Source: Alkalispirochaeta sp. (lineage in GTDB: Bacteria > Spirochaetota > Spirochaetia > DSM-27196 > Alkalispirochaetaceae). Taken from it: a stretch of 64,000 nucleotides of DNA. Of this stretch, positions 1 through 64,000 are shown piece after piece. The notes under the pieces were generated by a model that was not told the DNA's origin, made no database searches, and saw nothing but the letters and a program-made list of their open reading frames with translations. The stretch lies in the NCBI GenBank assembly GCA_965601925.1, contig OZ271854.1, forward strand, positions 4,256,001 to 4,320,000. The letters are read 5' to 3'. Both the position numbers and the translations under genes were made by a program. Each line of letters starts with the position of its first letter. Position 1 is the first letter of the stretch.

Positions 1-41
1 TACCGTACAGGGGACTCGCACCGACGGCTCGGCCATTTCGC

Positions 42-83
42 TTGACGCAATGGTAACGCTGCGTTAGCCTGAGGTAGTTCTCA
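42..83 (+). promoter_or_regulatory. Putative sigma70 promoter (TTGACG-N17-TAGCCT) of TetR gene with adjacent TGAG-N6-CTCA operator
   Basis: TTGACG 42-47, TAGCCT 65-70, palindrome TGAGGTAGTTCTCA 70-83. Confidence 0.55.
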
Positions 84-97
84 TATTATAAAATCTT

Positions 98-814
98 ATG
101 GACCAGCATCCGGATAAGCGACAGAATACCGATACGAGCGTGCAATACGCTCATAACCCCACCGAACGAAAAACGGGAAACAGGCGTAAACCGACCGGCG
201 AACGGGGAAAACGGAAGCGAGACTTAATCCTCGACACCGCTCTCGATCTTCTCCTATCGGCCGGTCTGGAGGCGATCAACACCAACGCATTGGCGGCACG
301 CGCCGGCATCGCGGTAGGCTCCATCTATCAATACTTTGCCAACAAAGAGGAAGTGTTAGCCGCATTGGCGGAACGATACTTCAGAGAAATGGGGAGCAAC
401 ATCATGGCGGCCCTGCAACGCGACATATCGGGTCTCACGATCGAAGAGGTCGTCGATCAAGTCGTCGATCCGATGGTCGCGTTTGAACGCAAACATCCCG
501 CCTTCGGACAGCTGTTCGCCGGTTCGGAGTTGAGCAGCATGCTCACCGAAGGCGTTATCTCTATCGATCGAGACATTCTCGCCGCCATGCGCAACGCGCT
601 GCTCACGTTCAATCCGCAGATGGATGCTACGATCGTCCGGAGGGCGGCGCAAATGATGAAGGCGTTGTACAAGGGAATAAGCTATCTGATTCAAAACGAG
701 CACAACGCCGCCCAGCCGGAAGCGCGCGAAGACTCAGATGCGATCATCGCGGACATGAAACGCTTTATGGTATCTTATATGAACGAATGCCTCGAGGACT
801 CTCCTTCGTCATAG
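98..814 (+). CDS. TetR/AcrR family transcriptional regulator
   Basis: N-terminal HTH ILDTALDLLLSAGLEAINTNALAARAGIAVGSIYQYFANKEE; paralogue of 3842..4513. Confidence 0.92.
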   Translation: MDQHPDKRQNTDTSVQYAHNPTERKTGNRRKPTGERGKRKRDLILDTALDLLLSAGLEAINTNALAARAGIAVGSIYQYFANKEEVLAALAERYFREMGSNIMAALQRDISGLTIEEVVDQVVDPMVAFERKHPAFGQLFAGSELSSMLTEGVISIDRDILAAMRNALLTFNPQMDATIVRRAAQMMKALYKGISYLIQNEHNAAQPEAREDSDAIIADMKRFMVSYMNECLEDSPSS

Positions 815-984
815 TCTTTGCTCCAGCCGTCTTCAAGCGGAACACCGACGCTCCCATGGGGAGCTGGGAGCTGCTCACTCGGCCGGTCTCTGTAGCGCCG
901 GCGCCTATCCACATGAACCGGTCGTATGTATCGGTACGCTCGCGCACCTTTACCGCCTACGGACGTTGTTTCGCGGTAGGACGC

Positions 985-2532
985 TCAAAAGAACAACTGA
1001 ATGTAATCCGATTCTAACGCGTTCTCCGAACCACCCGGATCGGTAAATGATATGTCGACGAATATGTAGGTAACCGGTCCGCCGACGTCTATCGTCACGC
1101 TATTGCCGCCCTCTCCATTCAGCTCCCCAAAAACGAGACCACCGACTTCGCTCTCAACCATGAAGAGACCGCTCACCTCGACGTAATTCGGCGGCGCGTC
1201 CCAACTCACCAGGAAGGTCCCGTCCGGCTGCTCCGCAACCTGCAGGTTCGGCTCGGGAATCTGCCGTAGTTCCAGGGACCTGGTCCATGTGTTGTGCTTT
1301 CCATTTTGGAAGTAATGAACCTCAAATTGGTAGATACCGTTTTCGGTAACCTCGTATGAGTCGCCGGGATAGACGCCTCCCTCGCTGTCGTACTCGGTAA
1401 CGGCGCCCGATGGATCGCTCGCGTCCTCCCAATAGGTAACTCTGACCAGACGCCGACTTCCGGGCACAAAGTTGTCCCAACTCACGTCGATATTCTTGTA
1501 GAACTGTCGTGCATGACCGCGAGAGGTAAACGCGTCTCCCTGCGAAGAGAAGTCGATGGTCGGAGTTGGCGGCTTGATGCCGAACGCGACCGAACTTGCG
1601 TTGGTTTGATCGCCCCGGGTATAGGTCACCGTCAACGCGTAGTCGCCGGCGATCTCCAGTTTGGTACCCGGAGAGAATCCCACTACCGGCTCTCCTTCGC
1701 GCGTTAGTGCCGCCGTGGTGACAATGTCCGTCGACGGCGGCGGTACGATCCACGACGGGAAACGCGGCGGCGAGTAATCGTATGGGACGCTCTGAACTCC
1801 GGTAATCACCGGCGCCGGAACGCCGTCCGATATTGAGATCGTAAAGGGGTAAAACGCCGTCGTCGTGCCGCCGTTCCGACGGTAGGTAATGAGCGCCAAA
1901 TAGCTTCCGTTCCGTGAGACGATCGTGCCGGGTGCGTAGAACGTTCCGTTGTCATACGCCCACTCCTCGTCCGACAGCGCACGCTTGAGGACCGCAGTCG
2001 CGACGGCGTCCGGCTCGTCCGGGACGGTTAGGCTCCATGTAAACGAGATCGGTTCGCCGTACACGCCGTTGCGCTCGATCCCCGTCACGACAAGGGGGCT
2101 CGCGGACTGGCCCGCGGGAGAGAGGATCTTGAACTGGTACATCTTCTCTTCGATCGTTCCGTCACGGTCCAGTTCGAGCGTGACCTGGTACTCGGCGCTC
2201 TGTTCGTCCGGTTTCAGATCGATCTGATACCCGTACGATACTTCGAAAAACGCTTCGCCCGCCGCAACGTCGCGCACGAACGCGCGAACCGACGTCGATT
2301 CGTCCTCGGTCCATACGAGCGTCACGCCGGAGTAGTACTCCCCGCCGCTCTCGATACCGTCCAGCTCACCGGCCGCTCCCGGTTCGGGCTCGCCGTCGAC
2401 GGGCGGCTCGTCTTCCGGGATAGTTGTCCCCGATGAGCCGTCATCCAGGAGATTCATACACCCGTGCAAAAAAAAGAGAACGCAGACGATGTATGCGACG
2501 AAACGAACCGTTTTCACTATGAGCCCCCGCAC
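985..2532 (-). CDS. Putative surface lipoprotein with about 4 tandem Ig-like beta-sandwich repeats
   Basis: Signal peptide ending FFLHG-C; acidic Pro-rich linker; repeated units PxITGV...W...PG...G.Y.L.(V/I)TY.R.G....F.I; AGGA RBS before GTG. Confidence 0.7.
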   Translation of the reverse strand: MRGLIVKTVRFVAYIVCVLFFLHGCMNLLDDGSSGTTIPEDEPPVDGEPEPGAAGELDGIESGGEYYSGVTLVWTEDESTSVRAFVRDVAAGEAFFEVSYGYQIDLKPDEQSAEYQVTLELDRDGTIEEKMYQFKILSPAGQSASPLVVTGIERNGVYGEPISFTWSLTVPDEPDAVATAVLKRALSDEEWAYDNGTFYAPGTIVSRNGSYLALITYRRNGGTTTAFYPFTISISDGVPAPVITGVQSVPYDYSPPRFPSWIVPPPSTDIVTTAALTREGEPVVGFSPGTKLEIAGDYALTVTYTRGDQTNASSVAFGIKPPTPTIDFSSQGDAFTSRGHARQFYKNIDVSWDNFVPGSRRLVRVTYWEDASDPSGAVTEYDSEGGVYPGDSYEVTENGIYQFEVHYFQNGKHNTWTRSLELRQIPEPNLQVAEQPDGTFLVSWDAPPNYVEVSGLFMVESEVGGLVFGELNGEGGNSVTIDVGGPVTYIFVDISFTDPGGSENALESDYIQLFF

Positions 2533-2756
2533 CGTTTATTCCTGAGTGAAACATACATCAATATGAGGATTTCTCAAGCAAATACGAGTTTTTTTCACAA
2601 AAGGCTGTGCGGGTTAACGGACGACCCGGCCCCGCACGGTCGCGTTGAGACCGCGCCCGCCGCATACAAAGCCGCGTGGGCCGGCACCTGCGTAGTCGCC
2701 GCTGCCGTGCTCCGATACCGTTGCGTCACACCCCGCCGGTACGGACGCTCCGCCGC

Positions 2757-3764
2757 TTAGGCGATGTATCCGCGATCGCGGTACCAGGCCACCGTGTCAC
2801 TGAGCGTTTCACTCAGTGGACGAAAAGTCGCATCGAGTTCCCGCTCGGCCTTTTTGGAGCTGAGCACCGCCTTCTCCATGAGTGTTTTTATTCCGTCGAC
2901 GGGCATCCGGCTTGTGCCGCCGGTCATGCCGGCCCATGCATCGGAAAGATGCGCGACCGCCATCGCCAACCATCCGGGAAGGCGCATCCCCGGTACCGCT
3001 GCGCCCGTTATCTCCGCAACACCCTTCGCGATATCTTCCATCGTCGCCGGCGGTCCCGTGACGATATAGCGCTCCCCCCGCTTTCCCCGCTCGGCGGCGG
3101 TTGCGGTCGCCGAGGCGACGTCACGAGCGTCGGCGAGAGATGCACCACCGTCGATAAGACCGGGTAATCTCCCCGCGATGAGATCGAGGATCAGCTGCCC
3201 GGCCGACGTAGGTGCCGCGTCGCCGGGACCCATCATCCAGCCCGGGAGAATCATCACCACGTCCATACGACTCGACGCCAGGAAGTCGTAGATCTCCCGT
3301 TCGGCCATCACTTTAGTCTTGAAGTAGAGGTTCTTCTCCGCAAATGAGCTGTAGGGGGACGACTCATCGACGGCTTCACCGGGCACGGTCTGTATTACCC
3401 CACTGGACGAGGTAAAGACCGTCCGCGCGACCCCGCGTGCATCGGCCTCGCGCAATAATTGCATGGTCGCGTCGACATTGATCCGTTTCATCCTCTCCCA
3501 GTGGTCGCCCGGTTGATAATACTCTCTGAAAAAAGCCGCCGTATGAAAGACCGCGTCGACGCCGTCGAGTGTGGAGGCAAAGGACTCGACGCGCTCCATA
3601 TCGCCTTCGACAAACTCGATACCGTCGACGTCCAGGAAACGACGCGCCTTCTCGAGGGAGCGTACCAACCCTTTGACGCGCCACCCGCGCCCCGCCAACT
3701 CACGACAGATATTCCCCCCTAGAAGTCCCGTCGCACCGGTTACCAACGCCGTCTTCTCGCTCAT
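2757..3764 (-). CDS. Extended SDR / NAD-dependent epimerase-dehydratase (dihydroflavonol reductase-like)
   Basis: TGATGLLG Rossmann motif, YFKTK catalytic YxxxK; GAGGAG RBS before ATG at 3764. Confidence 0.9.
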   Translation of the reverse strand: MSEKTALVTGATGLLGGNICRELAGRGWRVKGLVRSLEKARRFLDVDGIEFVEGDMERVESFASTLDGVDAVFHTAAFFREYYQPGDHWERMKRINVDATMQLLREADARGVARTVFTSSSGVIQTVPGEAVDESSPYSSFAEKNLYFKTKVMAEREIYDFLASSRMDVVMILPGWMMGPGDAAPTSAGQLILDLIAGRLPGLIDGGASLADARDVASATATAAERGKRGERYIVTGPPATMEDIAKGVAEITGAAVPGMRLPGWLAMAVAHLSDAWAGMTGGTSRMPVDGIKTLMEKAVLSSKKAERELDATFRPLSETLSDTVAWYRDRGYIA

Positions 3765-3808
3765 ATACACACTCCTCGGCGCTTGATGGGCGCCGTTCGT
3801 TATAGTAT

Positions 3809-3856
3809 TGTGAGTAACAACTCACATCCAAGCGAGAATATATGAGTAAAAGCTCA
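3809..3856. promoter_or_regulatory. Two TetR-type operators in divergent SDR/TetR intergenic region
   Basis: TGTGAG-TAACAA-CTCACA 3809-3826 and TGAG-TAAAAG-CTCA 3843-3856, the latter over the TetR start codon. Confidence 0.65.
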
Positions 3857-4513
3857 CATAGTCAAGACGATTCGGGTCGACCGGAGACGCGGCGAGAACC
3901 GGTCGGCTCACGCGGGAGACGGCGTTGGACGCTCATCCTCGACACTGCGGCCGACTTACTGAACGAAGGCGGCCCGGAGGCGATCAATACGAATGCGCTG
4001 GCGGAGCGCGCCGGCATCGCGGTGGGGTCGGTGTATCAGTATTTCTCCAACAAAGAGGCCATTTTGGCCGCTCTCGGAGAACGATATCTCGCAGAGCTTG
4101 GAAGTAACACCGTTACGGCTCTACAGCAAGACCTGTCGGGTCTTCCGGTCTCCGAGATCGTAGATCGCGTTATCGATCCCATGGTGGCGTTCGAGCGTCG
4201 TCATCCGGCCTTCGGACAGCTCATTGCCGGATCGGACCGCGGGGGGACGCTCGCGGGTGGGGCGAGTCGTATCGATCGCGAAATTCTCTCTACGATTCAC
4301 GCCTTACTCACGACCATGAACCCCGTATTGGATGAGCCTTCGGCGCGCCGTGCCGCGAGAGTAACGAAAGCGCTGTACAAGGGGATCAGTTATCTGATTC
4401 AGAGCGGGGATGGAATGGAGGACGGGAGCGATGCTGACACGCTCATTGCGGACATGAAGGAGGTAATGGCCATCTACATCGCCGGACGCCTCGGACTCGA
4501 CAAGGGCGTATAG
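3842..4513 (+). CDS. TetR/AcrR family transcriptional regulator
   Basis: HTH ILDTAADLLNEGGPEAINTNALAERAGIAVGSVYQYFSNKEA; divergent from SDR. Confidence 0.92.
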   Translation: MSKSSHSQDDSGRPETRREPVGSRGRRRWTLILDTAADLLNEGGPEAINTNALAERAGIAVGSVYQYFSNKEAILAALGERYLAELGSNTVTALQQDLSGLPVSEIVDRVIDPMVAFERRHPAFGQLIAGSDRGGTLAGGASRIDREILSTIHALLTTMNPVLDEPSARRAARVTKALYKGISYLIQSGDGMEDGSDADTLIADMKEVMAIYIAGRLGLDKGV

Positions 4514-4603
4514 TTTCCGCTCCGCGCATCGACTCCATGTCCGGCAATCGTTACCCGCCGAGTCGTACGTTTCTCTTTCGCCGTCGCGGGAGACGCGCCG
4601 CAA

Positions 4604-5530
4604 CTACCTCGACGTAGCCGAGCCGGTGCGTACCGTGATTCTTCCCGAGATGAGGTCCTCCGTTACTTGCGCGATCTCCTCTTCGAGCCCCTCGGGTAGG
4701 TCGTTATGTGAGAACGGCGCGAGTCGTATCGCATCGGTGGCCAGACCGAGGTTGACTTCCGTTCCGATCGACTTCCTGCGTTCCAGGATATCGCAGCTGA
4801 TCTCTATGACCGCGCGGTCGATCCGCTTTAACATCGACGTGATGACGTTGCGCGGCGCTAGAAAACTTTGATCGCGGTCGACACCGATCACCTTTTTTCC
4901 GAGATCTTTCGCCGTACGAATAACACCACGCCCGGCGGCTCCCGCGGCGTGGAACAGCACGTCGCATCCTCCGGTGTACATCGCCTCCGCCGTGTTTCGT
5001 CCCGCTTGAAAGCTGATGAAACTCCCGCAGTACTCCACGCGCGCCTCTACTCCCCCCACATACTCAACACCTTGAACAAAGCCGTTGGAGAAACGGTCCA
5101 TGAGATCCCCGCGCACTCCGCCGACAAAGCCGACCGTTCGCGTCCTGCTCGATCTGGCCGCAACTACTCCCGCCAGAAATGAGCCGTGATGCTCGTCAAA
5201 ACGCACCGATACGACGTTGGGAGGAAGGGGATCGAACGACATGTCCACCGTACAAATCAGTATCCTGGGAAAGCGTGGAGCGATGAACTCCACCGCTTCC
5301 TGTGTACCGTAGCCAACCGCCCAAATGAGGTCGAAGCCCGAATGTGCGAGGTATCGAGCGTTCATGAGCGTGTCCTGCTCTTCGTCGGACTCCAGGATCG
5401 TCGTGTGATACCCGAACTCCTCGTTGAGCGCCTTGAGACCACTCCAGGCCGAAAAGAGAAAAGCAGAATCGTCCAGGCGACTTACGCCGGAGATCATGCC
5501 TATCGACGAGCGCGTTTCTATACCGGTCAT
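4604..5530 (-). CDS. BMP (basic membrane protein/PnrA-like) family substrate-binding domain protein, no signal peptide
   Basis: DDSAF..SAWSG, GSFLAGVVAA, VGFVGG, AAGAAGRG, IGVDRDQ, TSMLKRID motifs. Confidence 0.85.
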   Translation of the reverse strand: MTGIETRSSIGMISGVSRLDDSAFLFSAWSGLKALNEEFGYHTTILESDEEQDTLMNARYLAHSGFDLIWAVGYGTQEAVEFIAPRFPRILICTVDMSFDPLPPNVVSVRFDEHHGSFLAGVVAARSSRTRTVGFVGGVRGDLMDRFSNGFVQGVEYVGGVEARVEYCGSFISFQAGRNTAEAMYTGGCDVLFHAAGAAGRGVIRTAKDLGKKVIGVDRDQSFLAPRNVITSMLKRIDRAVIEISCDILERRKSIGTEVNLGLATDAIRLAPFSHNDLPEGLEEEIAQVTEDLISGRITVRTGSATSR

Positions 5531-5636
5531 GCCTTTTTGTCCGACACCTTCGTTAAGTTGGTGTTACGGATCGGTCATTCCTTTGTTAGCGTGTAGTAGG
5601 CCGTTCCGGCCAAACGCGTAGGCGACGGTATGAGGT

Positions 5637-6092
5637 TTACCGCACGATGCGTCCCAGACCGAATCCGCCTAATGCACCGAGGGTCGTACCGATGCCGGTC
5701 GTGATACGACTCCATCGCAGCCGGGACTCAAGGCTCGCCACCTCCGCTTCGTGTTGCATGCTCAAGTCCCTCAACGATCCCGATAGCTGCTCGGATAAGA
5801 TCTCCGATTGTGCGAGCTCCTCCGATAGCCTCTTCGAGGTCTCTTCCTGCTCGCTCAACAGCTGCCTCAATAGCCTGATTTCGTTCTCGTAACTCAGAAG
5901 CGTCTGCAGTTGCTCGTTCGAGAGCATCTCGGCTTCGAGCAAGATCCTCTTCAGCTCGGCGAGCGATGATCTCGTACTGTCCGGCCGCTCTTGCGCGTGG
6001 GCCCCAGACGGCCCACCCAATACCAACACCGAGACCGCAAGCCAGTACCAACGCCGCGACCATCCACCTCGTCTGCATCCTCGCCTCCTCAT
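5637..6092 (-). CDS. Exported coiled-coil protein with C-terminal Gly-rich hydrophobic tail (outer gene of nested pair; spanin-like)
   Basis: ATG at 6092 overlaps amidase TGA (ATGA), AGGAG 7 nt upstream; Arg-rich n-region, WYWLAVSVLVLGG, AHA|QE site, Leu/Glu heptads, ITTGIGTTLGALGGFGLG tail. Confidence 0.65.
   Translation of the reverse strand: MRRRGCRRGGWSRRWYWLAVSVLVLGGPSGAHAQERPDSTRSSLAELKRILLEAEMLSNEQLQTLLSYENEIRLLRQLLSEQEETSKRLSEELAQSEILSEQLSGSLRDLSMQHEAEVASLESRLRWSRITTGIGTTLGALGGFGLGRIVR
5728..6078 (-). CDS. N-terminally anchored coiled-coil protein nested in 5637..6092 in another frame (spanin-like)
   Basis: GAGGAGG RBS 5 nt before ATG; hydrophobic MVAALVLACGLGVGIGWAVW, then Ala/Glu/Arg heptad helix. 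Confidence 0.65.
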   Translation of the reverse strand: MQTRWMVAALVLACGLGVGIGWAVWGPRARAAGQYEIIARRAEEDLARSRDALERATADASELRERNQAIEAAVERAGRDLEEAIGGARTIGDLIRAAIGIVEGLEHATRSGGGEP

Positions 6093-6625
6093 CTGTACGC
6101 TCCTATCTCGCGGACGAACTCGGTCCAGTCCGCACCGTTGTCGACCATCCATAGGGGACACCGTTTGCCGGTGCAATCGTAGTGGCGCAGAATGTGCGAC
6201 TCCGTCGTGATGCCGTGTCGGTGTATGATATCGGCGGTGAGCTCCACCGCCGCGTTCCACGTGGCACGCAAAAAAGCGCCCGACGCGTCGGGGTGACACA
6301 ACTCGATGCCGATCGTGCGCCAATTGGGCTTACCGCCGAGGCGCGTCTCGACCTCGCGTCGCGTTCTGCTCGACGGTCCGGCGTGCCACGCGACCTCATC
6401 CTCGGGAATCATTTGGATGATCTCTCCCTCCAAACCGATTACGTAGTGCGCCGACGCGTAGCGCCCCGGTTCGGTTCTCGGGAGTGCGTCGAAGTAGTCC
6501 CGGATCCGCTGCGCCGTGGCTCCCGGCCATTGCACGTAGTGAATCACCACGCCGGTGACGCGTGGAAGAGGCTGTCCCGGGCGGGTATGCGTATCGACGG
6601 CAATGTGCTTCCTTGCAAGGGTCAA
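6089..6625 (-). CDS. N-acetylmuramoyl-L-alanine amidase, Amidase_2/PGRP family (endolysin-like)
   Basis: VVIHY, SAHYVIG, E..AWHAG, N..TIGIELC, RHYDCTGKRCP Zn-amidase motifs; start uncertain (TTG 6625 preferred; ATG 6718 possible). Confidence 0.88.
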   Translation of the reverse strand: MTLARKHIAVDTHTRPGQPLPRVTGVVIHYVQWPGATAQRIRDYFDALPRTEPGRYASAHYVIGLEGEIIQMIPEDEVAWHAGPSSRTRREVETRLGGKPNWRTIGIELCHPDASGAFLRATWNAAVELTADIIHRHGITTESHILRHYDCTGKRCPLWMVDNGADWTEFVREIGAYR

Positions 6626-6824
6626 ATGTGTGCTCGCTTTCGTTCGTTTAACAATCTTACATATTATAACCCGAACGTCACTTTGGGAAAAACCAACCTC
6701 ACCGATAGAATTTAACATTTCTTCTTCAAGATTATCCTTACCGACTTGACCCGGGCGGCGCATCCCGTCGATACCGGAGCGCTGTCAATCGAGTCGCCCC
6801 TGTGATATGATCCCGCGGCATAGT

Positions 6825-8852
6825 ATGAACGAAACGCGCAATATCGGAATAATGGCCCACATCGATGCGGGCAAGACAACGACGACGGAACGCATCCTCT
6901 ACTACACCGGCAAGTCCCACCGTATCGGCGAGGTCGACGACGGCTCCGCGACCATGGATTGGATGGTTCAGGAGCAAAATCGAGGAATCACCATAACCTC
7001 GGCCGCGACGACGACATTCTGGCACGATCACAAAATCAACATCATCGATACGCCGGGCCACGTCGATTTTACCGCTGAGGTCGAGCGGAGTTTGCGAGTT
7101 CTCGACGGTGCAATTGCGATCTTCTGCGCCGTCGGGGGTGTCGAGCCGCAGTCGGAGACGGTGTGGCGACAGGCCGATGCGTATAACGTACCCCGAATCG
7201 CCTTCGTCAATAAGATGGATCGCATAGGTGCCGACTTTTTCGGCGTGTTGGAAGAGATACGGAGCAAGCTCCACGCCGAGCCGGTCGCGCTTTCGATTCC
7301 GATCGGTCGCGAAAATGAGTTCGAGGGGATCGTCGATCTGCTTGCCGTGCAGGAGATTCACTGGAGCGAGTCGGACAACGGAACGACCTATGAAACGCGG
7401 CCCGTCCGCGCCGAGTTATCGGAGCAAACGTTTCAATGGCGAGAGAAGCTCCTAGACGCGGTCTCCTCCTACTCCGATGAGATCACCGAGCTGGTTTTGG
7501 ACGACAAAGACGTGCCGCCCGAGGCGATCAAACGTGTACTCCGAGAACAAACGCTTGCCGGGACCGTTCTTCCGGTGACCGTCGGTGCGAGTTTGCGTAA
7601 TATCGGCGTTCAACCGTTGCTCGATATGGTGGTGGACTACCTACCGGCGCCCGAGGAGCTACCGGCCGTTCGGGGCATGCATCCCAAAAAAGGCGACCCG
7701 GTGGACGTCGCACGGACGGTAGAGGGCCAGGCGGTCGGTATGGTTTTTAAGATTCAGGCCGACCGCGACGCCGGATCGTACTCGTTTGTGCGGATGTATC
7801 AGGGGACGCTCAAATCGAGCGGCGCCATATTCAACCACAACATGGGTAAGCGCGAGCGCGTCAACCGTATATTGCGGATGCACGCCAACCGTACCGAACA
7901 GATCGACAGAATAGAGGCGGGAGATATCGCCGTCGTCGTCGGGCTCAAATTGGCACAGACCGGCGATACGATCGGGAGCGAAGGCTTACCGGTGATCCTC
8001 GAGCGAATGCACTTTCCCGAGCCGGTGATCTCGGTGGCGATCGAGCCGCAAACCTTGAGCGAGCGCGACCGGCTCCAGGAGGTATTGGCGATCCTCACCC
8101 GGGAGGATCCGACGTTTCTCTGGAAAGAGGATGAAGACACGGGCGAACTGATTATTTCCGGCATGGGAGAGCTTCACCTCGACGTACTCGTCACCCGCAT
8201 CATCGACGACTACAACGTGCGCGCGAAAGTAGGTAACCCGCAGGTCACCTACCGCGAGACGATCACTCAAACGGTGGAGCATCGCGAGGTGTTCAACAAA
8301 ATCATCGGTGGCAAGGAAAACCACGCGGAGATTACCGTGCGTGTATATCCGCGGCAGCGCGGAGAAGGAAACACGTTCACGAGTATCGTTCCGGCAGATC
8401 GTCTGCCGGCGCCCTTTGCCGAAGCGTGCAAACGCGGCATCGAGGCTTCGTTCAACTCCGGAATCCGGCTGGGATACCCGAGCATCGATATCGGCGTGGA
8501 ACTTATCGACGCCTTGTTCGACGAGGTGACGGCGTCGGAGTTCGCCTTCGAGGCCGCCGCATCGTTGGGGTTCGACGCCGCGTGTTCAGCGGCCGGCGCG
8601 ATACTTCTGGAGCCGGTCATGAACGTGACCATCTTCACGCCGAAAGAGTTCATGGGAGAGGTGATAAGCGGTATCACGACGCGCGGCGGTTTGGTACACG
8701 CGGTCGAGAGTCGTCCGAGCGTCGAGCAAATCTCGGCCGAGGCGCCGCTGCGTAAGATGTTCGGGTACAGCACGGCTCTGCGGAGCACCACGCAGGGTCG
8801 CGGAAACTACGCGATGGAGTTTTCGCACTTCGCGCCGAGCGACAAACAGTAG
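6825..8852 (+). CDS. fusA: Elongation factor G paralogue (spirochaete EF-G2 / ribosome-recycling type)
   Basis: [45 protein letters not shown], domain V; not in an str operon. Confidence 0.93.
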
Positions 8853-8895
8853 CGTTTCGGGCGCGTCTCCCCGGTGTCTTTATCAGGGGAGCGTT

Positions 8896-8985
8896 CGTCG
8901 GTGTCGGTCGCTCAGCAGGCCCTACGGGCCAGAAGTCGCGCCCGCCACCGCCGCCCACACCCCGGCGTACTACTCGCCGGGGTGT
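8896..8985 (+). repeat. Dispersed repeat unit A (homologous to 57438..57558) ending in GC hairpin
   Basis: CGTCGGTGTCGGTCGCTCAGCAGGCCCTACGGGCCAGAAGTCGCGCCCGCCACCGCCGCCC then ACACCCCGGCG-N7-CGCCGGGGTGT. Confidence 0.75.
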
Positions 8986-9097
8986 CGCTTCCCTCCGGTG
9001 GATGGTCGGGGGAGACCGGACTCTGCTTCCAATTCCTCGGTCCGGCACGATATTGTGGAACGTATTGTTCCTTACGTCGGGAAGCCGCGCTCACTTC

Positions 9098-9186
9098 GCG
9101 ACGATCGCTTCTCGGCTCACTTCGGTTGCGTACCGCAGCCCGGTACCGGCGAGGAACGCAACCACCCGATCGCCGGCGATCGTCGC
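9098..9186 (-). repeat. Composite palindrome with REP-like hairpin (reverse copy of 57622..57657)
   Basis: Outer IR GCGACGATCGC 9098-9108 / GCGATCGTCGC 9176-9186; inner IR GGTTGCGT 9124-9131 / ACGCAACC 9156-9163. Confidence 0.7.
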
Positions 9187-9499
9187 CCGGCCCTGTGGGA
9201 TTTCCGCCCTCCGTCCTCGCGCTCGTTCCGCAGTGCCACGGTCTCACCGGCAATAGCTGCCCCCCTCCCCCCACAATCCACCAAGCGCCGTCGAGCGCGA
9301 GAGATACTGCTGCCGGGCGGCGGCCGCGGGACGACGCGATTTCAGACGTCCCCGTCTGCTGAGCGCCGGCACGTGGTCGCCGCCCCGCACTCCGGGTACA
9401 CGCACGCGCCGTCGAGAATGCGCGCCCCGAGCTTTTGCTTGACAACCGCTTTGAGCCAAACGAGAATGGGTGCTTATATATCACAGAGAAGGAGTGTTC

Positions 9500-11575
9500 A
9501 TGGCTTTCAGCACGGAACAAATTCGAAACATCGCGGTCGCGGGACACGGCGCAACCGGAAAGACCTCCTTCGTCGAACAGCTCTTGGTTGCCGGTAAGGC
9601 AATCTCGGCGCCGGCGACGATAGAATCGGGGAAAACGGTGAGCGACTACACCCCGGAGGAGATCGAGAATGGAATCTCGATCCACACGTCGCTCTCCAAC
9701 GCCGCGTGGGCCGACCATAAGATAAATATCCTTGACACACCGGGTTCGGCGGACTTCGTTGGTGAAGTCGTAACCGCCTTTCGAGCGGCGGAATCGGCGG
9801 TCATGATGGTCGGCGCGCGTGCAGGCGTACAGATCGAGACCATCAAGTTGTGGCGACGCCTCAACAACCGCAATATGCCGCGCATGGTATTCATTAACAA
9901 AATGGACGAGGAGCGCGCCGACTACGATCGGGTTTTGGAGGACCTCCGTGAAAAGTTCGACATCACACTCGTGCCGATCACCGTCCCCATCGGAACGGCG
10001 TCGGATTTCTCCGGCGTAGTCGATCTCATCGGTAATACCGCGTGGATCGCCTCCGGCGACGGCGCCGAGAAACGCGGCGATATTCCGGCGGAAATGGCCG
10101 ATGTGGTGGAGCAGTATCGCGCCCAGCTCGTGGAAGCCGCCGCCGAAGGCGACGACGAGCTCACGATGAAGTACCTCGAGGAGGAGGTGCTCACCGAGGA
10201 GGAGATCCACCGAGGCATAACGGAAGGGCTACGGGACAACAAGATCGTGCCGGTCTTCTGCGGCGCGGCGCTCGGCGGAGTCGGGCTGAACGTCTTCCTC
10301 GACTTTTTGACATGGGCGGCACCATCTCCGGCGGGCGTGCGGGAGATCGTCGTTGCGAAGGACGGAACGGAGTCGGAGCATATCATCAACGCCGACGGCC
10401 CGTTTGCGGCCTTGAGCTTCAAGACGACCCTGGACCAGTTCAGTGGTAAGCTTTCGTTCGTCAAGATCATGAACGGTATCCTGAAGCCCGACACGGAGTT
10501 CGCACTCGATAGGGACGGCAAGAAGATCAAAGGCGGCAAGATCTATACCGCCTTGGGGAAAAAGCTCACCGAAGTTAACGAACTGGACGCCGGAGATCTC
10601 GGTGTCGTCGCGAAAATCGCCGACGCGCACACCAACGATACGCTCCACGCGCCCGATACCTACATGCACTTTCGCCCCTTGGCGCTCCCGCAGCCGGTGT
10701 ACAGTCTTGCGGTCTCCGCGGGTAGCAAAAAGGACGAGGACAAGCTCAACGAGCAATTGACGCGTATCCCGGAGGAGGACAAGACGTTTACGGTCACGTT
10801 CAACCCCGAGACCCACGAGACGGTCATCGCCGGCATGGGTGAGCTACACATCAACACGATCCTCAACAAGATCAAGGCCAACCAGAAGATCGAAATCGCA
10901 ACGCGTCCTCCCAAGGTCGCCTACCGCGAGACGATCACCAAGTCGGCGGAAACGAGCTATCGCCACAAGAAGCAGACCGGCGGCCACGGTCAATTCGCGG
11001 AGGTACACATTCGCGTGCGCGCCCTGGAGCGCGGCGACAAATACGCCTTTGCAAATGAGATAAAGGGTGGCGCGGTCTCAAGGGGCTATATCCCGGGGAT
11101 CGAAAAGGGCCTCCACGAGGCGATGGAGCACGGCGTTTTGGCGGGTTATCCGGTGCGCGACGTCGGGGTCGTGCTTTTCGACGGCAAGGAGCATACCGTC
11201 GATTCATCGGAGATGGCGTTCAAGATCGCCGCCCGCGGCGCTCTCCAGCAGGCGATGGAACAGTGCGGGCCGGTGCTGTTGGAACCGGTCATGAAACTGT
11301 CCGTTTTCGTAGAAGAGCAGTATCTGGGTGACGTGCTCTCCGATCTCAGCTCGAAGCGCGGACGCGTTCTCGGGCAAGATCAGCTCGGCGGCGGCATCAT
11401 TGAGATCGATGCGCTCGTCCCGCAGGCCGAACTCTTACGCTACGCGATCGACCTCAAGTCGATGACCGCCGGCACCGGAAGCTTCGAGATGGTATTCGAC
11501 CATTACGACCCGGTACAGGGGAAGATCGCCGAAGACATTATTCACAACTCGGAGTACGTCAAGCAGGAAGCGTAG
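9500..11575 (+). CDS. Elongation factor G-like protein (EF-G II / divergent EF-G)
   Basis: GHGATGKT, NGISI instead of RGITI, DTPGSADF, NKMD, KKQTGGHGQFA, DSSEMAF; GAAGGAG RBS before ATG 9500. Confidence 0.92.
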   Translation: MAFSTEQIRNIAVAGHGATGKTSFVEQLLVAGKAISAPATIESGKTVSDYTPEEIENGISIHTSLSNAAWADHKINILDTPGSADFVGEVVTAFRAAESAVMMVGARAGVQIETIKLWRRLNNRNMPRMVFINKMDEERADYDRVLEDLREKFDITLVPITVPIGTASDFSGVVDLIGNTAWIASGDGAEKRGDIPAEMADVVEQYRAQLVEAAAEGDDELTMKYLEEEVLTEEEIHRGITEGLRDNKIVPVFCGAALGGVGLNVFLDFLTWAAPSPAGVREIVVAKDGTESEHIINADGPFAALSFKTTLDQFSGKLSFVKIMNGILKPDTEFALDRDGKKIKGGKIYTALGKKLTEVNELDAGDLGVVAKIADAHTNDTLHAPDTYMHFRPLALPQPVYSLAVSAGSKKDEDKLNEQLTRIPEEDKTFTVTFNPETHETVIAGMGELHINTILNKIKANQKIEIATRPPKVAYRETITKSAETSYRHKKQTGGHGQFAEVHIRVRALERGDKYAFANEIKGGAVSRGYIPGIEKGLHEAMEHGVLAGYPVRDVGVVLFDGKEHTVDSSEMAFKIAARGALQQAMEQCGPVLLEPVMKLSVFVEEQYLGDVLSDLSSKRGRVLGQDQLGGGIIEIDALVPQAELLRYAIDLKSMTAGTGSFEMVFDHYDPVQGKIAEDIIHNSEYVKQEA

Positions 11576-11601
11576 GCGCTCGGTGTAATGGACGCTTGCG
11601 G

Positions 11602-11630
11602 AAGGACGGCTCAATGAGCCGTCCTTTTTT
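11602..11630 (+). terminator. Rho-independent terminator after EF-G-like gene
   Basis: AAGGACGGCTCA-A-TGAGCCGTCCTT followed by T tract; between convergent genes. Confidence 0.85.
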
Positions 11631-11643
11631 ATGCCACGACGCA

Positions 11644-12990
11644 CTAACGTTGAAGCAACGGCGTGTAAGGTTTGCGTCCCAGAATATTCTTATACGCCGG
11701 GCGAATAATCCGCCCGCCGCTGATGAGCTCCTCTATCCGGTGTGCCGACCATCCGGCGATCCGGGCGACGGCAAAGATAGGGGTATACAACTCCTCGGGT
11801 ATCCCCAGCATGGAATAGACGAAACCGGAGAAGAAGTCGACGTTCGGCGCGATGATTTGATCGGTTCGCTTCTGCTCACGAAACACTTCGGGGGCCAAAC
11901 GCGCGACCCGCCGGTACAAGTCGAACTCCGCCTCCGAGGCACTTTCACGGGCCAGTTCAAACGCTTTCTGCTCCAAGAGTACGGCGCGGGGGTCGGAGAG
12001 TGTGTATACGGCGTGCCCGACCCCATAGATAAGGCCCGAGCCGTCGCCGGCCTCGCGGCGGAGGATCCGCTGTAGAAAGGCGGCCACCTCGCCGTCGTCC
12101 GTCCAGTCGCTCACTCCCTCCTGCACAGACTTCATCATAGAGCGCACCCTGGCGGCGGCTCCGCCGTGTTTCGCTCCCTTGAGCGAGCCGACACCCGCCG
12201 CGACGGCGCTGAAGGTATCGGTCGCCGCCGAGGAGACGACGTGTATGGTGAAGGCGCTATTGTTTCCTCCCCCGTGCTCGGCATGGAGGACCAACGCCAG
12301 ATCGAGGGTCTCGGCCTCAAGAGGCGTATACTCCTGCGTAGGACGAATCAGGGACAACAGATTCTCCGCTGTGGACCGTTCCGTACCGGGGCTGTGAATG
12401 TGTAGACTATCGCCGTGGTGGTAGTGGCGCTTTGCCTGGTAGCCGTAGGCGACCATCGTGGGGAAGCGCGCAATGAGCTCCACGGAGTGCCGGAGCACAT
12501 TGGCGATATCGAGTGACTCCGGATCGGAATCGTAGGAGTAGGCGGCCAGCACCGAGCGCGCGAGATTGTTCATGATATCGCTACTGGGTGCACTGAGAAT
12601 CATGTCTTCGGTGAATCCATCGGGAAGCCTCCTGAGCTCTCCCAAAACTCCTCGGAACTCGTCGAGCTCGGGCTCCGACGGCAGCGACCCGAACAAGAGT
12701 AGATACGCGACCTCCTCGTAACCGAAGCGTCCGTCGGCCTGAAAACCACGTACGATCTCGTCAATCCCGACTCCGCGATACGAGAGGCGTCCGGTATCGG
12801 GAACTCGCTCTTGGTCGTCGATGTAGTATCCGTGCACCTCGCCGATCTCGGTTAGGCCGATCAATACGCCGGTTCCGTCGTCGTTTCTAAGGCCCCGTTT
12901 CGTATTGAACCGTCGGTGCAGATCGGGATCGATACGATTACGATGTGCGGCAAGCTCGGCGTGACGTGAGAAGAAGTCGTTGTTATTCAT
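11644..12990 (-). CDS. gltA: Citrate (or 2-methylcitrate) synthase
   Basis: G.LSYRG, HAEHGGGNNS, HGGA, GVGHAVY...DPR, PNVDF, R.AGWSAH, IIRP. Confidence 0.92.
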   Translation of the reverse strand: MNNNDFFSRHAELAAHRNRIDPDLHRRFNTKRGLRNDDGTGVLIGLTEIGEVHGYYIDDQERVPDTGRLSYRGVGIDEIVRGFQADGRFGYEEVAYLLLFGSLPSEPELDEFRGVLGELRRLPDGFTEDMILSAPSSDIMNNLARSVLAAYSYDSDPESLDIANVLRHSVELIARFPTMVAYGYQAKRHYHHGDSLHIHSPGTERSTAENLLSLIRPTQEYTPLEAETLDLALVLHAEHGGGNNSAFTIHVVSSAATDTFSAVAAGVGSLKGAKHGGAAARVRSMMKSVQEGVSDWTDDGEVAAFLQRILRREAGDGSGLIYGVGHAVYTLSDPRAVLLEQKAFELARESASEAEFDLYRRVARLAPEVFREQKRTDQIIAPNVDFFSGFVYSMLGIPEELYTPIFAVARIAGWSAHRIEELISGGRIIRPAYKNILGRKPYTPLLQR

Positions 12991-13038
12991 AAATATGCAA
13001 TGATTATAGCAAGACTATACAGAAAAGGCCAGTCGGCA

Positions 13039-13788
13039 TTATGTGTGTATCGTCGCATGGCGCTCGAACAGCACTTCGAAGATCCGATGGCCCTGCTCCA
13101 GCCCCTTGCGCTCGAATGCGGTCCGCGGGCGCCAGGGTTGGGGCTCGGCGAACCCTTCGTAGCGGTTGACCAACAACCGAGAGCGCGTCAGTACGTCGAG
13201 CATCTGGTGCGCGTACTCCTCCCAGTCGGTCACGGCGTACAGATATCCTCCATCCTTGAGCAACGGCGCAACGAGCTCGGGAAATCCGTCTTTTACGAGT
13301 CGTCGCTTGTTATGCCGTTTCTTGGGCCACGGGTCGGGGAAAAAAAGGTGTATTCCGTCTAAACTCTGCTCCGGTATCAAGCGATCGCATACGAACACGG
13401 CGTCGTAACGGATGACGCGTACGTTCTGCAAACCCAGACGCTCGATATGGCTCAAGAGTTTGCCCACGCCGGGCTTGTGGACTTCGACACCCAGAAAGTC
13501 GGTATCGCGGCGTTCCGCGGCGAGCTCCGCCAGTTCACCCCCCATGCCGAATCCGATATCCATGACGAGGGGACGCGAACGTCCATCCGGCGAGCCGCGA
13601 TGGGGAAAGAGGACGCTCCAGCTCAGCCGATCGGTCGAAGCGTCGGAGACGGGGATACGAAAAACGGGAGAGAGACGCTCGTACGCCGCCTTCTGGTGGG
13701 GGCTCATCCGCGTCGTACGTACGACAAAACTCCTATTCCGCCGAAACCGCTCAATACGTTTCTCGCGCATATCTTCGTTCATCGTCAC
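13039..13788 (-). CDS. trmB: tRNA (guanine-N7)-methyltransferase
   Basis: DIGFGMG, FLGVEVH, FFPDPWPKKRHNKRRL, TDWEEYA, T.FERKG. Confidence 0.95.
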   Translation of the reverse strand: MTMNEDMREKRIERFRRNRSFVVRTTRMSPHQKAAYERLSPVFRIPVSDASTDRLSWSVLFPHRGSPDGRSRPLVMDIGFGMGGELAELAAERRDTDFLGVEVHKPGVGKLLSHIERLGLQNVRVIRYDAVFVCDRLIPEQSLDGIHLFFPDPWPKKRHNKRRLVKDGFPELVAPLLKDGGYLYAVTDWEEYAHQMLDVLTRSRLLVNRYEGFAEPQPWRPRTAFERKGLEQGHRIFEVLFERHATIHT

Positions 13789-13809
13789 CCTTCCCTCTCT
13801 TTGCTCCGC

Positions 13810-16800
13810 CTACAGTAGTTGCGTCAACCGACCGCGAATGAACTCGGACTTCTCCTTAAGACCGACGCGTCCGGTCTCCATGACGAGTACATTGGGATGG
13901 TGCGGGTCGAGACGCACCGTATCGCCGGAGTTTCGAATCAGCGCCAAGACGCGATCGACGGAGATGGAGGCGACCCGGGCAAACTCGACGCGCAGCTCGC
14001 CGCGCCGCTCCCGCATCGAGGCGATATGGAGGCGCTTGGCGAGAACGCGAATCTCCGAGAGGGCCAGGAGGCTCATGACCTCGTCGGGCATCGCTCCGAA
14101 TCGATCCTCGATCTCGCCGATCAACGCCTCGAGTTGCGCTTCGGTCGAGACGGCGGCGATTTTCTTATACACCTCCATCTTCTCCATGGGCTCCTCGATG
14201 TAGTTGTCCGGGATGAATCCGGTGTACTCCAACTCGAGATAGACTTCCTCTTCCCGCTCCGCCGCATCGTCGGTGCGGTTTCGCAACGCGTCGTCCAGGA
14301 GCTTGAGATAGAGATCGAATCCGATTGCGCCGATATCGCCGCTCTGTTGGCTGCCCAACAGATTTCCCGCACCCCGAACTTCAAGATCCTTGAGGGCGAT
14401 CTTGAAACCGCTCCCCAATTCGGTGAAGTCGCTGATCGTCTGAAGGCGCTTCATCGCCAGCTCGGACAGTGCGCGCTGTTCGGGATAGAAGAGGTATGCG
14501 TATGCAAGCCTGTCGCTGCGTCCGACGCGTCCGCGTAGCTGATACAACTGCGATATACCGTACATATCGGCGCGGTCGATGACGATCGTGTTCACATTGG
14601 GTATATCGATACCGTTCTCGATGATCGTCGTCGCTACCAATACTTGAAATCCGCCGTGGATGAACCGATGCATGATGTCTTCGAGCTCAACGGCACCCAT
14701 CTGCCCGTGCGCGTATTCCACCATGACTTCCGGTACCAGACTCTGCACGAACCGCGTCACATTCTCCAGCGTCTCGACTCGATTGTGGAGAAAGAAAACC
14801 TGTCCGTCCCGTTCCACCTCGCGGCGAATCGCCCGGGCAACCTCTTCTTCGTTGAACTCGGTGATGATCGTTTGGATCGGGTGTCGATTGTGCGGGGGCG
14901 TGGTCAAGAGCGACATATCGCGGATCTTCAGGAGCGACATGTGTAAGGTCCGCGGAATCGGCGTCGCGGTCAGCGTGAGCGTGTCGACGTTGGTCTTGAG
15001 CTCTTTCAGCTGTTCTTTCGCCTTCACGCCGAATCGTTGTTCCTCATCGACCACCAACAGTCCGAGGTCGCGAAAGTGTATGTCCTTCTGCAACAGCCGA
15101 TGCGTCCCGATTACCGCGTCGATCTCGCCGGCCGCCAACGCCGCGACGACGGTTCGTTGCTCCTGCTTACTCACAAATCGCGAGAGCATTGCGACCCGCA
15201 CCGGGAAGCGGTCGAATCGCTCGATGATGTTCTCGTAGTGCTGCTCGACGAGGATCGTAGTAGGAGCAAGAAACGCGACTTGCTTACCGCTGGTCACCGC
15301 CTTGAAAATCGCCCGGAGGGCAAGTTCGGTCTTTCCGTACCCCACGTCGCCGCATACGAGGCGATCCATCGGACGGCGACGCTCCATATCCTGCTTGATC
15401 TCGGCAATGCACCGTAGTTGGTCCTCGGTCTCTTCATACGGGAAGGCCGACTCGAACTCCAATTGCCACTCAGTATCGGGAGGAAAGGCGAATCCTTGGA
15501 CCTGCTTGCGCCGGCTGTACAAGTGCACGAGGCGGTCTGCAAGATCCTCGACGTTGTTGCGCACCGAGCTCTTGCGCTTCTCCCAACTCTTGCCGCCGAT
15601 GCGGTCAAGCCTCGGAGCGGAGCCACCGGAACCGATATAGCGTTGAATAAGGTTGACCTGCTCGATGGGCGTAAAGACCATCTCACCTTCGGCATATTCG
15701 AGTTGAATGTAGTCGCGCTCGTTACCCGCGGCATTCATACGGCGTATACCGCGAAAGAGCCCGATGCCGTAGTTCACATGTACGACGTGATCGCCTTCGT
15801 CGAGCTCGACAAAGGTATCGATGGGAGCGCTCTCGACCGTCTTCAGACTCGCCGGGGCGCGCTTACGCCGACCGAAGATCTCGTTCTCCTGGATGACGAC
15901 CAATCGTTGATCGGGTAGCGCGAAACCGCCGGAGATGTGACCCGACGTCACGATCGCGTCGAAGTCCTGAAGGAGAAAGTCGATCCGCTTCTGTTGCGCC
16001 TCGGTATCGGCGAGTATAACGACCCGATTTCCCGAAGCGATGAGACTGGATAACTCCTCCTTGAGATACGTAACATTCCCGAAGAATGAACGCGGCGCGT
16101 CGCAGCTGAAGCGAATCGCACTGGCGTCTCCGGCATCAGCCAGCGACTCGAAGAAGACCGAGCGCTCTCGACTACGCTCCATGAGCGACTCTGCGTCGGC
16201 AAGAACGCGGTCGGGGCGCGGCAGAGGACGTCGAAAATGCTCTTGAGCAAACACCGATTCGTGCTCGCGGAGATAGCTTTCGGCGCCCGACGTGATGCGT
16301 TGGCGATCGATCCACACGAGCCGGACCGACTCGTGGAGATAGTCGAGCACCGTCTCTCCACCGGAGAGCGCCGCCGCGGACCAATGGGGACCGAGGGCGG
16401 CGGCGCGTCGTCCCTCTACTCCCTCGCCCGTGAGCTCTTGGACGAAAGCATCGAGTTTGTGTTTGAGCTCGGGCATATCGCGCGCCGTAGTAAGAAGTCG
16501 CTCTTCGGCGTCGTCATCCCAGACAACCTCGCGCATGGGATGAAGTTCGACCGTATTGCGTTTCCGCTTGGAGGATTGCGTCGCCGGATCGAACAAACGT
16601 ATCTCCGCAACCTCGTCAAAGTCGAACACGATGCGCACCGCCTCATCCCAGCCCGGGAGAAAGACGTCAAGCACCTCCCCACGGAGTGCAAACTCTCCGT
16701 GAACGCTCACGCGCGGGACCCTCCAATAACCCATGTCGGTGAGTCTTCGCGACAGATCGGTAGGGTCGAAGGAGCGTCCTTTCTCGACCCGCACGGTGTG

Positions 16801-17235
16801 ACGCATACTGTGGTTCGGCGGAGGCAGCTTGAGCGACACGGCGCGCAGCGGCGCGATTGTGATCGCCGCACGGCCGTAGAAGAGGTCGACGAGGGCTCGC
16901 ATTCGTTGGCCCCACACCGCCGCATTGGACGAGGGAGCACCATACGCCCCGGTGCCCCACGACGGCAGCGTCGACGAATCAACGCCGAAGAGCGCAAGAT
17001 CGCTCCGCAATGCGGCGGCTTCGCTCTCGTTGGGAACAACGACGAAGAGGGGTCGCTGCGAATCGGCGTGCATCTTGGCCAGCAGAAAGGCGACAAAACT
17101 CGACTTCGGACCGCGCACCGAACGGGGCAATCCCCCGAATCGCAGCGCATCGCACAGCTCTTTGAGTCCGGCGTGCTTGCCCAAACGCGAGATCAACTGA
17201 TGATATAGTAATGTCGTGTCGTTATTCGCCGACAT
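13810..17235 (-). CDS. mfd: Transcription-repair coupling factor
   Basis: UvrB-like N-terminus, CarD/RID domain, GDVGYGKTE, DEEQRFG, TATPIPRT, QLRGRVGR, TRCF domain. Confidence 0.97.
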   Translation of the reverse strand: MSANNDTTLLYHQLISRLGKHAGLKELCDALRFGGLPRSVRGPKSSFVAFLLAKMHADSQRPLFVVVPNESEAAALRSDLALFGVDSSTLPSWGTGAYGAPSSNAAVWGQRMRALVDLFYGRAAITIAPLRAVSLKLPPPNHSMRHTVRVEKGRSFDPTDLSRRLTDMGYWRVPRVSVHGEFALRGEVLDVFLPGWDEAVRIVFDFDEVAEIRLFDPATQSSKRKRNTVELHPMREVVWDDDAEERLLTTARDMPELKHKLDAFVQELTGEGVEGRRAAALGPHWSAAALSGGETVLDYLHESVRLVWIDRQRITSGAESYLREHESVFAQEHFRRPLPRPDRVLADAESLMERSRERSVFFESLADAGDASAIRFSCDAPRSFFGNVTYLKEELSSLIASGNRVVILADTEAQQKRIDFLLQDFDAIVTSGHISGGFALPDQRLVVIQENEIFGRRKRAPASLKTVESAPIDTFVELDEGDHVVHVNYGIGLFRGIRRMNAAGNERDYIQLEYAEGEMVFTPIEQVNLIQRYIGSGGSAPRLDRIGGKSWEKRKSSVRNNVEDLADRLVHLYSRRKQVQGFAFPPDTEWQLEFESAFPYEETEDQLRCIAEIKQDMERRRPMDRLVCGDVGYGKTELALRAIFKAVTSGKQVAFLAPTTILVEQHYENIIERFDRFPVRVAMLSRFVSKQEQRTVVAALAAGEIDAVIGTHRLLQKDIHFRDLGLLVVDEEQRFGVKAKEQLKELKTNVDTLTLTATPIPRTLHMSLLKIRDMSLLTTPPHNRHPIQTIITEFNEEEVARAIRREVERDGQVFFLHNRVETLENVTRFVQSLVPEVMVEYAHGQMGAVELEDIMHRFIHGGFQVLVATTIIENGIDIPNVNTIVIDRADMYGISQLYQLRGRVGRSDRLAYAYLFYPEQRALSELAMKRLQTISDFTELGSGFKIALKDLEVRGAGNLLGSQQSGDIGAIGFDLYLKLLDDALRNRTDDAAEREEEVYLELEYTGFIPDNYIEEPMEKMEVYKKIAAVSTEAQLEALIGEIEDRFGAMPDEVMSLLALSEIRVLAKRLHIASMRERRGELRVEFARVASISVDRVLALIRNSGDTVRLDPHHPNVLVMETGRVGLKEKSEFIRGRLTQLL

Positions 17236-17253
17236 AGTAGTAGGAGCTCTATC

Positions 17254-18216
17254 GTGTTATCGATGAAATCAGCAACGCTGTTGACGATTGTAATGGTCGC
17301 GCTCGGCGCGCCGCTTGTCGCCAACGAAATGACCGTTTCGATCCGCCTTCACAATGAGCAGATATACTTCTCCAATAGCCCTATAGATATTCTCGTCACG
17401 ATCCGAAATGAGACCCCCGACCCGGTGCGATTTCGCATGGCCGACAATCGACTCTACAGCGTCGACTTTGCCGTTCGGACGGCCGACAACCAACCGGTCG
17501 AAAGCTCGCGGGACTTTATCATAGGAAGGGCGGCAAATCAAGTTTTCTACCGCACCGTCACGCTCCAGCCGGGAGAGCACCTGAGCTTCGTGGAGCCCTT
17601 AACCGACTACGTCGCAGCCATAGAACCGGGCCTCTACACCGTGCAGGCGCGATTTTACCCGGAACTCGCCTCCATGTCGGGAACGGACGCGGTATCGTCG
17701 AACGTAATCAACCTAACGATTCGACCCGGACAGACCGAGGAGATTCGTCGCGAGATGCGCTTTGAGGCGATCGTAGAGCGCGAACTGCAACGCGAGCGAT
17801 TCAGCCCGGACGAAGTCGTTGCATACGTGTTGGAAGCACAACGCCAAGGCAACTGGGAACGATTTTTCCTCTACCTGAACCTCGAGAAACTGTATCGTCA
17901 GGCGCCGGAACGCGACCGACGCTTCGTCCGGCTGAGCGAACAAGAGCAGTTGGAAGAACTGTTGCGATATCGCGCCGATCTTGAAGGGAGAGCCGTCGAG
18001 CAGGATGTCAATCTCGTGGTCATTCCCGACGAGTACGAGATCATCGAAACGCGTTATTCTCCGAACGAGGGCGAGGTCGTTGCCGAGCTACTTTTCAATT
18101 TCCGTACCTATCGTGAACGGCGACGCTACACCTATCGACTGGAGCGTCGTAACGGCTTTTGGGAGATCATCGGCTACGACGTTATCAACCTGCCCAACGA
18201 GGCGTTTGCGCAATGA
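17254..18216 (+). CDS. Conserved hypothetical exported protein
   Basis: N-terminal signal peptide, 320-aa ORF, ATGA-coupled to next gene; start could be 17263. Confidence 0.75.
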   Translation: MLSMKSATLLTIVMVALGAPLVANEMTVSIRLHNEQIYFSNSPIDILVTIRNETPDPVRFRMADNRLYSVDFAVRTADNQPVESSRDFIIGRAANQVFYRTVTLQPGEHLSFVEPLTDYVAAIEPGLYTVQARFYPELASMSGTDAVSSNVINLTIRPGQTEEIRREMRFEAIVERELQRERFSPDEVVAYVLEAQRQGNWERFFLYLNLEKLYRQAPERDRRFVRLSEQEQLEELLRYRADLEGRAVEQDVNLVVIPDEYEIIETRYSPNEGEVVAELLFNFRTYRERRRYTYRLERRNGFWEIIGYDVINLPNEAFAQ

Positions 18217-18965
18217 ACGTGATGCTCGTCGCGGCGTCGGATGAAATCAAACCGTTCGTCGAGCGCATCTTTACCTTTCATCACGTCGACGTGATCTACT
18301 ACAACAACCCCATCAAGGCGATGGATAATCTCGACGAGATCCAGCCGGACGTTATTATCTTCATGGCCGGCGATTTTCCGCGCCACTGGAAGCCGTTCAT
18401 TACCTATCTACGCAATACATTCAATCGCCACGAGACGATCTTCATCCTTCTGGTGAACGAGACATTCGATGCCGACGAGGCGAACAAAGCGGAATATCTG
18501 CAGGTCAACGCGATTCTCGACGACGACCTGGCGAATACCGAGACTGTCGAACGCATACGCGGTATCGTCACTCGGTATCATCAAAGTGTAGACATACGCA
18601 AAACGACTCGTCATCTCCCGGCAACGGCCGACCAGATACGGTGCATCTTCACCAGTCCCTACACCTTTACCATTTGTACCGGAACGGTGTTGGACATTTC
18701 CGCGGGCGGCATCAGGATCAAACCTGAGGATCCCTCGGTCAGTGAAACGCTCGATGCTCACGCGATCATTACTATGGCCTCTCTCCGCCTCGGCGAGTCG
18801 CTCCTTGCCGTACAACTGCGGGTCATCAGAATAGCCGAGGCGATAGCCTTTGAGTTCGTGAACCTTACCGTTGAAATAGAACGGACGATTGCAGACTATA
18901 TCGCCGCCCGTATGAACGAAACTCTTATGGCCGAGGCGGTATCGGACGACACGCGGAGTCCCTAA
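18213..18965 (+). CDS. Receiver-like domain + PilZ domain protein (probable c-di-GMP effector)
   Basis: N-terminal REC-like fold (QPDVIIF), RKTTR (RxxxR) and DISAGG (DxSxxG) PilZ motifs; ATG overlaps upstream TGA. Confidence 0.8.
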   Translation: MNVMLVAASDEIKPFVERIFTFHHVDVIYYNNPIKAMDNLDEIQPDVIIFMAGDFPRHWKPFITYLRNTFNRHETIFILLVNETFDADEANKAEYLQVNAILDDDLANTETVERIRGIVTRYHQSVDIRKTTRHLPATADQIRCIFTSPYTFTICTGTVLDISAGGIRIKPEDPSVSETLDAHAIITMASLRLGESLLAVQLRVIRIAEAIAFEFVNLTVEIERTIADYIAARMNETLMAEAVSDDTRSP

Positions 18966-19000
18966 CGGTCCGCTGCCCCACATCCGGGATTCGTGCCGGT

Positions 19001-19075
19001 CCTCCGTTTCGAGTCCAGCGCATAAAAAAAACCGATTCGCAATGCGAATCGGCAATACTCCCCCGGCTGGACTCG
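19001..19075 (-). repeat. Direct repeat copy of tRNA-Asn 3' end + terminator + trailer
   Basis: Nearly identical to 19171..19246 (one substitution, one indel). Confidence 0.9.
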
Positions 19076-19194
19076 CCCTCCCGTCGCACGCATCCTGCGC
19101 GCTCCGTCCTGGCCGCCTCCGGGGCTAAAATGACATCCTGTCATTTTGCGCTCCAGGTATTCGCGCCGCCCCTCCGTTTCGAATCCAGCCGCAT

Positions 19195-19223
19195 AAAAAA
19201 AACCGATTCGCAATGCGAATCGG
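19195..19223 (-). terminator. Rho-independent terminator of tRNA-Asn (duplicate at 19024..19052)
   Basis: CCGATTCGCA-T-TGCGAATCGG followed by T8 on minus strand. Confidence 0.85.
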
Positions 19224-19228
19224 CAATA

Positions 19229-19301
19229 CTCCCCCGGCTGGACTCGAACCAACGACCTAGTGGTTAACAGCCACCCGCTCTACCAACTGAGCTACAGGGG
19301 A
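19229..19301 (-). tRNA. tRNA-Asn (GTT)
   Basis: TCCCCTG/CGGGGGA acceptor, TAGCTCAGTTGGTAGAGC D arm, CT-GTT-AA loop, GGTTCGAGTCC T arm; no encoded CCA. Confidence 0.97.
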
Positions 19302-19319
19302 TCGTCTGAATTGGAGCGT

Positions 19320-19348
19320 AGTGTACGAATATGCGAGAGACATGTCAA
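19320..19348 (-). promoter_or_regulatory. sigma70 promoter of tRNA-Asn
   Basis: TTGACA-N17-TACACT on minus strand, 18 nt upstream of the tRNA. Confidence 0.8.
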
Positions 19349-19363
19349 GACGATGCTCGTAAG

Positions 19364-19717
19364 TCACTGCACCTCAAATGGGTGCATCTCAATGCCGACA
19401 CTGCCCTTCCGGACCGACACCTCGACGAGTTGAACCGTCTCTCCGTCCTCGGTCACAATGCGACTGAGATCGCCGACACGCACGACATCTTCCATCTTGA
19501 ACTCATAAAAGTGCGACGCGTCCTCCATGGGCTTGGTGATGAGCAAGAACTTCTTATGGTCGTACGGGTGCTTACGCACCGCTCCGCGAAAGCGAGTCGC
19601 CTCGGCGCCGAGATCGCTCTCGTAGTTGTATCGAACTATTTCGTTCAGAGCCGCCGTCGTTAAGTAGTTCTGAGACACCATATCGAAATTGTACGTGCTG
19701 TCTTCGGGCGATGTCAA
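19364..19717 (-). CDS. Conserved hypothetical protein
   Basis: Protein-like ORF (RKHPYD...FYEFK...VRKGSVG), start overlaps mscS stop; true start may be later. Confidence 0.7.
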   Translation of the reverse strand: MTSPEDSTYNFDMVSQNYLTTAALNEIVRYNYESDLGAEATRFRGAVRKHPYDHKKFLLITKPMEDASHFYEFKMEDVVRVGDLSRIVTEDGETVQLVEVSVRKGSVGIEMHPFEVQ

Positions 19718-20577
19718 TTCACGATTCCACGACTCTGCGTCAACCGAGCACCGTCGTCCGACGCTTCACCGGTGGCAACTTCAATTGCCCGCGTTCTAAT
19801 CGGAATCGAACGTTCAGAGAAGACGCGTTGGACCGCGTCGACGATCTCGTTCCGTGCATTCACATAGTGTTGTCGTTCAAACCATACCCCAAGAAGAACC
19901 CGTGATCCGTTTTCCACAAACTCTTTGAAGAGCACAAACGGTTCCGGTTCCTCCAACACAAAATCACAGGAGTCCGCCGCATCGCGGAGGGCGGTGCATA
20001 CGGTCGAAACGCGCTGCTGGACCGGGGTCGTTACGATGATATCCATTCGCCGTATCGGAAAGCGTGTAATGTTAACGATCGTCTGTTCGATGAGTTGCTG
20101 GTTCGGCACGCGAATGAATACGTTGTCAAAGGTTTTTATCTTTATCGAAAGGAGATCGATCGAGAAAATCGTTCCGGTTTGGGTGCCGATGCGCACCACA
20201 TCGCCGATCTCGAAGAAGTTCTCCGAAACGAGAAATAGCCCACTGATAATATTGCTGAGACTCGCCTGGCTGGCGATACCGACGGCGATACCGACTACCC
20301 CCGCGGCACCCAACAGGGCGCCGACACTCACGCCCGCCGCGTTGAGTACGAGGATCAAAATAAGCACGACGCCGGAATAAAGGAGCGTCTTACGTAAAAG
20401 TTCGCGACTCTGATCTCGCAGCCCTTTTCCGAATGTTCGAAGAACGGCCTTGATGAATAGGCGCAAGACCAACACCCCTACGACGAGAATCAGCAGCGCG
20501 ACGACGAGTTCCTCCCAACTCGGGAGCCATTCAATCGAGACATCGCCTAACCTTTGGATGAGGTTTCGCACGGCCAT
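19714..20577 (-). CDS. mscS: Small-conductance mechanosensitive channel
   Basis: 3 TM helices, GAAGVVGIAVGIASQ..LSN.ISG, GD.V, IPN-like VPN motif. Confidence 0.92.
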   Translation of the reverse strand: MAVRNLIQRLGDVSIEWLPSWEELVVALLILVVGVLVLRLFIKAVLRTFGKGLRDQSRELLRKTLLYSGVVLILILVLNAAGVSVGALLGAAGVVGIAVGIASQASLSNIISGLFLVSENFFEIGDVVRIGTQTGTIFSIDLLSIKIKTFDNVFIRVPNQQLIEQTIVNITRFPIRRMDIIVTTPVQQRVSTVCTALRDAADSCDFVLEEPEPFVLFKEFVENGSRVLLGVWFERQHYVNARNEIVDAVQRVFSERSIPIRTRAIEVATGEASDDGARLTQSRGIVN

Positions 20578-20579
20578 AG

Positions 20580-21326
20580 CTATCCGGCCAGACTCTTCAA
20601 CCAGAGAAAGCTCTTCCGAATAATATCCGACCCGGCGGGAACGCGGCTCGTCGAAACGAGCTCGCCCCCCCGGGAAAGAACCTCCCGGCCGGATTCGAAC
20701 GAGATCTGACTCAACTGTTCACGCCCTTTGAAGGTTACCGTGACGCCGTTGGACTCAATACAATCCTCGAAACGATACAGATCGTGGTGTACGACGCGCA
20801 GAAGGAAACGCTCAAACCACAGCACCGAATCCGAACTATTGCGAATCGTCACCGGCACGACGTATTGGTGGCGTTGATACGATTCTCGCGACTGAGGCTC
20901 GAATCGGCGTACGTAGGCGATCTCTCCTCCGTCGACCGCACCGAACCACGTACGTTTCAGGATCCGGCTCGGCACGTCAAAGAGCGTCTCCTGCGTCCCT
21001 TCACACCCGGGGTCGATCTTTGTAACTCGTATCCACAAGGGTAACAGTACGCGGTATTGGACGACTTCCCCGCATGAAAGAGCGACCGGGTTCGAGGGTC
21101 TCAAAACGATCGGTAGATCCGGTGTCGCCGGCTCCAGACGCAGAGTTCCTCGTGTACCGACGTGTGCGTCGTGCCACCCCACGCTCCGAGCCCACACGGC
21201 GCTTTCGCCGTCGAGGTGCATCCGATAGATATCACCCGAACGGATTACACGCAGTGATAGGCCGCCGATCGAGCGCGATACCTCGGCCCCTTCTTCGATA
21301 TCAAGCTCGCCCCACTTATAGTCCAT
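20580..21326 (-). CDS. Hypothetical protein, DUF432-like
   Basis: ATG at 21326 (longer ORF runs through the tRNA); P..PD.P...RP and TWFG...GE..Y motifs; located next to mscS as recalled for DUF432. Confidence 0.65.
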   Translation of the reverse strand: MDYKWGELDIEEGAEVSRSIGGLSLRVIRSGDIYRMHLDGESAVWARSVGWHDAHVGTRGTLRLEPATPDLPIVLRPSNPVALSCGEVVQYRVLLPLWIRVTKIDPGCEGTQETLFDVPSRILKRTWFGAVDGGEIAYVRRFEPQSRESYQRHQYVVPVTIRNSSDSVLWFERFLLRVVHHDLYRFEDCIESNGVTVTFKGREQLSQISFESGREVLSRGGELVSTSRVPAGSDIIRKSFLWLKSLAG

Positions 21327-21330
21327 GGCA

Positions 21331-21375
21331 TAAAAAAAGCCCGTCCGGCGCACTTTTGCGAAAACGCCGTCGGGC
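21331..21375 (-). terminator. Probable terminator after tRNA-Val
   Basis: GCCCGACGGCG...CGCCGGACGGGC followed by T7 on minus strand. Confidence 0.65.
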
Positions 21376-21383
21376 GCTGACAT

Positions 21384-21457
21384 TGGGCGGTGGCAGATTT
21401 GAACTGCCGACCCCATGCATGTCAAGCATGTACTCTAACCAACTGAGCTAACCGCCC
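21384..21457 (-). tRNA. tRNA-Val (GAC)
   Basis: GGGCGGT/ACCGCCC acceptor, CATGC-TT-GAC-AT-GCATG anticodon arm, GTTCAAATC T loop. Confidence 0.97.
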
Positions 21458-21459
21458 CA

Positions 21460-21894
21460 TTACGCTAAGGAAGAAACGACCCGTTCGAGCACCTTCTTCC
21501 GGTCGAGAGGCTTGACTATATAGTTTTTTGCGCCGAGGAGCAAGGACTTTTTCACAAGATCCTGTTTGCCGAGGGCGCTGATCATGACGACCCGAGCATC
21601 CTTATCAAACTCTATGATCTTCTCGAGAGCCGATACGCCGTCCAGCTTCGGCATAGTGATGTCCATCGTTACCAGATCGACGTTCGGATACAACTCTTTG
21701 TACTTTTCCAGCCCCTCTTGACCGTCCCCCGCGGTCCCGACTACCTCGAATCCCTCGGAGGTCAAAATTTGACCGATCTGTTTGGTCACGAACATCGAAT
21801 CGTCTACGACAAGGACGCGATAGGGCGTACCGTCGGGCTTGGTACCTTGAGCCGGCCGTTCGTTAATACTGGGAAAGTCCTGTTTCGTCTTCAT
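21460..21894 (-). CDS. cheY: Chemotaxis response regulator CheY
   Basis: VVDDS, MDITMP, ISA, KP; spirochaete-type N-terminal extension. Confidence 0.95.
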   Translation of the reverse strand: MKTKQDFPSINERPAQGTKPDGTPYRVLVVDDSMFVTKQIGQILTSEGFEVVGTAGDGQEGLEKYKELYPNVDLVTMDITMPKLDGVSALEKIIEFDKDARVVMISALGKQDLVKKSLLLGAKNYIVKPLDRKKVLERVVSSLA

Positions 21895-21899
21895 ACTGA

Positions 21900-22376
21900 T
21901 CAGGTCCTCTCGCGAATAGCGACGTTAATCTCAATCTTACCCATCGGTATCTCCATCGGAACGATGAGCGCCTCAAAGTTGGGGTCTGAAACCTCCATAT
22001 CGATGCCGGAAAAAATGGCCGGCGGCGTAAGATCGAACTTAAATCCCACGTTGTGGAGCTTGGTCACCGCCTGCCCGGTAATCATATTCGCGAGCTCGGT
22101 GAGAGTCGCCCGTGCCATCTCATTCAGATCGGTCACGGGTTCCATGTCCATACTCGTCAGCATACCCGATGCGACGGCGATACCGGTCTCACGCGTCATA
22201 TCAAATAGCACACGCCCTTCGACGTCGCCGGCGAGACCGACGAGCATCGCGACGCCCAGCATGGGCATCGCTGCGTTTTTCAGGTACAGCTCACCGCGAT
22301 TTACCTCGACTTGCAGAGACTCGGTAAGAATGTTGTAGGCAGATTCAACAAACGGATTGATGTATTCGACTCGCAT
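21900..22376 (-). CDS. cheX: CheY-P phosphatase CheX
   Basis: MRVEYINPF start, ELANMITG (ExxN). Confidence 0.95.
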   Translation of the reverse strand: MRVEYINPFVESAYNILTESLQVEVNRGELYLKNAAMPMLGVAMLVGLAGDVEGRVLFDMTRETGIAVASGMLTSMDMEPVTDLNEMARATLTELANMITGQAVTKLHNVGFKFDLTPPAIFSGIDMEVSDPNFEALIVPMEIPMGKIEINVAIRERT

Positions 22377-22387
22377 TCCGACGACTC

Positions 22388-23758
22388 CTAACGGCGGCGA
22401 TACACGCTGAGCGCGTCACCGGTAATTTCTTCCCACGCTGAGATATCCGTTACCCGCTCGTTATCACCGAGCATCAGAATCCCACCGGGTTTCAACGTTT
22501 CCTCGAAGTTTTCAACGATCTTTCGTTGTACACCATCACTATGAAATGATAATAGATCACGCGCGACAATCAAATCCATCTTCGGCATTCCGGCGGAGTT
22601 CAAGACATCGCTAAACTCGAACAAAACAGCCTCTTTTATCGACGACACGAACGTGTGTCCGTTTCGTCCCTCGACGATCAAATCCCGCCACTCCTCGGGC
22701 ACGTCCCCGGGTGAAAAGACGAGATTCGGGGCGGTTGAAATCTTCATGAGGTCTTTATCACCCGCCCAGATCTTTACCTGTCGGTCCGGAAAATGCTTCT
22801 TGATCGCTGAGGCGAGCGAATAGCTCTCATGGCCGTCGCCGCAGCCGGGATTCCAGACGTGGATAATGCCCGAGGTCGGCTCAGGCACGACCGACAGGAA
22901 CTCGCGCACATACTCCTTTTGCCAAAACGCACCGGTATACGCGGAGAAGAACGATTTGAGGAACACGGCCGCGTCGTCGCCCTCGCTGAGTTGAACTTCC
23001 TCGCCGCGAGACGACCGCTCCTCGATCCACCGATCCATGCGCTTGTCGAACCACTCGGTGTTAATCGGCGTAACGTGAAAATCCGCAAAAGCCTTGAGAC
23101 CGTCGGCGACAAATGTCTTTTGGATCGATGACTCGTCACGGAGAACCCGCTCGGGCTCAACCTCTCTCAAGGGCGCCGTCGGAGACGCCGTCTCGATCGG
23201 CGCCTGTACCTCGCGAGCGACGTTTTTACGCGCCTCGTCTTCGTCGGCCTCCCGGCTGAAGATGCTGTCGGCGTCGAGAATGATATACAGCCGATTGTCG
23301 TGCTCGGCAACGCCGCTGATGTATTTCACGTTGATGTCGCCGAAGATCGGATGCGGAGGTTGTACCTGGGACGATGCAATTCCCACGACCTTGTCGATCG
23401 AGTCTACGATCACACCGATGAGATTGTTTTCAAGTCGTAGTATGAGCCCGTTTTCCGCATCACCTTCCCGCTTCTGCTCTGCAGCCAAATTGAACATGAG
23501 ACGCAAATCGATGACGGATATGATATCGCCGCGAAGGTTATACACCCCACGGACAAACGGAGCCGTGTTGGGGACGTAGGTAAACTGAGTGAATTTTGCG
23601 ATTTCCTTCACGCGCATGATGTCGATCCCGTAGTCCTTCCCGCCCAAGGAGAAAGTAACCATCTTGAAATCGACAATTTCCTGTTGTCGCGTTTGGTCTT
23701 CCTGAGCCGGATCCCGTACTGCCGCACCTTGCATCGTCTGTGTATCCACGCCTGACAT
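22388..23758 (-). CDS. cheW: CheW with C-terminal CheR-like domain
   Basis: YGIDIM.VKEI, GVYNLRG CheW; WNPGCGDGHESYS and DLIVARD CheR-like. Confidence 0.9.
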   Translation of the reverse strand: MSGVDTQTMQGAAVRDPAQEDQTRQQEIVDFKMVTFSLGGKDYGIDIMRVKEIAKFTQFTYVPNTAPFVRGVYNLRGDIISVIDLRLMFNLAAEQKREGDAENGLILRLENNLIGVIVDSIDKVVGIASSQVQPPHPIFGDINVKYISGVAEHDNRLYIILDADSIFSREADEDEARKNVAREVQAPIETASPTAPLREVEPERVLRDESSIQKTFVADGLKAFADFHVTPINTEWFDKRMDRWIEERSSRGEEVQLSEGDDAAVFLKSFFSAYTGAFWQKEYVREFLSVVPEPTSGIIHVWNPGCGDGHESYSLASAIKKHFPDRQVKIWAGDKDLMKISTAPNLVFSPGDVPEEWRDLIVEGRNGHTFVSSIKEAVLFEFSDVLNSAGMPKMDLIVARDLLSFHSDGVQRKIVENFEETLKPGGILMLGDNERVTDISAWEEITGDALSVYRRR

Positions 23759-23772
23759 GCATTACTCCTCGA

Positions 23773-26205
23773 TTAGGAACCGATCGTCATTTCACGCTTT
23801 GCTCGCTCTTCCTTCTCGCGACGAAGGCCGAGTTCGAGCAGTTGACTGACATCGATGATGAGGGACACCTTACCGTCGCCGGTTATATTAGCCCCCGCAA
23901 TACCCGGAGAGTTGGTGAAATGGTCCCTCAAGGGTTTTATGACCACATCCTCCTCCCCGATGAGAGAGTCGACGATAAGCCCCATCTTTCGTTCGCTCGT
24001 CCCTACAATGACTACGTAGTGGTGATCCGGGGTTTCGTTAGTAGGTATGCGGAACAGGCGGCTCAGGCGGATGAGAGACACCACGTCGTCGCGAACGTTG
24101 AATACCTCGTAGTTATCGATCATCTTGATCTCTTCGGGCTTAATACGGTGGCTATCGATAACGGAGGTGATGGGTATGGCGTACATCTCTTTACCGACTT
24201 TTACCAGCAGTCCCTGGATGATCGCCAATGTGAGCGGGATCTTGATCGTGAAACGCGTCCCGACGCCCTTCTCGGACCATACGGTAACCGTACCGTTGAG
24301 CTTTTCGATTTGCCGCTTCACGACATCCAGTCCGACGCCGCGTCCCGATACATTGGTAACCTTGTGGGCGGTCGAGAAACCGGGATCAAAAATGAGGTTG
24401 AAAGCCTCTACATCGGAGAGCTGCTTACTGGGATGTATTATTCCTCGATCGATTCCCTTTGCACGTACCGCCTCCACGTCGATGCCTTTTCCGTCGTCGG
24501 CAATCTCGATCAGGATCATGTTGCCTTCGTTACTGGCCCGTAAGTGGACGGTTCCCGCTTCGGGCTTTCCGGCCTCGGCACGCGTCGCCGGGTCCTCTAT
24601 GCCGTGGTCGATGCTGTTGCGCACACAGTGAATCAACGGGTCGAGGAGATCCTCTATAACCGACTTGTCGAGTTCGGTCTCTTCACCCTCAATCTCGAGG
24701 GTTATCTTCTTCTTGAGGGATCGCGAAAGATCTCTCACGAGCCGCGGAAAGCGCGAGAATATCTGCGAAATCGGCACCATGCGAATCCGCATAACCCCTT
24801 CCTGAAGCTCGCTGGCGATCCTTCCCAAATTCTGTGCCGTATTACGGAACTTCGCGACCGTTCCCTTGAGATCGCCGTGGAAGCCGTCGAAGAGCGCCGG
24901 GAGATCGCCAAAGCGCTCGTTTATCTGCTTGCGGACGTTCTTGGCCGATTCGCCCCTCTGTATCTCCTGTAGATACTCCGGCAGACTATCGAAGAGCTCT
25001 TTCAGCGTCTCGCGATATTGGCCCTCAATCGTCTGGAAACTGGAGAGGTTGTCGCCGAAACCGTTGCTGATCTGGTTGAAGCTGGCTTTATTGATGACCG
25101 TCTCGCTGACGAGATTGAGAAGATTGTCGATACGTCTACTATCGACTCGCAGGACGGAACCGGCCTGCGCATTCGAACGCTTCTGCTCGGCTCGCCCTCG
25201 TTCGCCGCTTCGATCGTCTCCGTCGGCACCGTGTTCGTCGTCGTCGCCGTTCCCGGCGGCGGGCTCTCCGCCGGCGGCGAGGGCCTCCATGGCCGGTTTC
25301 TCCCGAACCTTCGAATCCTCGCGGTCCACCGGCGAAACCGGAGCGGATCGCGACTCGGGCTCGCTACGCGCCGCGGTGGGTTGTTCTTTCTTCATCAGTC
25401 CGTCGTCACCGACGGCGGACACGGCGACGGAGGAAGTCACGTCGGAGATTTGTAATCGCGCTTCATGGGCCGTGATGTCTTCTTTGGAGGCAACGTAGTA
25501 GGAGACCTCCGGGTGAAACACATCTTCGTACAACGCTTCGAAGTCGGGTACCGTCTTTAACACGGTGGCAAATTGCTTAATCGCCGCAAACAGCTGAATG
25601 CCGCCCACAGTGTTCATGGGGTTGTCTTCGCGAAACCGTACCGCAACCTCGAATATCTTTTCATCCGGTCCCGCAGCCTCGCGTAGCTCGAGCAGTTCGT
25701 ACTCGGTCAACATCCGCGTGCCGGAATCGGACGCGGCCGCCCGCGGTTTCTCTTTCTTCGGCGTCGGTGCGTCGTCCGACGTAACATCAGACGTTTTCTG
25801 CTTGGTACCGCCGCCGAGTATCGCTTTCAACGCGGCTGCAACCTCACTCGTATCTTCGGAGTAAATCGAGCCGTTCTGACGCTCCGTGAGCATACCTTTG
25901 ACGACGTCGATCGACGTCAATAGGGTATCGACCGTTCCCTCGCTGATCGAGGCGCGACCCGCCCGGATCTCGTCGAGCGCATCCTCTACCAAGTGAGTGA
26001 ACTCCGCGAGCTCGGTCATCTGCACCGTTGCCGCTCCACCCTTCAGGGTGTGGGCGGCACGAAAAATCTCGTCGATCGCGTCGGCGTTTTTCGGATCGTT
26101 CTCGAGCACCAGAATGTTGCTCTCGAGTGTCTCGACCTGCATTTCGGCTTCGACAAAAAAGTCCTTAAGAAGTTCCTCGTTGGCCGGATCAAGATAGTCG
26201 CTCAT
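23773..26205 (-). CDS. cheA: Chemotaxis histidine kinase CheA
   Basis: FRAAHTLKG HPt, RNSIDHG, DDGKG, PGFST, SGRGVGLDVV, C-terminal CheW domain. Confidence 0.97.
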   Translation of the reverse strand: MSDYLDPANEELLKDFFVEAEMQVETLESNILVLENDPKNADAIDEIFRAAHTLKGGAATVQMTELAEFTHLVEDALDEIRAGRASISEGTVDTLLTSIDVVKGMLTERQNGSIYSEDTSEVAAALKAILGGGTKQKTSDVTSDDAPTPKKEKPRAAASDSGTRMLTEYELLELREAAGPDEKIFEVAVRFREDNPMNTVGGIQLFAAIKQFATVLKTVPDFEALYEDVFHPEVSYYVASKEDITAHEARLQISDVTSSVAVSAVGDDGLMKKEQPTAARSEPESRSAPVSPVDREDSKVREKPAMEALAAGGEPAAGNGDDDEHGADGDDRSGERGRAEQKRSNAQAGSVLRVDSRRIDNLLNLVSETVINKASFNQISNGFGDNLSSFQTIEGQYRETLKELFDSLPEYLQEIQRGESAKNVRKQINERFGDLPALFDGFHGDLKGTVAKFRNTAQNLGRIASELQEGVMRIRMVPISQIFSRFPRLVRDLSRSLKKKITLEIEGEETELDKSVIEDLLDPLIHCVRNSIDHGIEDPATRAEAGKPEAGTVHLRASNEGNMILIEIADDGKGIDVEAVRAKGIDRGIIHPSKQLSDVEAFNLIFDPGFSTAHKVTNVSGRGVGLDVVKRQIEKLNGTVTVWSEKGVGTRFTIKIPLTLAIIQGLLVKVGKEMYAIPITSVIDSHRIKPEEIKMIDNYEVFNVRDDVVSLIRLSRLFRIPTNETPDHHYVVIVGTSERKMGLIVDSLIGEEDVVIKPLRDHFTNSPGIAGANITGDGKVSLIIDVSQLLELGLRREKEERAKREMTIGS

Positions 26206-26248
26206 TGCGATTCAATTCTCGTACTTTTACCGGATGGCGTCAAGATAA

Positions 26249-26277
26249 CAAAAAGGCCCTCCGCAATGGAGGGCCTG
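26249..26277 (-). terminator. Terminator between flaA and cheA
   Basis: AGGCCCTCC-ATTGC-GGAGGGCCT followed by T tract on minus strand. Confidence 0.8.
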
Positions 26278-26297
26278 ACGTATTATACGGAAATCGC

Positions 26298-27317
26298 CTA
26301 CGGAGCGTCGGCGCCTTCACCGGGCGTCGCCGCCGGGTCGTGCAGTCTCCGCTGCTCCAAGTAGCGCAACACTTGGATATTACCCAAGTTGCGGAGCTCG
26401 GCCTCGCGGCGGCTGCGCTCCCGTTCTTGAAGAATGCCCCACACCGCCTCGTCGTTGATATCGCGCTCGAGTTGGAGCACGGCGCGGTCGAAGGTCAGCG
26501 AAATATCTTTGAGATACGTGATAAAATCCCCGCCCTGCATCGCCGCATCGCGGTAAATCCTGACGCCGATCAACCGACGCATGGGCGTCAAGTTCGGATA
26601 CAACGGGAAGGTACGGATCTCGCGGTTGCGCACCTCTTCGATGTAGTTGGGGTTGCGCCACTCGAGCGTTCTCCAACCGTCGAAGTTAAGATACCCCATA
26701 AAGATCTCTTGGATTCGGCTGTTTTCATCCTCGAGCACAACGCTCAATCCGTGCGGGAAGTTGAGTCCGTGGACGTTTACCAAAACGGAGCGTAGGACGC
26801 CGACGTTCTTGACGACGCCGATGTTATCAAACTTCTCGCCGCGACCGACATCCTCTTGTTGCACCAAAAGCGTTCCGTCGGCTTGAACGACTTCACGGTC
26901 GGCGTAGGCCGGAATCTCAAAGGGAGGCCGAATGAGCGCCCAGGAGTTGAACGGCTCGGTCGGGAAGTGAATCCGCGCGCCCATTACGGTCTCGTTCGCA
27001 TACTGACTCGCGCCTTCGCGAACCGGTGCGGATCGGACCAGGCTGTTCGAGACGGTGGCTACGTTCCTCGAGGACGACGCCAAATCAACTTCCCACGAAT
27101 CGATGGCCAACGAAATCCGCATCTCGGCTCTCTCTTCGTCCGTGAAACTTGAGCCGGCGGCGATGCTGTAGTCGACCAGCGTTCGCTCGTTGTGGGTCGG
27201 GTTATCAGCGGGAAAATCCGCTGTGAGTTCAGCGAAGTCAATCAGAATCGCCTCTTCGGCGAAGAGGGAACCGACCGACAGCAGTGCGATCATTACGAAA
27301 AGCACGGAACGTCTCAT
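26298..27317 (-). CDS. flaA: Periplasmic flagellar filament outer layer (sheath) protein FlaA
   Basis: Signal peptide, LIDFAEL, GARIHFP, PPFEIPAY, F.GWR.L.W.NPNY; AGGAGA RBS before ATG 27317; upstream of cheA. Confidence 0.93.
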   Translation of the reverse strand: MRRSVLFVMIALLSVGSLFAEEAILIDFAELTADFPADNPTHNERTLVDYSIAAGSSFTDEERAEMRISLAIDSWEVDLASSSRNVATVSNSLVRSAPVREGASQYANETVMGARIHFPTEPFNSWALIRPPFEIPAYADREVVQADGTLLVQQEDVGRGEKFDNIGVVKNVGVLRSVLVNVHGLNFPHGLSVVLEDENSRIQEIFMGYLNFDGWRTLEWRNPNYIEEVRNREIRTFPLYPNLTPMRRLIGVRIYRDAAMQGGDFITYLKDISLTFDRAVLQLERDINDEAVWGILQERERSRREAELRNLGNIQVLRYLEQRRLHDPAATPGEGADAP

Positions 27318-27366
27318 CCATGTCTCCTTTTGCTTTATGCGCATAATTTTCCGGAAGCCTTATTTA

Positions 27367-27407
27367 TTATACTTGACAAAGTATAACGCCGTAGTTTCCT
27401 TTGTCAA
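27367..27407 (-). promoter_or_regulatory. sigma70 promoter of flaA with overlapping perfect inverted repeat
   Basis: TTGACA(27402-27407)-N16-TATACT(27380-27385); TTATACTT-N4-AAGTATAA 27367-27386. Confidence 0.7.
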
Positions 27408-27868
27408 CGACCAAGATTCCCGAAACGCGGCGCGTTCGGTTCCTGTCCGTTGATTGTTATCGTGACATCTCGAAGCCAACGAAAGTTGTGCATCACATTG
27501 TATTTGAGAAGATCGAGCAGATCTTCGATGTTCTCCTCGGCAAACATGATCGACGGATCGAAATCAACGAAAAGCCGTCGGTCGTCGGTCACCACGACGC
27601 TACGGATCTCGGCGTTTTGCGGTATGAACGGCACCGCTCCGAGGCGTACCGGACCGAGAATCAACTCCTCGATAAAGAGATGGATCTGATCGCGCCGCGT
27701 ATCTCTGGCGGGAAGATGGTGCCACTCACTGTGCAACGCTCCACCGGCGGTATCGGGGAATCGCAACAGTCGTCGTTGCGATCTCTGGGGCACGAATAAA
27801 AACAAAAGCAAGCTTATGACCAAACTTGCGGCGAGTACTGAAGACACAATAACGGCCCGATTATTCAC
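27404..27868 (-). CDS. GerMN-like domain membrane protein
   Basis: N-terminal TM, EELILGP, ends VTITING; follows amidase. Confidence 0.7.
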   Translation of the reverse strand: MNNRAVIVSSVLAASLVISLLLFLFVPQRSQRRLLRFPDTAGGALHSEWHHLPARDTRRDQIHLFIEELILGPVRLGAVPFIPQNAEIRSVVVTDDRRLFVDFDPSIMFAEENIEDLLDLLKYNVMHNFRWLRDVTITINGQEPNAPRFGNLGR

Positions 27869-28886
27869 GACCCACCCCTTCGAAACTATGAACGAAATTC
27901 GTTACGCCAGTATATATACCCTCGGTAATCCGGTGCAAGTAATCGTCCTGCTCTAGTCGCAGAAACTCCTCGCGGCTGGTTACGAATCCAATTTCGACGA
28001 GAATCGACGGCATTTTCGCGTTCCGCACCACGTACCAACTCTCCTCGCGCAGACCCCGATTAGGAGAGACCGTTCCGATCGCACTATCGAGGCCCGAGAG
28101 CACGTTGCGCGCCAACAGGACGCTCTCCAGCGTGATCTCTTCTTCGCGCATCGTATTGAGAATCGACAGCAGGTCCGGATCGTTCACACCCACATCGTTG
28201 GCGTCGATAAGGTTGCGCCGCCGGAACTCGGGGGGTAGGAACCACACCTCGAATCCGCTTGCACGGCGATTCAGCGATGCGTTGGCGTGAAGGGAGACGA
28301 AAATGACCGACTCATTCGGCTCCACGTCGATTCGATTGGCACGTGCGGTACGCTCCTCCAGGGTGAGATATACGTCGGTGTTGCGCGACATCACGATCTC
28401 TTTGTCCGGATAGCGCTGCTCGAGCAAAGCTTGCAATCGCAGTCCGACGTCGAGGACGAGATCTTTTTCCTGTAGACGCCGTTCGTCGCCGTCAATGGAA
28501 TGGCTGCCGATCGCCCCGGGGTCGCGCCCCCCGTGCCCCGGATCGATGAAGACGGCGGCAATGCGACGCAGTTGCTCGCGCGGAGGGAATATGCGCACGG
28601 CGAGCGCCAGAAAACCGGCGTCAAAGACGAGAGTGCCGTCCGAACGTCGCGGCGCCGCGATGCGATGGATGCGCGCCAGATTCTCGACCGCGACGGTCTC
28701 ACCGACGCTGAAACTGAGCATACTCGAACCGCGCACCAAGGTACCCTGGGCGCGGTACGGGTCCCACTGCAATACGGAATCGGTGGAGGCGAGTATCTCT
28801 TCCAAATAGACGTCGCCGTCCTGGGCGTACACCGCAAGGCATATCACCACGGATAGGCAAAGCACAATGATTGTCGACCTGATCAC
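27861..28886 (-). CDS. N-acetylmuramoyl-L-alanine amidase, Amidase_3 (AmiC-like)
   Basis: IDPGHGGRDPGA, EKD, SLHANA, ILVEIGF; signal peptide. Confidence 0.93.
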   Translation of the reverse strand: MIRSTIIVLCLSVVICLAVYAQDGDVYLEEILASTDSVLQWDPYRAQGTLVRGSSMLSFSVGETVAVENLARIHRIAAPRRSDGTLVFDAGFLALAVRIFPPREQLRRIAAVFIDPGHGGRDPGAIGSHSIDGDERRLQEKDLVLDVGLRLQALLEQRYPDKEIVMSRNTDVYLTLEERTARANRIDVEPNESVIFVSLHANASLNRRASGFEVWFLPPEFRRRNLIDANDVGVNDPDLLSILNTMREEEITLESVLLARNVLSGLDSAIGTVSPNRGLREESWYVVRNAKMPSILVEIGFVTSREEFLRLEQDDYLHRITEGIYTGVTNFVHSFEGVGRE

Positions 28887-30520
28887 CTTCGTCGCCCCTT
28901 TTCCGCAATCGAATCGAACAGCCCTTCAACGAGCAGGTCGCGAAGATAGACGACACCTTGACGGCCGGCGGCGACAAAGGCTCGCCAGAAAACCGTGCCC
29001 AAGGCATCGTCTCCGCGACTCGGCTCGATCGTCCCCGACGCCGATAGACTCGCGAGAACCGCCGCCGCTTCTCCCACGGGTTGGAGTCGGATCAGATCTT
29101 CGCCCCACGGCCTCTCGGGCCCCGCGGAGACACGTACCGGAAGCGGTGCACCCCTCCGTACCCGGGCGGAAATCCGCGAAAGATCGCCGTAATAGGCGCT
29201 CGTCTCCATTCCGGCGGCATCGCGATCCTTCCACCGATAACGAGCGTACGGTCCTTGCGACGTTCCGAACAGAAACGCGTCGGTCGACGGATCGCCGGGA
29301 CGCAGTCGCACGTCTATTTTTTCCAAAAATTCGATCGCCGTACGCTCGGCCTCGTCCCTCGTATCCGCGCATGCGATAACGTTCGCCACCTTCTCGACAT
29401 TGTTGGTCGGCGGCGCCACGACGTCTCCGGCCGCGCGATGGACGAAGAGTTCCTCGACGCCGTCGGGGCGCGCATCGGGGATCGAGATACCCTCGATGCA
29501 TCCGGGCGCGGAAATCAACGCCCGTTCCACGGCAATACGGCTCCACCGTGGGCGGAACTCTTCGGTAGCGAGAGCTTCTCCCAAGGCCACGCGCAGGCCG
29601 AGGCGCGTCAGGCGCACCCCCGATGAGGCCGGATACGTCCACCCCGACATGAAACCGCCGGAAAGACGCGCCGCAATCTCGCCGACGACTCCCTCTGGCC
29701 GGCCCTTGTCGTCGGTGGTGAGAAATATGTCGCCTTTCGCCGCACCGTGATCGATACCGAGGGCGCGAATACCGGCGCGGAAGGTCTCTTCCAACGCCCC
29801 ACGATCGGCCTCATCGAGGGTCGCCGGAATCGTGTGGCCCAACTCGACGAACCACGGCTCGAAGTAGATGTGCCGCTCGGCGATACCGGTAATGATGATC
29901 TTACCGTGAAACACGATCGCATCGAGACTAAACTCGGATCCGCCGATGCGCTCCTCGATAATGACTCGTCCACTTCGCGAAATCGTGCGTGCCGCACTCA
30001 CGGCATCGACGAGAGACGCCCGATCGTCGGCACGCCGGACGCCGCGGGCGCCCATACTATCGACCGGTTTGCATACCAGCGGCAGACCGAACTCGGCGAC
30101 GATCTCCTCCAGAACCGAGGCCTCCTCTGAGACCGTAAGGGCGGACTCAATTACACGGAACCGCGGCACCCGCACTCCGGCGGCGGCGAGACGCGCGCGC
30201 ATGCGCCCCTTATCGGTCGCGTCCAGACTCGTCTCGAAGGGAATACCCGGAAGGCCCAACGCCTCGCTTATCCACGCCACGCTCGCCGAGAAGTCGGTTC
30301 CGGCGGTGAAGACGGCGTTCAGATTCCCGATGGTGCGCGCTTGTTCCAGAAGCGCGTCACGATCGCGCAGATCGATGTGGTAAAAGTGGTCGACGGAGGT
30401 TACGCCGCGACATCGGGCGTTTCCGTCGGCCATGTGCACCTCCAAATCGAGATCGCGGGCCTCGCGGATTGCGGGCATCTGCATCGTGCCGCCGCCGAGA
30501 ATAAGCACCGCTCGTTTCAT
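28883..30520 (-). CDS. ATP-grasp domain protein (carboxylate-amine ligase family)
   Basis: LGGG.MQ, DK..MR, KPVDSMGARGV, EE.I.G.EFS, EIAARLSGG. Confidence 0.88.
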   Translation of the reverse strand: MKRAVLILGGGTMQMPAIREARDLDLEVHMADGNARCRGVTSVDHFYHIDLRDRDALLEQARTIGNLNAVFTAGTDFSASVAWISEALGLPGIPFETSLDATDKGRMRARLAAAGVRVPRFRVIESALTVSEEASVLEEIVAEFGLPLVCKPVDSMGARGVRRADDRASLVDAVSAARTISRSGRVIIEERIGGSEFSLDAIVFHGKIIITGIAERHIYFEPWFVELGHTIPATLDEADRGALEETFRAGIRALGIDHGAAKGDIFLTTDDKGRPEGVVGEIAARLSGGFMSGWTYPASSGVRLTRLGLRVALGEALATEEFRPRWSRIAVERALISAPGCIEGISIPDARPDGVEELFVHRAAGDVVAPPTNNVEKVANVIACADTRDEAERTAIEFLEKIDVRLRPGDPSTDAFLFGTSQGPYARYRWKDRDAAGMETSAYYGDLSRISARVRRGAPLPVRVSAGPERPWGEDLIRLQPVGEAAAVLASLSASGTIEPSRGDDALGTVFWRAFVAAGRQGVVYLRDLLVEGLFDSIAEKGRRR

Positions 30521-32274
30521 CGGTCACGCTCCGCAACGACCTCGAAGGTGTCGCCCAAACCGAGGAGACGGGAGACGCCGCCCAACAGTGCTCGCCGCGC
30601 ACCGCGCCCCTGCTCACCTCTACCACCAAACGGAATACCGAAGCGCTCGGGGTGGTGACCGGTGACGTGAACGGCACGCACGGAAAATCCGGCGCGTTTG
30701 AGAACGGTGCGCGCCGACTGCGGGTCGAGAATCGTATAGTGGTCCTGAGGGCTGCGTCGAAAAAATTCACGGCGATTTCGTATGGCCGAGATACCGCGTC
30801 CGTTCGGAGTCGAGAACGAGAAAAGACCGCCGGGCCGCACGAGATCCGCAATGCGACGCAATAAACGATCGAGGTCGGGGAAGTGCTCGATGACGTACCA
30901 CATCGTTACGATGTCGAACGGAGCGCCGAAAACGGACGGATCGATCGTGAGGATGTCACCCTGAAACGCCGTGTGACCGAGCGTGTCGCGCACGTACGCA
31001 ACGGCCTCCTCGGAGATATCGATTCCCGTGACGAGGCAGCCGGTCTCCGTCGCAGCGCTAAGAAAAGGACCGTAGGCGCAGCCGATATCCAGCAGCCGCG
31101 GCGCGGTTTCCGTGCCCGACCGGTATCGCTTGAGCAACCGGGCCATACGATTCGTCCCCATATCCCGAATGTGATCGAAGTCCTCCAGGTACGTGCGCCC
31201 GTATTGATCACGATACTCCGAAAAAAAGTAGTCGTGATCGTACTCGGTCGCCTCTCCGCCGAACCGCTGCATGTAGACGAGGCCGTTGTGCGAGTCACGG
31301 AAAAATGTACGTTCGGCGAACCGTTCGAGCGCCGGCTGCCACCGCTCGCTACCGGTCGGCGTATCGAACCGTTCGGGACCGGCGAGGGCGTTAATCGCCG
31401 CGACGAGACTACTGCGACCCGTCGGTCTGATGCGTTCGCATCGCTCAACCACGCGCCCCGGCTGAGCCAAGAGTCTTACTACTCCCGCGGCGTTCCTCGC
31501 CTGAAGAAATCCGGCCGCAGCGGCGAGCCGACGATGGTACACCGTCGGGTTAAGCAGAACGACCGGCACTCGTGCCCAAAGCGCCTCGTACGCCGTCAAT
31601 CCGTAGTGCGTGATCACTACATCGTAGCGATGGAGCTTCTCGGCGAGATCACCGAGAGCGCGGAGACGCCGCACGCCCGGCGGCGTTTCCACGGCGTGGG
31701 GTGTCGCGATGGTGACCTCAAAACCTTCCGACGAGAGCCGCTTCACCACCTTATATGCGGAGTCCGAGACCGCTTCGCCGCCGGAGGCGACGAGAACGGT
31801 GTTGATACGCTCCGGCCAAGCGTCGCGAACCGCTTCGGGAAGGTGCAGGAGACCGATGTCGTGGAGATTCGGTCGCGCGAGTCCCGCCGGCGTCCGCAAC
31901 GTATCGATGAGGTACGAGCAATAGCGGCGCGCCTCGCCGGCGAGATCGATACCCACGACTAACCCGGCGGTATCGAGTTCCCGGAGCTCTTCCAACGTAG
32001 CCTCGCGTCGATCGACGATCACCAAGTCGTACGGTCCAGACGGTCGATCGATCCAGCGCACCGGAATAGCGGGATCACCGATCAACTGCAACGCCTCGGC
32101 GCGATCGTAGTGTCCCGGCGCGGACGCGGCGGGAAGAAGCCACTCTATCGTGCCGCCGAGTTCCCGTGCGACGCGTGCGCAACGGTGGAGGTGCCCGCTT
32201 CCGTGGCCCACGCGATGCTCGGCTACGATGAGCGAGGTTCTATGCGCTGCTGCGTTGCTGTTGGTGGTGACCAT
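30517..32274 (-). CDS. PseG/SpsG-like GT-B domain fused to class I SAM-dependent methyltransferase
   Basis: G.GHL.RC N-terminus, GLTAYEA; C-terminal LLDIGCAYG, FDIVTMWYVIEH, PGG.F.FSTPN. Confidence 0.82.
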   Translation of the reverse strand: MVTTNSNAAAHRTSLIVAEHRVGHGSGHLHRCARVARELGGTIEWLLPAASAPGHYDRAEALQLIGDPAIPVRWIDRPSGPYDLVIVDRREATLEELRELDTAGLVVGIDLAGEARRYCSYLIDTLRTPAGLARPNLHDIGLLHLPEAVRDAWPERINTVLVASGGEAVSDSAYKVVKRLSSEGFEVTIATPHAVETPPGVRRLRALGDLAEKLHRYDVVITHYGLTAYEALWARVPVVLLNPTVYHRRLAAAAGFLQARNAAGVVRLLAQPGRVVERCERIRPTGRSSLVAAINALAGPERFDTPTGSERWQPALERFAERTFFRDSHNGLVYMQRFGGEATEYDHDYFFSEYRDQYGRTYLEDFDHIRDMGTNRMARLLKRYRSGTETAPRLLDIGCAYGPFLSAATETGCLVTGIDISEEAVAYVRDTLGHTAFQGDILTIDPSVFGAPFDIVTMWYVIEHFPDLDRLLRRIADLVRPGGLFSFSTPNGRGISAIRNRREFFRRSPQDHYTILDPQSARTVLKRAGFSVRAVHVTGHHPERFGIPFGGRGEQGRGARRALLGGVSRLLGLGDTFEVVAERDR

Positions 32275-32929
32275 ACGCTACGAGTTCGGGCAACTCTATG
32301 GGGCGGCCCTTATAGAGAGCGCGAAAGATATCGGCAATGTATTGGTAATCATCGGCGGTATCAAGGGTGACCCGCATCTCGGGGAACCGCGTGCGGGGGG
32401 AAGTCCGGCGCACGACCACCTTGTACCGTTCGGGACGGCGATAGACGCCCGGCGTAACGTGTTCCCGCTCGTAGCGATCGGGACCGCGGGAGAGCACGCC
32501 TTCAAGGGCCCGGGTGAGCACTACCTCGACGCCGGTACCGTAGGGCGTATCGGTGATTCCCGCGTAGTCGGCGTGCGAGGTCTCCTGCAGGCGCAACGCC
32601 TCACGGGCGGCGGAGGCCGAAACGAGCGGGTTGTCACCGGTCGCACGAATCACGCGATCCACGGAGTAGCGCTCGGCAGCGTCGCAGAATCGCTTCAGGA
32701 CGTTATCCCGATCGCCGGAGAATACGCCGTAACCGCATCGATCGGCGAGCGGCGCCAGCCGCGGGGCGCTCGCCTCGTCGGTGACTAAGATATACTCATC
32801 GACGGGAAGGGGGGCGAGCGCCTCCATCGCGTGTACGATGGCCTCTTTTCCTTCCAACGGAAGCAGCGCCTTCTCGGGTAACCGAGTGGAGGCGAGTCGC
32901 ACCTGGAGAAATACCGCCGTCCTATACAT
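32240..32929 (-). CDS. SpsF-like cytidylyltransferase
   Basis: QVRLASTRLPEKAL, NVLKRF, RATGDNP, REHVT, RVTLDT.DD. Confidence 0.9.
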   Translation of the reverse strand: MYRTAVFLQVRLASTRLPEKALLPLEGKEAIVHAMEALAPLPVDEYILVTDEASAPRLAPLADRCGYGVFSGDRDNVLKRFCDAAERYSVDRVIRATGDNPLVSASAAREALRLQETSHADYAGITDTPYGTGVEVVLTRALEGVLSRGPDRYEREHVTPGVYRRPERYKVVVRRTSPRTRFPEMRVTLDTADDYQYIADIFRALYKGRPIELPELVAYGHHQQQRSSA

Positions 32930-33872
32930 AGTCTACGCTCCATTCTTCTACGACCGAGCGGGGGTCGCGCATGAATCGGTCGCGGTTCGTGCGGACCCAG
33001 TCGCCGGCCCCGCGAAAAAGACGCACAGTTCGAGAGAATCCCATACCCGAACGGAGGGCAAATCCGAACGCCTGGATGGGAGGAATCCGCCCCACCCCGT
33101 CGGCGAGACGAACCGCGAGATTCTTGGCGTAGAAGCGCGCATATCCGCGATCGCCCGTCTGATCTTCCGGTTCCGGCATGCTACGGTAGTTCATTCTAAA
33201 CGATGAAAGGGCGTAGATGCGCCCGCCCCACAGGTAGGTGCGAAATCCGAAATCGAGCTTCTGCCAGAATGCGTTCTCGATCTCCTCGTCAAACCCGCCG
33301 TGAGCAAGAAATCGTCTACGATCGTAGAGCGCTACGAAGTCGAACGGGGTGAGCGTCTCGACCCGATCGCCTCTGAGGGGCAGCGCCAGCACGCGCAGGG
33401 CCTTTCGTTGGAGCGCCGGGGCCTGTACGGTCGGCAACGCCTCGCCCCGCTCCCCGCGCAACAACGGCGCAACGCACGGCACGTGATCGGCGGCCAGCTC
33501 CCGACGTGCTCGATCGAGTCCGCCGGGCGGATCCATCGTCGACCACATAACCAGCACCGTTTTCGCCGTGGCGTGCTCCATCGCCAAATTAATACGAGCG
33601 CCGATATTGAGCTCTCGATTGAGAAGGATGAACCGCACCTGGGGAAACTCTCGCGTCAGCGACTCGACGGTGTAGGAGTGTTGTTGAGCCTCGACGGAGA
33701 CTACCTCGCGAAACCCGGCGGCGACGATGTCGCGAATGAGTTCGCGCCGCAGCAGCCGGGAGCTTCGACTTAAAAGTATAATCCCGTCCCCCTCCGCGGG
33801 AGACTCCGGCCTTGCCGGGCCGACGATTGTGTACCGCTCGTCGGGATCACGCATTGAACGTATAGAACTCAT
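32922..33872 (-). CDS. Hypothetical protein, degenerate GT2-like fold
   Basis: FPQVRFI..., GGFDE.I....W..LDFG.R....G motifs; ATG at 33872 overlapping upstream gene. Confidence 0.7.
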   Translation of the reverse strand: MSSIRSMRDPDERYTIVGPARPESPAEGDGIILLSRSSRLLRRELIRDIVAAGFREVVSVEAQQHSYTVESLTREFPQVRFILLNRELNIGARINLAMEHATAKTVLVMWSTMDPPGGLDRARRELAADHVPCVAPLLRGERGEALPTVQAPALQRKALRVLALPLRGDRVETLTPFDFVALYDRRRFLAHGGFDEEIENAFWQKLDFGFRTYLWGGRIYALSSFRMNYRSMPEPEDQTGDRGYARFYAKNLAVRLADGVGRIPPIQAFGFALRSGMGFSRTVRLFRGAGDWVRTNRDRFMRDPRSVVEEWSVDYV

Positions 33873-35421
33873 CGCATCTCTTACACATTTCCGGCAAGAC
33901 ACCGCCGACGTGGTCGAGATATTCGGCGGCCGCACGATCCCACACCTCGTCCGGTGCCTCCCGGAGAATCGAACCGCGGCGCGCCTCTTTATCCAAGTCC
34001 TGAAAGCATCGCGGCACGACGCCGTCGACCAAAATCACCATGTCGCGTTGGAGGTGGCGACAGGCGTTACGCTCGAGGGGCGAAAAATCGGCGACTTTCC
34101 GGTCCGGTAGACGCCCCGCCCACGAGTTGTACTTCTGTATGAGCGGCTCGACACCCTCGGTCGCGTCCCATCGCTTGAAGAAATCCTGCAACTCCCACTC
34201 GTTCTCCACCATACGCGTTCCCTGGACGTAGACGCGACCCGGCATGGTAACGGCAAGCCGTTCAATGGTCGCGAGCGCCTCCTCGTACCCCACTCCCCGT
34301 AATGCCCGATAGCGGGTCTCGTCAATGGCATCGAGCTCGACGATTACCGCCTCGACCGGACTTTCGGCAAGCGCCGCGAGCGCGTCCGCAGTCCAGCCGA
34401 CGCCGGCGGTCTCTACGTACAGCGTCAATCCCGGGTAACGTGCGACCTCGGCGATGCACTCCGCTATGGCGGGATGGAGGGCCGGCTCGCCGCGATATCC
34501 GATGGCGATCGTCGCCTCCGGCGTCCACTCGGCAAGGCGCGCAAGGACGGCTTTCCACGTATCGAGGTCCATATGAGTTCCCTCACCGGGAGGATCGGGA
34601 GCCCACCGCGCGTCGCTCCACGGCGTATAAGACGGACGTTGCACCATCTCGGTGGTAATCTGCACATAATAATAGTATGGAAGTGTCCGCCCTACGTCGG
34701 GTGCCCGCATGAGTTCGGCCAAAAGCGGAATGCCGCGGTCGTGATAGCGCTCGCGTGTCGGGTCGGGCTCCTTTCCCGACTCACCCGTATCGGCCGCCCC
34801 ACGCTCGACCAACCGCCGGCAAAGAAGATAGTTCTGACGCGTATCGACGGTGAGAGATAGGCGTAGAAGTGCATAGTCTTCCGTCGCCGCCTCCGTCTCG
34901 ACATCGAATGCATTAATATCGCGGCTCAAGGCGTCGAAGAGAATTGTGCGGGTCCATTCGAGCGCGCCGGACGCGGCCAAAGACGAGAGCGCCGCCAGCG
35001 CGTCGCGGCGGAGAACCTCCGGTGCATATCCGGTCGGAAAGCCGTCGGCAAAGGTGTAGTCGCACCACGACTGTTCGTGGAGACGTACCAGGTAGCGCGT
35101 CAACTCAACATCGAAAAAGGGAGCGTCGAGGGCCACCCATATGACCGCGGCGTCGCCGGTCGGAAGATGTGCATCGAGACGTGCCAGTGCGGCCGTCGCC
35201 GACGCCTCACGCGGCACCGCAAGACGTGTCCATTCCGCCGGTATATCGGGCAGCGCCGTCTCGTCGTCCTCGCGATACAACAACGAGATTGATTCGAGCG
35301 CGCAGACCGCCCGCAGGCGTTCTATGCGGAGCATAAGAGTGTCCAGAGGCGTACGGCCGTCGGGAAACGCGACGGTAAGATACGGGCTTACGCGCGGGGC
35401 AGCAACGACAAGATGATACAT
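33847..35421 (-). CDS. spiro-SPASM protein (cytidylyltransferase-like + degenerate radical SAM + SPASM)
   Basis: DYTFADGFPTGYAPE, DINAFDVET, GEP..HP, C-terminal CRHLQRD...C.QD...CKRCDE; start uncertain. Confidence 0.85.
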   Translation of the reverse strand: MYHLVVAAPRVSPYLTVAFPDGRTPLDTLMLRIERLRAVCALESISLLYREDDETALPDIPAEWTRLAVPREASATAALARLDAHLPTGDAAVIWVALDAPFFDVELTRYLVRLHEQSWCDYTFADGFPTGYAPEVLRRDALAALSSLAASGALEWTRTILFDALSRDINAFDVETEAATEDYALLRLSLTVDTRQNYLLCRRLVERGAADTGESGKEPDPTRERYHDRGIPLLAELMRAPDVGRTLPYYYYVQITTEMVQRPSYTPWSDARWAPDPPGEGTHMDLDTWKAVLARLAEWTPEATIAIGYRGEPALHPAIAECIAEVARYPGLTLYVETAGVGWTADALAALAESPVEAVIVELDAIDETRYRALRGVGYEEALATIERLAVTMPGRVYVQGTRMVENEWELQDFFKRWDATEGVEPLIQKYNSWAGRLPDRKVADFSPLERNACRHLQRDMVILVDGVVPRCFQDLDKEARRGSILREAPDEVWDRAAAEYLDHVGGVLPEMCKRCDEFYTFNA

Positions 35422-35480
35422 CTCAATAACTGTATCGACAGGGCTTGAGCGTGTCATGAGCCTCGGGTTAGCCTCTCGCA

Positions 35481-36674
35481 ATGCAGACCGAGGCGGTGTT
35501 ACAGGTATCGGAGCTCACCCGCGCCATCAAATCGATTCTGGAGCAGGGCTTTCCGCGCGTCGTCGTGGAGGGCGAGGTCTCCAACTTTCGTCCGTCGTCG
35601 ACGGGGCACTGGTACTTCACGCTGAAAGACGCCGAGACGGCGATTCAATGCGTCATGTTCAAGAGCGGCACCTCGTCGGTGAGCGTTCGTCCCGCCGACG
35701 GTGATCTGCTGCGCGTTCACGCGTCGGTAAGCGTCTACGCCCGCCGGGGAGCGTACCAGCTCGTCGTGCGGTCCATGGAACACGCCGGAACGGGTCGCAT
35801 CCTGGAGCTGTTGGAGGAGCGCAAACGCGTCTTGGCGGCCGAGGGTCTGTTCGACCGCGAGCGACCGCTCCCGAAGTTTCCCCGCACCGTGGCGATCGTC
35901 ACCTCCCCGACCGGCGCGGCGATCCGCGACGTGCTCCAGGTACTCGAACGGCGGGGCGCGCCGGTGACCGTCCGCGTCATTCCGGTACCCGTCCAGGGAT
36001 CGGAAGCGGCTCCTCGCATCGCCCGCGCGGTCCGATACGCCGGTACACACCGTCTCGGAGAGGTGATCGTGCTGACTCGGGGCGGCGGTTCGCTCGAGGA
36101 TCTCCTCCCCTTCAGCGACGAAGAGGTCGTCCGCGCCGTGGCGGAAAGCGCGGTTCCGACTATCTCGGCGATCGGCCACGAGGTGGATTGGGCGCTCACC
36201 GACTATGCGGCGGACCGGCGCGCTCCTACGCCGTCGGCCGCAGCGGAGGTCGTGTCGGCTCGGGGATCGGAGGTCGCCGAACGCATCGCTCGCGCAGGAT
36301 CGGAGGTCGTTGAGACCTACCTGCACCGCGTACGGAATCTTACCCTTCGCGCCGAACGGTGCGGCGAGGACGAGATCAGATATCGATTCAGAAATCTGAT
36401 GCAACCGTGGTATCAACGGTTTGACGAGGCGACGCAGGTCGTCCGCGACGCCATGAAAGGGCGTCTCATGACGCTGCGTTCCACCCTGGATATCGCACAC
36501 GAAGGCATTCGGGGCGCGTCGCCTTTTCTGGCGTTGGAGCGCGGTTACGTCATCGTGCGCGACGAGGAGGGTCAGGGGATCGTGACGAGAGCCGGTGATA
36601 CGCGCTCCGGACAACGCCTGAGCGCGCAATTCTTCGACGGGACGATTCGTGTAGAAAGGACGACCGATGAGTGA
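35481..36674 (+). CDS. xseA: Exodeoxyribonuclease VII large subunit
   Basis: GEVSNF...GH.YFTLKD, TSPTGAAIRD, RGGGS.EDL..F, IGHE.D, PTPSAAAE. Confidence 0.96.
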   Translation: MQTEAVLQVSELTRAIKSILEQGFPRVVVEGEVSNFRPSSTGHWYFTLKDAETAIQCVMFKSGTSSVSVRPADGDLLRVHASVSVYARRGAYQLVVRSMEHAGTGRILELLEERKRVLAAEGLFDRERPLPKFPRTVAIVTSPTGAAIRDVLQVLERRGAPVTVRVIPVPVQGSEAAPRIARAVRYAGTHRLGEVIVLTRGGGSLEDLLPFSDEEVVRAVAESAVPTISAIGHEVDWALTDYAADRRAPTPSAAAEVVSARGSEVAERIARAGSEVVETYLHRVRNLTLRAERCGEDEIRYRFRNLMQPWYQRFDEATQVVRDAMKGRLMTLRSTLDIAHEGIRGASPFLALERGYVIVRDEEGQGIVTRAGDTRSGQRLSAQFFDGTIRVERTTDE

Positions 36675-36909
36675 TTTCGAGACGCGCCTGGAGCGCTTGG
36701 AGGAGATCGCGGAACGACTTCGCGACGGTACGGTGAAAATCGATGAGGCTTCAACACTCTTTGAGGAGGGCGTTCGTCTCGCAAAACGGCTCGACGGAGA
36801 GCTGCGTAAGCTGGAACGCCGCGTCGAGATTCTCGCCAATGAACCGACCGAAGAGAATGAGACTCCCGTATTGGAACTCTTTCCCGAACTCGGCGGCGGC
36901 GACGAGTAA
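36667..36909 (+). CDS. xseB: Exodeoxyribonuclease VII small subunit
   Basis: FE..L..LEEI...L, FEEG..L; follows xseA. Confidence 0.93.
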   Translation: MSDFETRLERLEEIAERLRDGTVKIDEASTLFEEGVRLAKRLDGELRKLERRVEILANEPTEENETPVLELFPELGGGDE

Positions 36910-36922
36910 GCGTCTCCGCGGA

Positions 36923-37360
36923 CTACCGGAACGACGAGACGTCGATACGATCTCCCGGAACGATGCCGAGCTCGTCGAAGCGACCGCGATTGACCTCAAG
37001 CGCGTAGCGCGCCGGAGAGCGCGACCGTACCGGTTCCAGTGAAAACGGCTCCATGTCGTGAATTTCGAGAATACGACCGTCGGCGTCGATATAGGCGATA
37101 CTCAGCGGAATGCGGGTATCCCTCATCCAAAAGCTCCGCGGTCGTGAGTCGGGAAAGACGAACAGCATTCCCTCGTCCGCGCCGAGCGTCTCGCGAAACA
37201 TAAGCCCCCGCTGCCACTCCTCTTCGGTACGCGCCAACTCGACGAAGAACGGGTGTTCCCCTACGATGAGCTCTACGCGCCGTTCGTCGGCGTCGCAACC
37301 GGCAATCGCAATCGCGGACGCAATCACGAGAGACAACGCCATCATCACGGATCGCCTCAT
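36923..37360 (-). CDS. DUF192 family lipoprotein
   Basis: AIAIAG-C lipobox; RGLMFR, GMLFVF, FWMRDT.IPL, YALEVN.G; start overlaps upstream TAA. Confidence 0.88.
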   Translation of the reverse strand: MRRSVMMALSLVIASAIAIAGCDADERRVELIVGEHPFFVELARTEEEWQRGLMFRETLGADEGMLFVFPDSRPRSFWMRDTRIPLSIAYIDADGRILEIHDMEPFSLEPVRSRSPARYALEVNRGRFDELGIVPGDRIDVSSFR

Positions 37361-37911
37361 TAAAACTCCTCGAGAAACTGCTCGCGCGCGATATCGTCGG
37401 CCGCTTCCAGAGCCCTCTCGGCTCCGCGGCGCGTCTCGAATACGGCGAGATCGAGGTATCGTACCGTAAGAGGCCGCTCCAACTCTATCCGGGTCGTCTC
37501 GTCCTCCCAGAAGGCGCGTTGCGGATCCAGGTCGATCGGATCGCCGTAGCGCGCGCGCAGCTGCTCGAAGAGCTGAAAATAGTCGAGCCGATCGCGATTG
37601 ATGTACAGCGCCATCGTATACAGTCGACCGTCGGCGAATTGAAAGAGTCCACGATCGACGAACACGCGTCCCCGGGAGTCGATCACCGTCTGCCCGTCGG
37701 ACAAACGAAGAGAGACGTCGGCCGGTCCGCGATACGCGAAGGCGGTATCGGCGAGCAGTCGCTCTTCTACCTCTTCGAAGGGCGCACCCAATCGTATCTC
37801 GCGGAACCCCCTCCGCAGCGCCGCCTCGCGATCCTGCGCCACAACCCGGCCGACCGGTATTACGGCAAGACCGATGAGACATAGACAGATTACGATTCGA
37901 CTTCCTCTCAT
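37360..37911 (-). CDS. Hypothetical exported protein
   Basis: Signal peptide MRGSRIVICLCLIGLAVIPVG..VAQ; L..RYGDP motif. Confidence 0.7.
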   Translation of the reverse strand: MRGSRIVICLCLIGLAVIPVGRVVAQDREAALRRGFREIRLGAPFEEVEERLLADTAFAYRGPADVSLRLSDGQTVIDSRGRVFVDRGLFQFADGRLYTMALYINRDRLDYFQLFEQLRARYGDPIDLDPQRAFWEDETTRIELERPLTVRYLDLAVFETRRGAERALEAADDIAREQFLEEF

Positions 37912-37955
37912 GGTATCTGGTATCGGCACGACGCAACTTCCACTATACTCCTCCC

Positions 37956-39551
37956 ATGGGGAGATACCGCCCGATCGGGAGAGCTACGCGCGGAGACGCA
38001 CCGACGATCGCAGACGCGGTGATCACCCGGCACGGCGCCGGTCGTTGGCGCGCTCTCGCGATCGCCCTCTGGGTATGCACGACGACGCCGGTATGGGCAC
38101 AAGACGGTGCCGCCCTTCCCCTTCCTGCCGCCCTGCGTATAGAGAGCCGGCCGTCGGGTGCGGACGTATTCTTGGATAACAGGCTCGTAGGAACCACGCC
38201 GCTCTATATAGACGACCTTTACCCGGGGCGGCGTCGGATACGCGTCGAGTACCGCGGATACGAGTCGTACGACGAATGGATATCCCTTTCGGCGGGAGAG
38301 ACGACCGAGATAGAGGCGGAGCTCGTTCTGTCGACCGGCCTCATGGAGATCGAAAGCGAACACGAACGGTTGGAAATGAATCTCGGGAGCGACTGGGAGC
38401 CGGCGCGAGCAACCGCACTGCCGGCAGGCACGTACCGAGTCGCATTCCGCGCGTTCGGATACCACATCGGCGAGAGACTCGTCTCGATCGGTACGGACGC
38501 CCCGACGGTCGTTCCGGTGCGCTTGGAGGCGGCACCATTCTCCGTCGCCTACGCGGTCCCGGGGGCGCGGCGTTTCCACCCCGAAAATCTCGGCATCGCC
38601 GGTGTCGCCGATTTGTCGATATCGGCAACGGGGCCGGGCTGGTACCGCATCGAGGTCCATGACGCCGACGGACAAGTCGTCTTCGCTCGCCGAGGCACGA
38701 TCGACGATTGGCTCGAGCCGCTCTCCTGGGACGGACGCGGAGAGGAGGGCTCGTCGGTACCCAACGGGATCTACCGCGTCGTTATCGAGGCCGGCGACGG
38801 CGCGCATCAACTCCGTCTTACCCGCTCGGTCGACGTAACACGCGCGGCGCGCGTCTACCCCCGCCTCATTACGCCCTACGGCAGCGGCTCATCGTTGATC
38901 GCCTTTCCCGGTGGCCGCGGCAACACGACGGCATCCTTTTCCGCAGGCGGCGGGTACCACTATCGCGAAACGGATACCGGTAATGAGCGCACCGTTCCCA
39001 TCACGATTGCGGCGCGTTTCGCGCCGCTCCCGCTCCTCTCGGTCGCGGCCGGCTCTCTCCTTACCGCCAGTCCAGAGGAGGCCGAGGTTCGCCACCTGTC
39101 ATACGGCCATCTGGAGATCGGCCCGTGGCACCTGCTTCCCGGGAACGTCGGTATATCGCTTTACGGAAACGGAGGGACGGGCTCGGCCGGCCCGTGGCGC
39201 GCAAACCGCATCGGCGCCGCGGCTAATGCGGGGCTCGGTTCAGCGTGGCGCGGGATCGGGATCGTCGCCTCGCCGGGCGTGGAGGTCGCGGTATCGTTCG
39301 ACACGCCGGATCTCTACGCCGTAGCGGGCCTCGCCGCAGTCCGCGATCGGCCCCGCTCGATGGTTGCGGTCTCATCAAGGCTTACGGCGGATGTCAGTCG
39401 GTGGCGTATCCTCGATACGGCGCTAGACGCCGCGCTGCGCCCCGGTGACGGAGGAATCCGGTGGACGTTTTCGTTCGGCGTGTCGATCCTGGAGGAGTCG
39501 GTGGACGAGCCGGCGTTCTGGTCGCTCGTTTCGGTCGGGACGCCCCATTGA
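37956..39551 (+). CDS. PEGA-domain exported protein with FlgD-like Ig domain and probable C-terminal beta-rich region
   Basis: IESRPSGADVFLDN..VGTTP PEGA; WDGR...G..VPNG.Y FlgD-Ig motif; start may be 38019. Confidence 0.8.
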   Translation: MGRYRPIGRATRGDAPTIADAVITRHGAGRWRALAIALWVCTTTPVWAQDGAALPLPAALRIESRPSGADVFLDNRLVGTTPLYIDDLYPGRRRIRVEYRGYESYDEWISLSAGETTEIEAELVLSTGLMEIESEHERLEMNLGSDWEPARATALPAGTYRVAFRAFGYHIGERLVSIGTDAPTVVPVRLEAAPFSVAYAVPGARRFHPENLGIAGVADLSISATGPGWYRIEVHDADGQVVFARRGTIDDWLEPLSWDGRGEEGSSVPNGIYRVVIEAGDGAHQLRLTRSVDVTRAARVYPRLITPYGSGSSLIAFPGGRGNTTASFSAGGGYHYRETDTGNERTVPITIAARFAPLPLLSVAAGSLLTASPEEAEVRHLSYGHLEIGPWHLLPGNVGISLYGNGGTGSAGPWRANRIGAAANAGLGSAWRGIGIVASPGVEVAVSFDTPDLYAVAGLAAVRDRPRSMVAVSSRLTADVSRWRILDTALDAALRPGDGGIRWTFSFGVSILEESVDEPAFWSLVSVGTPH

Positions 39552-39570
39552 TGTGCGCACCGCGCCTCTC

Positions 39571-39981
39571 TCATGCGAGGCCGGTGTACACCCACGCCAA
39601 AACGCCGAAACTGGCGGCAAGAAGGGCGAGGATCAACCAAAAAATCCACGAGGGCATCGATTTCGTTTGAGGGGCGACGCGACGCGCCCGTGGAACCCCT
39701 CCGGTAGCGCGGTTCGGGGACACCTCGTCGCGACTCTTCACCTTTGAAGGGGGGGTGCGTCCCGTCGCCGGAACGACGCCACGGCCGACGCCCGGCCTCG
39801 TGGTGCGCGCCTCCTGAGACAAATATCCGCAGGCCGGACATCCGCGGGTGAACTGGTGCTGCTTCCCGCGAAATCCGCACCGCGGGCACTTGATCGCGAC
39901 GAAGAAGGCGCCGCACTCGGTACAGACCTCGTCGCCTTCGCGCACTTCCGCGCCGCAGTTCTCGCAGAAAAAGAGCTGCAT
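39571..39981 (-). CDS. Double zinc-ribbon protein with C-terminal TM helix
   Basis: CENC, CTEC, CPRC, CPAC; hydrophobic C-terminus. Confidence 0.8.
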   Translation of the reverse strand: MQLFFCENCGAEVREGDEVCTECGAFFVAIKCPRCGFRGKQHQFTRGCPACGYLSQEARTTRPGVGRGVVPATGRTPPSKVKSRDEVSPNRATGGVPRARRVAPQTKSMPSWIFWLILALLAASFGVLAWVYTGLA

Positions 39982-40943
39982 TACCGAGTCAACACCTCCG
40001 GTGCATCCACCGTGCCGAAGGTGAAGCGTTCCGTTCCCCGGGGGCCGCGTCGGGAGGAGGCTATGTCGAATGAGAGATCCGCGTCCTCGGCGGCCAGCCG
40101 ATCCAGGAAGTCGCGAGCGATGGAAAACTCCACAAACCGATTACGCCTGACGTACTGCCCCGCCAACTCGACCGTCCCGCCCTCGCTCCGATACACGACC
40201 GGTCCCGATTCGCCGGCGATTACGACCGAAAACTCACCGCGCGAGGCGCCGTCATCGCGATCCGGAAAGGCGCGGAGGTGGTAGGCCGTTCCATCCGCGA
40301 TGCTCCCTCCGGCCTCGATTGCCGTAAACCACCACTCGTTCCCGACGGTAGACCGCACGGTTCTGACCGCCGTGCCGCCGCGCTGCCAAAACACGGTGTC
40401 ACCGACCTCTATCGTGCTCCCGTCGATCGCGTTTTCGATCCGCGGCGGCACGAAAAAGGCGGCGTAGCGCACCGCGGGAGCGATGGTCTCCCAATCCGAA
40501 TCCATACCGTCGAGCGCCACCGGCTCCAGCGTTGCCGGCAGATCCCACGGTGCGATGGCGACCGGCGAACCGCCCTCGGTGATGACGGCGTCGCGGTGGA
40601 CGAGAATCGGATTCCGCCCCGGTCCTACGCTCATGCGCACAAGATGAAACGAGACGGCGGAGGGCCCGCCGGCAAAGTAGCCGACCACCAACCCGCTCGA
40701 CTGCGGTATCCGCCACATACCGTGCGGCGCGAGCTCATTCAAATGGCGGCTGCGCCGGCGCAAAAGTTCGACTAACGATTGGGAGTCGGCCGTCGTCTCA
40801 CCCTGCACCTCGGACCGGGAAAGAAAGAGATATACAAACGGCGATCCCTCGCCGTTGACCAGCGTTCGACCCTCGTTCGTCTGGGCGGTGACGTCGACGG
40901 CCAGTAGGGCGACCAGTATCGCCGGTATGTATTGAACCTTCAT
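39981..40943 (-). CDS. Hypothetical exported protein
   Basis: Signal peptide; LDG..SDW motif; stop/start coupled to zinc-ribbon gene. Confidence 0.7.
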   Translation of the reverse strand: MKVQYIPAILVALLAVDVTAQTNEGRTLVNGEGSPFVYLFLSRSEVQGETTADSQSLVELLRRRSRHLNELAPHGMWRIPQSSGLVVGYFAGGPSAVSFHLVRMSVGPGRNPILVHRDAVITEGGSPVAIAPWDLPATLEPVALDGMDSDWETIAPAVRYAAFFVPPRIENAIDGSTIEVGDTVFWQRGGTAVRTVRSTVGNEWWFTAIEAGGSIADGTAYHLRAFPDRDDGASRGEFSVVIAGESGPVVYRSEGGTVELAGQYVRRNRFVEFSIARDFLDRLAAEDADLSFDIASSRRGPRGTERFTFGTVDAPEVLTR

Positions 40944-40983
40944 GCTCTGATTATCGACAGAAACGGGAGCGCCCTTTCGGTTG

Positions 40984-41847
40984 CTATGCTACCGACCCGT
41001 CGGCCTCCGTCTCCTCGAGCCACGCGCGCATCTCGGCCGCAACGCGAGAGCGCTCCTGTCCGTCGGTGATGACGTGCGCCGACTCCTCCAATATCACGGT
41101 CCGACACTCCGGAGAACCGATCTGTCGTTCAACAAACGGCGCCACTGAGACCGGCACCGTTCGATCGGCCTGCGAGACGATAAGCAGGGAGCGACACGAA
41201 ACCGCCGGAAGCGCTTTGCGCGCCTTTCGAATGAGATAATAGAGGGAAGCCGTCTGATGGGGCCAGCGCCAATTCCAATATTCGTCCGCCATGTGCCGGC
41301 GTTCCGGATCGTCGTAGGTCTCGGAGGTTTGCGCCTTTACCGGAGGCACGATGAAGCGCAGCAAGGGCGTGAGGGGCACGAGTCGATTAGAGACGAGAAA
41401 CGCCGGCGCCAGCAATATCGCTCCCGCGACCGGATAGTGCGCAGCCAAAAGCGTCGCGATGAGACCGCCCATCGATAACCCCGCAACAATTACCCTATCG
41501 TGCCGACTCCTGAGTTCCAGATACGCATCCAGTGCGCGGCGCCACCAATCGCGCCACGAAGTGGAACGAAAGTCTCTATTGTCCGTCCCGTGGCCGGGAT
41601 AGCGCGGAACGACGACCGTGTATCCGGCGGCATTCAACTCCTCGGCGACGAAACGCAGCTCTCCCGGATAGCCGGTGAAGCCGTGTAAGAGCAGAACCGC
41701 CGGACGCGAGGGATCGCCGTCCAGCGAGAGCGGATGGGCGCCGGAGAGCATCGCCGTGTCCCGGGACCCGTCGTGTCGAAGTCTCGCCATCGCCGCATCA
41801 TATCCGCTATCGCCCGGCCGCCACAAGTTGAGTCTTTTTCTTGACAC
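40984..41847 (-). CDS. Alpha/beta hydrolase (carboxylesterase/monoacylglycerol lipase-like)
   Basis: LLHGFTG, PGHGT, GLSMGG nucleophile elbow, D..VP, SAH; start uncertain. Confidence 0.9.
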   Translation of the reverse strand: MSRKRLNLWRPGDSGYDAAMARLRHDGSRDTAMLSGAHPLSLDGDPSRPAVLLLHGFTGYPGELRFVAEELNAAGYTVVVPRYPGHGTDNRDFRSTSWRDWWRRALDAYLELRSRHDRVIVAGLSMGGLIATLLAAHYPVAGAILLAPAFLVSNRLVPLTPLLRFIVPPVKAQTSETYDDPERRHMADEYWNWRWPHQTASLYYLIRKARKALPAVSCRSLLIVSQADRTVPVSVAPFVERQIGSPECRTVILEESAHVITDGQERSRVAAEMRAWLEETEADGSVA

Positions 41848-41869
41848 GTACCGGAGGGTCGCGTACTTT
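41841..41869 (+). promoter_or_regulatory. sigma70 promoter, likely leaderless
   Basis: TTGACA-N17-TACTTT, ATG 7 nt after the -10. Confidence 0.6.
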
Positions 41870-41876
41870 TTGCGCT

Positions 41877-42632
41877 ATGCAACCCGGAATCGCGATTACG
41901 ATCTATCACATCAGCCTCCGCGACGGAACTGCGTTGTTCCTCCATCCTTTCGTGAAATCGGGCGATATGATTGAACTCGGCAGCTCCGTCGAGCTGGTCG
42001 GTCGATACGGCCGCGAGCCGCGTGTGGAGTCGGTGACGATGCTGCGGAACGATCTCTACCGGCGCATCGAAAACGACGTTCGCGACTGGATTAACGAACG
42101 TCGCTTCATTCCCCGCTTTCTTCTGGCGGCCGCCGCGTTCCTGGTGGTCTATCTCTTTTTGTCGGTGGTAATCCGCGACCCCCTTCCCGTGTTGGACGAG
42201 ATGCTGATCGGACTCGGGGTGGCGGTCGTTACGTTTATCGTGGTGGGGCGACGATTCGAACAGTCTCGTGCCGCCGCACGGCGCCGCGTGACCCTTCGTT
42301 CAAAGGTGGACGCCGTCGTCTTCTCCGAGGACCCGTTCGTGTACGCGTTGGAAGGGCTCGTGCAGAAGCTCGAAGAACGTGATCCGCTGGAGTCCGAGAC
42401 GTCGGAGGAGATACGCTCCGCCGCAGAGGAGCTGTATCGCACCTACCCGGCCGAGACATCCGATGTCATCCACCATCTACGTTCGACGGTCGCGGCAAAA
42501 CCGTATCGGAGTCTGGCCCGACAGATAAAACACGGCCGTATCGGTATGACCACCCGCGAACAGATCGAACAGGGCATCCTGGTGCCTTCGGTCGTTCGAC
42601 TTCTGAAGATTTTGGTGGAGACGCAGCGCTGA
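41877..42632 (+). CDS. Hypothetical membrane protein (2 TM)
   Basis: FIPRFL...IRDPLP..DE hydrophobic hairpin. Confidence 0.75.
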   Translation: MQPGIAITIYHISLRDGTALFLHPFVKSGDMIELGSSVELVGRYGREPRVESVTMLRNDLYRRIENDVRDWINERRFIPRFLLAAAAFLVVYLFLSVVIRDPLPVLDEMLIGLGVAVVTFIVVGRRFEQSRAAARRRVTLRSKVDAVVFSEDPFVYALEGLVQKLEERDPLESETSEEIRSAAEELYRTYPAETSDVIHHLRSTVAAKPYRSLARQIKHGRIGMTTREQIEQGILVPSVVRLLKILVETQR

Positions 42633-45600
42633 CTACTTCCGCCGTACGACCAGCATCGTGATATCGTCGAACTGCTCGTCCTCCCCGAGGTGGGAGAAGA
42701 TCATGTACTGCCCGGTGTCCGAGGACTCACGCTCCGTCTGAGGCGCGTCGCGAGAGACCCCGTCCGAGGTCTCTTCGGTAGTCGCCTCATCGCTTCGTCC
42801 GGTGACCGGATGCGAGAAGTAAGCGTCGAACTGGCGGAAATGCTTTCGGAGAAAATCGACGACGACGCGGTCGATTGAGATACGGCTCTCCGGTCCCATA
42901 GAAGGATCGGGAACGAGGCGAAAGACACGCTCGGCGGCGACGACCGCCAACGCGGCATCGCGAGTCGCGTTATCACACGTCGAAAAATCAAAGATGAGCT
43001 CATCCTCGTGACCGGGATCCAACAACTTGGTAAGTCGATACGTCCCGCGCTCCTGCACCGCCGATACGATCCGGTGAATGCGCTCAATCCCGAACTCTTC
43101 GCCGTCTTGATTTTCGACGACGCCTTCCGGCACGTCGCCCGAGTCGATCATCTCCTTGGTTACCCGAAAGGCCCGCCAGTCCGCCCTGCGTAGAAGACGT
43201 TTCGCCTCCTCGACACCGTCGGTGAAGAGGAGCAAAATATCATCGCGTGCTATCATCTGCATCTGTTGGGGAAAGGTCACGGGAATGTCCGCGCTGGAAA
43301 ACGTGCCCGCCGCCGGGCCTCCGGCGATCGTCAGCTGTTCTACCGCGCGCTGGGACGCTCTGTAGATGTGCAACTGGTTATCGCCGGCGTTCGCGAGATA
43401 GAACGCTCCCTTTTCCACGTCCAGAATGCCCACCGTAAGCGCCGCGAAGCGTCCCTTGAACTGTCGCTCAGCGACGATATCGTTGATCCGGAGGACTAAC
43501 GACGAGAGGTCGAGTCCCGGAGCCTTGATCGTCCAGTTGCGAAAGTAGTCCTGAAAGACCGTCGCGACCTGGACCATGATGAGCGCGGCCGGGATTCCCT
43601 TTCCGGCTACGTCGCACTTTATCATCGCATAGTAACGGTCGCTCAGTTTTTGGTACGTAAAGTAGTCGCCCGAAACACCCTTTGCGCCTTCGTAGTACCC
43701 GAAGAAATAGATGCCGTCCTCATCCAACTCGCCGAACGTACGCTTGGTATCGTCGCTGATGGGCTCCAGTGGAATGAACGCCTTCTGCGTCTCCTTACCG
43801 AACTTGAGGTCTTTGTCGGCCTCGGCCGCTTTTACCAGTCCCGCAACCATATCGTTGATCGAATCGGCCAGCACGTTCAGCTCGTCGCGACTCTTCAGGT
43901 GCAACTCCCGACCCTTGAGGCGCGTCTTATCGTCGGTCGAGCCGATCTCCTCCACCAGCGCCACCAGACGATTGATGGGCCGCACGACGATCGTCGCCAA
44001 GATGTAGGCTCCGAAAACGCCGGCGGCAACGGCCAGGGCGGCGATAACCATCGTCGCCAACACGAGGTCACGTTGCGTCGAATCGATCTCATCGAGGATC
44101 AGTTGCGTCGATATCGCGACGCGTACGGTTCCGCGATAATAGTCCTCGAAACCGGCGTCCGCTCCAGGTACGATATCCAACACCGGCCGAAAAAAAAGAT
44201 AGCTCGTTACGTCGCGCCGTAGACGTGTGAAGTCGAACTCGGGCACGCTGCGAATGGGGCCCGCGATCTCGTCGAGTCGTCGGCGACCGCGGCGGAGTAA
44301 CTCGAGGCGCACTTGATCGATGCGCGCGATATCCTCCTCGCCGGCACCGCGCAGAATCAAGCCCTGCGCCTCCTGCGAGAGCCGTTCGAGCTCGATGGGT
44401 ATCTCCCCCAGATCGGCGGCGGCCTGCGCATTGATCTCCCGAGCGAGCCGGTCGACCACGGGCGTCACCTCGTCGGTCAGCCTCGAGACGCCCACGGTGT
44501 ACGCGTCGGTCGTGATGCGTCCCTCGGCGCCGTCGATGACCGCCGGGTCGATCGTTCCGTAAATCGTCTGGAGCTCTCCCAACCCGTTGAGCCCCGTAAT
44601 GGTCACGTAGGCCGCCTCGGCCATCGCCTCGCCTTGACTCGCGATCGTCTGTAGTTGATCGAGGTTGAGCTCGGGATTTTGTAGCGCCGGCCGCGCGCCG
44701 GTGACCTGCCCGTCGACCAATAGCTCGATTCGCTCCTGGAGTCCGCTCACCAGAATACGCTCCTGCCGCTGGAGCACGTTGCGCCCCAACACCACCGCGA
44801 CGAGTACGACCACGCCGATCACCAGAAGCACCACGAAGAAGGTAAATTTGATTCTGAGGCTGATTCCCTGAACTCTCATGCGTCGGGTCCTTTCCGCGCT
44901 TGCGCGCAGCGTCTCGGGGTCGGCGCCCAGTACCAACGCCCGTGCTTCGATGTTTAAGCGTTGAATCTCCCCGCCGATCCGCACCAGTCGCGCCGTCGAA
45001 ATGAGCATCAGCGCAGCTGCGGCGGCGACGGTAAGGTAGAAGGCGATATCCCGCGTGTCGACGGTACGCGAGCCTTCTACGAAGCGATATCTCGGAGCAA
45101 AGGAGCTTCGAAAATCGCCGTACACGATGACGCCCCGCGCCTGAATGGTAATCGGTGTCGGCGCGATATACATACCCCGCTCCGAGTGGAGAAGCCCTAT
45201 GCGGTACACGCCCGTTTCGAAATCGTCGATGAGGAGTCCGGACAACTCGCCGTCACTCTCCACGGAGAAATCATTCTGCCAATCGTTGAACTCGTGGTCG
45301 TAGGGCGGCACGCCGTCTCGATCCAGCACCACCCGCCTAATGGTGCCGTTGCTATCGAATCCGCGCCCCAGGACGGTCATTCGGTAGCGTCCCAACAGGT
45401 CGCGCGTTACCGGCGCGGCGAACACGCGCGTCACGGGGATGTACTTGTCGAGGCGGAGAGGCAGTGAGCGCGCCTCGCCGATATTCCCGACACTGTCGAC
45501 CGCTGCGACGGTCAGTACCCATAACCCGTTGTCCACGTTGGTACGCCCGATACTTTCCGACGTCGTCGTCACGCGGGGCGGGACCGCGACGCGGGGAAGG

Positions 45601-47285
45601 GCGTCTACTGCGACACCGGTATCCTCACCGAAAAAGTCGAGGCGTGTGCTGTAACCGGCGATAAGCCCCTCTTCGCCCGCCGGTGGGTTCCATCCGATTT
45701 GGAAGGTGTTCGACGCGAGAAAGCCGTTCTCGTCCACCGACGGAGGGGGGAACGACACCGGGGGCGGCGGTGTCGTATCGAGCTCGAAGCGCATCGTCGC
45801 CGGCTCCGACCAGTTGCCGGCAAAATCGGTCGAGCGCACCCTGAGATACCACGGCCCATCCTCCTCGGCTCGGACCACGACCGTGCGCTCGGGCACGCGC
45901 TGCACGATTTGTCGCGGTACAGGCGATTCTGGGTCGCGCGACCACGTCCACGCATAGGCTCGTATCCCCGACGCGTCGGGAGGGTCGCGAACCTCGAATC
46001 GCGCAACGGGACTTCCACTCCGCGCTCCGGCGCGAAAGTTGGCCGCCAGTATCTCCGGTTCCCGTACCGATTGATCGGGTTCCACGTACACGATATCGGA
46101 TCCCGCCGCCCCGCTGCGTCGCTGCCAGATGAGGTGCAATCGCTCGTTGAATATGACGCCCTCCGCGAAGGTCGCCTCGCCCACCGGCGGACTCAGGTTC
46201 TCCGTCTCCCAACGAAAAACGCCGCGCCGTCCGATGACGGTCCGACTGTTCCCTTGGGGATTGGTGAACCACACCAAAACCGGTCGGTCGCCCTCAAAAA
46301 TGATACGGGGAGAGCGTGCCAGATCGAACCGCCCGGTAACCTCTTCCAATAATCCGTCGGGGAGGCCGTCACGGTTCAGGCCGAGAAGATACACCTGTTG
46401 GCTCCCCGTTTGAAAACGGCGTTCCCACGTAAGAACGAATGAATCGCCGCCGGGAACTGAAGCTACATAGGGGCGCTGATTGTCGTAGAGATCGGGGTTA
46501 TCGGTCTGCGTCGGATCCACGAAAGTAGTAACGCGGCGCGCCTCGGACCAGCTGCGACCGCCGTCGTCGCTCGTCTTGAGATAGAGCTGATACGTACTTC
46601 GGGCGGTGATGTTGAGTCCCTGGTACACGACGTAGTCGCGCTCACCCACCGACGTGTGGCTGGGCAGAAAGGTCAGCCCGACATCTTCGTCGGGCTCCAA
46701 CTGTTCGGGATCGCTCCACGTCTCGCCGTCTTCCGATACGAGGTAGACGATCTGTTGCCGACCACCCAAGTTTTGGTTGACGAACAGGAGCATCGATCCG
46801 TCGGAGGTCACGAATAGTCGCGGCGCGACGTTGGCACGCTCGGTTGAAACGCGGTGGACGATTCCGAAACCCTCGCCGCCGTCGACACTTCGCAAGATGA
46901 TCGTCTCCTCCGCCGATGCGGTTACCGCGATGTAGATAGCCCCGGCGGCGTCGACCGCGGCGGAAAAGATATACGGCTCCGCGCGCCCGGCGTAGGAAAA
47001 CGGGCCGACTCGCCGCGATAAGGTACGCCACTGTCTCCCATCCGCCGAGGTTTGCAGCGAGAGGAAGACCTCGCCCTCCTCATCGCCGGTCGCTGCGCTA
47101 TCCTGATGGATAATCACGAGGGCGTCGGGGAGCGCCAAAAAGTGAGGAAAGCGCGCCTGATCGGTCGCGAGAAGGCGCGGTTCTTCGAAGTATATCGTGC
47201 CGTCGGAAGAACCCCCGGGTACGGTCGATGCACTCGCCGCCTCTTGGGTCGCCACGGACCGTGCCGTGATAAGAATGAGTCCCAC
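42633..47285 (-). CDS. Giant membrane sensor: BNR/Asp-box propeller + FN3-like domains, TMs, HAMP, PP2C/SpoIIE phosphatase
   Basis: Asp boxes TSADGRQW, RSVDGGEGF, SEDGETW, TSDDGGRSW; HAMP RPI..L...RDEL..LA..IN.M; VSGDY, CDVAGKG, FTDGV, DDIT; true start may be upstream. Confidence 0.88.
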   Translation of the reverse strand: MGLILITARSVATQEAASASTVPGGSSDGTIYFEEPRLLATDQARFPHFLALPDALVIIHQDSAATGDEEGEVFLSLQTSADGRQWRTLSRRVGPFSYAGRAEPYIFSAAVDAAGAIYIAVTASAEETIILRSVDGGEGFGIVHRVSTERANVAPRLFVTSDGSMLLFVNQNLGGRQQIVYLVSEDGETWSDPEQLEPDEDVGLTFLPSHTSVGERDYVVYQGLNITARSTYQLYLKTSDDGGRSWSEARRVTTFVDPTQTDNPDLYDNQRPYVASVPGGDSFVLTWERRFQTGSQQVYLLGLNRDGLPDGLLEEVTGRFDLARSPRIIFEGDRPVLVWFTNPQGNSRTVIGRRGVFRWETENLSPPVGEATFAEGVIFNERLHLIWQRRSGAAGSDIVYVEPDQSVREPEILAANFRAGARSGSPVARFEVRDPPDASGIRAYAWTWSRDPESPVPRQIVQRVPERTVVVRAEEDGPWYLRVRSTDFAGNWSEPATMRFELDTTPPPPVSFPPPSVDENGFLASNTFQIGWNPPAGEEGLIAGYSTRLDFFGEDTGVAVDALPRVAVPPRVTTTSESIGRTNVDNGLWVLTVAAVDSVGNIGEARSLPLRLDKYIPVTRVFAAPVTRDLLGRYRMTVLGRGFDSNGTIRRVVLDRDGVPPYDHEFNDWQNDFSVESDGELSGLLIDDFETGVYRIGLLHSERGMYIAPTPITIQARGVIVYGDFRSSFAPRYRFVEGSRTVDTRDIAFYLTVAAAAALMLISTARLVRIGGEIQRLNIEARALVLGADPETLRASAERTRRMRVQGISLRIKFTFFVVLLVIGVVVLVAVVLGRNVLQRQERILVSGLQERIELLVDGQVTGARPALQNPELNLDQLQTIASQGEAMAEAAYVTITGLNGLGELQTIYGTIDPAVIDGAEGRITTDAYTVGVSRLTDEVTPVVDRLAREINAQAAADLGEIPIELERLSQEAQGLILRGAGEEDIARIDQVRLELLRRGRRRLDEIAGPIRSVPEFDFTRLRRDVTSYLFFRPVLDIVPGADAGFEDYYRGTVRVAISTQLILDEIDSTQRDLVLATMVIAALAVAAGVFGAYILATIVVRPINRLVALVEEIGSTDDKTRLKGRELHLKSRDELNVLADSINDMVAGLVKAAEADKDLKFGKETQKAFIPLEPISDDTKRTFGELDEDGIYFFGYYEGAKGVSGDYFTYQKLSDRYYAMIKCDVAGKGIPAALIMVQVATVFQDYFRNWTIKAPGLDLSSLVLRINDIVAERQFKGRFAALTVGILDVEKGAFYLANAGDNQLHIYRASQRAVEQLTIAGGPAAGTFSSADIPVTFPQQMQMIARDDILLLFTDGVEEAKRLLRRADWRAFRVTKEMIDSGDVPEGVVENQDGEEFGIERIHRIVSAVQERGTYRLTKLLDPGHEDELIFDFSTCDNATRDAALAVVAAERVFRLVPDPSMGPESRISIDRVVVDFLRKHFRQFDAYFSHPVTGRSDEATTEETSDGVSRDAPQTERESSDTGQYMIFSHLGEDEQFDDITMLVVRRK

Positions 47286-47299
47286 CGCGATGCAATATC

Positions 47300-50296
47300 T
47301 CAGATGCCGAGCCGTAGAGCGATCCTCCTGCGAAGTTCCACCAGAGGCGGATACCCCTGATTGTCGGCATGTTCCAACAGGCGTTCGACGATCGCTAAGG
47401 CCTGCAGCACGCCGCCTTGGCTGAATAGGGTCTCCGCGCGGCGATACTGCTGCTCGTCGGTCGTGGAGAGGGCGACGGTCGCCTGCCCGCCCAACTGGAT
47501 GCGTAGTTGATCCAGCAAAAACTTCGCGTCGTTGTTGTTCGGATTGAGATCGACCGCCTCTTCCAGGAGCGATACCGCGACGACGACCTGGTCGCGGCTG
47601 CCACCCGAGAGACCGCTCGCGCGCTGAAAGAGTTGCGACGCTTGGCCGACGCGCGCCTGATCGATGGGGTTCGGCCGTAGGTTAAGGGCTATCTCCAGCT
47701 GCCGAATACGCTCCTGTATGCCCGGGAAGTCGGGATTAATCTCCGCCAACACCTCAAGTTCGCCGTACACCTCAAGAGGTCCCTCCTGATCGAGACGCGC
47801 AATCGCCGCCTCGTAACGCGCCGTGAAGACGGCGTCAAAATCGTCGGTGTTTTGAATCTGTGCGATCCGGAGCTCCAGGATACGCGCGTCCCAGTTGAGG
47901 GGCCTTACGTCGCGCACGTTCCGGAGATTCTCGATCGCCCGTTCGAAGAACGCGTTTGCCCGCCGATTCTCTCCTCGCTCGAGCAATCGCTCCGCCTCGT
48001 TGAAGTCCTCACGCGCGATGCTGAGATAGTTGCTCAAAATGGGATAGAGGGGATCGGTAATGGCGAGCTCGCGCCCCTCTTCCAGACTTAACGCGGCGGT
48101 CACAAGGCGGAGAAGGCGATCGATCTCGGTATTGGCCGCGACATTGGTCTGCTCCCACGATTGTTGGGCGGCGAGGAGCGTGTCGCGTGCGCCGATGTAC
48201 TCGTCTTGGTTATACAAGTTTTCGGCTTGGATCAACAGTTCTCGTACTCGGCGGACGACGACGACATTCTCCAGCTCTTGGAGTTCCAAACCGACCTCGC
48301 GAATCGCCGTATCGGCGGCACGTCGCAGCACGGGATCCTCGCGTAACGTAAGGGCGGTCAAAAAGGCCTCCTGCGCGGCATTGTAGTTGTTGCGCGCCGC
48401 ATTTACCTGAAAGGCGGCGATCGCCGTTCTCGCGTCGACGACGCGTTGTGTCGCCTCCTGTTGGAGTGCCGCAGCGCGGTCGATGAGCGACTGCGCCTCT
48501 TCCACGCCCGCCGCCGTGCGCTCCCGAAGCTCGGTAATACGCGTCCCCAACGCATCGAGTCTCTCTATCTCACGCCGAACCGTACTCGAATCGACGATAT
48601 AGTCCGCGTCACCCGCGAGCTCTTCGCGTGCGCTCTGTTGCTCAGCGCTCAACCGTTCGACGATCCGGGAGACCGCCCGATATCCCTCCAAGGCGCGGTC
48701 GGGATAGCGTACGGTACGTATCGAGCCCTCCTCCCCCGGGACTTCCTCCTCGATACCCGCGGTAAGGGGCGCAAATTCGATCAACTCCATCTCCTGAGCC
48801 GCGGCGATATCGTCCAAGTCCTCCGTCTGAGCGGAGGAGATCGCAACGGCGAGCGACTGCTCGCCGGCTATCGTCCGATCGAGTCCGTCGGCCCATTGGA
48901 GGTGGCCTCCATCGACGAGTTCGTCGATCGTCTCGTTGCGATACGCGTCGGGAAGCCCGATGATAGTCGCAAGCGTCTCCTCGTATTCATCGCCCCCGCG
49001 ACGCAGTGATGTGACGGTCGCGCGCGTTGCTTCCTTCCGCTCTCGAAGGACGGCGAGCTCTACGGTACGATCGAGCGATTGCTCGGTGACGCTCGCCATG
49101 ACGGCGCTGTAGGCGGCAAGACTCTCAGCCACCGCGGCGACGGCGCGTGGGTGAATGATAACGTGCGCCTCCTCAGGATCGAGTCGTTCGAGAATCGTCT
49201 CGAGAGTGGGTTGCGGTTCAAATACGCCGGCGAGAGCCGCCGCCGCCTGTTCCCAAAGTGCCGCCGCCGCGATCGCCGTCCGGTAGCTCTCGCCCGCCGC
49301 ATCGAACCGCTCTGCCGCGACCGCATCGTCGGCGATCCGCAAAAGATCGGCCGTGCGAGTACGGCCGGCGTCGGCCAACGGACCGATCGTGCCTCGATAC
49401 GCGCCCTCGATCGCGCTCACGATCCCCTCGTCTCCCCGATACTCGTTGCGACCCCGGGCAATAAAGTCCTGAAAGTTGAGATACCAGTCGACCGGATCGT
49501 CGGGAAATTGAAGCGGCACTTGCGACTTGATGACGGCAATACCCCGGGCTACCTCGTCGGCGGATGCGAGAATGCCGATGATACGACGCGCCTCATCGAA
49601 CAGGGGTGCGAGATCCCCCCGATTCAGAGACAACACGTCATCCCCCGCCGAGGCGAGGACGGCGCCGCCGGCCGCCTCGTAGGAGGGAAGCGCCTCAAAA
49701 AACTCCTCCGTTACCGCAGAAAGGTTCGCTACAGCCTGATTCACGGAGTTGACGAAGATATCGCCGTAGCCGCGCGCATCGAAGCGATCGCGCTGGAGAT
49801 CGCGTAGCTGAAGATACAAAGCGACGGCTCCGGTATAGTCGCCGCCGTCCAACAAGAGCCGCGCCTCGTCCATTTGCTCCTGGACGACGCTGCGGTCGAA
49901 GGCGAGTTGGGCCACGATACGCGCGTCCTGTACCTGCTCGACGACGCGTTCGTTGGGAAACTCATCGAGCGCTTCCATACGGTCGATAATCTCCAGCGTG
50001 CGTTCGATATCGTCGGGATTGTTCACGAGATTGTCGATCAGCTCTTCAAAGAGTACGTTGTACTCACCGCGAATCTGACGAATCGTACGCATGAGCGCCT
50101 CGGACTCCTGGATACGTTCCGGGTCCTCGCGCACCGTCTGCTCAAGGAGGAGAATCGCTTCGTTTATTCGGTTTTCCGAGATCAACTCTCGCGCCTGTCG
50201 AATCGGGTCCTCTTGCCGACCGGCCGCGGCAAGTGGTAGCGCGAGTGAGAGGAATATGATGCAAGTAAAAAGGTACGAGCGAAACGTTTTTTTCAT
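47300..50296 (-). CDS. Large exported alpha-helical/TPR-like protein
   Basis: Signal peptide MKKTFRSY...AAA; TPR-like segments (EAVDLNPNNNDAKFLL). Confidence 0.8.
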   Translation of the reverse strand: MKKTFRSYLFTCIIFLSLALPLAAAGRQEDPIRQARELISENRINEAILLLEQTVREDPERIQESEALMRTIRQIRGEYNVLFEELIDNLVNNPDDIERTLEIIDRMEALDEFPNERVVEQVQDARIVAQLAFDRSVVQEQMDEARLLLDGGDYTGAVALYLQLRDLQRDRFDARGYGDIFVNSVNQAVANLSAVTEEFFEALPSYEAAGGAVLASAGDDVLSLNRGDLAPLFDEARRIIGILASADEVARGIAVIKSQVPLQFPDDPVDWYLNFQDFIARGRNEYRGDEGIVSAIEGAYRGTIGPLADAGRTRTADLLRIADDAVAAERFDAAGESYRTAIAAAALWEQAAAALAGVFEPQPTLETILERLDPEEAHVIIHPRAVAAVAESLAAYSAVMASVTEQSLDRTVELAVLRERKEATRATVTSLRRGGDEYEETLATIIGLPDAYRNETIDELVDGGHLQWADGLDRTIAGEQSLAVAISSAQTEDLDDIAAAQEMELIEFAPLTAGIEEEVPGEEGSIRTVRYPDRALEGYRAVSRIVERLSAEQQSAREELAGDADYIVDSSTVRREIERLDALGTRITELRERTAAGVEEAQSLIDRAAALQQEATQRVVDARTAIAAFQVNAARNNYNAAQEAFLTALTLREDPVLRRAADTAIREVGLELQELENVVVVRRVRELLIQAENLYNQDEYIGARDTLLAAQQSWEQTNVAANTEIDRLLRLVTAALSLEEGRELAITDPLYPILSNYLSIAREDFNEAERLLERGENRRANAFFERAIENLRNVRDVRPLNWDARILELRIAQIQNTDDFDAVFTARYEAAIARLDQEGPLEVYGELEVLAEINPDFPGIQERIRQLEIALNLRPNPIDQARVGQASQLFQRASGLSGGSRDQVVVAVSLLEEAVDLNPNNNDAKFLLDQLRIQLGGQATVALSTTDEQQYRRAETLFSQGGVLQALAIVERLLEHADNQGYPPLVELRRRIALRLGI

Positions 50297-50390
50297 CCCT
50301 TCCCGACTCCAATGTATCACGGAGAGCGATACGACAGCTACTCGCGCAAAACGATGCTATATATAGAATAATCGGCATAGAAGCGATAGA

Positions 50391-51668
50391 ATGAAATCAG
50401 GAGACCGATTGAAACGGCGACTTCTTTCGACCATTGTCATCGCGATACTCGCCGTGGAATTCAGCGTAGCCGCCGGTCTGTCGGAAGACTCCTTCAGCGA
50501 TTGGTATGGAGACATTGCAGATATTACCTCGTCGGAGGATATCGAGAATACCGGTCTTACCGTGTTTCCCACCCTCACCATTCCCATGGGTGGTGAATAT
50601 GAGGCGTTGGGCAGCGCCTATACCGCCGGCGCCCGGGACGTCACCTTTCTCGAAGCCAATCCGGCGGCGAGCGCCAATCTTACCGATACCGAACTGGCCT
50701 TTTTTCACAACAACTTGATCGCCGATACAAATATGGAGGGCGTCGCCTACACGACGCGTATCGAGGACTTCGGAGTCGGGGCGGGAGGTAAGTTCCTGCA
50801 CGTCCCGTTTACCGAGTACGGCGACTTCGGCGAGCAACTCGGTACCGCGCGCTATATCGAAGCGGTCATCGCGGCCAACGCGTCCTACAACTTCTTCGAC
50901 AGTTTCTATTTCGACGGGGTTTCGGCGGGGGCGAATCTCAAGGTTGCCTACCGCAGCATTCCCGAGACGATTGCGCCGAACCAGTCGGCCGCAGGCGTCA
51001 TGGTCGATCTGGGTCTCCTGCATCGCTTTAATTTTCTCAAGTTCTATCCGTCCAGATCGCGAAACGTCTCCGTCGGAACGACCCTACGTAACTTCGGACC
51101 AACCGTGTTGGACGAGCCGCTGCCGGCGAGTTGGACCACCGGTCTGGGATACTCGCCGTTGCGCCCGTTGTTACTCACCTTCGACGTGAGCGTGCCGATG
51201 ACACCCTTTTCGTCGGTTCCGACCGAACCGGTAAGCTACGCCTCGGGTATGGCGGTCACCGTGACGGAGTTTTTTATCATGCGAGGCGGTTTTCAGCTGC
51301 GCGGCGGCAATCCCCGAATCACCATGGGCGGCGGCGTCGACATTCAAAATATGACTATCACGGTGAATTACACCCTGGATATGACGACTCAGCTCAGCGC
51401 GTTCGACCGTTTCAGTCTCCAGTTGGGCTTTGCGTTCGGCGACCGCGGGCGCGGGCAGCGTCAAGACCAGGTGCGCAACCTGTATCTCGATGCCCTGCAG
51501 GCATTTGCAAACGGCGATCTGGAACGAACGATCGAACTCACCGCCCAGGCGTTGGAACTCGATCCGTCGTTTCAGCCCGCCTCGGAAACGCTACAGATGG
51601 CGCGGCGCATGCTCGACCTGCAACGGCAAATGGACGCGATCCAAACGGGCGAGGATCTCGAAAACTGA
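50391..51668 (+). CDS. UPF0164 family (FadL/PorV-like) outer-membrane protein with C-terminal TPR
   Basis: ENTGLTVFPTLTIPMGG.YEALG.AYTA...D..F.EANPAAS, HNN.IAD; GDRGR then TPR (ALELDPSFQPA). Confidence 0.85.
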   Translation: MKSGDRLKRRLLSTIVIAILAVEFSVAAGLSEDSFSDWYGDIADITSSEDIENTGLTVFPTLTIPMGGEYEALGSAYTAGARDVTFLEANPAASANLTDTELAFFHNNLIADTNMEGVAYTTRIEDFGVGAGGKFLHVPFTEYGDFGEQLGTARYIEAVIAANASYNFFDSFYFDGVSAGANLKVAYRSIPETIAPNQSAAGVMVDLGLLHRFNFLKFYPSRSRNVSVGTTLRNFGPTVLDEPLPASWTTGLGYSPLRPLLLTFDVSVPMTPFSSVPTEPVSYASGMAVTVTEFFIMRGGFQLRGGNPRITMGGGVDIQNMTITVNYTLDMTTQLSAFDRFSLQLGFAFGDRGRGQRQDQVRNLYLDALQAFANGDLERTIELTAQALELDPSFQPASETLQMARRMLDLQRQMDAIQTGEDLEN

Positions 51669-51681
51669 CGTTCTGCAGCGG

Positions 51682-52485
51682 TTATCGATCTTTTCGGCGT
51701 CCGAACGACCGCAGCCACCCGGTGAAAGTACGGTTTATTGGAGAGTTCGCTATCGGACCGCGACCGGGCACCCTCTCACCGCGCGCAGTTCCCGTTAGCT
51801 CACGATCCGATAAGACGATGTAGGCCAACGCGTCGGTCGCCTCCAAAGCCGTGGTATCGCGCGAAACGCGGCGCAGAATGACCGGTCCGAACACTCCGTA
51901 ACAGTAGTACTGCGCCCCGTTGAGGATCACCGGCCCCGGGTCACCGCCCGTTACCAGCGTGGTCGCTATCGACCGGATCGACGGAACGCACCGTGTCGCC
52001 AACGAGTCGGTTTCATCGTCGGCGTCGTCGGCCGCCTCACGGCTGCGATAATGGAGGCGTCCTTGAGCGCCCAGTACAATAATTTTGTGATCGGAGAGAT
52101 CGATAAGATGTTCAATGAGCGCCGCTTGCGCCTCAATGCGGCCCTTCTTCAGAAGCGTCGAACGGCGCAGGAGGCGGTAGTACTCCTGGATCGCCGTTCC
52201 CAACGATCCGAGATTTCCCTCTTCGAGCGCATCTTTGTCCGACGCCAGCCGTAACAGTTCGCGTTCCACGGCTCGGTTGAGCCGCGTAAGCCTCGCCGGA
52301 AGGACAATGAGTGCAACGACCGTACCGATGAGTATCGCGGCGGCGGCCTCCAGTGCGATCGAGCGGTTGGCATCGGCGAATATGACAAGCGCCGACGCCG
52401 CAGCGACCGCAAGGATGAACAGGACTTGCGCCACCCGGATCATGCGTCGGGAGATAAGCAAGGTGCGTCGGCTCATCTCATCCAC
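51682..52485 (-). CDS. Hypothetical membrane protein
   Basis: Two N-terminal TM helices; last gene of ktr operon. Confidence 0.65.
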   Translation of the reverse strand: MDEMSRRTLLISRRMIRVAQVLFILAVAAASALVIFADANRSIALEAAAAILIGTVVALIVLPARLTRLNRAVERELLRLASDKDALEEGNLGSLGTAIQEYYRLLRRSTLLKKGRIEAQAALIEHLIDLSDHKIIVLGAQGRLHYRSREAADDADDETDSLATRCVPSIRSIATTLVTGGDPGPVILNGAQYYCYGVFGPVILRRVSRDTTALEATDALAYIVLSDRELTGTARGERVPGRGPIANSPINRTFTGWLRSFGRRKDR

Positions 52486-53191
52486 CCTCGACGATGCGGT
52501 GAATATCCTCCGACCGTCCTATGACCAACAGTCGATCTCCCTCCTCAATGATCGTTCCGCCGTCGGGCAGGATAAACCGTGCATACGCGACGTCCAGACC
52601 GCCCTCGGAAACGCCCTCCTCGACGCGCCGAACGCCGACGATGTTGATACCGTAGCGTCGACGGACGTCAAGCTGTTGCAACGAATGACCCGGAAACGAG
52701 TGCGGTGCATCGACGACGACGAACGAAAACCCGTCGTCGAGCTCCGCAAGACGCTCTATGCCGCTGTGGGCGATCGTCGCCGCCAACCGCACCGCCGCGT
52801 CTTGCTCGGGGTTGATCATCATCGTTACGCCCAACTTCTCCAAGATTCGTCGGTGCGTTCGCGACATGGCGCGAGCGTAGATGCTCTCGATGCCCATGTC
52901 TTGGACGTTGAGTGTCGCGATCACATTGCTCTCGGTGTTCTCGCCTATCGCGATTACCACGCACTCGCACGATTGTAGTCCCGCCTCGTCGAGCACGGCC
53001 GGGTCGGTCACGTCTCCGATGACGGCGCGATCTACGACGTCCCGTATCGCATTGACGTGCTCCTCGACGTGGTCGACGGCGATAACCTCGACGTCGGCCC
53101 GCCTGAACGCACGGCATAACGACTGGCCGAACGTACCCAGGCCGAGCACGCCGACGGTCTGTAATTCGCTCACCTTCGTATCTCCCCCCAC
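52478..53191 (-). CDS. ktrA: TrkA/KtrA family K+ uptake regulatory subunit
   Basis: GLGTFG, GDVTD...L..AG, RCK-C domain. Confidence 0.9.
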   Translation of the reverse strand: MGGDTKVSELQTVGVLGLGTFGQSLCRAFRRADVEVIAVDHVEEHVNAIRDVVDRAVIGDVTDPAVLDEAGLQSCECVVIAIGENTESNVIATLNVQDMGIESIYARAMSRTHRRILEKLGVTMMINPEQDAAVRLAATIAHSGIERLAELDDGFSFVVVDAPHSFPGHSLQQLDVRRRYGINIVGVRRVEEGVSEGGLDVAYARFILPDGGTIIEEGDRLLVIGRSEDIHRIVEGG

Positions 53192-53201
53192 TTCATTCCG
53201 A

Positions 53202-54560
53202 TTATCCGATCGTCAGTACGCCTTCGGGCACGCGTATGTCGGCTCCGCCGCGCTCGGGACGAAATGCCGCGAGAAGTGTCAGCGGCCCGAGCCTACCGAC
53301 GAACATCAACAGTATCACAACTGCGCGCCCCGGATCGCTCAGGTGCGGCGTAAGTCCCGCGCTCAGCCCGACCGTTCCGAGGGCCGAGACCACCTCGAAC
53401 ATGATCGACTCCAACGGCGCATCTTCGGTAATGGAGAGGACGACGCTCGCTGCAAGCGCGACCAGCACACCCGAAACGACCAAGACCATCGCCTGCGTGA
53501 TGAGCCGTCCCGACAGGCGACGGTTGAATATCCAAGCGTCGTGGCGGCGGGAAAAAAAACGTCTGAAATCGGCAAAAAGCGCCGCCACGGTGCCGATCTT
53601 GACGCCCCCCGCCGTTCCGCCCGAGGCGGCGCCGATAAACATGAAGGGAATCATCACTAGCAAGGTCGCGCGATTGAGAGAGGCGAAGGGCACGGTGTTG
53701 AATCCGGCGGTACGCAACGTTACGGACTGGAAGATCGCAGCAAGATACTTCCGGGGAAGCGTCATGCCTACGAAACTTCGCTGTCCCTCGATGAGATAGA
53801 TAAGTATCGCTCCCGAGACGATCAAGGCGCCCGTGCCGTAGAGCGCTACCCGTGCCGAGAGCGAACGGGGAGGACGGAGCCGCCTGAGCCGGAAGGTTCG
53901 GTGTGCCTCGCCGCGGAGGACCGTAATCGTACCGAACCCGATGCCCCCGGCAACGATGAGCGCCATCACCGTCAAATTGACGACCGGTGCGTATACAAAC
54001 CGCTCTAGACTGTCGGAGAAGAGCGCAAAGCCGGCGTTACAGAAGGCCGATACGGCGTGAAAGAGCCCGTACCACGCCGCCTGGAAAACGCCGTCCGTGT
54101 GTGAGTACATTGCCGCGGCGAGCAGCGCCGTTCCGGCCAGCTCGAACCCCACCGTTACCACAAGCATACGCCGCAACTGTACGCCGAGTGAGCTGTAGTT
54201 GTTCTCGTTCAACATGAATGAGAGAAGCTCCGCCTCACCCAATGAGAAGCGTTTGCGCACCAAAAAGACGGTCGCCATGGTGAAGACCATGATCCCCAGT
54301 CCACCGATCTGAATCAAAAGCAAAATCACGCCGTGCCCGAAGGGCGAGAATACCGTCGCGGTGTCCACCACGATCAGCCCCGTGACGCACACCGCGGAGA
54401 CGGCCGTAAAGAGCGCGGCTCCGAACGGTAGTGGAACGCCGTCGGCGGCGGCAATAGGGAGCGACAGAAGTGCCGCGCCCACGAGCGCCACGGACACAAA
54501 TGAGAGACTGACCAACCGTGCCGGTCGTCGCCACAGGAGGCGTATAATGAGTGTTACCAT
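53202..54560 (-). CDS. ktrB: TrkH/KtrB family K+ (Na+) uptake membrane subunit
   Basis: SAVCVTGL, SAFCNAGF, RTAGF, GTAGGVK, SALGTVGLS, GRLGP. Confidence 0.93.
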   Translation of the reverse strand: MVTLIIRLLWRRPARLVSLSFVSVALVGAALLSLPIAAADGVPLPFGAALFTAVSAVCVTGLIVVDTATVFSPFGHGVILLLIQIGGLGIMVFTMATVFLVRKRFSLGEAELLSFMLNENNYSSLGVQLRRMLVVTVGFELAGTALLAAAMYSHTDGVFQAAWYGLFHAVSAFCNAGFALFSDSLERFVYAPVVNLTVMALIVAGGIGFGTITVLRGEAHRTFRLRRLRPPRSLSARVALYGTGALIVSGAILIYLIEGQRSFVGMTLPRKYLAAIFQSVTLRTAGFNTVPFASLNRATLLVMIPFMFIGAASGGTAGGVKIGTVAALFADFRRFFSRRHDAWIFNRRLSGRLITQAMVLVVSGVLVALAASVVLSITEDAPLESIMFEVVSALGTVGLSAGLTPHLSDPGRAVVILLMFVGRLGPLTLLAAFRPERGGADIRVPEGVLTIG

Positions 54561-55534
54561 AATCGCCCCGCGCGGCGAATGACCGTCATCGTCGCGAGTC
54601 CGTCGTCGGCGCCCGAACGCGACTCGGCCGACGGATTGACGCGCAGCCGGACCGCCTCGGCCGCCATACCGGCAAAATAGCCGGTCGGCTCGGGCACCTG
54701 CACACCCATGCTTCGCAGCGAGCGGTATCCCGAATAGAACGGGCTCGGTCTACTCCGCCGCCACTCGCATATGCCGTTTCCTACCCTGATCTCTCCCGCC
54801 TGAAAACTGAGGGTGAGCTCGAGGTGCAGGTAATCTCGCTCGGCTCCGACCTCCAGCAGCACGGGAACGTCCCGTTCCGCGAGGCGGCCGTGCAAAAAGA
54901 CCGATGACGCGGCGGACCGATAGCGCCCTACTCGTCTCCGTAGCATAATCCGGTCGTCGGTCAGATAGTGGACGGCATCGACGAGGTGCGTCCCGTCGTG
55001 GAGAAAGACGCGATCGTGTCGCGCCGTACGTCCGAAAAAGAGGCGTGCCGCGACGGTAAGGAGGGTACCGAAGCGCTCCGAGGCGATCGCGTCACGCGCC
55101 GCGACGTAATCGCGTGAAAAGCGTCGCTCGTGGTTGACGACGATCCGCGTCGAGCCGTCGCGTTCCAGGCGGGCGATCCGACGCGCCGAGGCGACCGAAT
55201 GCGCCACCGGCTTCTCGCACACTACCACCGGTATATCCGCGCGAACCGCTTGGGTCACGTATCGCTCATGGCTGTCGGGATGGGTCGCCACCACGAGGAT
55301 ATCGGGCTCGACGGTACGGATCATCTCCTCGCAGGAGCCGAACCCGGGCGCGTTCCACCGCTCGGCGAACGCCGCCGTTCGGCTCTCCTCGATATCGAAG
55401 CCGCCGGCGATGACACAATCGGGGCGTGCGGCGAACGCACCGGCGTGACTCGCCGGTTTTTCGCGTCGCGGATCGTCTTCCAGCAGCGACGCGATGCGGC
55501 CGAGCCCGACTACGGCGACGCGATACGGCTCCAT
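54554..55534 (-). CDS. Gfo/Idh/MocA family oxidoreductase
   Basis: VVGLGRI, CEKP, NHERRF, HDGTH. Confidence 0.9.
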   Translation of the reverse strand: MEPYRVAVVGLGRIASLLEDDPRREKPASHAGAFAARPDCVIAGGFDIEESRTAAFAERWNAPGFGSCEEMIRTVEPDILVVATHPDSHERYVTQAVRADIPVVVCEKPVAHSVASARRIARLERDGSTRIVVNHERRFSRDYVAARDAIASERFGTLLTVAARLFFGRTARHDRVFLHDGTHLVDAVHYLTDDRIMLRRRVGRYRSAASSVFLHGRLAERDVPVLLEVGAERDYLHLELTLSFQAGEIRVGNGICEWRRSRPSPFYSGYRSLRSMGVQVPEPTGYFAGMAAEAVRLRVNPSAESRSGADDGLATMTVIRRAGRLW

Positions 55535-55548
55535 AGACACCGACGCCC

Positions 55549-56130
55549 CTACCGGAGGTCTCGCACGTCGGTCACCATCATTCCCGCCGCGTTCGCCGCC
55601 TCGATACCCCAGACGCTATCTTCGAATACCTGACAGTGCGCCGGCGGAACTTCCAGCCGCGCCGCGCATTCCAGAAAGACGTCCGGCGCCGGCTTCGGGC
55701 GTTCGACCTCATCGACGGTAACCAACGTCTGAAAGAGCGAGGAGAGGCCGGTCGAGCGTAGAACGATGTTCGAAATGCCGAAATGCTCGTTTGTGGCGAC
55801 TCCGATGGGGAGTGTTCCCAGGTACCGGTGTACGATATCCAGCACGGCGCCGATCGGTTGAATCAAGGGGGTGTGTCGCACGAAGGCTTGATCTTTGGCC
55901 GTGGCGATCTCGTCTCCCGGGAGCGATCTCCCGAACTCATGTTCCAAAAACGCGACGATATCGGGACTGGTTCGCCCGCCGACGCGGTCGAAGAGCTCAC
56001 GGGTCATGTCGATATCGTACGGCTCCATGGTCTCGCGCCAAGCCTGCCAGTGGACCTCCATCGTATCGACCAACGTCCCGTCCATATCGAAAATAAGCGC
56101 CCTGGCCTCATCCGATACGACGGCGTTCAT
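55549..56130 (-). CDS. HAD family phosphatase (beta-PGM/YqaB-like)
   Basis: FDMDGTLVDT, KPAPD, FEDS..G..AA..AGM. Confidence 0.92.
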   Translation of the reverse strand: MNAVVSDEARALIFDMDGTLVDTMEVHWQAWRETMEPYDIDMTRELFDRVGGRTSPDIVAFLEHEFGRSLPGDEIATAKDQAFVRHTPLIQPIGAVLDIVHRYLGTLPIGVATNEHFGISNIVLRSTGLSSLFQTLVTVDEVERPKPAPDVFLECAARLEVPPAHCQVFEDSVWGIEAANAAGMMVTDVRDLR

Positions 56131-57356
56131 ACCTTCAATCTCCCGTTCTCCATGATCACCCGTGTCGATCCGTCGGCGAGCGTCGCCTCGACACGCATCG
56201 CGTCGCTTCCGATCATCACATCGGTATGCTGTTGACTCCGACTCGCGCCGACTGCGTCGAGTTCGTCCTCACTCATCGACGAGCCGCCCTCAATGCAGGT
56301 CGGATAGGCAAACCCGAGAGCAAAGTGTGAGGCTGCGTTTTCATCCAGGAGGATGGTCTCAAAGACGCGATTGGACCGTGCGATCGGCGAGGCTACGTCG
56401 ACCAGCGCGATTTCGCCCATCCGGCGACTTCCGGCGTCAACGGCGAAGTACGCCTCCAGTACATCGCGACCGCGCTCGGCGCCGAACTCGACCACCTCAC
56501 CGTTTTTGAACACGAACCACGCACCCTCGACGAGAGCCTCAAAAATACGCACCGGCTTGGTGATCGTCGCACGTCCCTCGACGCCGGGCGCGTACGGTGT
56601 CGTGTAGACCTCCTCGGTGGGAACGTTGGGCAGAAAGGGAATACCGCTCTGCGTTACCGAACCGCCGCCGTGCCATCGCGCCTTCTCGTGCAGAGGGACG
56701 CGGAGGTCGGTCCCGTCGGCGAGGAAGTGCAGCTCTCGCACCCGGAGCCCGTCCAACGTGCGGCAACGCGCCTTTAGGGTCTCGCCGTGGCTCTCCCAAT
56801 AGTGCGCCGGATCGTCCTCGTGTAGGCGCAGAATCGGAGTCAGCACCTTCCATAGCGCGAGTAGCGCCTCGTCACCGACGGGCATGTCGAGTACCCGCGC
56901 CGCCCACGCCGGAGTGGGCGCCGCCATCACGGTCCACTGCGACTCGTCGTTGGCGAGTGCCCGGCGAAGGGGGAGGTCCACCTTTCCGAAGGCGGCGGAA
57001 ACGCGACTTGAGCGCGTCGGATCGATGCCGTCGAGAGCCGCCGGATCGGCCGGACTCTTGATCGCCAAAAGCGCCCACGTGTCGCCGACCATCTCCTCGT
57101 TGCGCGCGGCGCGGTATGTGGGGGTGAAGTCGAGAAACTCTTCCCGGCTGTGATCGACGCGAGCGCGCAACAGGCGCGACGACTCGAGCCGTATGTCGAC
57201 GTAACCGGCGCCCCTACGATACGCCTCCTCGGCAACGGCGACGGCGGCGTCGATGTGCTCCGGCTCCATCTTGATACCGAGTCGCTGGCCGGGCTGTAGA
57301 TTGAGCGCGGTCATAGCGATCCGCGCAAAGTGTTGCAGGTAGTCTGTGAGCGTCAT
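56127..57356 (-). CDS. Aminopeptidase, M29 family (AmpS/PepS)
   Basis: NVPTEEVYT, GEIALV, DENAASHFALG.AY, H.DVMIG. Confidence 0.93.
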   Translation of the reverse strand: MTLTDYLQHFARIAMTALNLQPGQRLGIKMEPEHIDAAVAVAEEAYRRGAGYVDIRLESSRLLRARVDHSREEFLDFTPTYRAARNEEMVGDTWALLAIKSPADPAALDGIDPTRSSRVSAAFGKVDLPLRRALANDESQWTVMAAPTPAWAARVLDMPVGDEALLALWKVLTPILRLHEDDPAHYWESHGETLKARCRTLDGLRVRELHFLADGTDLRVPLHEKARWHGGGSVTQSGIPFLPNVPTEEVYTTPYAPGVEGRATITKPVRIFEALVEGAWFVFKNGEVVEFGAERGRDVLEAYFAVDAGSRRMGEIALVDVASPIARSNRVFETILLDENAASHFALGFAYPTCIEGGSSMSEDELDAVGASRSQQHTDVMIGSDAMRVEATLADGSTRVIMENGRLKV

Positions 57357-57437
57357 GGCGCCATCTTAGCACGGGCGTGGAAGACCTTGCATAGCGCTCG
57401 CATGCGCCTTCCCGGGGTTCTAGTAGTCGGGACCGGC

Positions 57438-57558
57438 CGTCGGTGTCGATCACTCAGCAGGCCCTACGGATGCGTTCCTCGTACCTGCGGTACGCATCCG
57501 CCGGGCCAGAAGTCGTGCTCGCCACCGTCGCCCGATCCCGGCGGGTTTTAGCCGGGGA
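57438..57558 (+). repeat. Dispersed repeat unit A with inserted REP-like hairpin
   Basis: Matches 8896..8985 apart from a 35-nt insertion containing GGATGCGTTCCTCG-TACCT-GCGGTACGCATCC. Confidence 0.75.
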
Positions 57559-57600
57559 GGCGTGTCCTCAGGGGAACGTTGTAGAGACGGATCGTCAAAT

Positions 57601-57659
57601 TCGGTCACTCAACAGGAGGAAGGTTGCGTTCCTCGCCAACGGCTCCGGTACGCAACCGA
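57601..57659 (+). repeat. Further copy of TCGGTCACTCA.CAGG + REP-like hairpin
   Basis: GGTTGCGTTCCTCGCC...CGGTACGCAACC 57622-57657; reverse complement match to 9122..9163. Confidence 0.72.
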
Positions 57660-58092
57660 CATGGAGTCGCGACCGTCACTGACGACCGGTACCGGCACGG
57701 TGTTGCTGGGATGGCTCGGCCTCAGTCGATGTTGGGGAGATGAATCCATACCGGACGGATACCCACACTACACGGACGAGATGGTGGTGGCTAAGCCTCC
57801 GCCTTTTTCGGGTTGCATCGTCAGTATGGGCGCGCCGTTGTGCAGCCGGCCCATCAACAAATCAATCGTCTCACGAGCGCATTCCGGGATTGGTGTGGAT
57901 CAACTATCGACGGATCGGTCGAGCCGACACGCTTTGTGCGACATTTCTATGCGTGTCGATCCCGATTGAATCGTTGCATGTGCTCGGGTGTCTCTCCATG
58001 ACCGACTCATCGATGCCTCTGCGTTCGGTTTCTCATCGCTTCGTCGCTCCGATGAGGTTTTGGATAACACTAAGTCTCGGCACTTAGGGACG

Positions 58093-59355
58093 CTACGATA
58101 CCCAAAGATCCGAGTCGTACTTCGCGCGGTCGTCACGCAGCAACTTAATGACTTCGTCACCGCGGCCAAGCTCCTCGAATCGGTCATAGAACCCACCGTT
58201 CACGACAAACCAATACAGAACGTATGCGTTGGGCCGGCGAAACGGGGGCATGCTGGACGGGTTCGTCGGGTTAAACTCGCTCATCGGACGGCGCGTCGCC
58301 GCATCCAGCGCATCTTGCAGGGTCGCCAGCGCTCTGTCGTACTGTTCCAGCCCTAAATACGCCATCGCCAACCAATAGTTTCCGCCAACATATTTCGCCG
58401 TCTGAACCATGAGGTACTCGTTATCTCGCTGCTCCGAAGTGAGGTCGACGATCTCCTCGTACTCACCAGTCCGGTACAGTACTTCGAGAATCCGTGAATA
58501 GTAAGACAATCGCCCAATCGAAAGGCGCTCGACATCGATGGTCCGGCTTACCTCGAGCGCTCTATCATAGGCGGCATGCTGAACATAACCGCTGAACACA
58601 TAGAGCCGCGTGTCGTAATCGTTCGCGGCGGCTACCTCTTCTGCCGCAAGCAACGCCCTTATGTGGTAGAAACCAGAGTCAAGATCACCGGCCCGCACAC
58701 TTATGATTTGATCAGCTTCAACCACCGATCGGGCGTCGGGATCAAGAATCGATAGATCATCCGGGTCGACTTGATCCAAGTACGGCGTGTAGTATTCGAT
58801 GGGCGCGATCGACAAGACGTAACGAGGTGATAAGAAACCGGCGAGCGTAAACTCGCGTTCCGTCAACGGTGGCGACGTAGCCATTATGTGCTCTAAGTAG
58901 ATGTTAACAAAGTCTCGAACAGGGTGTGTGTGATGCCAACTCGCCTCGTATAAGTAACTGTAGGTACCTTCAAACGGTCGCCCAGTGACACGACCATACT
59001 CGCGCAAGTACAGCAAACTGTCGATGTCTCGGTCCGCAAGAAGCATTCCGATTCCCATCGTCCGCAGGTATCGTGCATGGTCGTCCTCGAAGACTTCATC
59101 ACGATGATACGAGACAAAGTCCATGAGTTGTGATACGCGTTGTGGCGCATCGAACCGACCCCTGGGAACGACGACCGATCCACGCTCGATACGCTCGAGA
59201 TCGGCTTGCCAATCGTATGGGTATTGCGGCGCGTCGGGGTCATTGCGAACACCGAGCCGCGAAGAACGCGCTGGGCCGCTACACGCGACGAGGCCAATAG
59301 TTACAACCACGATCGCGAGCGCCGCCGGGAGTCGTTTAGTTTTCCAGAAGGCCAC
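58093..59355 (-). CDS. Lipoprotein with C-terminal TPR-like repeats; candidate immunity protein
   Basis: VVTIGLVA-C lipobox; YWLAMAYLGLEQYDRALATLQDAL TPR; Tyr-rich, AT-richer DNA; start overlaps upstream gene by 20 nt. Confidence 0.75.
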   Translation of the reverse strand: MAFWKTKRLPAALAIVVVTIGLVACSGPARSSRLGVRNDPDAPQYPYDWQADLERIERGSVVVPRGRFDAPQRVSQLMDFVSYHRDEVFEDDHARYLRTMGIGMLLADRDIDSLLYLREYGRVTGRPFEGTYSYLYEASWHHTHPVRDFVNIYLEHIMATSPPLTEREFTLAGFLSPRYVLSIAPIEYYTPYLDQVDPDDLSILDPDARSVVEADQIISVRAGDLDSGFYHIRALLAAEEVAAANDYDTRLYVFSGYVQHAAYDRALEVSRTIDVERLSIGRLSYYSRILEVLYRTGEYEEIVDLTSEQRDNEYLMVQTAKYVGGNYWLAMAYLGLEQYDRALATLQDALDAATRRPMSEFNPTNPSSMPPFRRPNAYVLYWFVVNGGFYDRFEELGRGDEVIKLLRDDRAKYDSDLWVS

Positions 59356-62300
59356 TGATTAGTTCCTCGTAGTCTCGCACCCATTGATCTGCATCCGCGA
59401 TATCCTGATACGTCGGTCGAGTAAGCGGATCATTGTTGATTCGATACAAATCTTCCAGGTAATCAGGACTCATCAACGAACTGTATCGATAACCGCTTTG
59501 TACCTTTAAGTTTGCCATATTCATGGTTTCAGTATACTCCCGTAGCCAACTCGACGAAGTCAGGCCGGTTAGTGCCTGTGTCCCGGCGTTGAGGCTTTCG
59601 AAGTCAACGTAGCCGGGGACTTCGATGTACTGATCCATCTCGACGCCGGGATATGTCGGAAGAAGGGTATCGGGATCGTATTCTTCTCCCACGATGTCCG
59701 TATCCTTCATGTGACCTCCGTGGAACAGAAGGTTCAACTCGTCGGGGTCGGTGATGCCGTCCTCGTAGATCCGGTCGCCGAGCCACCGATATCGTGAACT
59801 CCCGACTTCGCCGAGCTCCTCGATGTGGGCGTCCCGCATTCCCGGTTCTATTGCAAACGCCAGGTCGATCTCCGCTTCTTCGGCGAGGCCGAAGATTGTG
59901 TTGTCGCGGCCACTCTCGTGGTGCCAAGACGTCTCACCTTCCGGCAACGTAAACAGGTCGAAGATCTCGTTGGCGGCGGTATAGCTTGTCGCGAACGCGC
60001 TGGTCACCCGCGCCGCTTGCGCGGTGATTGCGGCGGTGCTGGCTGTGGTGGCCAGTGCCGTCGCGGTCGTGAGCGTTCTGCTCAATCCGGCAGTTACCAG
60101 TGTTGCCGCAATGGAAACCCCGGATACCAACGCGTTATGCGCAATCTGCTCATCGGAAAGCGGCGCGGCCGACACGTGTCGATGGTGTTCTCGGCCCCTT
60201 ATGTTGGCAAACCACGTTGATACGTTGCGGGCGTCGCCACCGAGCGTGACGTTAAAGAAATTCTCGATCGGCTCGGGCACCGCGTCGAGGGTGGGATACA
60301 CTCCGGCGTATCCGGTCTCCCGCGCTTGCTCCGCGGTAAACGGTCGTGCGTACTGCGGTTGACTTTGGTCGTTTATCTGCCAGTTCTCCGTTGTCCCTAC
60401 CTGCATGTACGTCTCGGCGAGAAACTCCGTGTCGTTCGCGAGTCCATGGGCCACCAGCTGGCTGTAGGTCTCCGCCTGGAAGACGTACGCGACTCCTTCG
60501 ATGGCATTGCCGGCGACGTGCGTTCCTTCGTGGGACATCACTGCCGCGAGTTTTGAGGCGGTATCGGTGTCGTTTGCAAGGAAGCTTTCATCGAACACCA
60601 CGCGGTCGGAGCCGCTCCCGGCGTCGTACATCCCGAGTGCGTCGCCTTCCAGATCACGGAAATCGGCTTGGAGCTCGCGGTTCCACAATGCATCAGCCGT
60701 CAGGTGGTTGTTCTCGATGTTGGTGTACCCGAGACGGTTGACACCATTCAGGATCGCCCGGTTCTCCCGTCCCCGCTGCGTCCCCAACGCTCCACCGACC
60801 TTCGCACCCGTCACTCGTGCGATGTCGCCGATACCCGCAAGACTCTGTCCCACAAGGTCCACACCGACATCGTAGCTCCCACCGCCAACGCCAAATAGTG
60901 CCCCGTTTCCCCCGAGTTGCAGGTTGATCAATCCGCCGGAGAGTCCCTTTCGTTCGAGACCGGTGACAAACGTCCCGTCCGTCGCCGCAGGCACCTCACC
61001 GGGCGCACGTCGGTTGAAGATCCGCGCGTCCAAAATACTCAAGCTCGTACTGCCGTCGATCAGATAATCCGTGGCCGCTCCGATCCCACTCGCCGTCAAC
61101 CTCGCCGCGCTTGAGAGGGCTCGGAGATCGAAGGTGTTGCCCGCCAGCTTGTCACCGATACCGTCGGTCGTCAGGAAGTTCTCCAGCGTGCCGTTCACAA
61201 ACCCCTGCGCCGCGCCGCCGGCGTAGCCCGCTACCGCACTCTCGCCGAACGTCGCGCGGCGAAAACCTCGTTCGTCAAAGTCCACGTCCCAGTCGCCGTC
61301 GATTGAGAAAGAGTTGATGGCGCTGCTCACCGCCGTCGTCGTCACCGCTTGCGCCGTGCTCATCCCCACGTTCACCGCCGTCTGCGTGATCGCCTTGCTG
61401 CCTTCCACGGCCGCCGTCGCCGCCGTTCCCAGTTTGTCGAATCCATAACCTACACCCGCCGTCGCCAAGCTCACCGCCGTGCTCTTCGCGAAGCTGCCAA
61501 AGGCGTCGTCCGCGTCCGCGTATCCGGTCGCCACGTCCGCCATCGTGAAGACCGCATTCGTCGCTACCGATGCGAGAACGGCGCCGAATCCCGCGCCCCC
61601 TGTGGCGATACCCACCGCCACGCTGGTCACCGTCGTGATGTTCGGCGCGCCGAAGAGCCCGTCCGGGTTCCCGTCGTTGTCCGCGTCGTCGTCCCACATC
61701 CGCATCCGGTGCAGTGGTACGTCAATCATCGCCAACCCGCGCCCCACCCGCGCCTCGTTCCGGTAGAAGTCCTCCATGATCCGGCCCATCTCGCCGTAAC
61801 CCGCTTCCCGCACCTCTTCCGGTTTGTTCGTCTTCATTACCGGTGCGTAGCCCACGTGGTAGTTGAACAGTCCCTCCGTATCGTGGTGCAGGTACTCCTC
61901 CTCGCCGCTCTCCTCGTTCTCGCGCGTTCGGTTGTAACCGGCGGCCCGCGTCCAGCTCGCCTCCACCGCTGCAAATCGGTCCGCCAGCGCCCCGTTCAGC
62001 TCCTCGATACTCATCACCGCGGCTCCGTCGGTCTTCTGCGCCTCGCTCCGTCCGAAGATCAGGATCTGGTACCGCTCCATCTCCTCGTACGCCGCGTCGA
62101 TCATTGCCCGTATACCCCGACTCGACAAGCCGTCCAGCGCCTCCTCGGAAAGGTCCACCGTCGCTTCAAACACCGGTACGGTGAAGTCGCGGTAGTCTTC
62201 CACGCGGTGCGTCTCCCGCTCGATCCCGCCGAACAGCGTCTCGTCGATGATTACCCTTCTGTTCCACTCGCGTCCCGATAGCCGGTACCCCGCTCGTTCC

Positions 62301-64000
62301 ATGGTGGTGTCGATGTTCTCCGAGACCGACCGGTTCGCCTCGTCGATTCCGTCATCGACCGCTACGATGCTCTCGCGGATCTGTTCGTTCATCTGCAGCG
62401 CCGTGACCCGCATCGCGTGTTGTTGAATCTCCTCGCCCAGTGCGTCCGCCACGCCGCGAGCGCTCTCGGCGCTGTCGGTGGTCGACCGTACGCCGGGGAG
62501 GTAGGCCGCTATCACCACCGTCTCTCCGGCTCGCCCCGCCATCGCACCCGCGGCGCTGATCATATCGGTCAGGAGCGTATCGTCGGTCGCCTGCCGCACG
62601 GCGAGCTCGAGGTCGCCCGTTTCAATCGTCAGGTCCGGTACGGCGATCGCTTCGCTCCGCGCGATGAGGTACTCGGCGTCTAACCCCATTTGACGCGCCG
62701 CGGCCTCGCTTCCGGCGCGTACCGCGTGGTGCGTCGCGCCGTCGATCCATTCATCTCGGGATACGATGAGCGCTTCGTAACGCAGGTCCCACACCGCCGC
62801 CGCCTCGGCGTACTCTTCGGCGGTCTCTTCTTGAAAGCGTTTGCGCTGGCCCGCCAGACGGATGTATCCGTGATCCCACTCCTCGGCACCCGCGGCGACG
62901 AGGCTCTCCATCCTGTTGCTCCAGCTGTCGTGGCGCCGCGTCAGCGCCTCGTACTCGACGGTGAACTGGTGCACGTACTCCGTCTGTACGCTCGTCATGC
63001 GGGCTGCGGCGGCGTCGTAAATGTGGTTGGAAATAATCGAGAGTTGCACGGCGCGCGCCTCGTCGTTGGTGTTCGCCGGGTCGTCCGCAACGCTCTGGAG
63101 CGACGTAAGGCGGTATGCCATGTGGTCTGCGGTGTCGTAGGTTTGGCCGGCGAAGCGCGCGCGGGCGGCCACCTCCAGGTCCGCCTCGCTTACATCCTCG
63201 CCGCGCAGATAGCGGCCCAACACCTCTTCGTAGTTCACCTGATCGGTGTGTTGCTCGGTCTGCAGTTCGACGACGCGCACGTTCACCGCTTCGCCCGCTG
63301 CAACCATGTCGCGTGCCAGACGCTCCTGCGCCGCGGCCATGACCGAGAGGCTCGTCGCCGTTTCCGAGGCGTTGCCGGTCGCCACCACGTCGCGGATCGC
63401 CTGTTGGAGCCGCGCGGAGGTGCCCGCCACACCCGCCGCGGTCAGCGATGCAATGACCTCGTTTGCGTCGGGACGGTTTCCGGTAATGCGTGCTACATCG
63501 GCGGCCAATGTGTTCTGCTCACCGATGGTTCGACTCCCGTCGGCAAACAGCTGCATCGTGATCGATCTCTGATCCTTGCCCGACAGATCGGGGTCCTGGC
63601 GGCGCAGCTGCTTGATGCGCCGTCCCTCGCGCTTCTTTCCGGGTGAGCGGTACCACTTCGTCAAGCTCCGTTGCCGATCGCGCGCCTCGTCATCGACGAA
63701 GTCGTGCGCAATTTTTGACACGTCGTTGTTTATCGCCCTGACCTGTCTCTGGTCCAACTCGACCGGCCCGCCGCCCTCGGTCAGCATCGCAAAGAAGCGA
63801 TACGCGCCGCGACTCAAACTGGTCGCTCGGACTCGGTTGTAGGCGGCGCGCGTCCGCTGTTCCAGCTCCCAGTTCAACGTTCCCTCCCTGATCGTCAAAC
63901 CGGTATATCTATGAGTGTACGGATCCATTCGCACATTGGCCTTGTCCATCAACTTGACGAAGGTCTGATTGGTCAGAATCGACGCCTCACCCACGCGATG
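59336..64000 (-). CDS. Very large protein (5' end probably outside window) with coiled coils, Gly/Ala-rich hydrophobic segments, HExxH motif and distinct C-terminal domain; candidate polymorphic toxin
   Basis: Open at least 1552 codons to the window edge; AAVMSHEGTH at 60518-60532; DDDADNDGNPDG Ca-binding-like loop. Confidence 0.75.
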   Translation of the reverse strand, partial: HRVGEASILTNQTFVKLMDKANVRMDPYTHRYTGLTIREGTLNWELEQRTRAAYNRVRATSLSRGAYRFFAMLTEGGGPVELDQRQVRAINNDVSKIAHDFVDDEARDRQRSLTKWYRSPGKKREGRRIKQLRRQDPDLSGKDQRSITMQLFADGSRTIGEQNTLAADVARITGNRPDANEVIASLTAAGVAGTSARLQQAIRDVVATGNASETATSLSVMAAAQERLARDMVAAGEAVNVRVVELQTEQHTDQVNYEEVLGRYLRGEDVSEADLEVAARARFAGQTYDTADHMAYRLTSLQSVADDPANTNDEARAVQLSIISNHIYDAAAARMTSVQTEYVHQFTVEYEALTRRHDSWSNRMESLVAAGAEEWDHGYIRLAGQRKRFQEETAEEYAEAAAVWDLRYEALIVSRDEWIDGATHHAVRAGSEAAARQMGLDAEYLIARSEAIAVPDLTIETGDLELAVRQATDDTLLTDMISAAGAMAGRAGETVVIAAYLPGVRSTTDSAESARGVADALGEEIQQHAMRVTALQMNEQIRESIVAVDDGIDEANRSVSENIDTTMERAGYRLSGREWNRRVIIDETLFGGIERETHRVEDYRDFTVPVFEATVDLSEEALDGLSSRGIRAMIDAAYEEMERYQILIFGRSEAQKTDGAAVMSIEELNGALADRFAAVEASWTRAAGYNRTRENEESGEEEYLHHDTEGLFNYHVGYAPVMKTNKPEEVREAGYGEMGRIMEDFYRNEARVGRGLAMIDVPLHRMRMWDDDADNDGNPDGLFGAPNITTVTSVAVGIATGGAGFGAVLASVATNAVFTMADVATGYADADDAFGSFAKSTAVSLATAGVGYGFDKLGTAATAAVEGSKAITQTAVNVGMSTAQAVTTTAVSSAINSFSIDGDWDVDFDERGFRRATFGESAVAGYAGGAAQGFVNGTLENFLTTDGIGDKLAGNTFDLRALSSAARLTASGIGAATDYLIDGSTSLSILDARIFNRRAPGEVPAATDGTFVTGLERKGLSGGLINLQLGGNGALFGVGGGSYDVGVDLVGQSLAGIGDIARVTGAKVGGALGTQRGRENRAILNGVNRLGYTNIENNHLTADALWNRELQADFRDLEGDALGMYDAGSGSDRVVFDESFLANDTDTASKLAAVMSHEGTHVAGNAIEGVAYVFQAETYSQLVAHGLANDTEFLAETYMQVGTTENWQINDQSQPQYARPFTAEQARETGYAGVYPTLDAVPEPIENFFNVTLGGDARNVSTWFANIRGREHHRHVSAAPLSDEQIAHNALVSGVSIAATLVTAGLSRTLTTATALATTASTAAITAQAARVTSAFATSYTAANEIFDLFTLPEGETSWHHESGRDNTIFGLAEEAEIDLAFAIEPGMRDAHIEELGEVGSSRYRWLGDRIYEDGITDPDELNLLFHGGHMKDTDIVGEEYDPDTLLPTYPGVEMDQYIEVPGYVDFESLNAGTQALTGLTSSSWLREYTETMNMANLKVQSGYRYSSLMSPDYLEDLYRINNDPLTRPTYQDIADADQWVRDYEELISGLLEN

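Follow-up and report, generated by a model that had tools for sequence, protein, structure and literature searches.

Within the window, the 64,000-nucleotide stretch of Alkalispirochaeta DNA analyzed here, three overlapping genes lie on the minus strand. The first encodes an Amidase_2 endolysin (6089..6763, 224 aa as listed; PF01510, E 7.9e-27; PHROG endolysin, E 5.5e-35), for which alignment with a prophage paralogue indicates that the TTG at 6625 is the probable true start. Its TGA stop overlaps the ATG of an outer ORF of 151 aa (5637..6092), inside which a second, inner ORF of 116 aa (5728..6078) is entirely nested. A prior sequence-only reading of the window had described this nesting on one strand and the overlap with the amidase stop, and both are confirmed, with the outer ORF running from 6092 to 5637 and the inner from 6078 to 5728; because the inner start lies 14 nt past the outer start, the inner ORF is in the +2 frame. 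Plus-strand translations of the same region are full of stops. Each ORF is preceded by its own Shine-Dalgarno sequence at the spacing previously noted, namely AGGAG 7 nt before the outer ATG, within the 3' end of the amidase gene (6100..6104, minus), and GAGGAGG 5 nt before the inner ATG (6084..6090, minus), the latter coinciding with outer codons 1-3. The outer product comprises a signal peptide predicted from the pattern in alignments (residues 1-33; 5994..6092, minus), a long helix, a basic patch and a C-terminal Gly-rich hydrophobic membrane helix that lies beyond the inner stop (residues 130-147; 5652..5705, minus), and the inner product consists of an N-terminal hydrophobic anchor (residues 6-25; 6004..6063, minus), in which Cys14 is not conserved in alignments, a heptad coiled coil and a polar tail. 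Searches of Pfam and NCBIfam returned nothing above the cut-off for either product, and the inner product produced weak matches to Rz-like PHROGs (best E 8.8e-5).

An AT-richer leader (6632..6806; 47% GC vs 58-63% in genes) is common to the cassette and a divergent EF-G-like gene, and contains a perfect minus-strand TATAAT at 6668-6663; a -35 match is absent from the leader and a full promoter was not called. The cassette includes an endolysin and no holin-like gene, and its flanks consist of host genes (a Bmp-type binding protein, an EF-G-like gene and TetR regulators), with no match to a virion, lysis or integration PHROG for the 7 flank proteins scanned. The window copy is an orphan cassette located among host genes outside any prophage, a point not raised in the sequence-only reading; it would be a three-gene lysis cassette that was either left behind or inserted there, as a host capture or as a recent remnant. 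The neighboring EF-G-like genes are two in tandem (6807-8852 and 9470-11575). The cassette was not found next to the EF-G-like gene in 20 relatives (1.5-kb flanks), and no convincing repeats flank the cassette in the window. A second amidase-plus-pair in the same genome (C1:3729552-3730650) is located at the end of an HK97-type prophage that carries terminase, portal, major head and tape measure genes. The window amidase is 81% identical to the prophage copy, and DNA identity between the two loci is 82% over window positions 6605-6000 and is then lost, so the window cassette is a mosaic rather than a simple copy. Metagenome proteins 83-91% identical to both window products exist as well. Separately, a short contractile-tail-like cluster (G000:C1:153000-165000; L012 8049-19932, minus) contains a third Amidase_2 gene among baseplate-like genes, which encodes a 333-aa protein with an extra C-terminal domain; neither head genes nor a nested pair were seen in this cluster, host genes lie upstream, and it is possibly a tailocin-like element.

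When one protein of the window pair was held fixed and synonymous codons were redrawn (5000 draws under a GC-weighted codon model), the other frame was open in 0.04% and 0.12% of the draws, in agreement with the initial judgment that a chance origin is unlikely. At each of 22 homologous loci, no more than 1.5% of synonymous redraws left the second frame open, under a per-locus null weighted by GC content rather than by true codon usage and with the caveat that these loci are kin and not independent. Of the 246 outer-like ORFs in the 5.05-Mb genome, an architecture filter set to pass 27/27 known pairs assigned a nested partner to two, the window locus and its paralogue, and the same filter in the +1 frame assigned one to none of the 246. 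Across 5 disjoint pairs, the raw change rate was 0.147 at sites where both proteins alter (152/1031), 0.295 for outer-only changes (140/475) and 0.325 for nested-only changes (146/449). Differences by outer codon position were 124/166/166 in the pair and 36/20/96 in three single-frame neighbors (p 2.5e-9 for the contrast), and indels between homologues preserve both frames. Judged from these comparisons, both frames are under purifying selection and both proteins are maintained. Conceivably, only one frame at each locus is a gene and the other is open by chance, as might be suggested by the presence of one frame per locus in databases, where checked, and by protein-level detection for an outer product only; given an open-frame probability of no more than 0.015 at each of the 22 loci, selection on both frames, homologue indels that keep both, and an annotated frame that varies between species, we consider this highly improbable. 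The one-frame database entries also bear out the expectation that standard annotation would miss the pair.

The same dual-frame architecture recurs at 41 loci, spread over 11 families of the class Spirochaetia, with the nested ORF in the +2 frame in 41/41, so that the conservation of both frames, which the sequence-only reading had proposed to check among spirochaetes, holds widely, and in phage lysis cassettes. The first set consisted of 22 loci, 8 near the genus of the window and 14 in one treponemal family, in which the inner start lies between -34 and +17 nt from the outer start and the nested stop 4-127 nt ahead of the outer stop; five further loci from a later search brought the total to 27. 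In a subsequent blind set, an outer-only profile was searched against 401 genomes of the class and 27 new loci were read: 16 contained a +2 pair (2 being repeats of earlier loci), 8 contained no short outer-like ORF, 2 contained only spurious ones and 1 (L157) was a variant, so every genuine short outer ORF had a nested partner. This last pair, from L157:1515 onward, has an outer product that stops without a C-terminal helix; it is either a broken copy or a variant and was not counted. Loci within long open frames (L037, L059-L063 and L081-L086) were likewise left out of the counts, and L020-L022 and L024, along with 5 of 7 metagenome pattern matches, were rejected as unrelated coils or Gly/Trp repeats. 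The pair was not found in the Borreliaceae-sized genomes searched, in the lysis regions of Leptospira phages LE1 and LE3, or at the two Borrelia-type DUF261 loci read. A tblastn search of two outer proteins against INPHARED phages gave no match; in IMG/VR, neither the inner protein or its alignment, nor a DNA pattern, nor an outer protein from a treponeme gave a match, and an amidase scan there returned 3 loci, all without the pair, one of them ending inside the amidase. Matches in the ESM Atlas were to unnamed clusters only. Between the two big subfamilies, profile matches are like-to-like (outer-outer 87%, inner-inner 93%), and cross matches of outer with inner profiles amount to 21% and 3%; since the outer-outer match spans 25 columns only, common ancestry of the subfamilies is likely from these alignments, not proven.

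In alignments, the outer proteins display a basic N-terminus, a hydrophobic core and mostly an Ala-x-Ala-type site that is often followed by Gln, a pattern that fits the signal-peptidase-I-like AHA site proposed for the window protein, with the cut predicted after Ala-His-Ala. AlphaFold2 models the window outer product as a single continuous helix over residues 38-149 (mean pLDDT 78, pTM 0.36). A C-terminal membrane helix is present in 22/22 outer proteins, each time after 2-5 Lys/Arg residues and with a tail of 0-8 residues, and many treponemal outer tails end in Lys/Arg; among 130 outer relatives of 120-215 aa, 104 have the helix and 94 of these 104 have the basic patch. The hydrophobic tail first noticed in the window protein is present, and is the weakest among the 22 homologues (KD 1.04; others 1.65-2.46). 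The nested products share an N-terminal hydrophobic segment, a heptad coil and a polar tail; of the coils initially perceived in both frames, that of the inner frame is significant in a simple 3.5-residue periodicity test (P<0.0005) and that of the outer, modeled as one continuous helix all the same, is not (P=0.11). In many nested products, a strongly basic N-terminus precedes an uncleaved helix, in the style of type II inner-membrane proteins. Six of 9 nested inner members match an Rz-like PHROG (best E 3.7e-5) and two treponemal inner proteins scanned gave no Rz-like family match; the Rz-like matches may reflect helix-plus-coil composition.

Lipidation signals are scarce in either product. 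The window inner product had been credited with either a transmembrane segment or a loose lipobox (LVLA-C), and of these the hydrophobic segment is borne out; LVLA-C passes a loose test based on the spirochaete lipobox rule given in PMC6529012, candidates occur at 2/8 loci of the subfamily and the other 6/8 members are without a lipobox, and because the Cys is not conserved, the motif is probably unused. The same loose rule is passed by 7/27 nested products, 2/27 outer products and 17/130 outer relatives. A clear lipoprotein is encoded in the nested frame at only 3/41 loci (L078, L080 and L154), and the nested products of the remaining 38/41 lack a lipobox followed by polar sequence. The subfamily represented by these three loci has 13 database members, one of them labelled Lipoprotein, and is only weakly matched to the rest (E 1.6e-4 and 7e-3 in a 10-sequence search). 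No periplasmic Cys is conserved in the pair. An outer-frame lipobox (Gly-Gly-Cys in some members) was rejected, being not conserved and a by-product of nested-frame codons.

Most copies of the pair belong to prophage lysis cassettes, in which the adjoining wall hydrolase comes from one of several unrelated families (Amidase_2, CHAP, M23 and C39-like, with DUF261 in the same slot), and small two-helix holin-like genes, recognized by eye and without a family match, flank most copies. In Mu-like prophages, the pair is located between hydrolase/holin-like genes and the gene for the terminase small subunit, the slot in which the spanins of Mu itself reside. In 7 of 8 treponemal regions (L036 aside), the pair directly precedes a small membrane gene and terminase-like genes, and in the eighth it follows tail genes; transposase, terminase and portal genes were confirmed by PHROG in the treponemal regions scanned. 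A fixed operon of VanY and the pair was rejected, as 0/29 other VanY loci have the pair within 1.5 kb. Several neighboring genes merit mention in their own right. A DUF261-like gene (L065:7469-7939; E 3.3e-5, below the cut-off) occupies the endolysin slot in this and similar Mu-like treponemal prophages, relatives of which carry a C39-like peptidase at that position; DUF261 may, from its placement, be an endolysin family, which, if true, bears on the plasmid prophages of Borrelia. Reverse-transcriptase-like ORFs were seen by eye just upstream of the amidase cassette at L033:1578-3189, where they are accompanied by a four-helix accessory-type ORF, and at L034:232-1245, which suggests that the prophages concerned carry diversity-generating retroelements. 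In the lysis region, the endolysin adjoins a class 3 lipase gene at L118:8497-9117 (Pfam match) and a gene similar to it by eye at L034:2876-3478.

Phage-free copies occur in three lineages besides that of the window, among them TP0222 of Treponema pallidum. Locus L036 (G200) encodes TP_0222, which matches the family profile (E 8.9e-7 and 9.9e-10), and its +2 frame, with a GTG 2 nt after the ATG, encodes a 123-aa product of the same anatomy as the nested proteins; the neighbors are host genes, TP0222 lying behind a VanY peptidase. The supplements of PMC11077495 report TP0222 in 3/3 in vitro samples (7 peptides, 80.4% coverage) and cite its detection in two earlier studies, and PMC10013896 lists it as hypothetical. 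The 1261-protein search database of PMC11077495 includes TP0222 and lacks two motifs of the nested frame, and two start forms of that frame have no entry in a 15-billion collection. The E46D polymorphism of TP0222 listed in PMC10013896 (outer codon 46 of L036) changes Ile to Leu in the nested frame, a conservative replacement. At L054 and L051, the nested frame is recorded in databases and the outer frame is not. In genus g8, the pair has been retained at a single syntenic site in three genomes, where selection again acts on both frames, and the 16 kb read for one of these genomes contain no hydrolase or phage gene. G825 also carries a copy, located between a symporter-domain gene and cheR. 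Phage-free copies with both frames under selection point to repeated host capture of a lysis module, and predict that a gene has been overlooked in T. pallidum, whose genome is small and well studied.

Taken together, the sequences exhibit two conserved proteins that share one stretch of DNA within lysis cassettes, their ribosome-binding sites being identical or adjacent. The pair shares with spanins its context, a phage lysis cassette, and its geometry, nested in the +2 (-1) frame; it lacks, in most copies, the lipoprotein by which spanins are defined, and thus belongs to neither defined spanin class. The reading that we consider probable from these data is that the pair is a dual-coding, two-component module for outer-membrane disruption (a spanin analogue) of spirochaete phages, mostly without a lipoprotein. 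Both products would be exported by Sec; the inner product would be anchored at its N-terminus by an uncleaved helix, or by a lipid in one treponemal subfamily, and the outer product would shed its signal peptide and hang by its C-terminal helix. Parallel helices could then form a rod of ~90 residues with an anchor at each end, one end per membrane, and upon removal of the wall by the endolysin, the rods would regroup, the anchors meet and the membranes fuse. As to which product occupies which membrane, we slightly favor the nested product in the inner membrane, in the manner of Rz, and the outer tail in the outer membrane: a swap of helix for lipid is easy if the anchor keeps its membrane, the nested product weakly resembles Rz, and the outer product would be released by signal cleavage, which is conserved.

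The opposite placement, a variant of the same spanin-analogue reading, fits the lipoprotein subfamily and the u-spanin precedent almost as well. It would make the outer product a type I inner-membrane protein and the nested product an outer-membrane subunit that bears a lipid in some lineages and is anchored by its hydrophobic N-terminus in the rest. The clear lipoproteins of L078, L080, L154 and the 13 database proteins speak for it, as do the Lys/Arg endings of many treponemal outer tails and the occurrence in Leptospira phages LE1 and LE3 of one gene each with a lipobox plus a C-terminal helix; moreover, the outer-membrane subunit of known embedded spanins is the product of the nested gene, and a C-terminal helix anchors u-spanins in the inner membrane (PMC6139136). 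Against it stand the lack of a lipobox and following polar sequence in most nested products, few of which pass even the loose rule, the type II-like basic N-terminus and uncleaved helix of many of them, and the weak match of the lipoprotein subfamily to other members. Spirochaete lipoproteins can, furthermore, remain at the inner membrane. On balance, we hold this placement to be possible and slightly less likely than the first.

We know of no route to the outer membrane for a C-terminal, or an uncleaved N-terminal, helix; by default, both products would remain in the inner membrane, and a pair confined to that membrane would be no spanin. The corresponding alternative is an antiparallel periplasmic rod with both ends in the inner membrane, which could regulate lysis (as a holin/antiholin or as a partner of the endolysin), block superinfection or serve as a scaffold in the envelope. 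An uncleaved N-terminal helix combined with a C-terminal stop-transfer helix would take up this topology by default, and a non-lytic role is compatible with the constitutive detection of TP0222 and with the selection-kept pair of the three syntenic genomes without a hydrolase; because copies persist with no hydrolase or phage gene nearby, lysis alone is not a sufficient explanation. Nevertheless, the cassettes read by eye contain no other spanin candidate, the pair persists as one hydrolase gives way to another, unrelated one, which speaks against a dedicated enzyme partner, and nested, out-of-frame geometry beside a holin and an endolysin is a spanin hallmark (PMC6139136), so that we judge the rod confined to the inner membrane unlikely. 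Returning to the spanin analogue, a spanin without an endolysin would tie the membranes together, which may explain retention by the host. In an extended form of this reading, which is possible but speculative, the spirochaete pair would be a lipid-free third spanin class that fuses membranes via an alpha-helical end in the outer membrane, independently domesticated in several lineages as a standing inner-to-outer tether, with the 123-aa product of T. pallidum pairing with TP0222 in the envelope. The pair would imply either a new outer-membrane route for alpha-helical anchors or a new inner-membrane lysis function.

We found no description of the spirochaete nested pair in the literature outside subscription papers, and the available text of PMC10367356, PMC13474147 and PMC3444417 adds nothing on it; PMC8705779 predicts spanins in Leptospira prophages by lipobox. 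As described in PMC6139136, a two-component spanin consists of a type II inner-membrane protein and an outer-membrane lipoprotein, a u-spanin is a lipoprotein with a C-terminal helix, embedded spanins in the -1 (+2) frame number 116 systems, and 91/677 phages of the main survey are without a spanin. Like Rz/Rz1 of phage lambda, the spirochaete genes are nested out of frame beside a holin and an endolysin, one of the two is commonly unannotated, and membrane anchors are combined with periplasmic helices, here predicted ones. Unlike Rz/Rz1, the larger spirochaete gene encodes a predicted cleavable signal and a C-terminal helix rather than a type II N-terminal anchor, the nested gene begins close to the outer start (-34 to +17 nt) and not at 0.4-0.5 of the length of the larger gene, and its product, a long coiled coil, mostly has no lipobox, with no conserved periplasmic Cys in the pair; i-spanin anatomy (type II, periplasmic coiled coil) is predicted for the nested product and not for its host gene. 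The outer product resembles the u-spanin gp11 of phage T1 in its N-terminal export signal and C-terminal membrane helix, and differs from it in having a signal site of the Ala-x-Ala type, with a loose lipobox at 2/27 loci, in being predicted all-helical rather than beta-rich, and in the nested partner present at every intact locus seen. The lipobox-plus-tail genes of Leptospira phages LE1 (L145:29265-29663, LE1-0053) and LE3 (L146:33472-33840, ATN94943) likewise unite an export signal and a C-terminal helix in one chain; these genes have no annotated function, and their lipoprotein-like signal and C-terminal Gly-rich helix correspond to u-spanin topology. TP0222 of T. pallidum belongs to the same family by profile and has the same nested +2 frame, and differs from most copies in its location among host genes and in the absence of its nested frame from the databases checked. 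By analogy, with no homology claimed, SNARE-type tail-anchored fusogens also combine a coiled coil, a basic and often Trp-bearing juxtamembrane patch, a C-terminal helix and a short tail, whereas the spirochaete pair is predicted to be periplasmic and has an export signal. Known spanins have been defined and searched for by their lipoprotein; the pair is a candidate for a solution without lipid that extends over an entire bacterial class, and its architecture provides a simple sequence filter for finding such lysis modules.

Follow-up and report, generated by a model that had tools for sequence, protein, structure and literature searches.

What is encoded by a giant gene that runs off the edge of a sequenced stretch and overlaps a lipoprotein gene at its 3′ end? 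The window, a 64,000-nucleotide stretch of Alkalispirochaeta sp. DNA (contig OZ271854.1, positions 4,256,001 to 4,320,000), had been proposed in an original prediction to carry a spirochaete polymorphic toxin-immunity module. The minus-strand ORF at 59336..64000 keeps 1554 codons open inside the window, in agreement with the at least 1552 amino acids first counted, and starts at window-equivalent position 68689. ORF calling, paralog comparison and profiles identify it as the C-terminal half (residues 1564-3117) of a giant carrier-toxin gene whose full product comprises 3117 aa (~340 kDa). The N-terminal half lies beyond the window at contig positions 4320001-4324689 and includes a hydrophobic, signal-like segment at the N-terminus together with a conserved Trp-spaced helical domain (residues about 126-401), the family marker. 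The body of the carrier is very long, acidic and helical, Asp and Glu making up 10-25% of each 150-aa block. One mismatch-free contig spans the lipoprotein gene and the tip in two of four sequencing runs, which represent at most one sample, possibly the source of the assembly.

Within the window, a profile search delimited a conserved carrier core (residues about 1910-2335; 61685..62962, minus strand, as are all features below), at whose start the N-terminal Trp-spaced repeat recurs; both copies were found by profile. The motifs listed in the original prediction are all present, at residues 2332-2344, 2351-2377, 2714-2724 and 2730-2735. The first, an acidic DxDxDG-like loop (61658..61696), varies within the family, being shorter in six of the seven members caught by its pattern. 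Gly/Ala/Thr-rich hydrophobic helices form the second (61559..61639), which is the top hydrophobic segment of the whole protein and possibly a membrane-crossing aid. A Pfam/NCBIfam scan of the entire 3117-aa protein returned no match, whether to PAAR, VgrG, MuF, SpvB, PrsW, DUF4157, WXG or any other model, and the carrier domains have no model in either library. The absence of RHS, FHA and LXG repeats, originally noted for the visible part, extends to both halves. The RHS, CDI/FHA, LXG/WXG, MuF and PVC/eCIS toxin classes were each rejected, no hallmark repeat or trafficking domain having been found.

The remaining two motifs belong to a zincin metallopeptidase module (residues 2630-2787; 60329..60802), defined by motif, alignment and model, with His2720-Glu-x-x-His2724 and Glu2731. 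These four residues (H, E, H, E) are invariant in 7/7 aligned sequences, and the predicted structure (pLDDT 84.7) displays the HExxH helix, third ligand and fold of a zincin. Its top structural neighbours are mostly zinc peptidases, among which no one family stands out (best Z 7.1); DUF4157 was not matched. As a lead only, the nearest named Atlas clusters include the effector proteases M85/M91 (score 0.86-0.88). Across the family, eight sequences carry HExxH and 31 an HExxR variant, neither motif being present in many complete members; HExxH and HExxR modules align weakly (E 5e-4, 36 columns). The window's module occupies the position of the HExxR variant or HINT in other members. Given its zincin fold and this position, the module is a likely releasing protease, predicted to free the tip by proteolysis. 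Fold and position agree with the releasing peptidase originally envisaged, but the HExxH motif itself varies across the family.

Beyond the zincin module, a poorly conserved Ala/Thr-rich linker (59948..60328; pLDDT <50) with one hydrophobic helix (residues 2849-2867; window 60089-60145) leads into the variable tip domain (residues 2915-3117; 59336..59947), a putative toxin that family alignment and model depict as mostly helical. The three GC spot counts first reported are exact (40, 23 and 28 of 60). The drop they were taken to mark across tip and partner is real but modest and late in onset: GC is 0.638 in the carrier and still 0.624 at residues 2781-2914, then 0.536 at residues 2915-3117 and 0.554 in the lipoprotein gene (genome 0.601), the last two regions lying within the lowest 6-7% of same-size genome tiles. 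By sequence comparison, the tip constitutes a new small family of nine sequences conserved at the C-terminus. It found no match in Pfam, PDB sequences, Atlas features (all <0.9), Foldseek or VIA-align, and no catalytic signature could be assigned to it. Its model is partly confident (pLDDT 57) and a new fold therefore remains a candidate only; as regards a colicin-like pore-former, in which a helical bundle would bury a hydrophobic hairpin, the best structural Z was 4.9, the hydrophobic part of the tip being unmodelled (pLDDT <50). Members of this tip family occur behind HExxH-type and HExxR-type modules alike and are therefore shuffled independently of them. Single-protein scans yielded no further partner loci for the tip family.

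The source genome encodes two further full-length carriers, 57-61% identical to the window protein up to about residue 2750-2780 and differing in their tips; paralog identity is 0.98-1.0 over residues 1-300 and 0.12-0.20 beyond 2800. Comparison for a constant N-terminus with swapped C-termini, proposed at the outset, came out in favour of the original prediction, tip and downstream gene varying among both paralogs and relatives. Seven tip cassettes additionally stand as orphans, and downstream of each lies a partner gene of its own that is lower in GC and encodes a signal. Orphan cassettes homologous to the carrier are present at loci B and C of this genome and in G028 and G030; the window's own locus (locus A) holds neither orphan cassettes nor export genes. 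The 12 partner genes of the source genome have a GC of 0.43-0.55, and every product carries a hydrophobic N-terminal segment, with a lipobox pattern in five. Eight of ten measured tip-partner junctions overlap and two are separated by 2-3 nt. Tips and partners also travel together between genomes: the window pair recurs in L031, B_o1 with its partner in G019, and B_o2 with its partner in G030. With a tail swapped between gene copies and then a small partner gene, a weapon-and-antidote pair is likely. Beside the window pair, sequence comparison revealed a degenerate copy and a partial second copy (57397..57740) of a non-coding hairpin repeat of 150-180 bp that precedes orphan cassettes at two other loci. 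The repeat has no Rfam match, and a Y1/RAYT transposase is absent from the source genome (control search positive in 6/14).

The partner of the window tip is a 420-aa lipoprotein (58093..59355), a putative cognate immunity protein on the grounds of ORF, Pfam and overlap; its gene shares 20 nt with the carrier end, exactly as first described. A lipobox-like LVAC lies at residues 22-25. The TPR label comes down to a weak signal of sub-cut-off Pfam matches to one repeat (best E 0.0018). Among 7999 candidates, the only homologs recovered were the protein itself and an L031-type protein, which is encoded downstream of a tip homologous to the window's. Behind a third tip homolog, L021, lies the gene of a 416-aa lipoprotein not detectably related to that of the window (hhalign E 0.03, probability 1.7%; rank 3 among 41 partners). 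The window's lipoprotein likely neutralises the window tip.

How far does this architecture extend? Of 301 genomes sampled from the phylum, 62 encode the carrier N-terminal domain, those of Treponema and Leptospira being represented; it lies mostly in ORFs of 2000-4500 aa, and the proteins are for the most part annotated as hypothetical. Outside the phylum there was no plasmid match, and a search of 491-2000-aa proteins was blank, which carries little weight. Clustering of 51 complete tips by BLAST produced 30 clusters, with M23 at E<=0.01 in nine of the 30 and over the cut-off in four. Among 13 whole relatives scanned, M23 was found in three, C39_2 in one and PT-HINT in two, one of these also with Ntox8; the window protein itself has no HINT. 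YkuD-like, papain-like and JAB-like labels, assigned to some tips by eye from known motifs, were not confirmed by Pfam or PDB. Generic binders (SH3, LRR, ankyrin, MORN, F5/8-type) account for some of the partners. One PT-HINT+Ntox8 tip on the carrier family is followed by DUF2750, and another tip by Imm-NTF2-2; DUF2750 (Imm16) is catalogued in PMC3482391 as the immunity protein of Ntox8. Variable tips, orphan tip/partner cassettes and toxin and immunity domains in relatives thus support the proposed polymorphic toxin-immunity module.

Carriers of this family frequently adjoin an export cluster comprising TolC, a membrane fusion protein (MFP), Big_5 lipoproteins, an AcrB-like pair and a TPR protein. 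In the 10-kb upstream regions of 20 carriers, RND and MFP genes were each found in 12 cases, Big_5 in 11, TolC in ten and any part in 14, leaving six without the cluster in that interval (the domain scan covered 61 of the 137 upstream ORFs, picked as in or near the cluster). The source genome encodes a TolC-MFP-RND cluster beside a paralogous carrier, as well as several other full-length RND genes. At a best E<=1e-55, a threshold set after the scores were seen, the cluster lipoprotein is present in 72 of 301 genomes (154 at 1e-10). It accompanies the carrier domain in 60 of 62, a figure to be read knowing that the two profiles share some source genomes and that kin among the 301 are not independent, for which reason a Fisher test was set aside. 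In nine of the 12 lipoprotein-only genomes, no carrier core was found. Linkage of carrier and cluster spans Treponema-, Leptospira- and other families, upstream or downstream and in several gene orders.

In type I secretion, TolC and an HlyD-type MFP stand beside a giant exported protein. The present family shares that arrangement, as it does with tripartite RND pumps, but its inner-membrane component is an AcrB-family pair of ACR_tran proteins and not an ABC transporter, its substrate signal is N-terminal, and its cluster adds Big_5 lipoproteins and a TPR protein. The pump-and-channel cluster likely exports the carrier, a route that would be new for such toxins; an RND-TolC cluster is absent from the polymorphic-toxin export routes described in the accessible parts of PMC3482391 and PMC4436062. 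The systems outlined there share a constant N-terminal trafficking part, a peptidase or HINT, a variable tip, a partner, and orphan cassettes repeating part of the carrier, but differ in that the window family is linked to RND-TolC and its carrier is without known trafficking domains. MafB/MafI of Neisseria (PMC4436062) similarly combines a signal peptide, a lineage-restricted N-terminal domain, an optional intein, orphan modules and several loci per genome. Its N-terminal domain, however, is unrelated (no DUF1020 match in the window carrier), whereas the window family reaches 2000-4500 aa, with mostly envelope-directed tips and exported partners. PVC-metallopeptidase/DUF4157 proteins likewise place an HExxH zincin ahead of a toxin (PMC3482391), but the window's module is internal rather than N-terminal and no injection-system genes were seen nearby.

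A further resemblance is to the large Leptospira proteins of TIGR04388 (Lepto_longest), whose definition places an intein/HINT before a variable tip. Both groups are giant, with variable tips, orphan cassettes, partners and a TolC/MFP/Big_5/RND neighbourhood, but the window family spans the phylum and often has a zincin instead of HINT. Membership was rejected: the source genome gave no match at the 45-bit cut-off and relatives only sub-cut-off ones, in a search that does recover true members, at 2000+ bits in G131 and G109. The Trp-spaced repeat shows remote similarity (local E about 1e-8; 1e-4 to 1e-5 otherwise), and some Leptospira genomes encode both types as separate genes. At this level of sequence similarity, the window family is a remote sister of TIGR04388 with the same cluster. 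LA_3725, which contains PT-HINT, a class of domain that marks polymorphic toxins (PMC4751964), probably belongs to TIGR04388. PT8 is a validated Leptospiraceae toxin (10.1101/2021.10.19.465003), for which we claim no link to the window family.

Taken together, the locus is likely a polymorphic toxin system that forms a new class by its trafficking. Our preferred reading, held with somewhat better than even confidence, is a predicted swappable-tip antibacterial toxin with a neutralising lipoprotein and dedicated TolC-MFP-RND export. RND pumps have known roles in the export of small molecules and metals, and an unlikely account, though one to be taken seriously, is a polymorphic toxin whose RND-TolC cluster serves small-molecule export, self-protection or assembly, the carrier leaving via type II secretion, vesicles or lysis. 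The Sec-type carrier signal, the additional RND genes of the source genome and the genomes with lipoprotein but no detected carrier are compatible with it. It fits poorly, however, with a linkage kept across families in several gene orders, with the recurrence of this cluster next to the remote TIGR04388 branch, and with the joint loss of carrier and lipoprotein in two single-contig genomes, which retain orphan cassettes only and have neither the N-terminal domain nor the cluster lipoprotein.

Those same genomes bear on whether the protein is a toxin. Orphan tip/partner arrays kept after carrier loss are as expected of an immunity collection, and, as PT-HINT+Ntox8+DUF2750 and Imm-NTF2-2 also occur with this carrier, they render improbable a filament or adhesin anchored at the surface, whose variable tips would serve to recognise targets or remodel its own or prey walls and whose partner would be a chaperone or regulator. 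The very long acidic helical body, the many tips M23-like at weak scores, the window tip's want of an assignable catalytic signature and the generic binder partners would suit such a filament. Very improbable is a toxin system in which the window's zincin is the toxic domain or its tip a decayed, inactive variant. The M85/M91 leads, a sister cassette terminating in a second HExxH domain and the lack of orphans at locus A point that way, but the zincin is common to copies with different partners, the tip family is conserved at the C-terminus in nine sequences, and gene and partner are intact.

Under the preferred reading of an exported toxin with its antidote, the observed constant body, variable tip, tip-specific partner and orphan cassettes would operate as follows. 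The signal segment would direct the carrier through Sec into the periplasm, whence the AcrB-like pair, MFP and TolC, aided by Big_5 lipoproteins and the TPR protein, would move it across or display it on the outer membrane, the window's copy being served in trans. The zincin module is predicted to cut off the tip, which would then attack a neighbour's cell envelope. That sister tips are wall hydrolases, and that 12/12 partners in the source genome carry export signals, argues for attack from the periplasmic side; for the window tip, membrane damage and an enzyme of the envelope so far unrecognised are our two favoured modes, at roughly equal weight. Recombination with orphan cassettes would renew the tip. 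More tentatively, and with slightly less than even confidence, we propose a phylum-wide spirochaete secretion system in which a heterodimeric AcrB-type RND pump, MFP, TolC and Big_5 lipoproteins export or display helical toxins of 2000-4500 residues from the periplasm, with interchangeable zincin or HINT, cassettes arising from the hairpin repeat and a new toxin fold in the window tip. The family is thus a candidate phylum-wide interbacterial weapon of spirochaetes, oral Treponema and Leptospira species included, and may show RND-TolC machines put to work on very large proteins. Its roughly 30 tip types and their partners, many unannotated and many wall-directed, offer leads for antibacterial enzymes, and the orphan family TIGR04388 gains a functional context.

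The giant open reading frame at the window edge (59336-64000, minus strand) forms the C-terminal half of a protein of 3117 aa, termed carrier A, which starts 4.7 kb past the edge and whose N-terminus is a hydrophobic, signal-like segment. The original prediction took it for a polymorphic toxin with a lipoprotein partner. The motifs described there, including a zincin-type HExxH, were found again in the sequence, the 20-nt overlap with the downstream 420-aa lipoprotein gene (58093..59355, minus strand) was borne out, and GC counts at three sites gave the same values on recount. The GC drop described there is present at the tip (the variable C-terminal end) and its partner gene, but is modest and starts only near residue 2915, with 0.536 for residues 2915-3117 and 0.554 for the partner gene against 0.601 for the genome (lowest 6-7% of tiles). 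Neither half of carrier A matched a Pfam or NCBIfam family above cut-off. Flanking genes (window 47300-57356) are ordinary neighbours: an M29 aminopeptidase, a HAD hydrolase, a Gfo/Idh/MocA oxidoreductase, TrkH/TrkA and a UPF0164 protein, with a 1006-aa protein without clear family.

Searching the same genome (G000) by tblastn revealed two further full-length carriers, B (3110 aa, 61% identity to A) and C (3070 aa, 57%), each with truncated copies behind it. Paralog identity to A was 0.98-1.0 for residues 1-300 and 0.12-0.20 beyond residue 2800. Over their first 1 kb the three carriers are nearly identical in DNA (L001:11733-12801), and contigs from the sequencing runs show this stretch collapsed, at 2-3 times depth; recent gene conversion of the N-terminus is suggested. 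Seven orphan cassettes at loci B and C each repeat the carrier end (or duplicate the neighbouring tip) before a different tip; none was found at the window's own locus, nor was any paralog of the 420-aa lipoprotein found in G000. All 12 partner genes of the genome encode an N-terminal hydrophobic segment, and five carry a lipobox by a pattern of our own. At ten measured tip-partner junctions the genes overlapped in eight and were at most 3 nt apart in two, with partner GC of 0.43-0.55. Duplicated tips are followed by related partners (56% for orphans B_o3/B_o4, 36% for C_o1/C_o2). The C tip matched M23 above cut-off, and two B orphan tips below it. Locus B is split by an ORF for an integrase-core transposase that looks IS3-like by eye (G000:C1:1325842-1327000; L003); it separates two near-identical tip cassettes, and other copies lie at 2184129 and 4227264.

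A hairpin repeat of 150-180 bp gave 28 nhmmer matches in G000, using a model made from the genome's own copies; 11 scored at least 120 bits, seven of them in loci B and C. Its end coincides exactly with the start of carrier homology in orphans; the codon at that point varies (2145, 2255, 2307 and 2503). Each of the four junctions coincides with an ACG(A/G) or lies no more than 3 nt from one, a pattern spotted post hoc with a background of 0.16-0.23 each. Since the repeat end is fixed while the partner end varies, the sequences suggest that cassettes may arise by element-driven rearrangement. The repeat is possibly a MITE- or REP-like element; it had no Rfam match, and no transposase for it, including any Y1 transposase, was found in G000. 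Further copies lie far from toxin loci (window 8852-9032, minus strand; G000:C1 2359841, 3936971, 4931384 and others), and one follows the carrier locus of another genome, G019 (L025:9824-9986).

The carrier N-terminal domain was detected in 52 of 301 sampled phylum genomes by single query and in 62 by profile, most of the ORFs being 2000-4500 aa long. Ten members looked up came from species including Leptospira montravelensis, L. bandrabouensis, L. koniambonensis, Treponema socranskii and T. pectinovorum, under names including hypothetical, M23 family and 'polymorphic toxin-type HINT domain-containing protein'; two clusters were nameless. Among 13 whole proteins scanned, three end in M23, one in C39_2, and two contain PT-HINT, one followed by Ntox8. 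The 23 partners scanned include Imm-NTF2-2 and, behind Ntox8, DUF2750, which a table in PMC3482391 gives as Imm16, the immunity protein of Ntox8. The 51 complete tips fell into 30 BLAST clusters, open-ended ORFs and those below 300 aa having been dropped. Tips and their partners move between genomes as pairs: that of B_o1 recurs in G019 and that of B_o2 in G030. The single contigs of G028 (L021) and G030 (L017-L019) have neither a full carrier nor the export lipoprotein and keep orphan tip/partner cassettes, three to six per array; these are likely immunity collections. Partners at L004:1066-2082, L050, L053, L057, L062 and L067 share an F5/8-type C domain (PF25302). Their tips have HxxC- or C39-like motifs and occur in the carrier family and the TIGR04388 branch (large Leptospira proteins) alike; the domain marks a candidate unnamed immunity family. 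A second unannotated tip family with hydrophobic helices occurs in L032, L034 and L035, with an ankyrin-repeat protein next in L032.

The HExxH module (carrier A residues 2630-2787) was predicted at pLDDT 84.7. No Foldseek match reached E 0.001; among the ranked structural neighbours, zinc peptidases predominated (selecase, abylysin, AsaP1, deuterolysin and Wss1; Z up to 7.1). His, Glu, His and the later Glu are invariant among seven aligned copies. The module is not universal, occurring in eight family sequences; 31 carry an HExxR-D-G module in the same place, with a later Glu and usually a His, two Leptospira members have HINT, and many have neither the HExxH nor the HExxR module. Alignment between these two is weak (E 5e-4). 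Because it is exchangeable with HINT just before the tip, the HExxH module is taken as a putative releasing protease.

Against 1.84 billion representatives, the window's tip profile gave seven matches, one being the tip of locus L031 itself; including L021, nine sequences align. The three long enough for context belong to the same carrier family with the HExxR module instead, so shuffling of the tip is independent of the module. Its conserved part, residues 2915-3117, is mostly helical (overall model pLDDT 57) and had no sequence or fold match. One homolog of the lipoprotein was detected (19-23% identity, E 3e-8, local set); in L031 it immediately follows the homologous tip. The lipoprotein behind the L021 tip resembles the window's in size but shows no detectable relation to it, which counts against this pairing. 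Because the partner is exported, we infer a site of action in the periplasm or at the inner membrane. The activity of this tip is the weakest step of the toxin model.

BLAST clustering and Pfam annotation of 10 kb upstream of 20 carriers revealed AcrB-family RND genes in 12 (often paired), HlyD-type MFP in 12, Big_5 lipoproteins in 11 and TolC in 10, with TPR and small lipoproteins also present; 14 stretches held some cluster part and six none. At further loci the cluster lies upstream or downstream of the carrier. As a control, the profile of the Big_5-type cluster lipoprotein was run on the same 301 genomes and matched at E<=1e-55 in 72, comprising 60 of 62 carrier-positive and 12 of 239 carrier-negative genomes, at a cut-off picked after scores were seen (at 1e-10, generic Big_5 proteins match 154 genomes) and with both profiles built partly from shared source genomes. 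A divergent carrier core is present in three of the 12 carrier-negative genomes. An order-level sample of 60 gave the carrier core in 13, the lipoprotein in 10 and both in seven. Three genomes had only the lipoprotein, and the two tested have divergent carriers beside the cluster. Six had only the carrier: G028 and G030, where only orphans occur and the N-terminal domain is missing; G004, without an N-terminal match; and three fragmented drafts.

The TIGR04388 model had no match in G000 and scored above 2000 bits in G131 and G109. These genes resemble the carrier family only in remote repeat similarity, yet the same gene neighbourhood adjoins them: TolC, Big_5, small lipoprotein, MFP and RND. 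LA3725 appears in PMC2387172 together with LA3730 (lipoprotein) and LA3733 (outer membrane efflux protein), and PMC4751964 describes a PT-HINT in LA_3725 and its tie to polymorphic toxins. Thus one remote branch, to which LA_3725 probably belongs, is already remarked in passing. No description of the carrier family, or of an RND-TolC route for it, was found in the openly accessible literature searched (mostly titles and the openings of abstracts). The word 'leptospira' is absent from the first 300,000 of 357,715 characters of PMC3482391; the supplements of that paper and of bioRxiv 10.1101/2021.10.19.465003 may list members. Carrier A belongs to none of the named carrier classes tested.

Judged by its genomic features, the window's system qualifies as a polymorphic toxin system and very probably works like one. 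Were that so, dedicated export by the RND-TolC cluster would be likely. The complete cluster of G000 (G000:C1:1348721-1361428; L086:721-13428), divergent from carrier B, comprises TPR, small lipoprotein, TolC, MFP, two Big_5 lipoprotein and two AcrB-like genes. The single G000 RND protein examined for it lacked the AcrB proton-relay pattern (our own) and so may be atypical. Carriers A and C would use the cluster beside B in trans.
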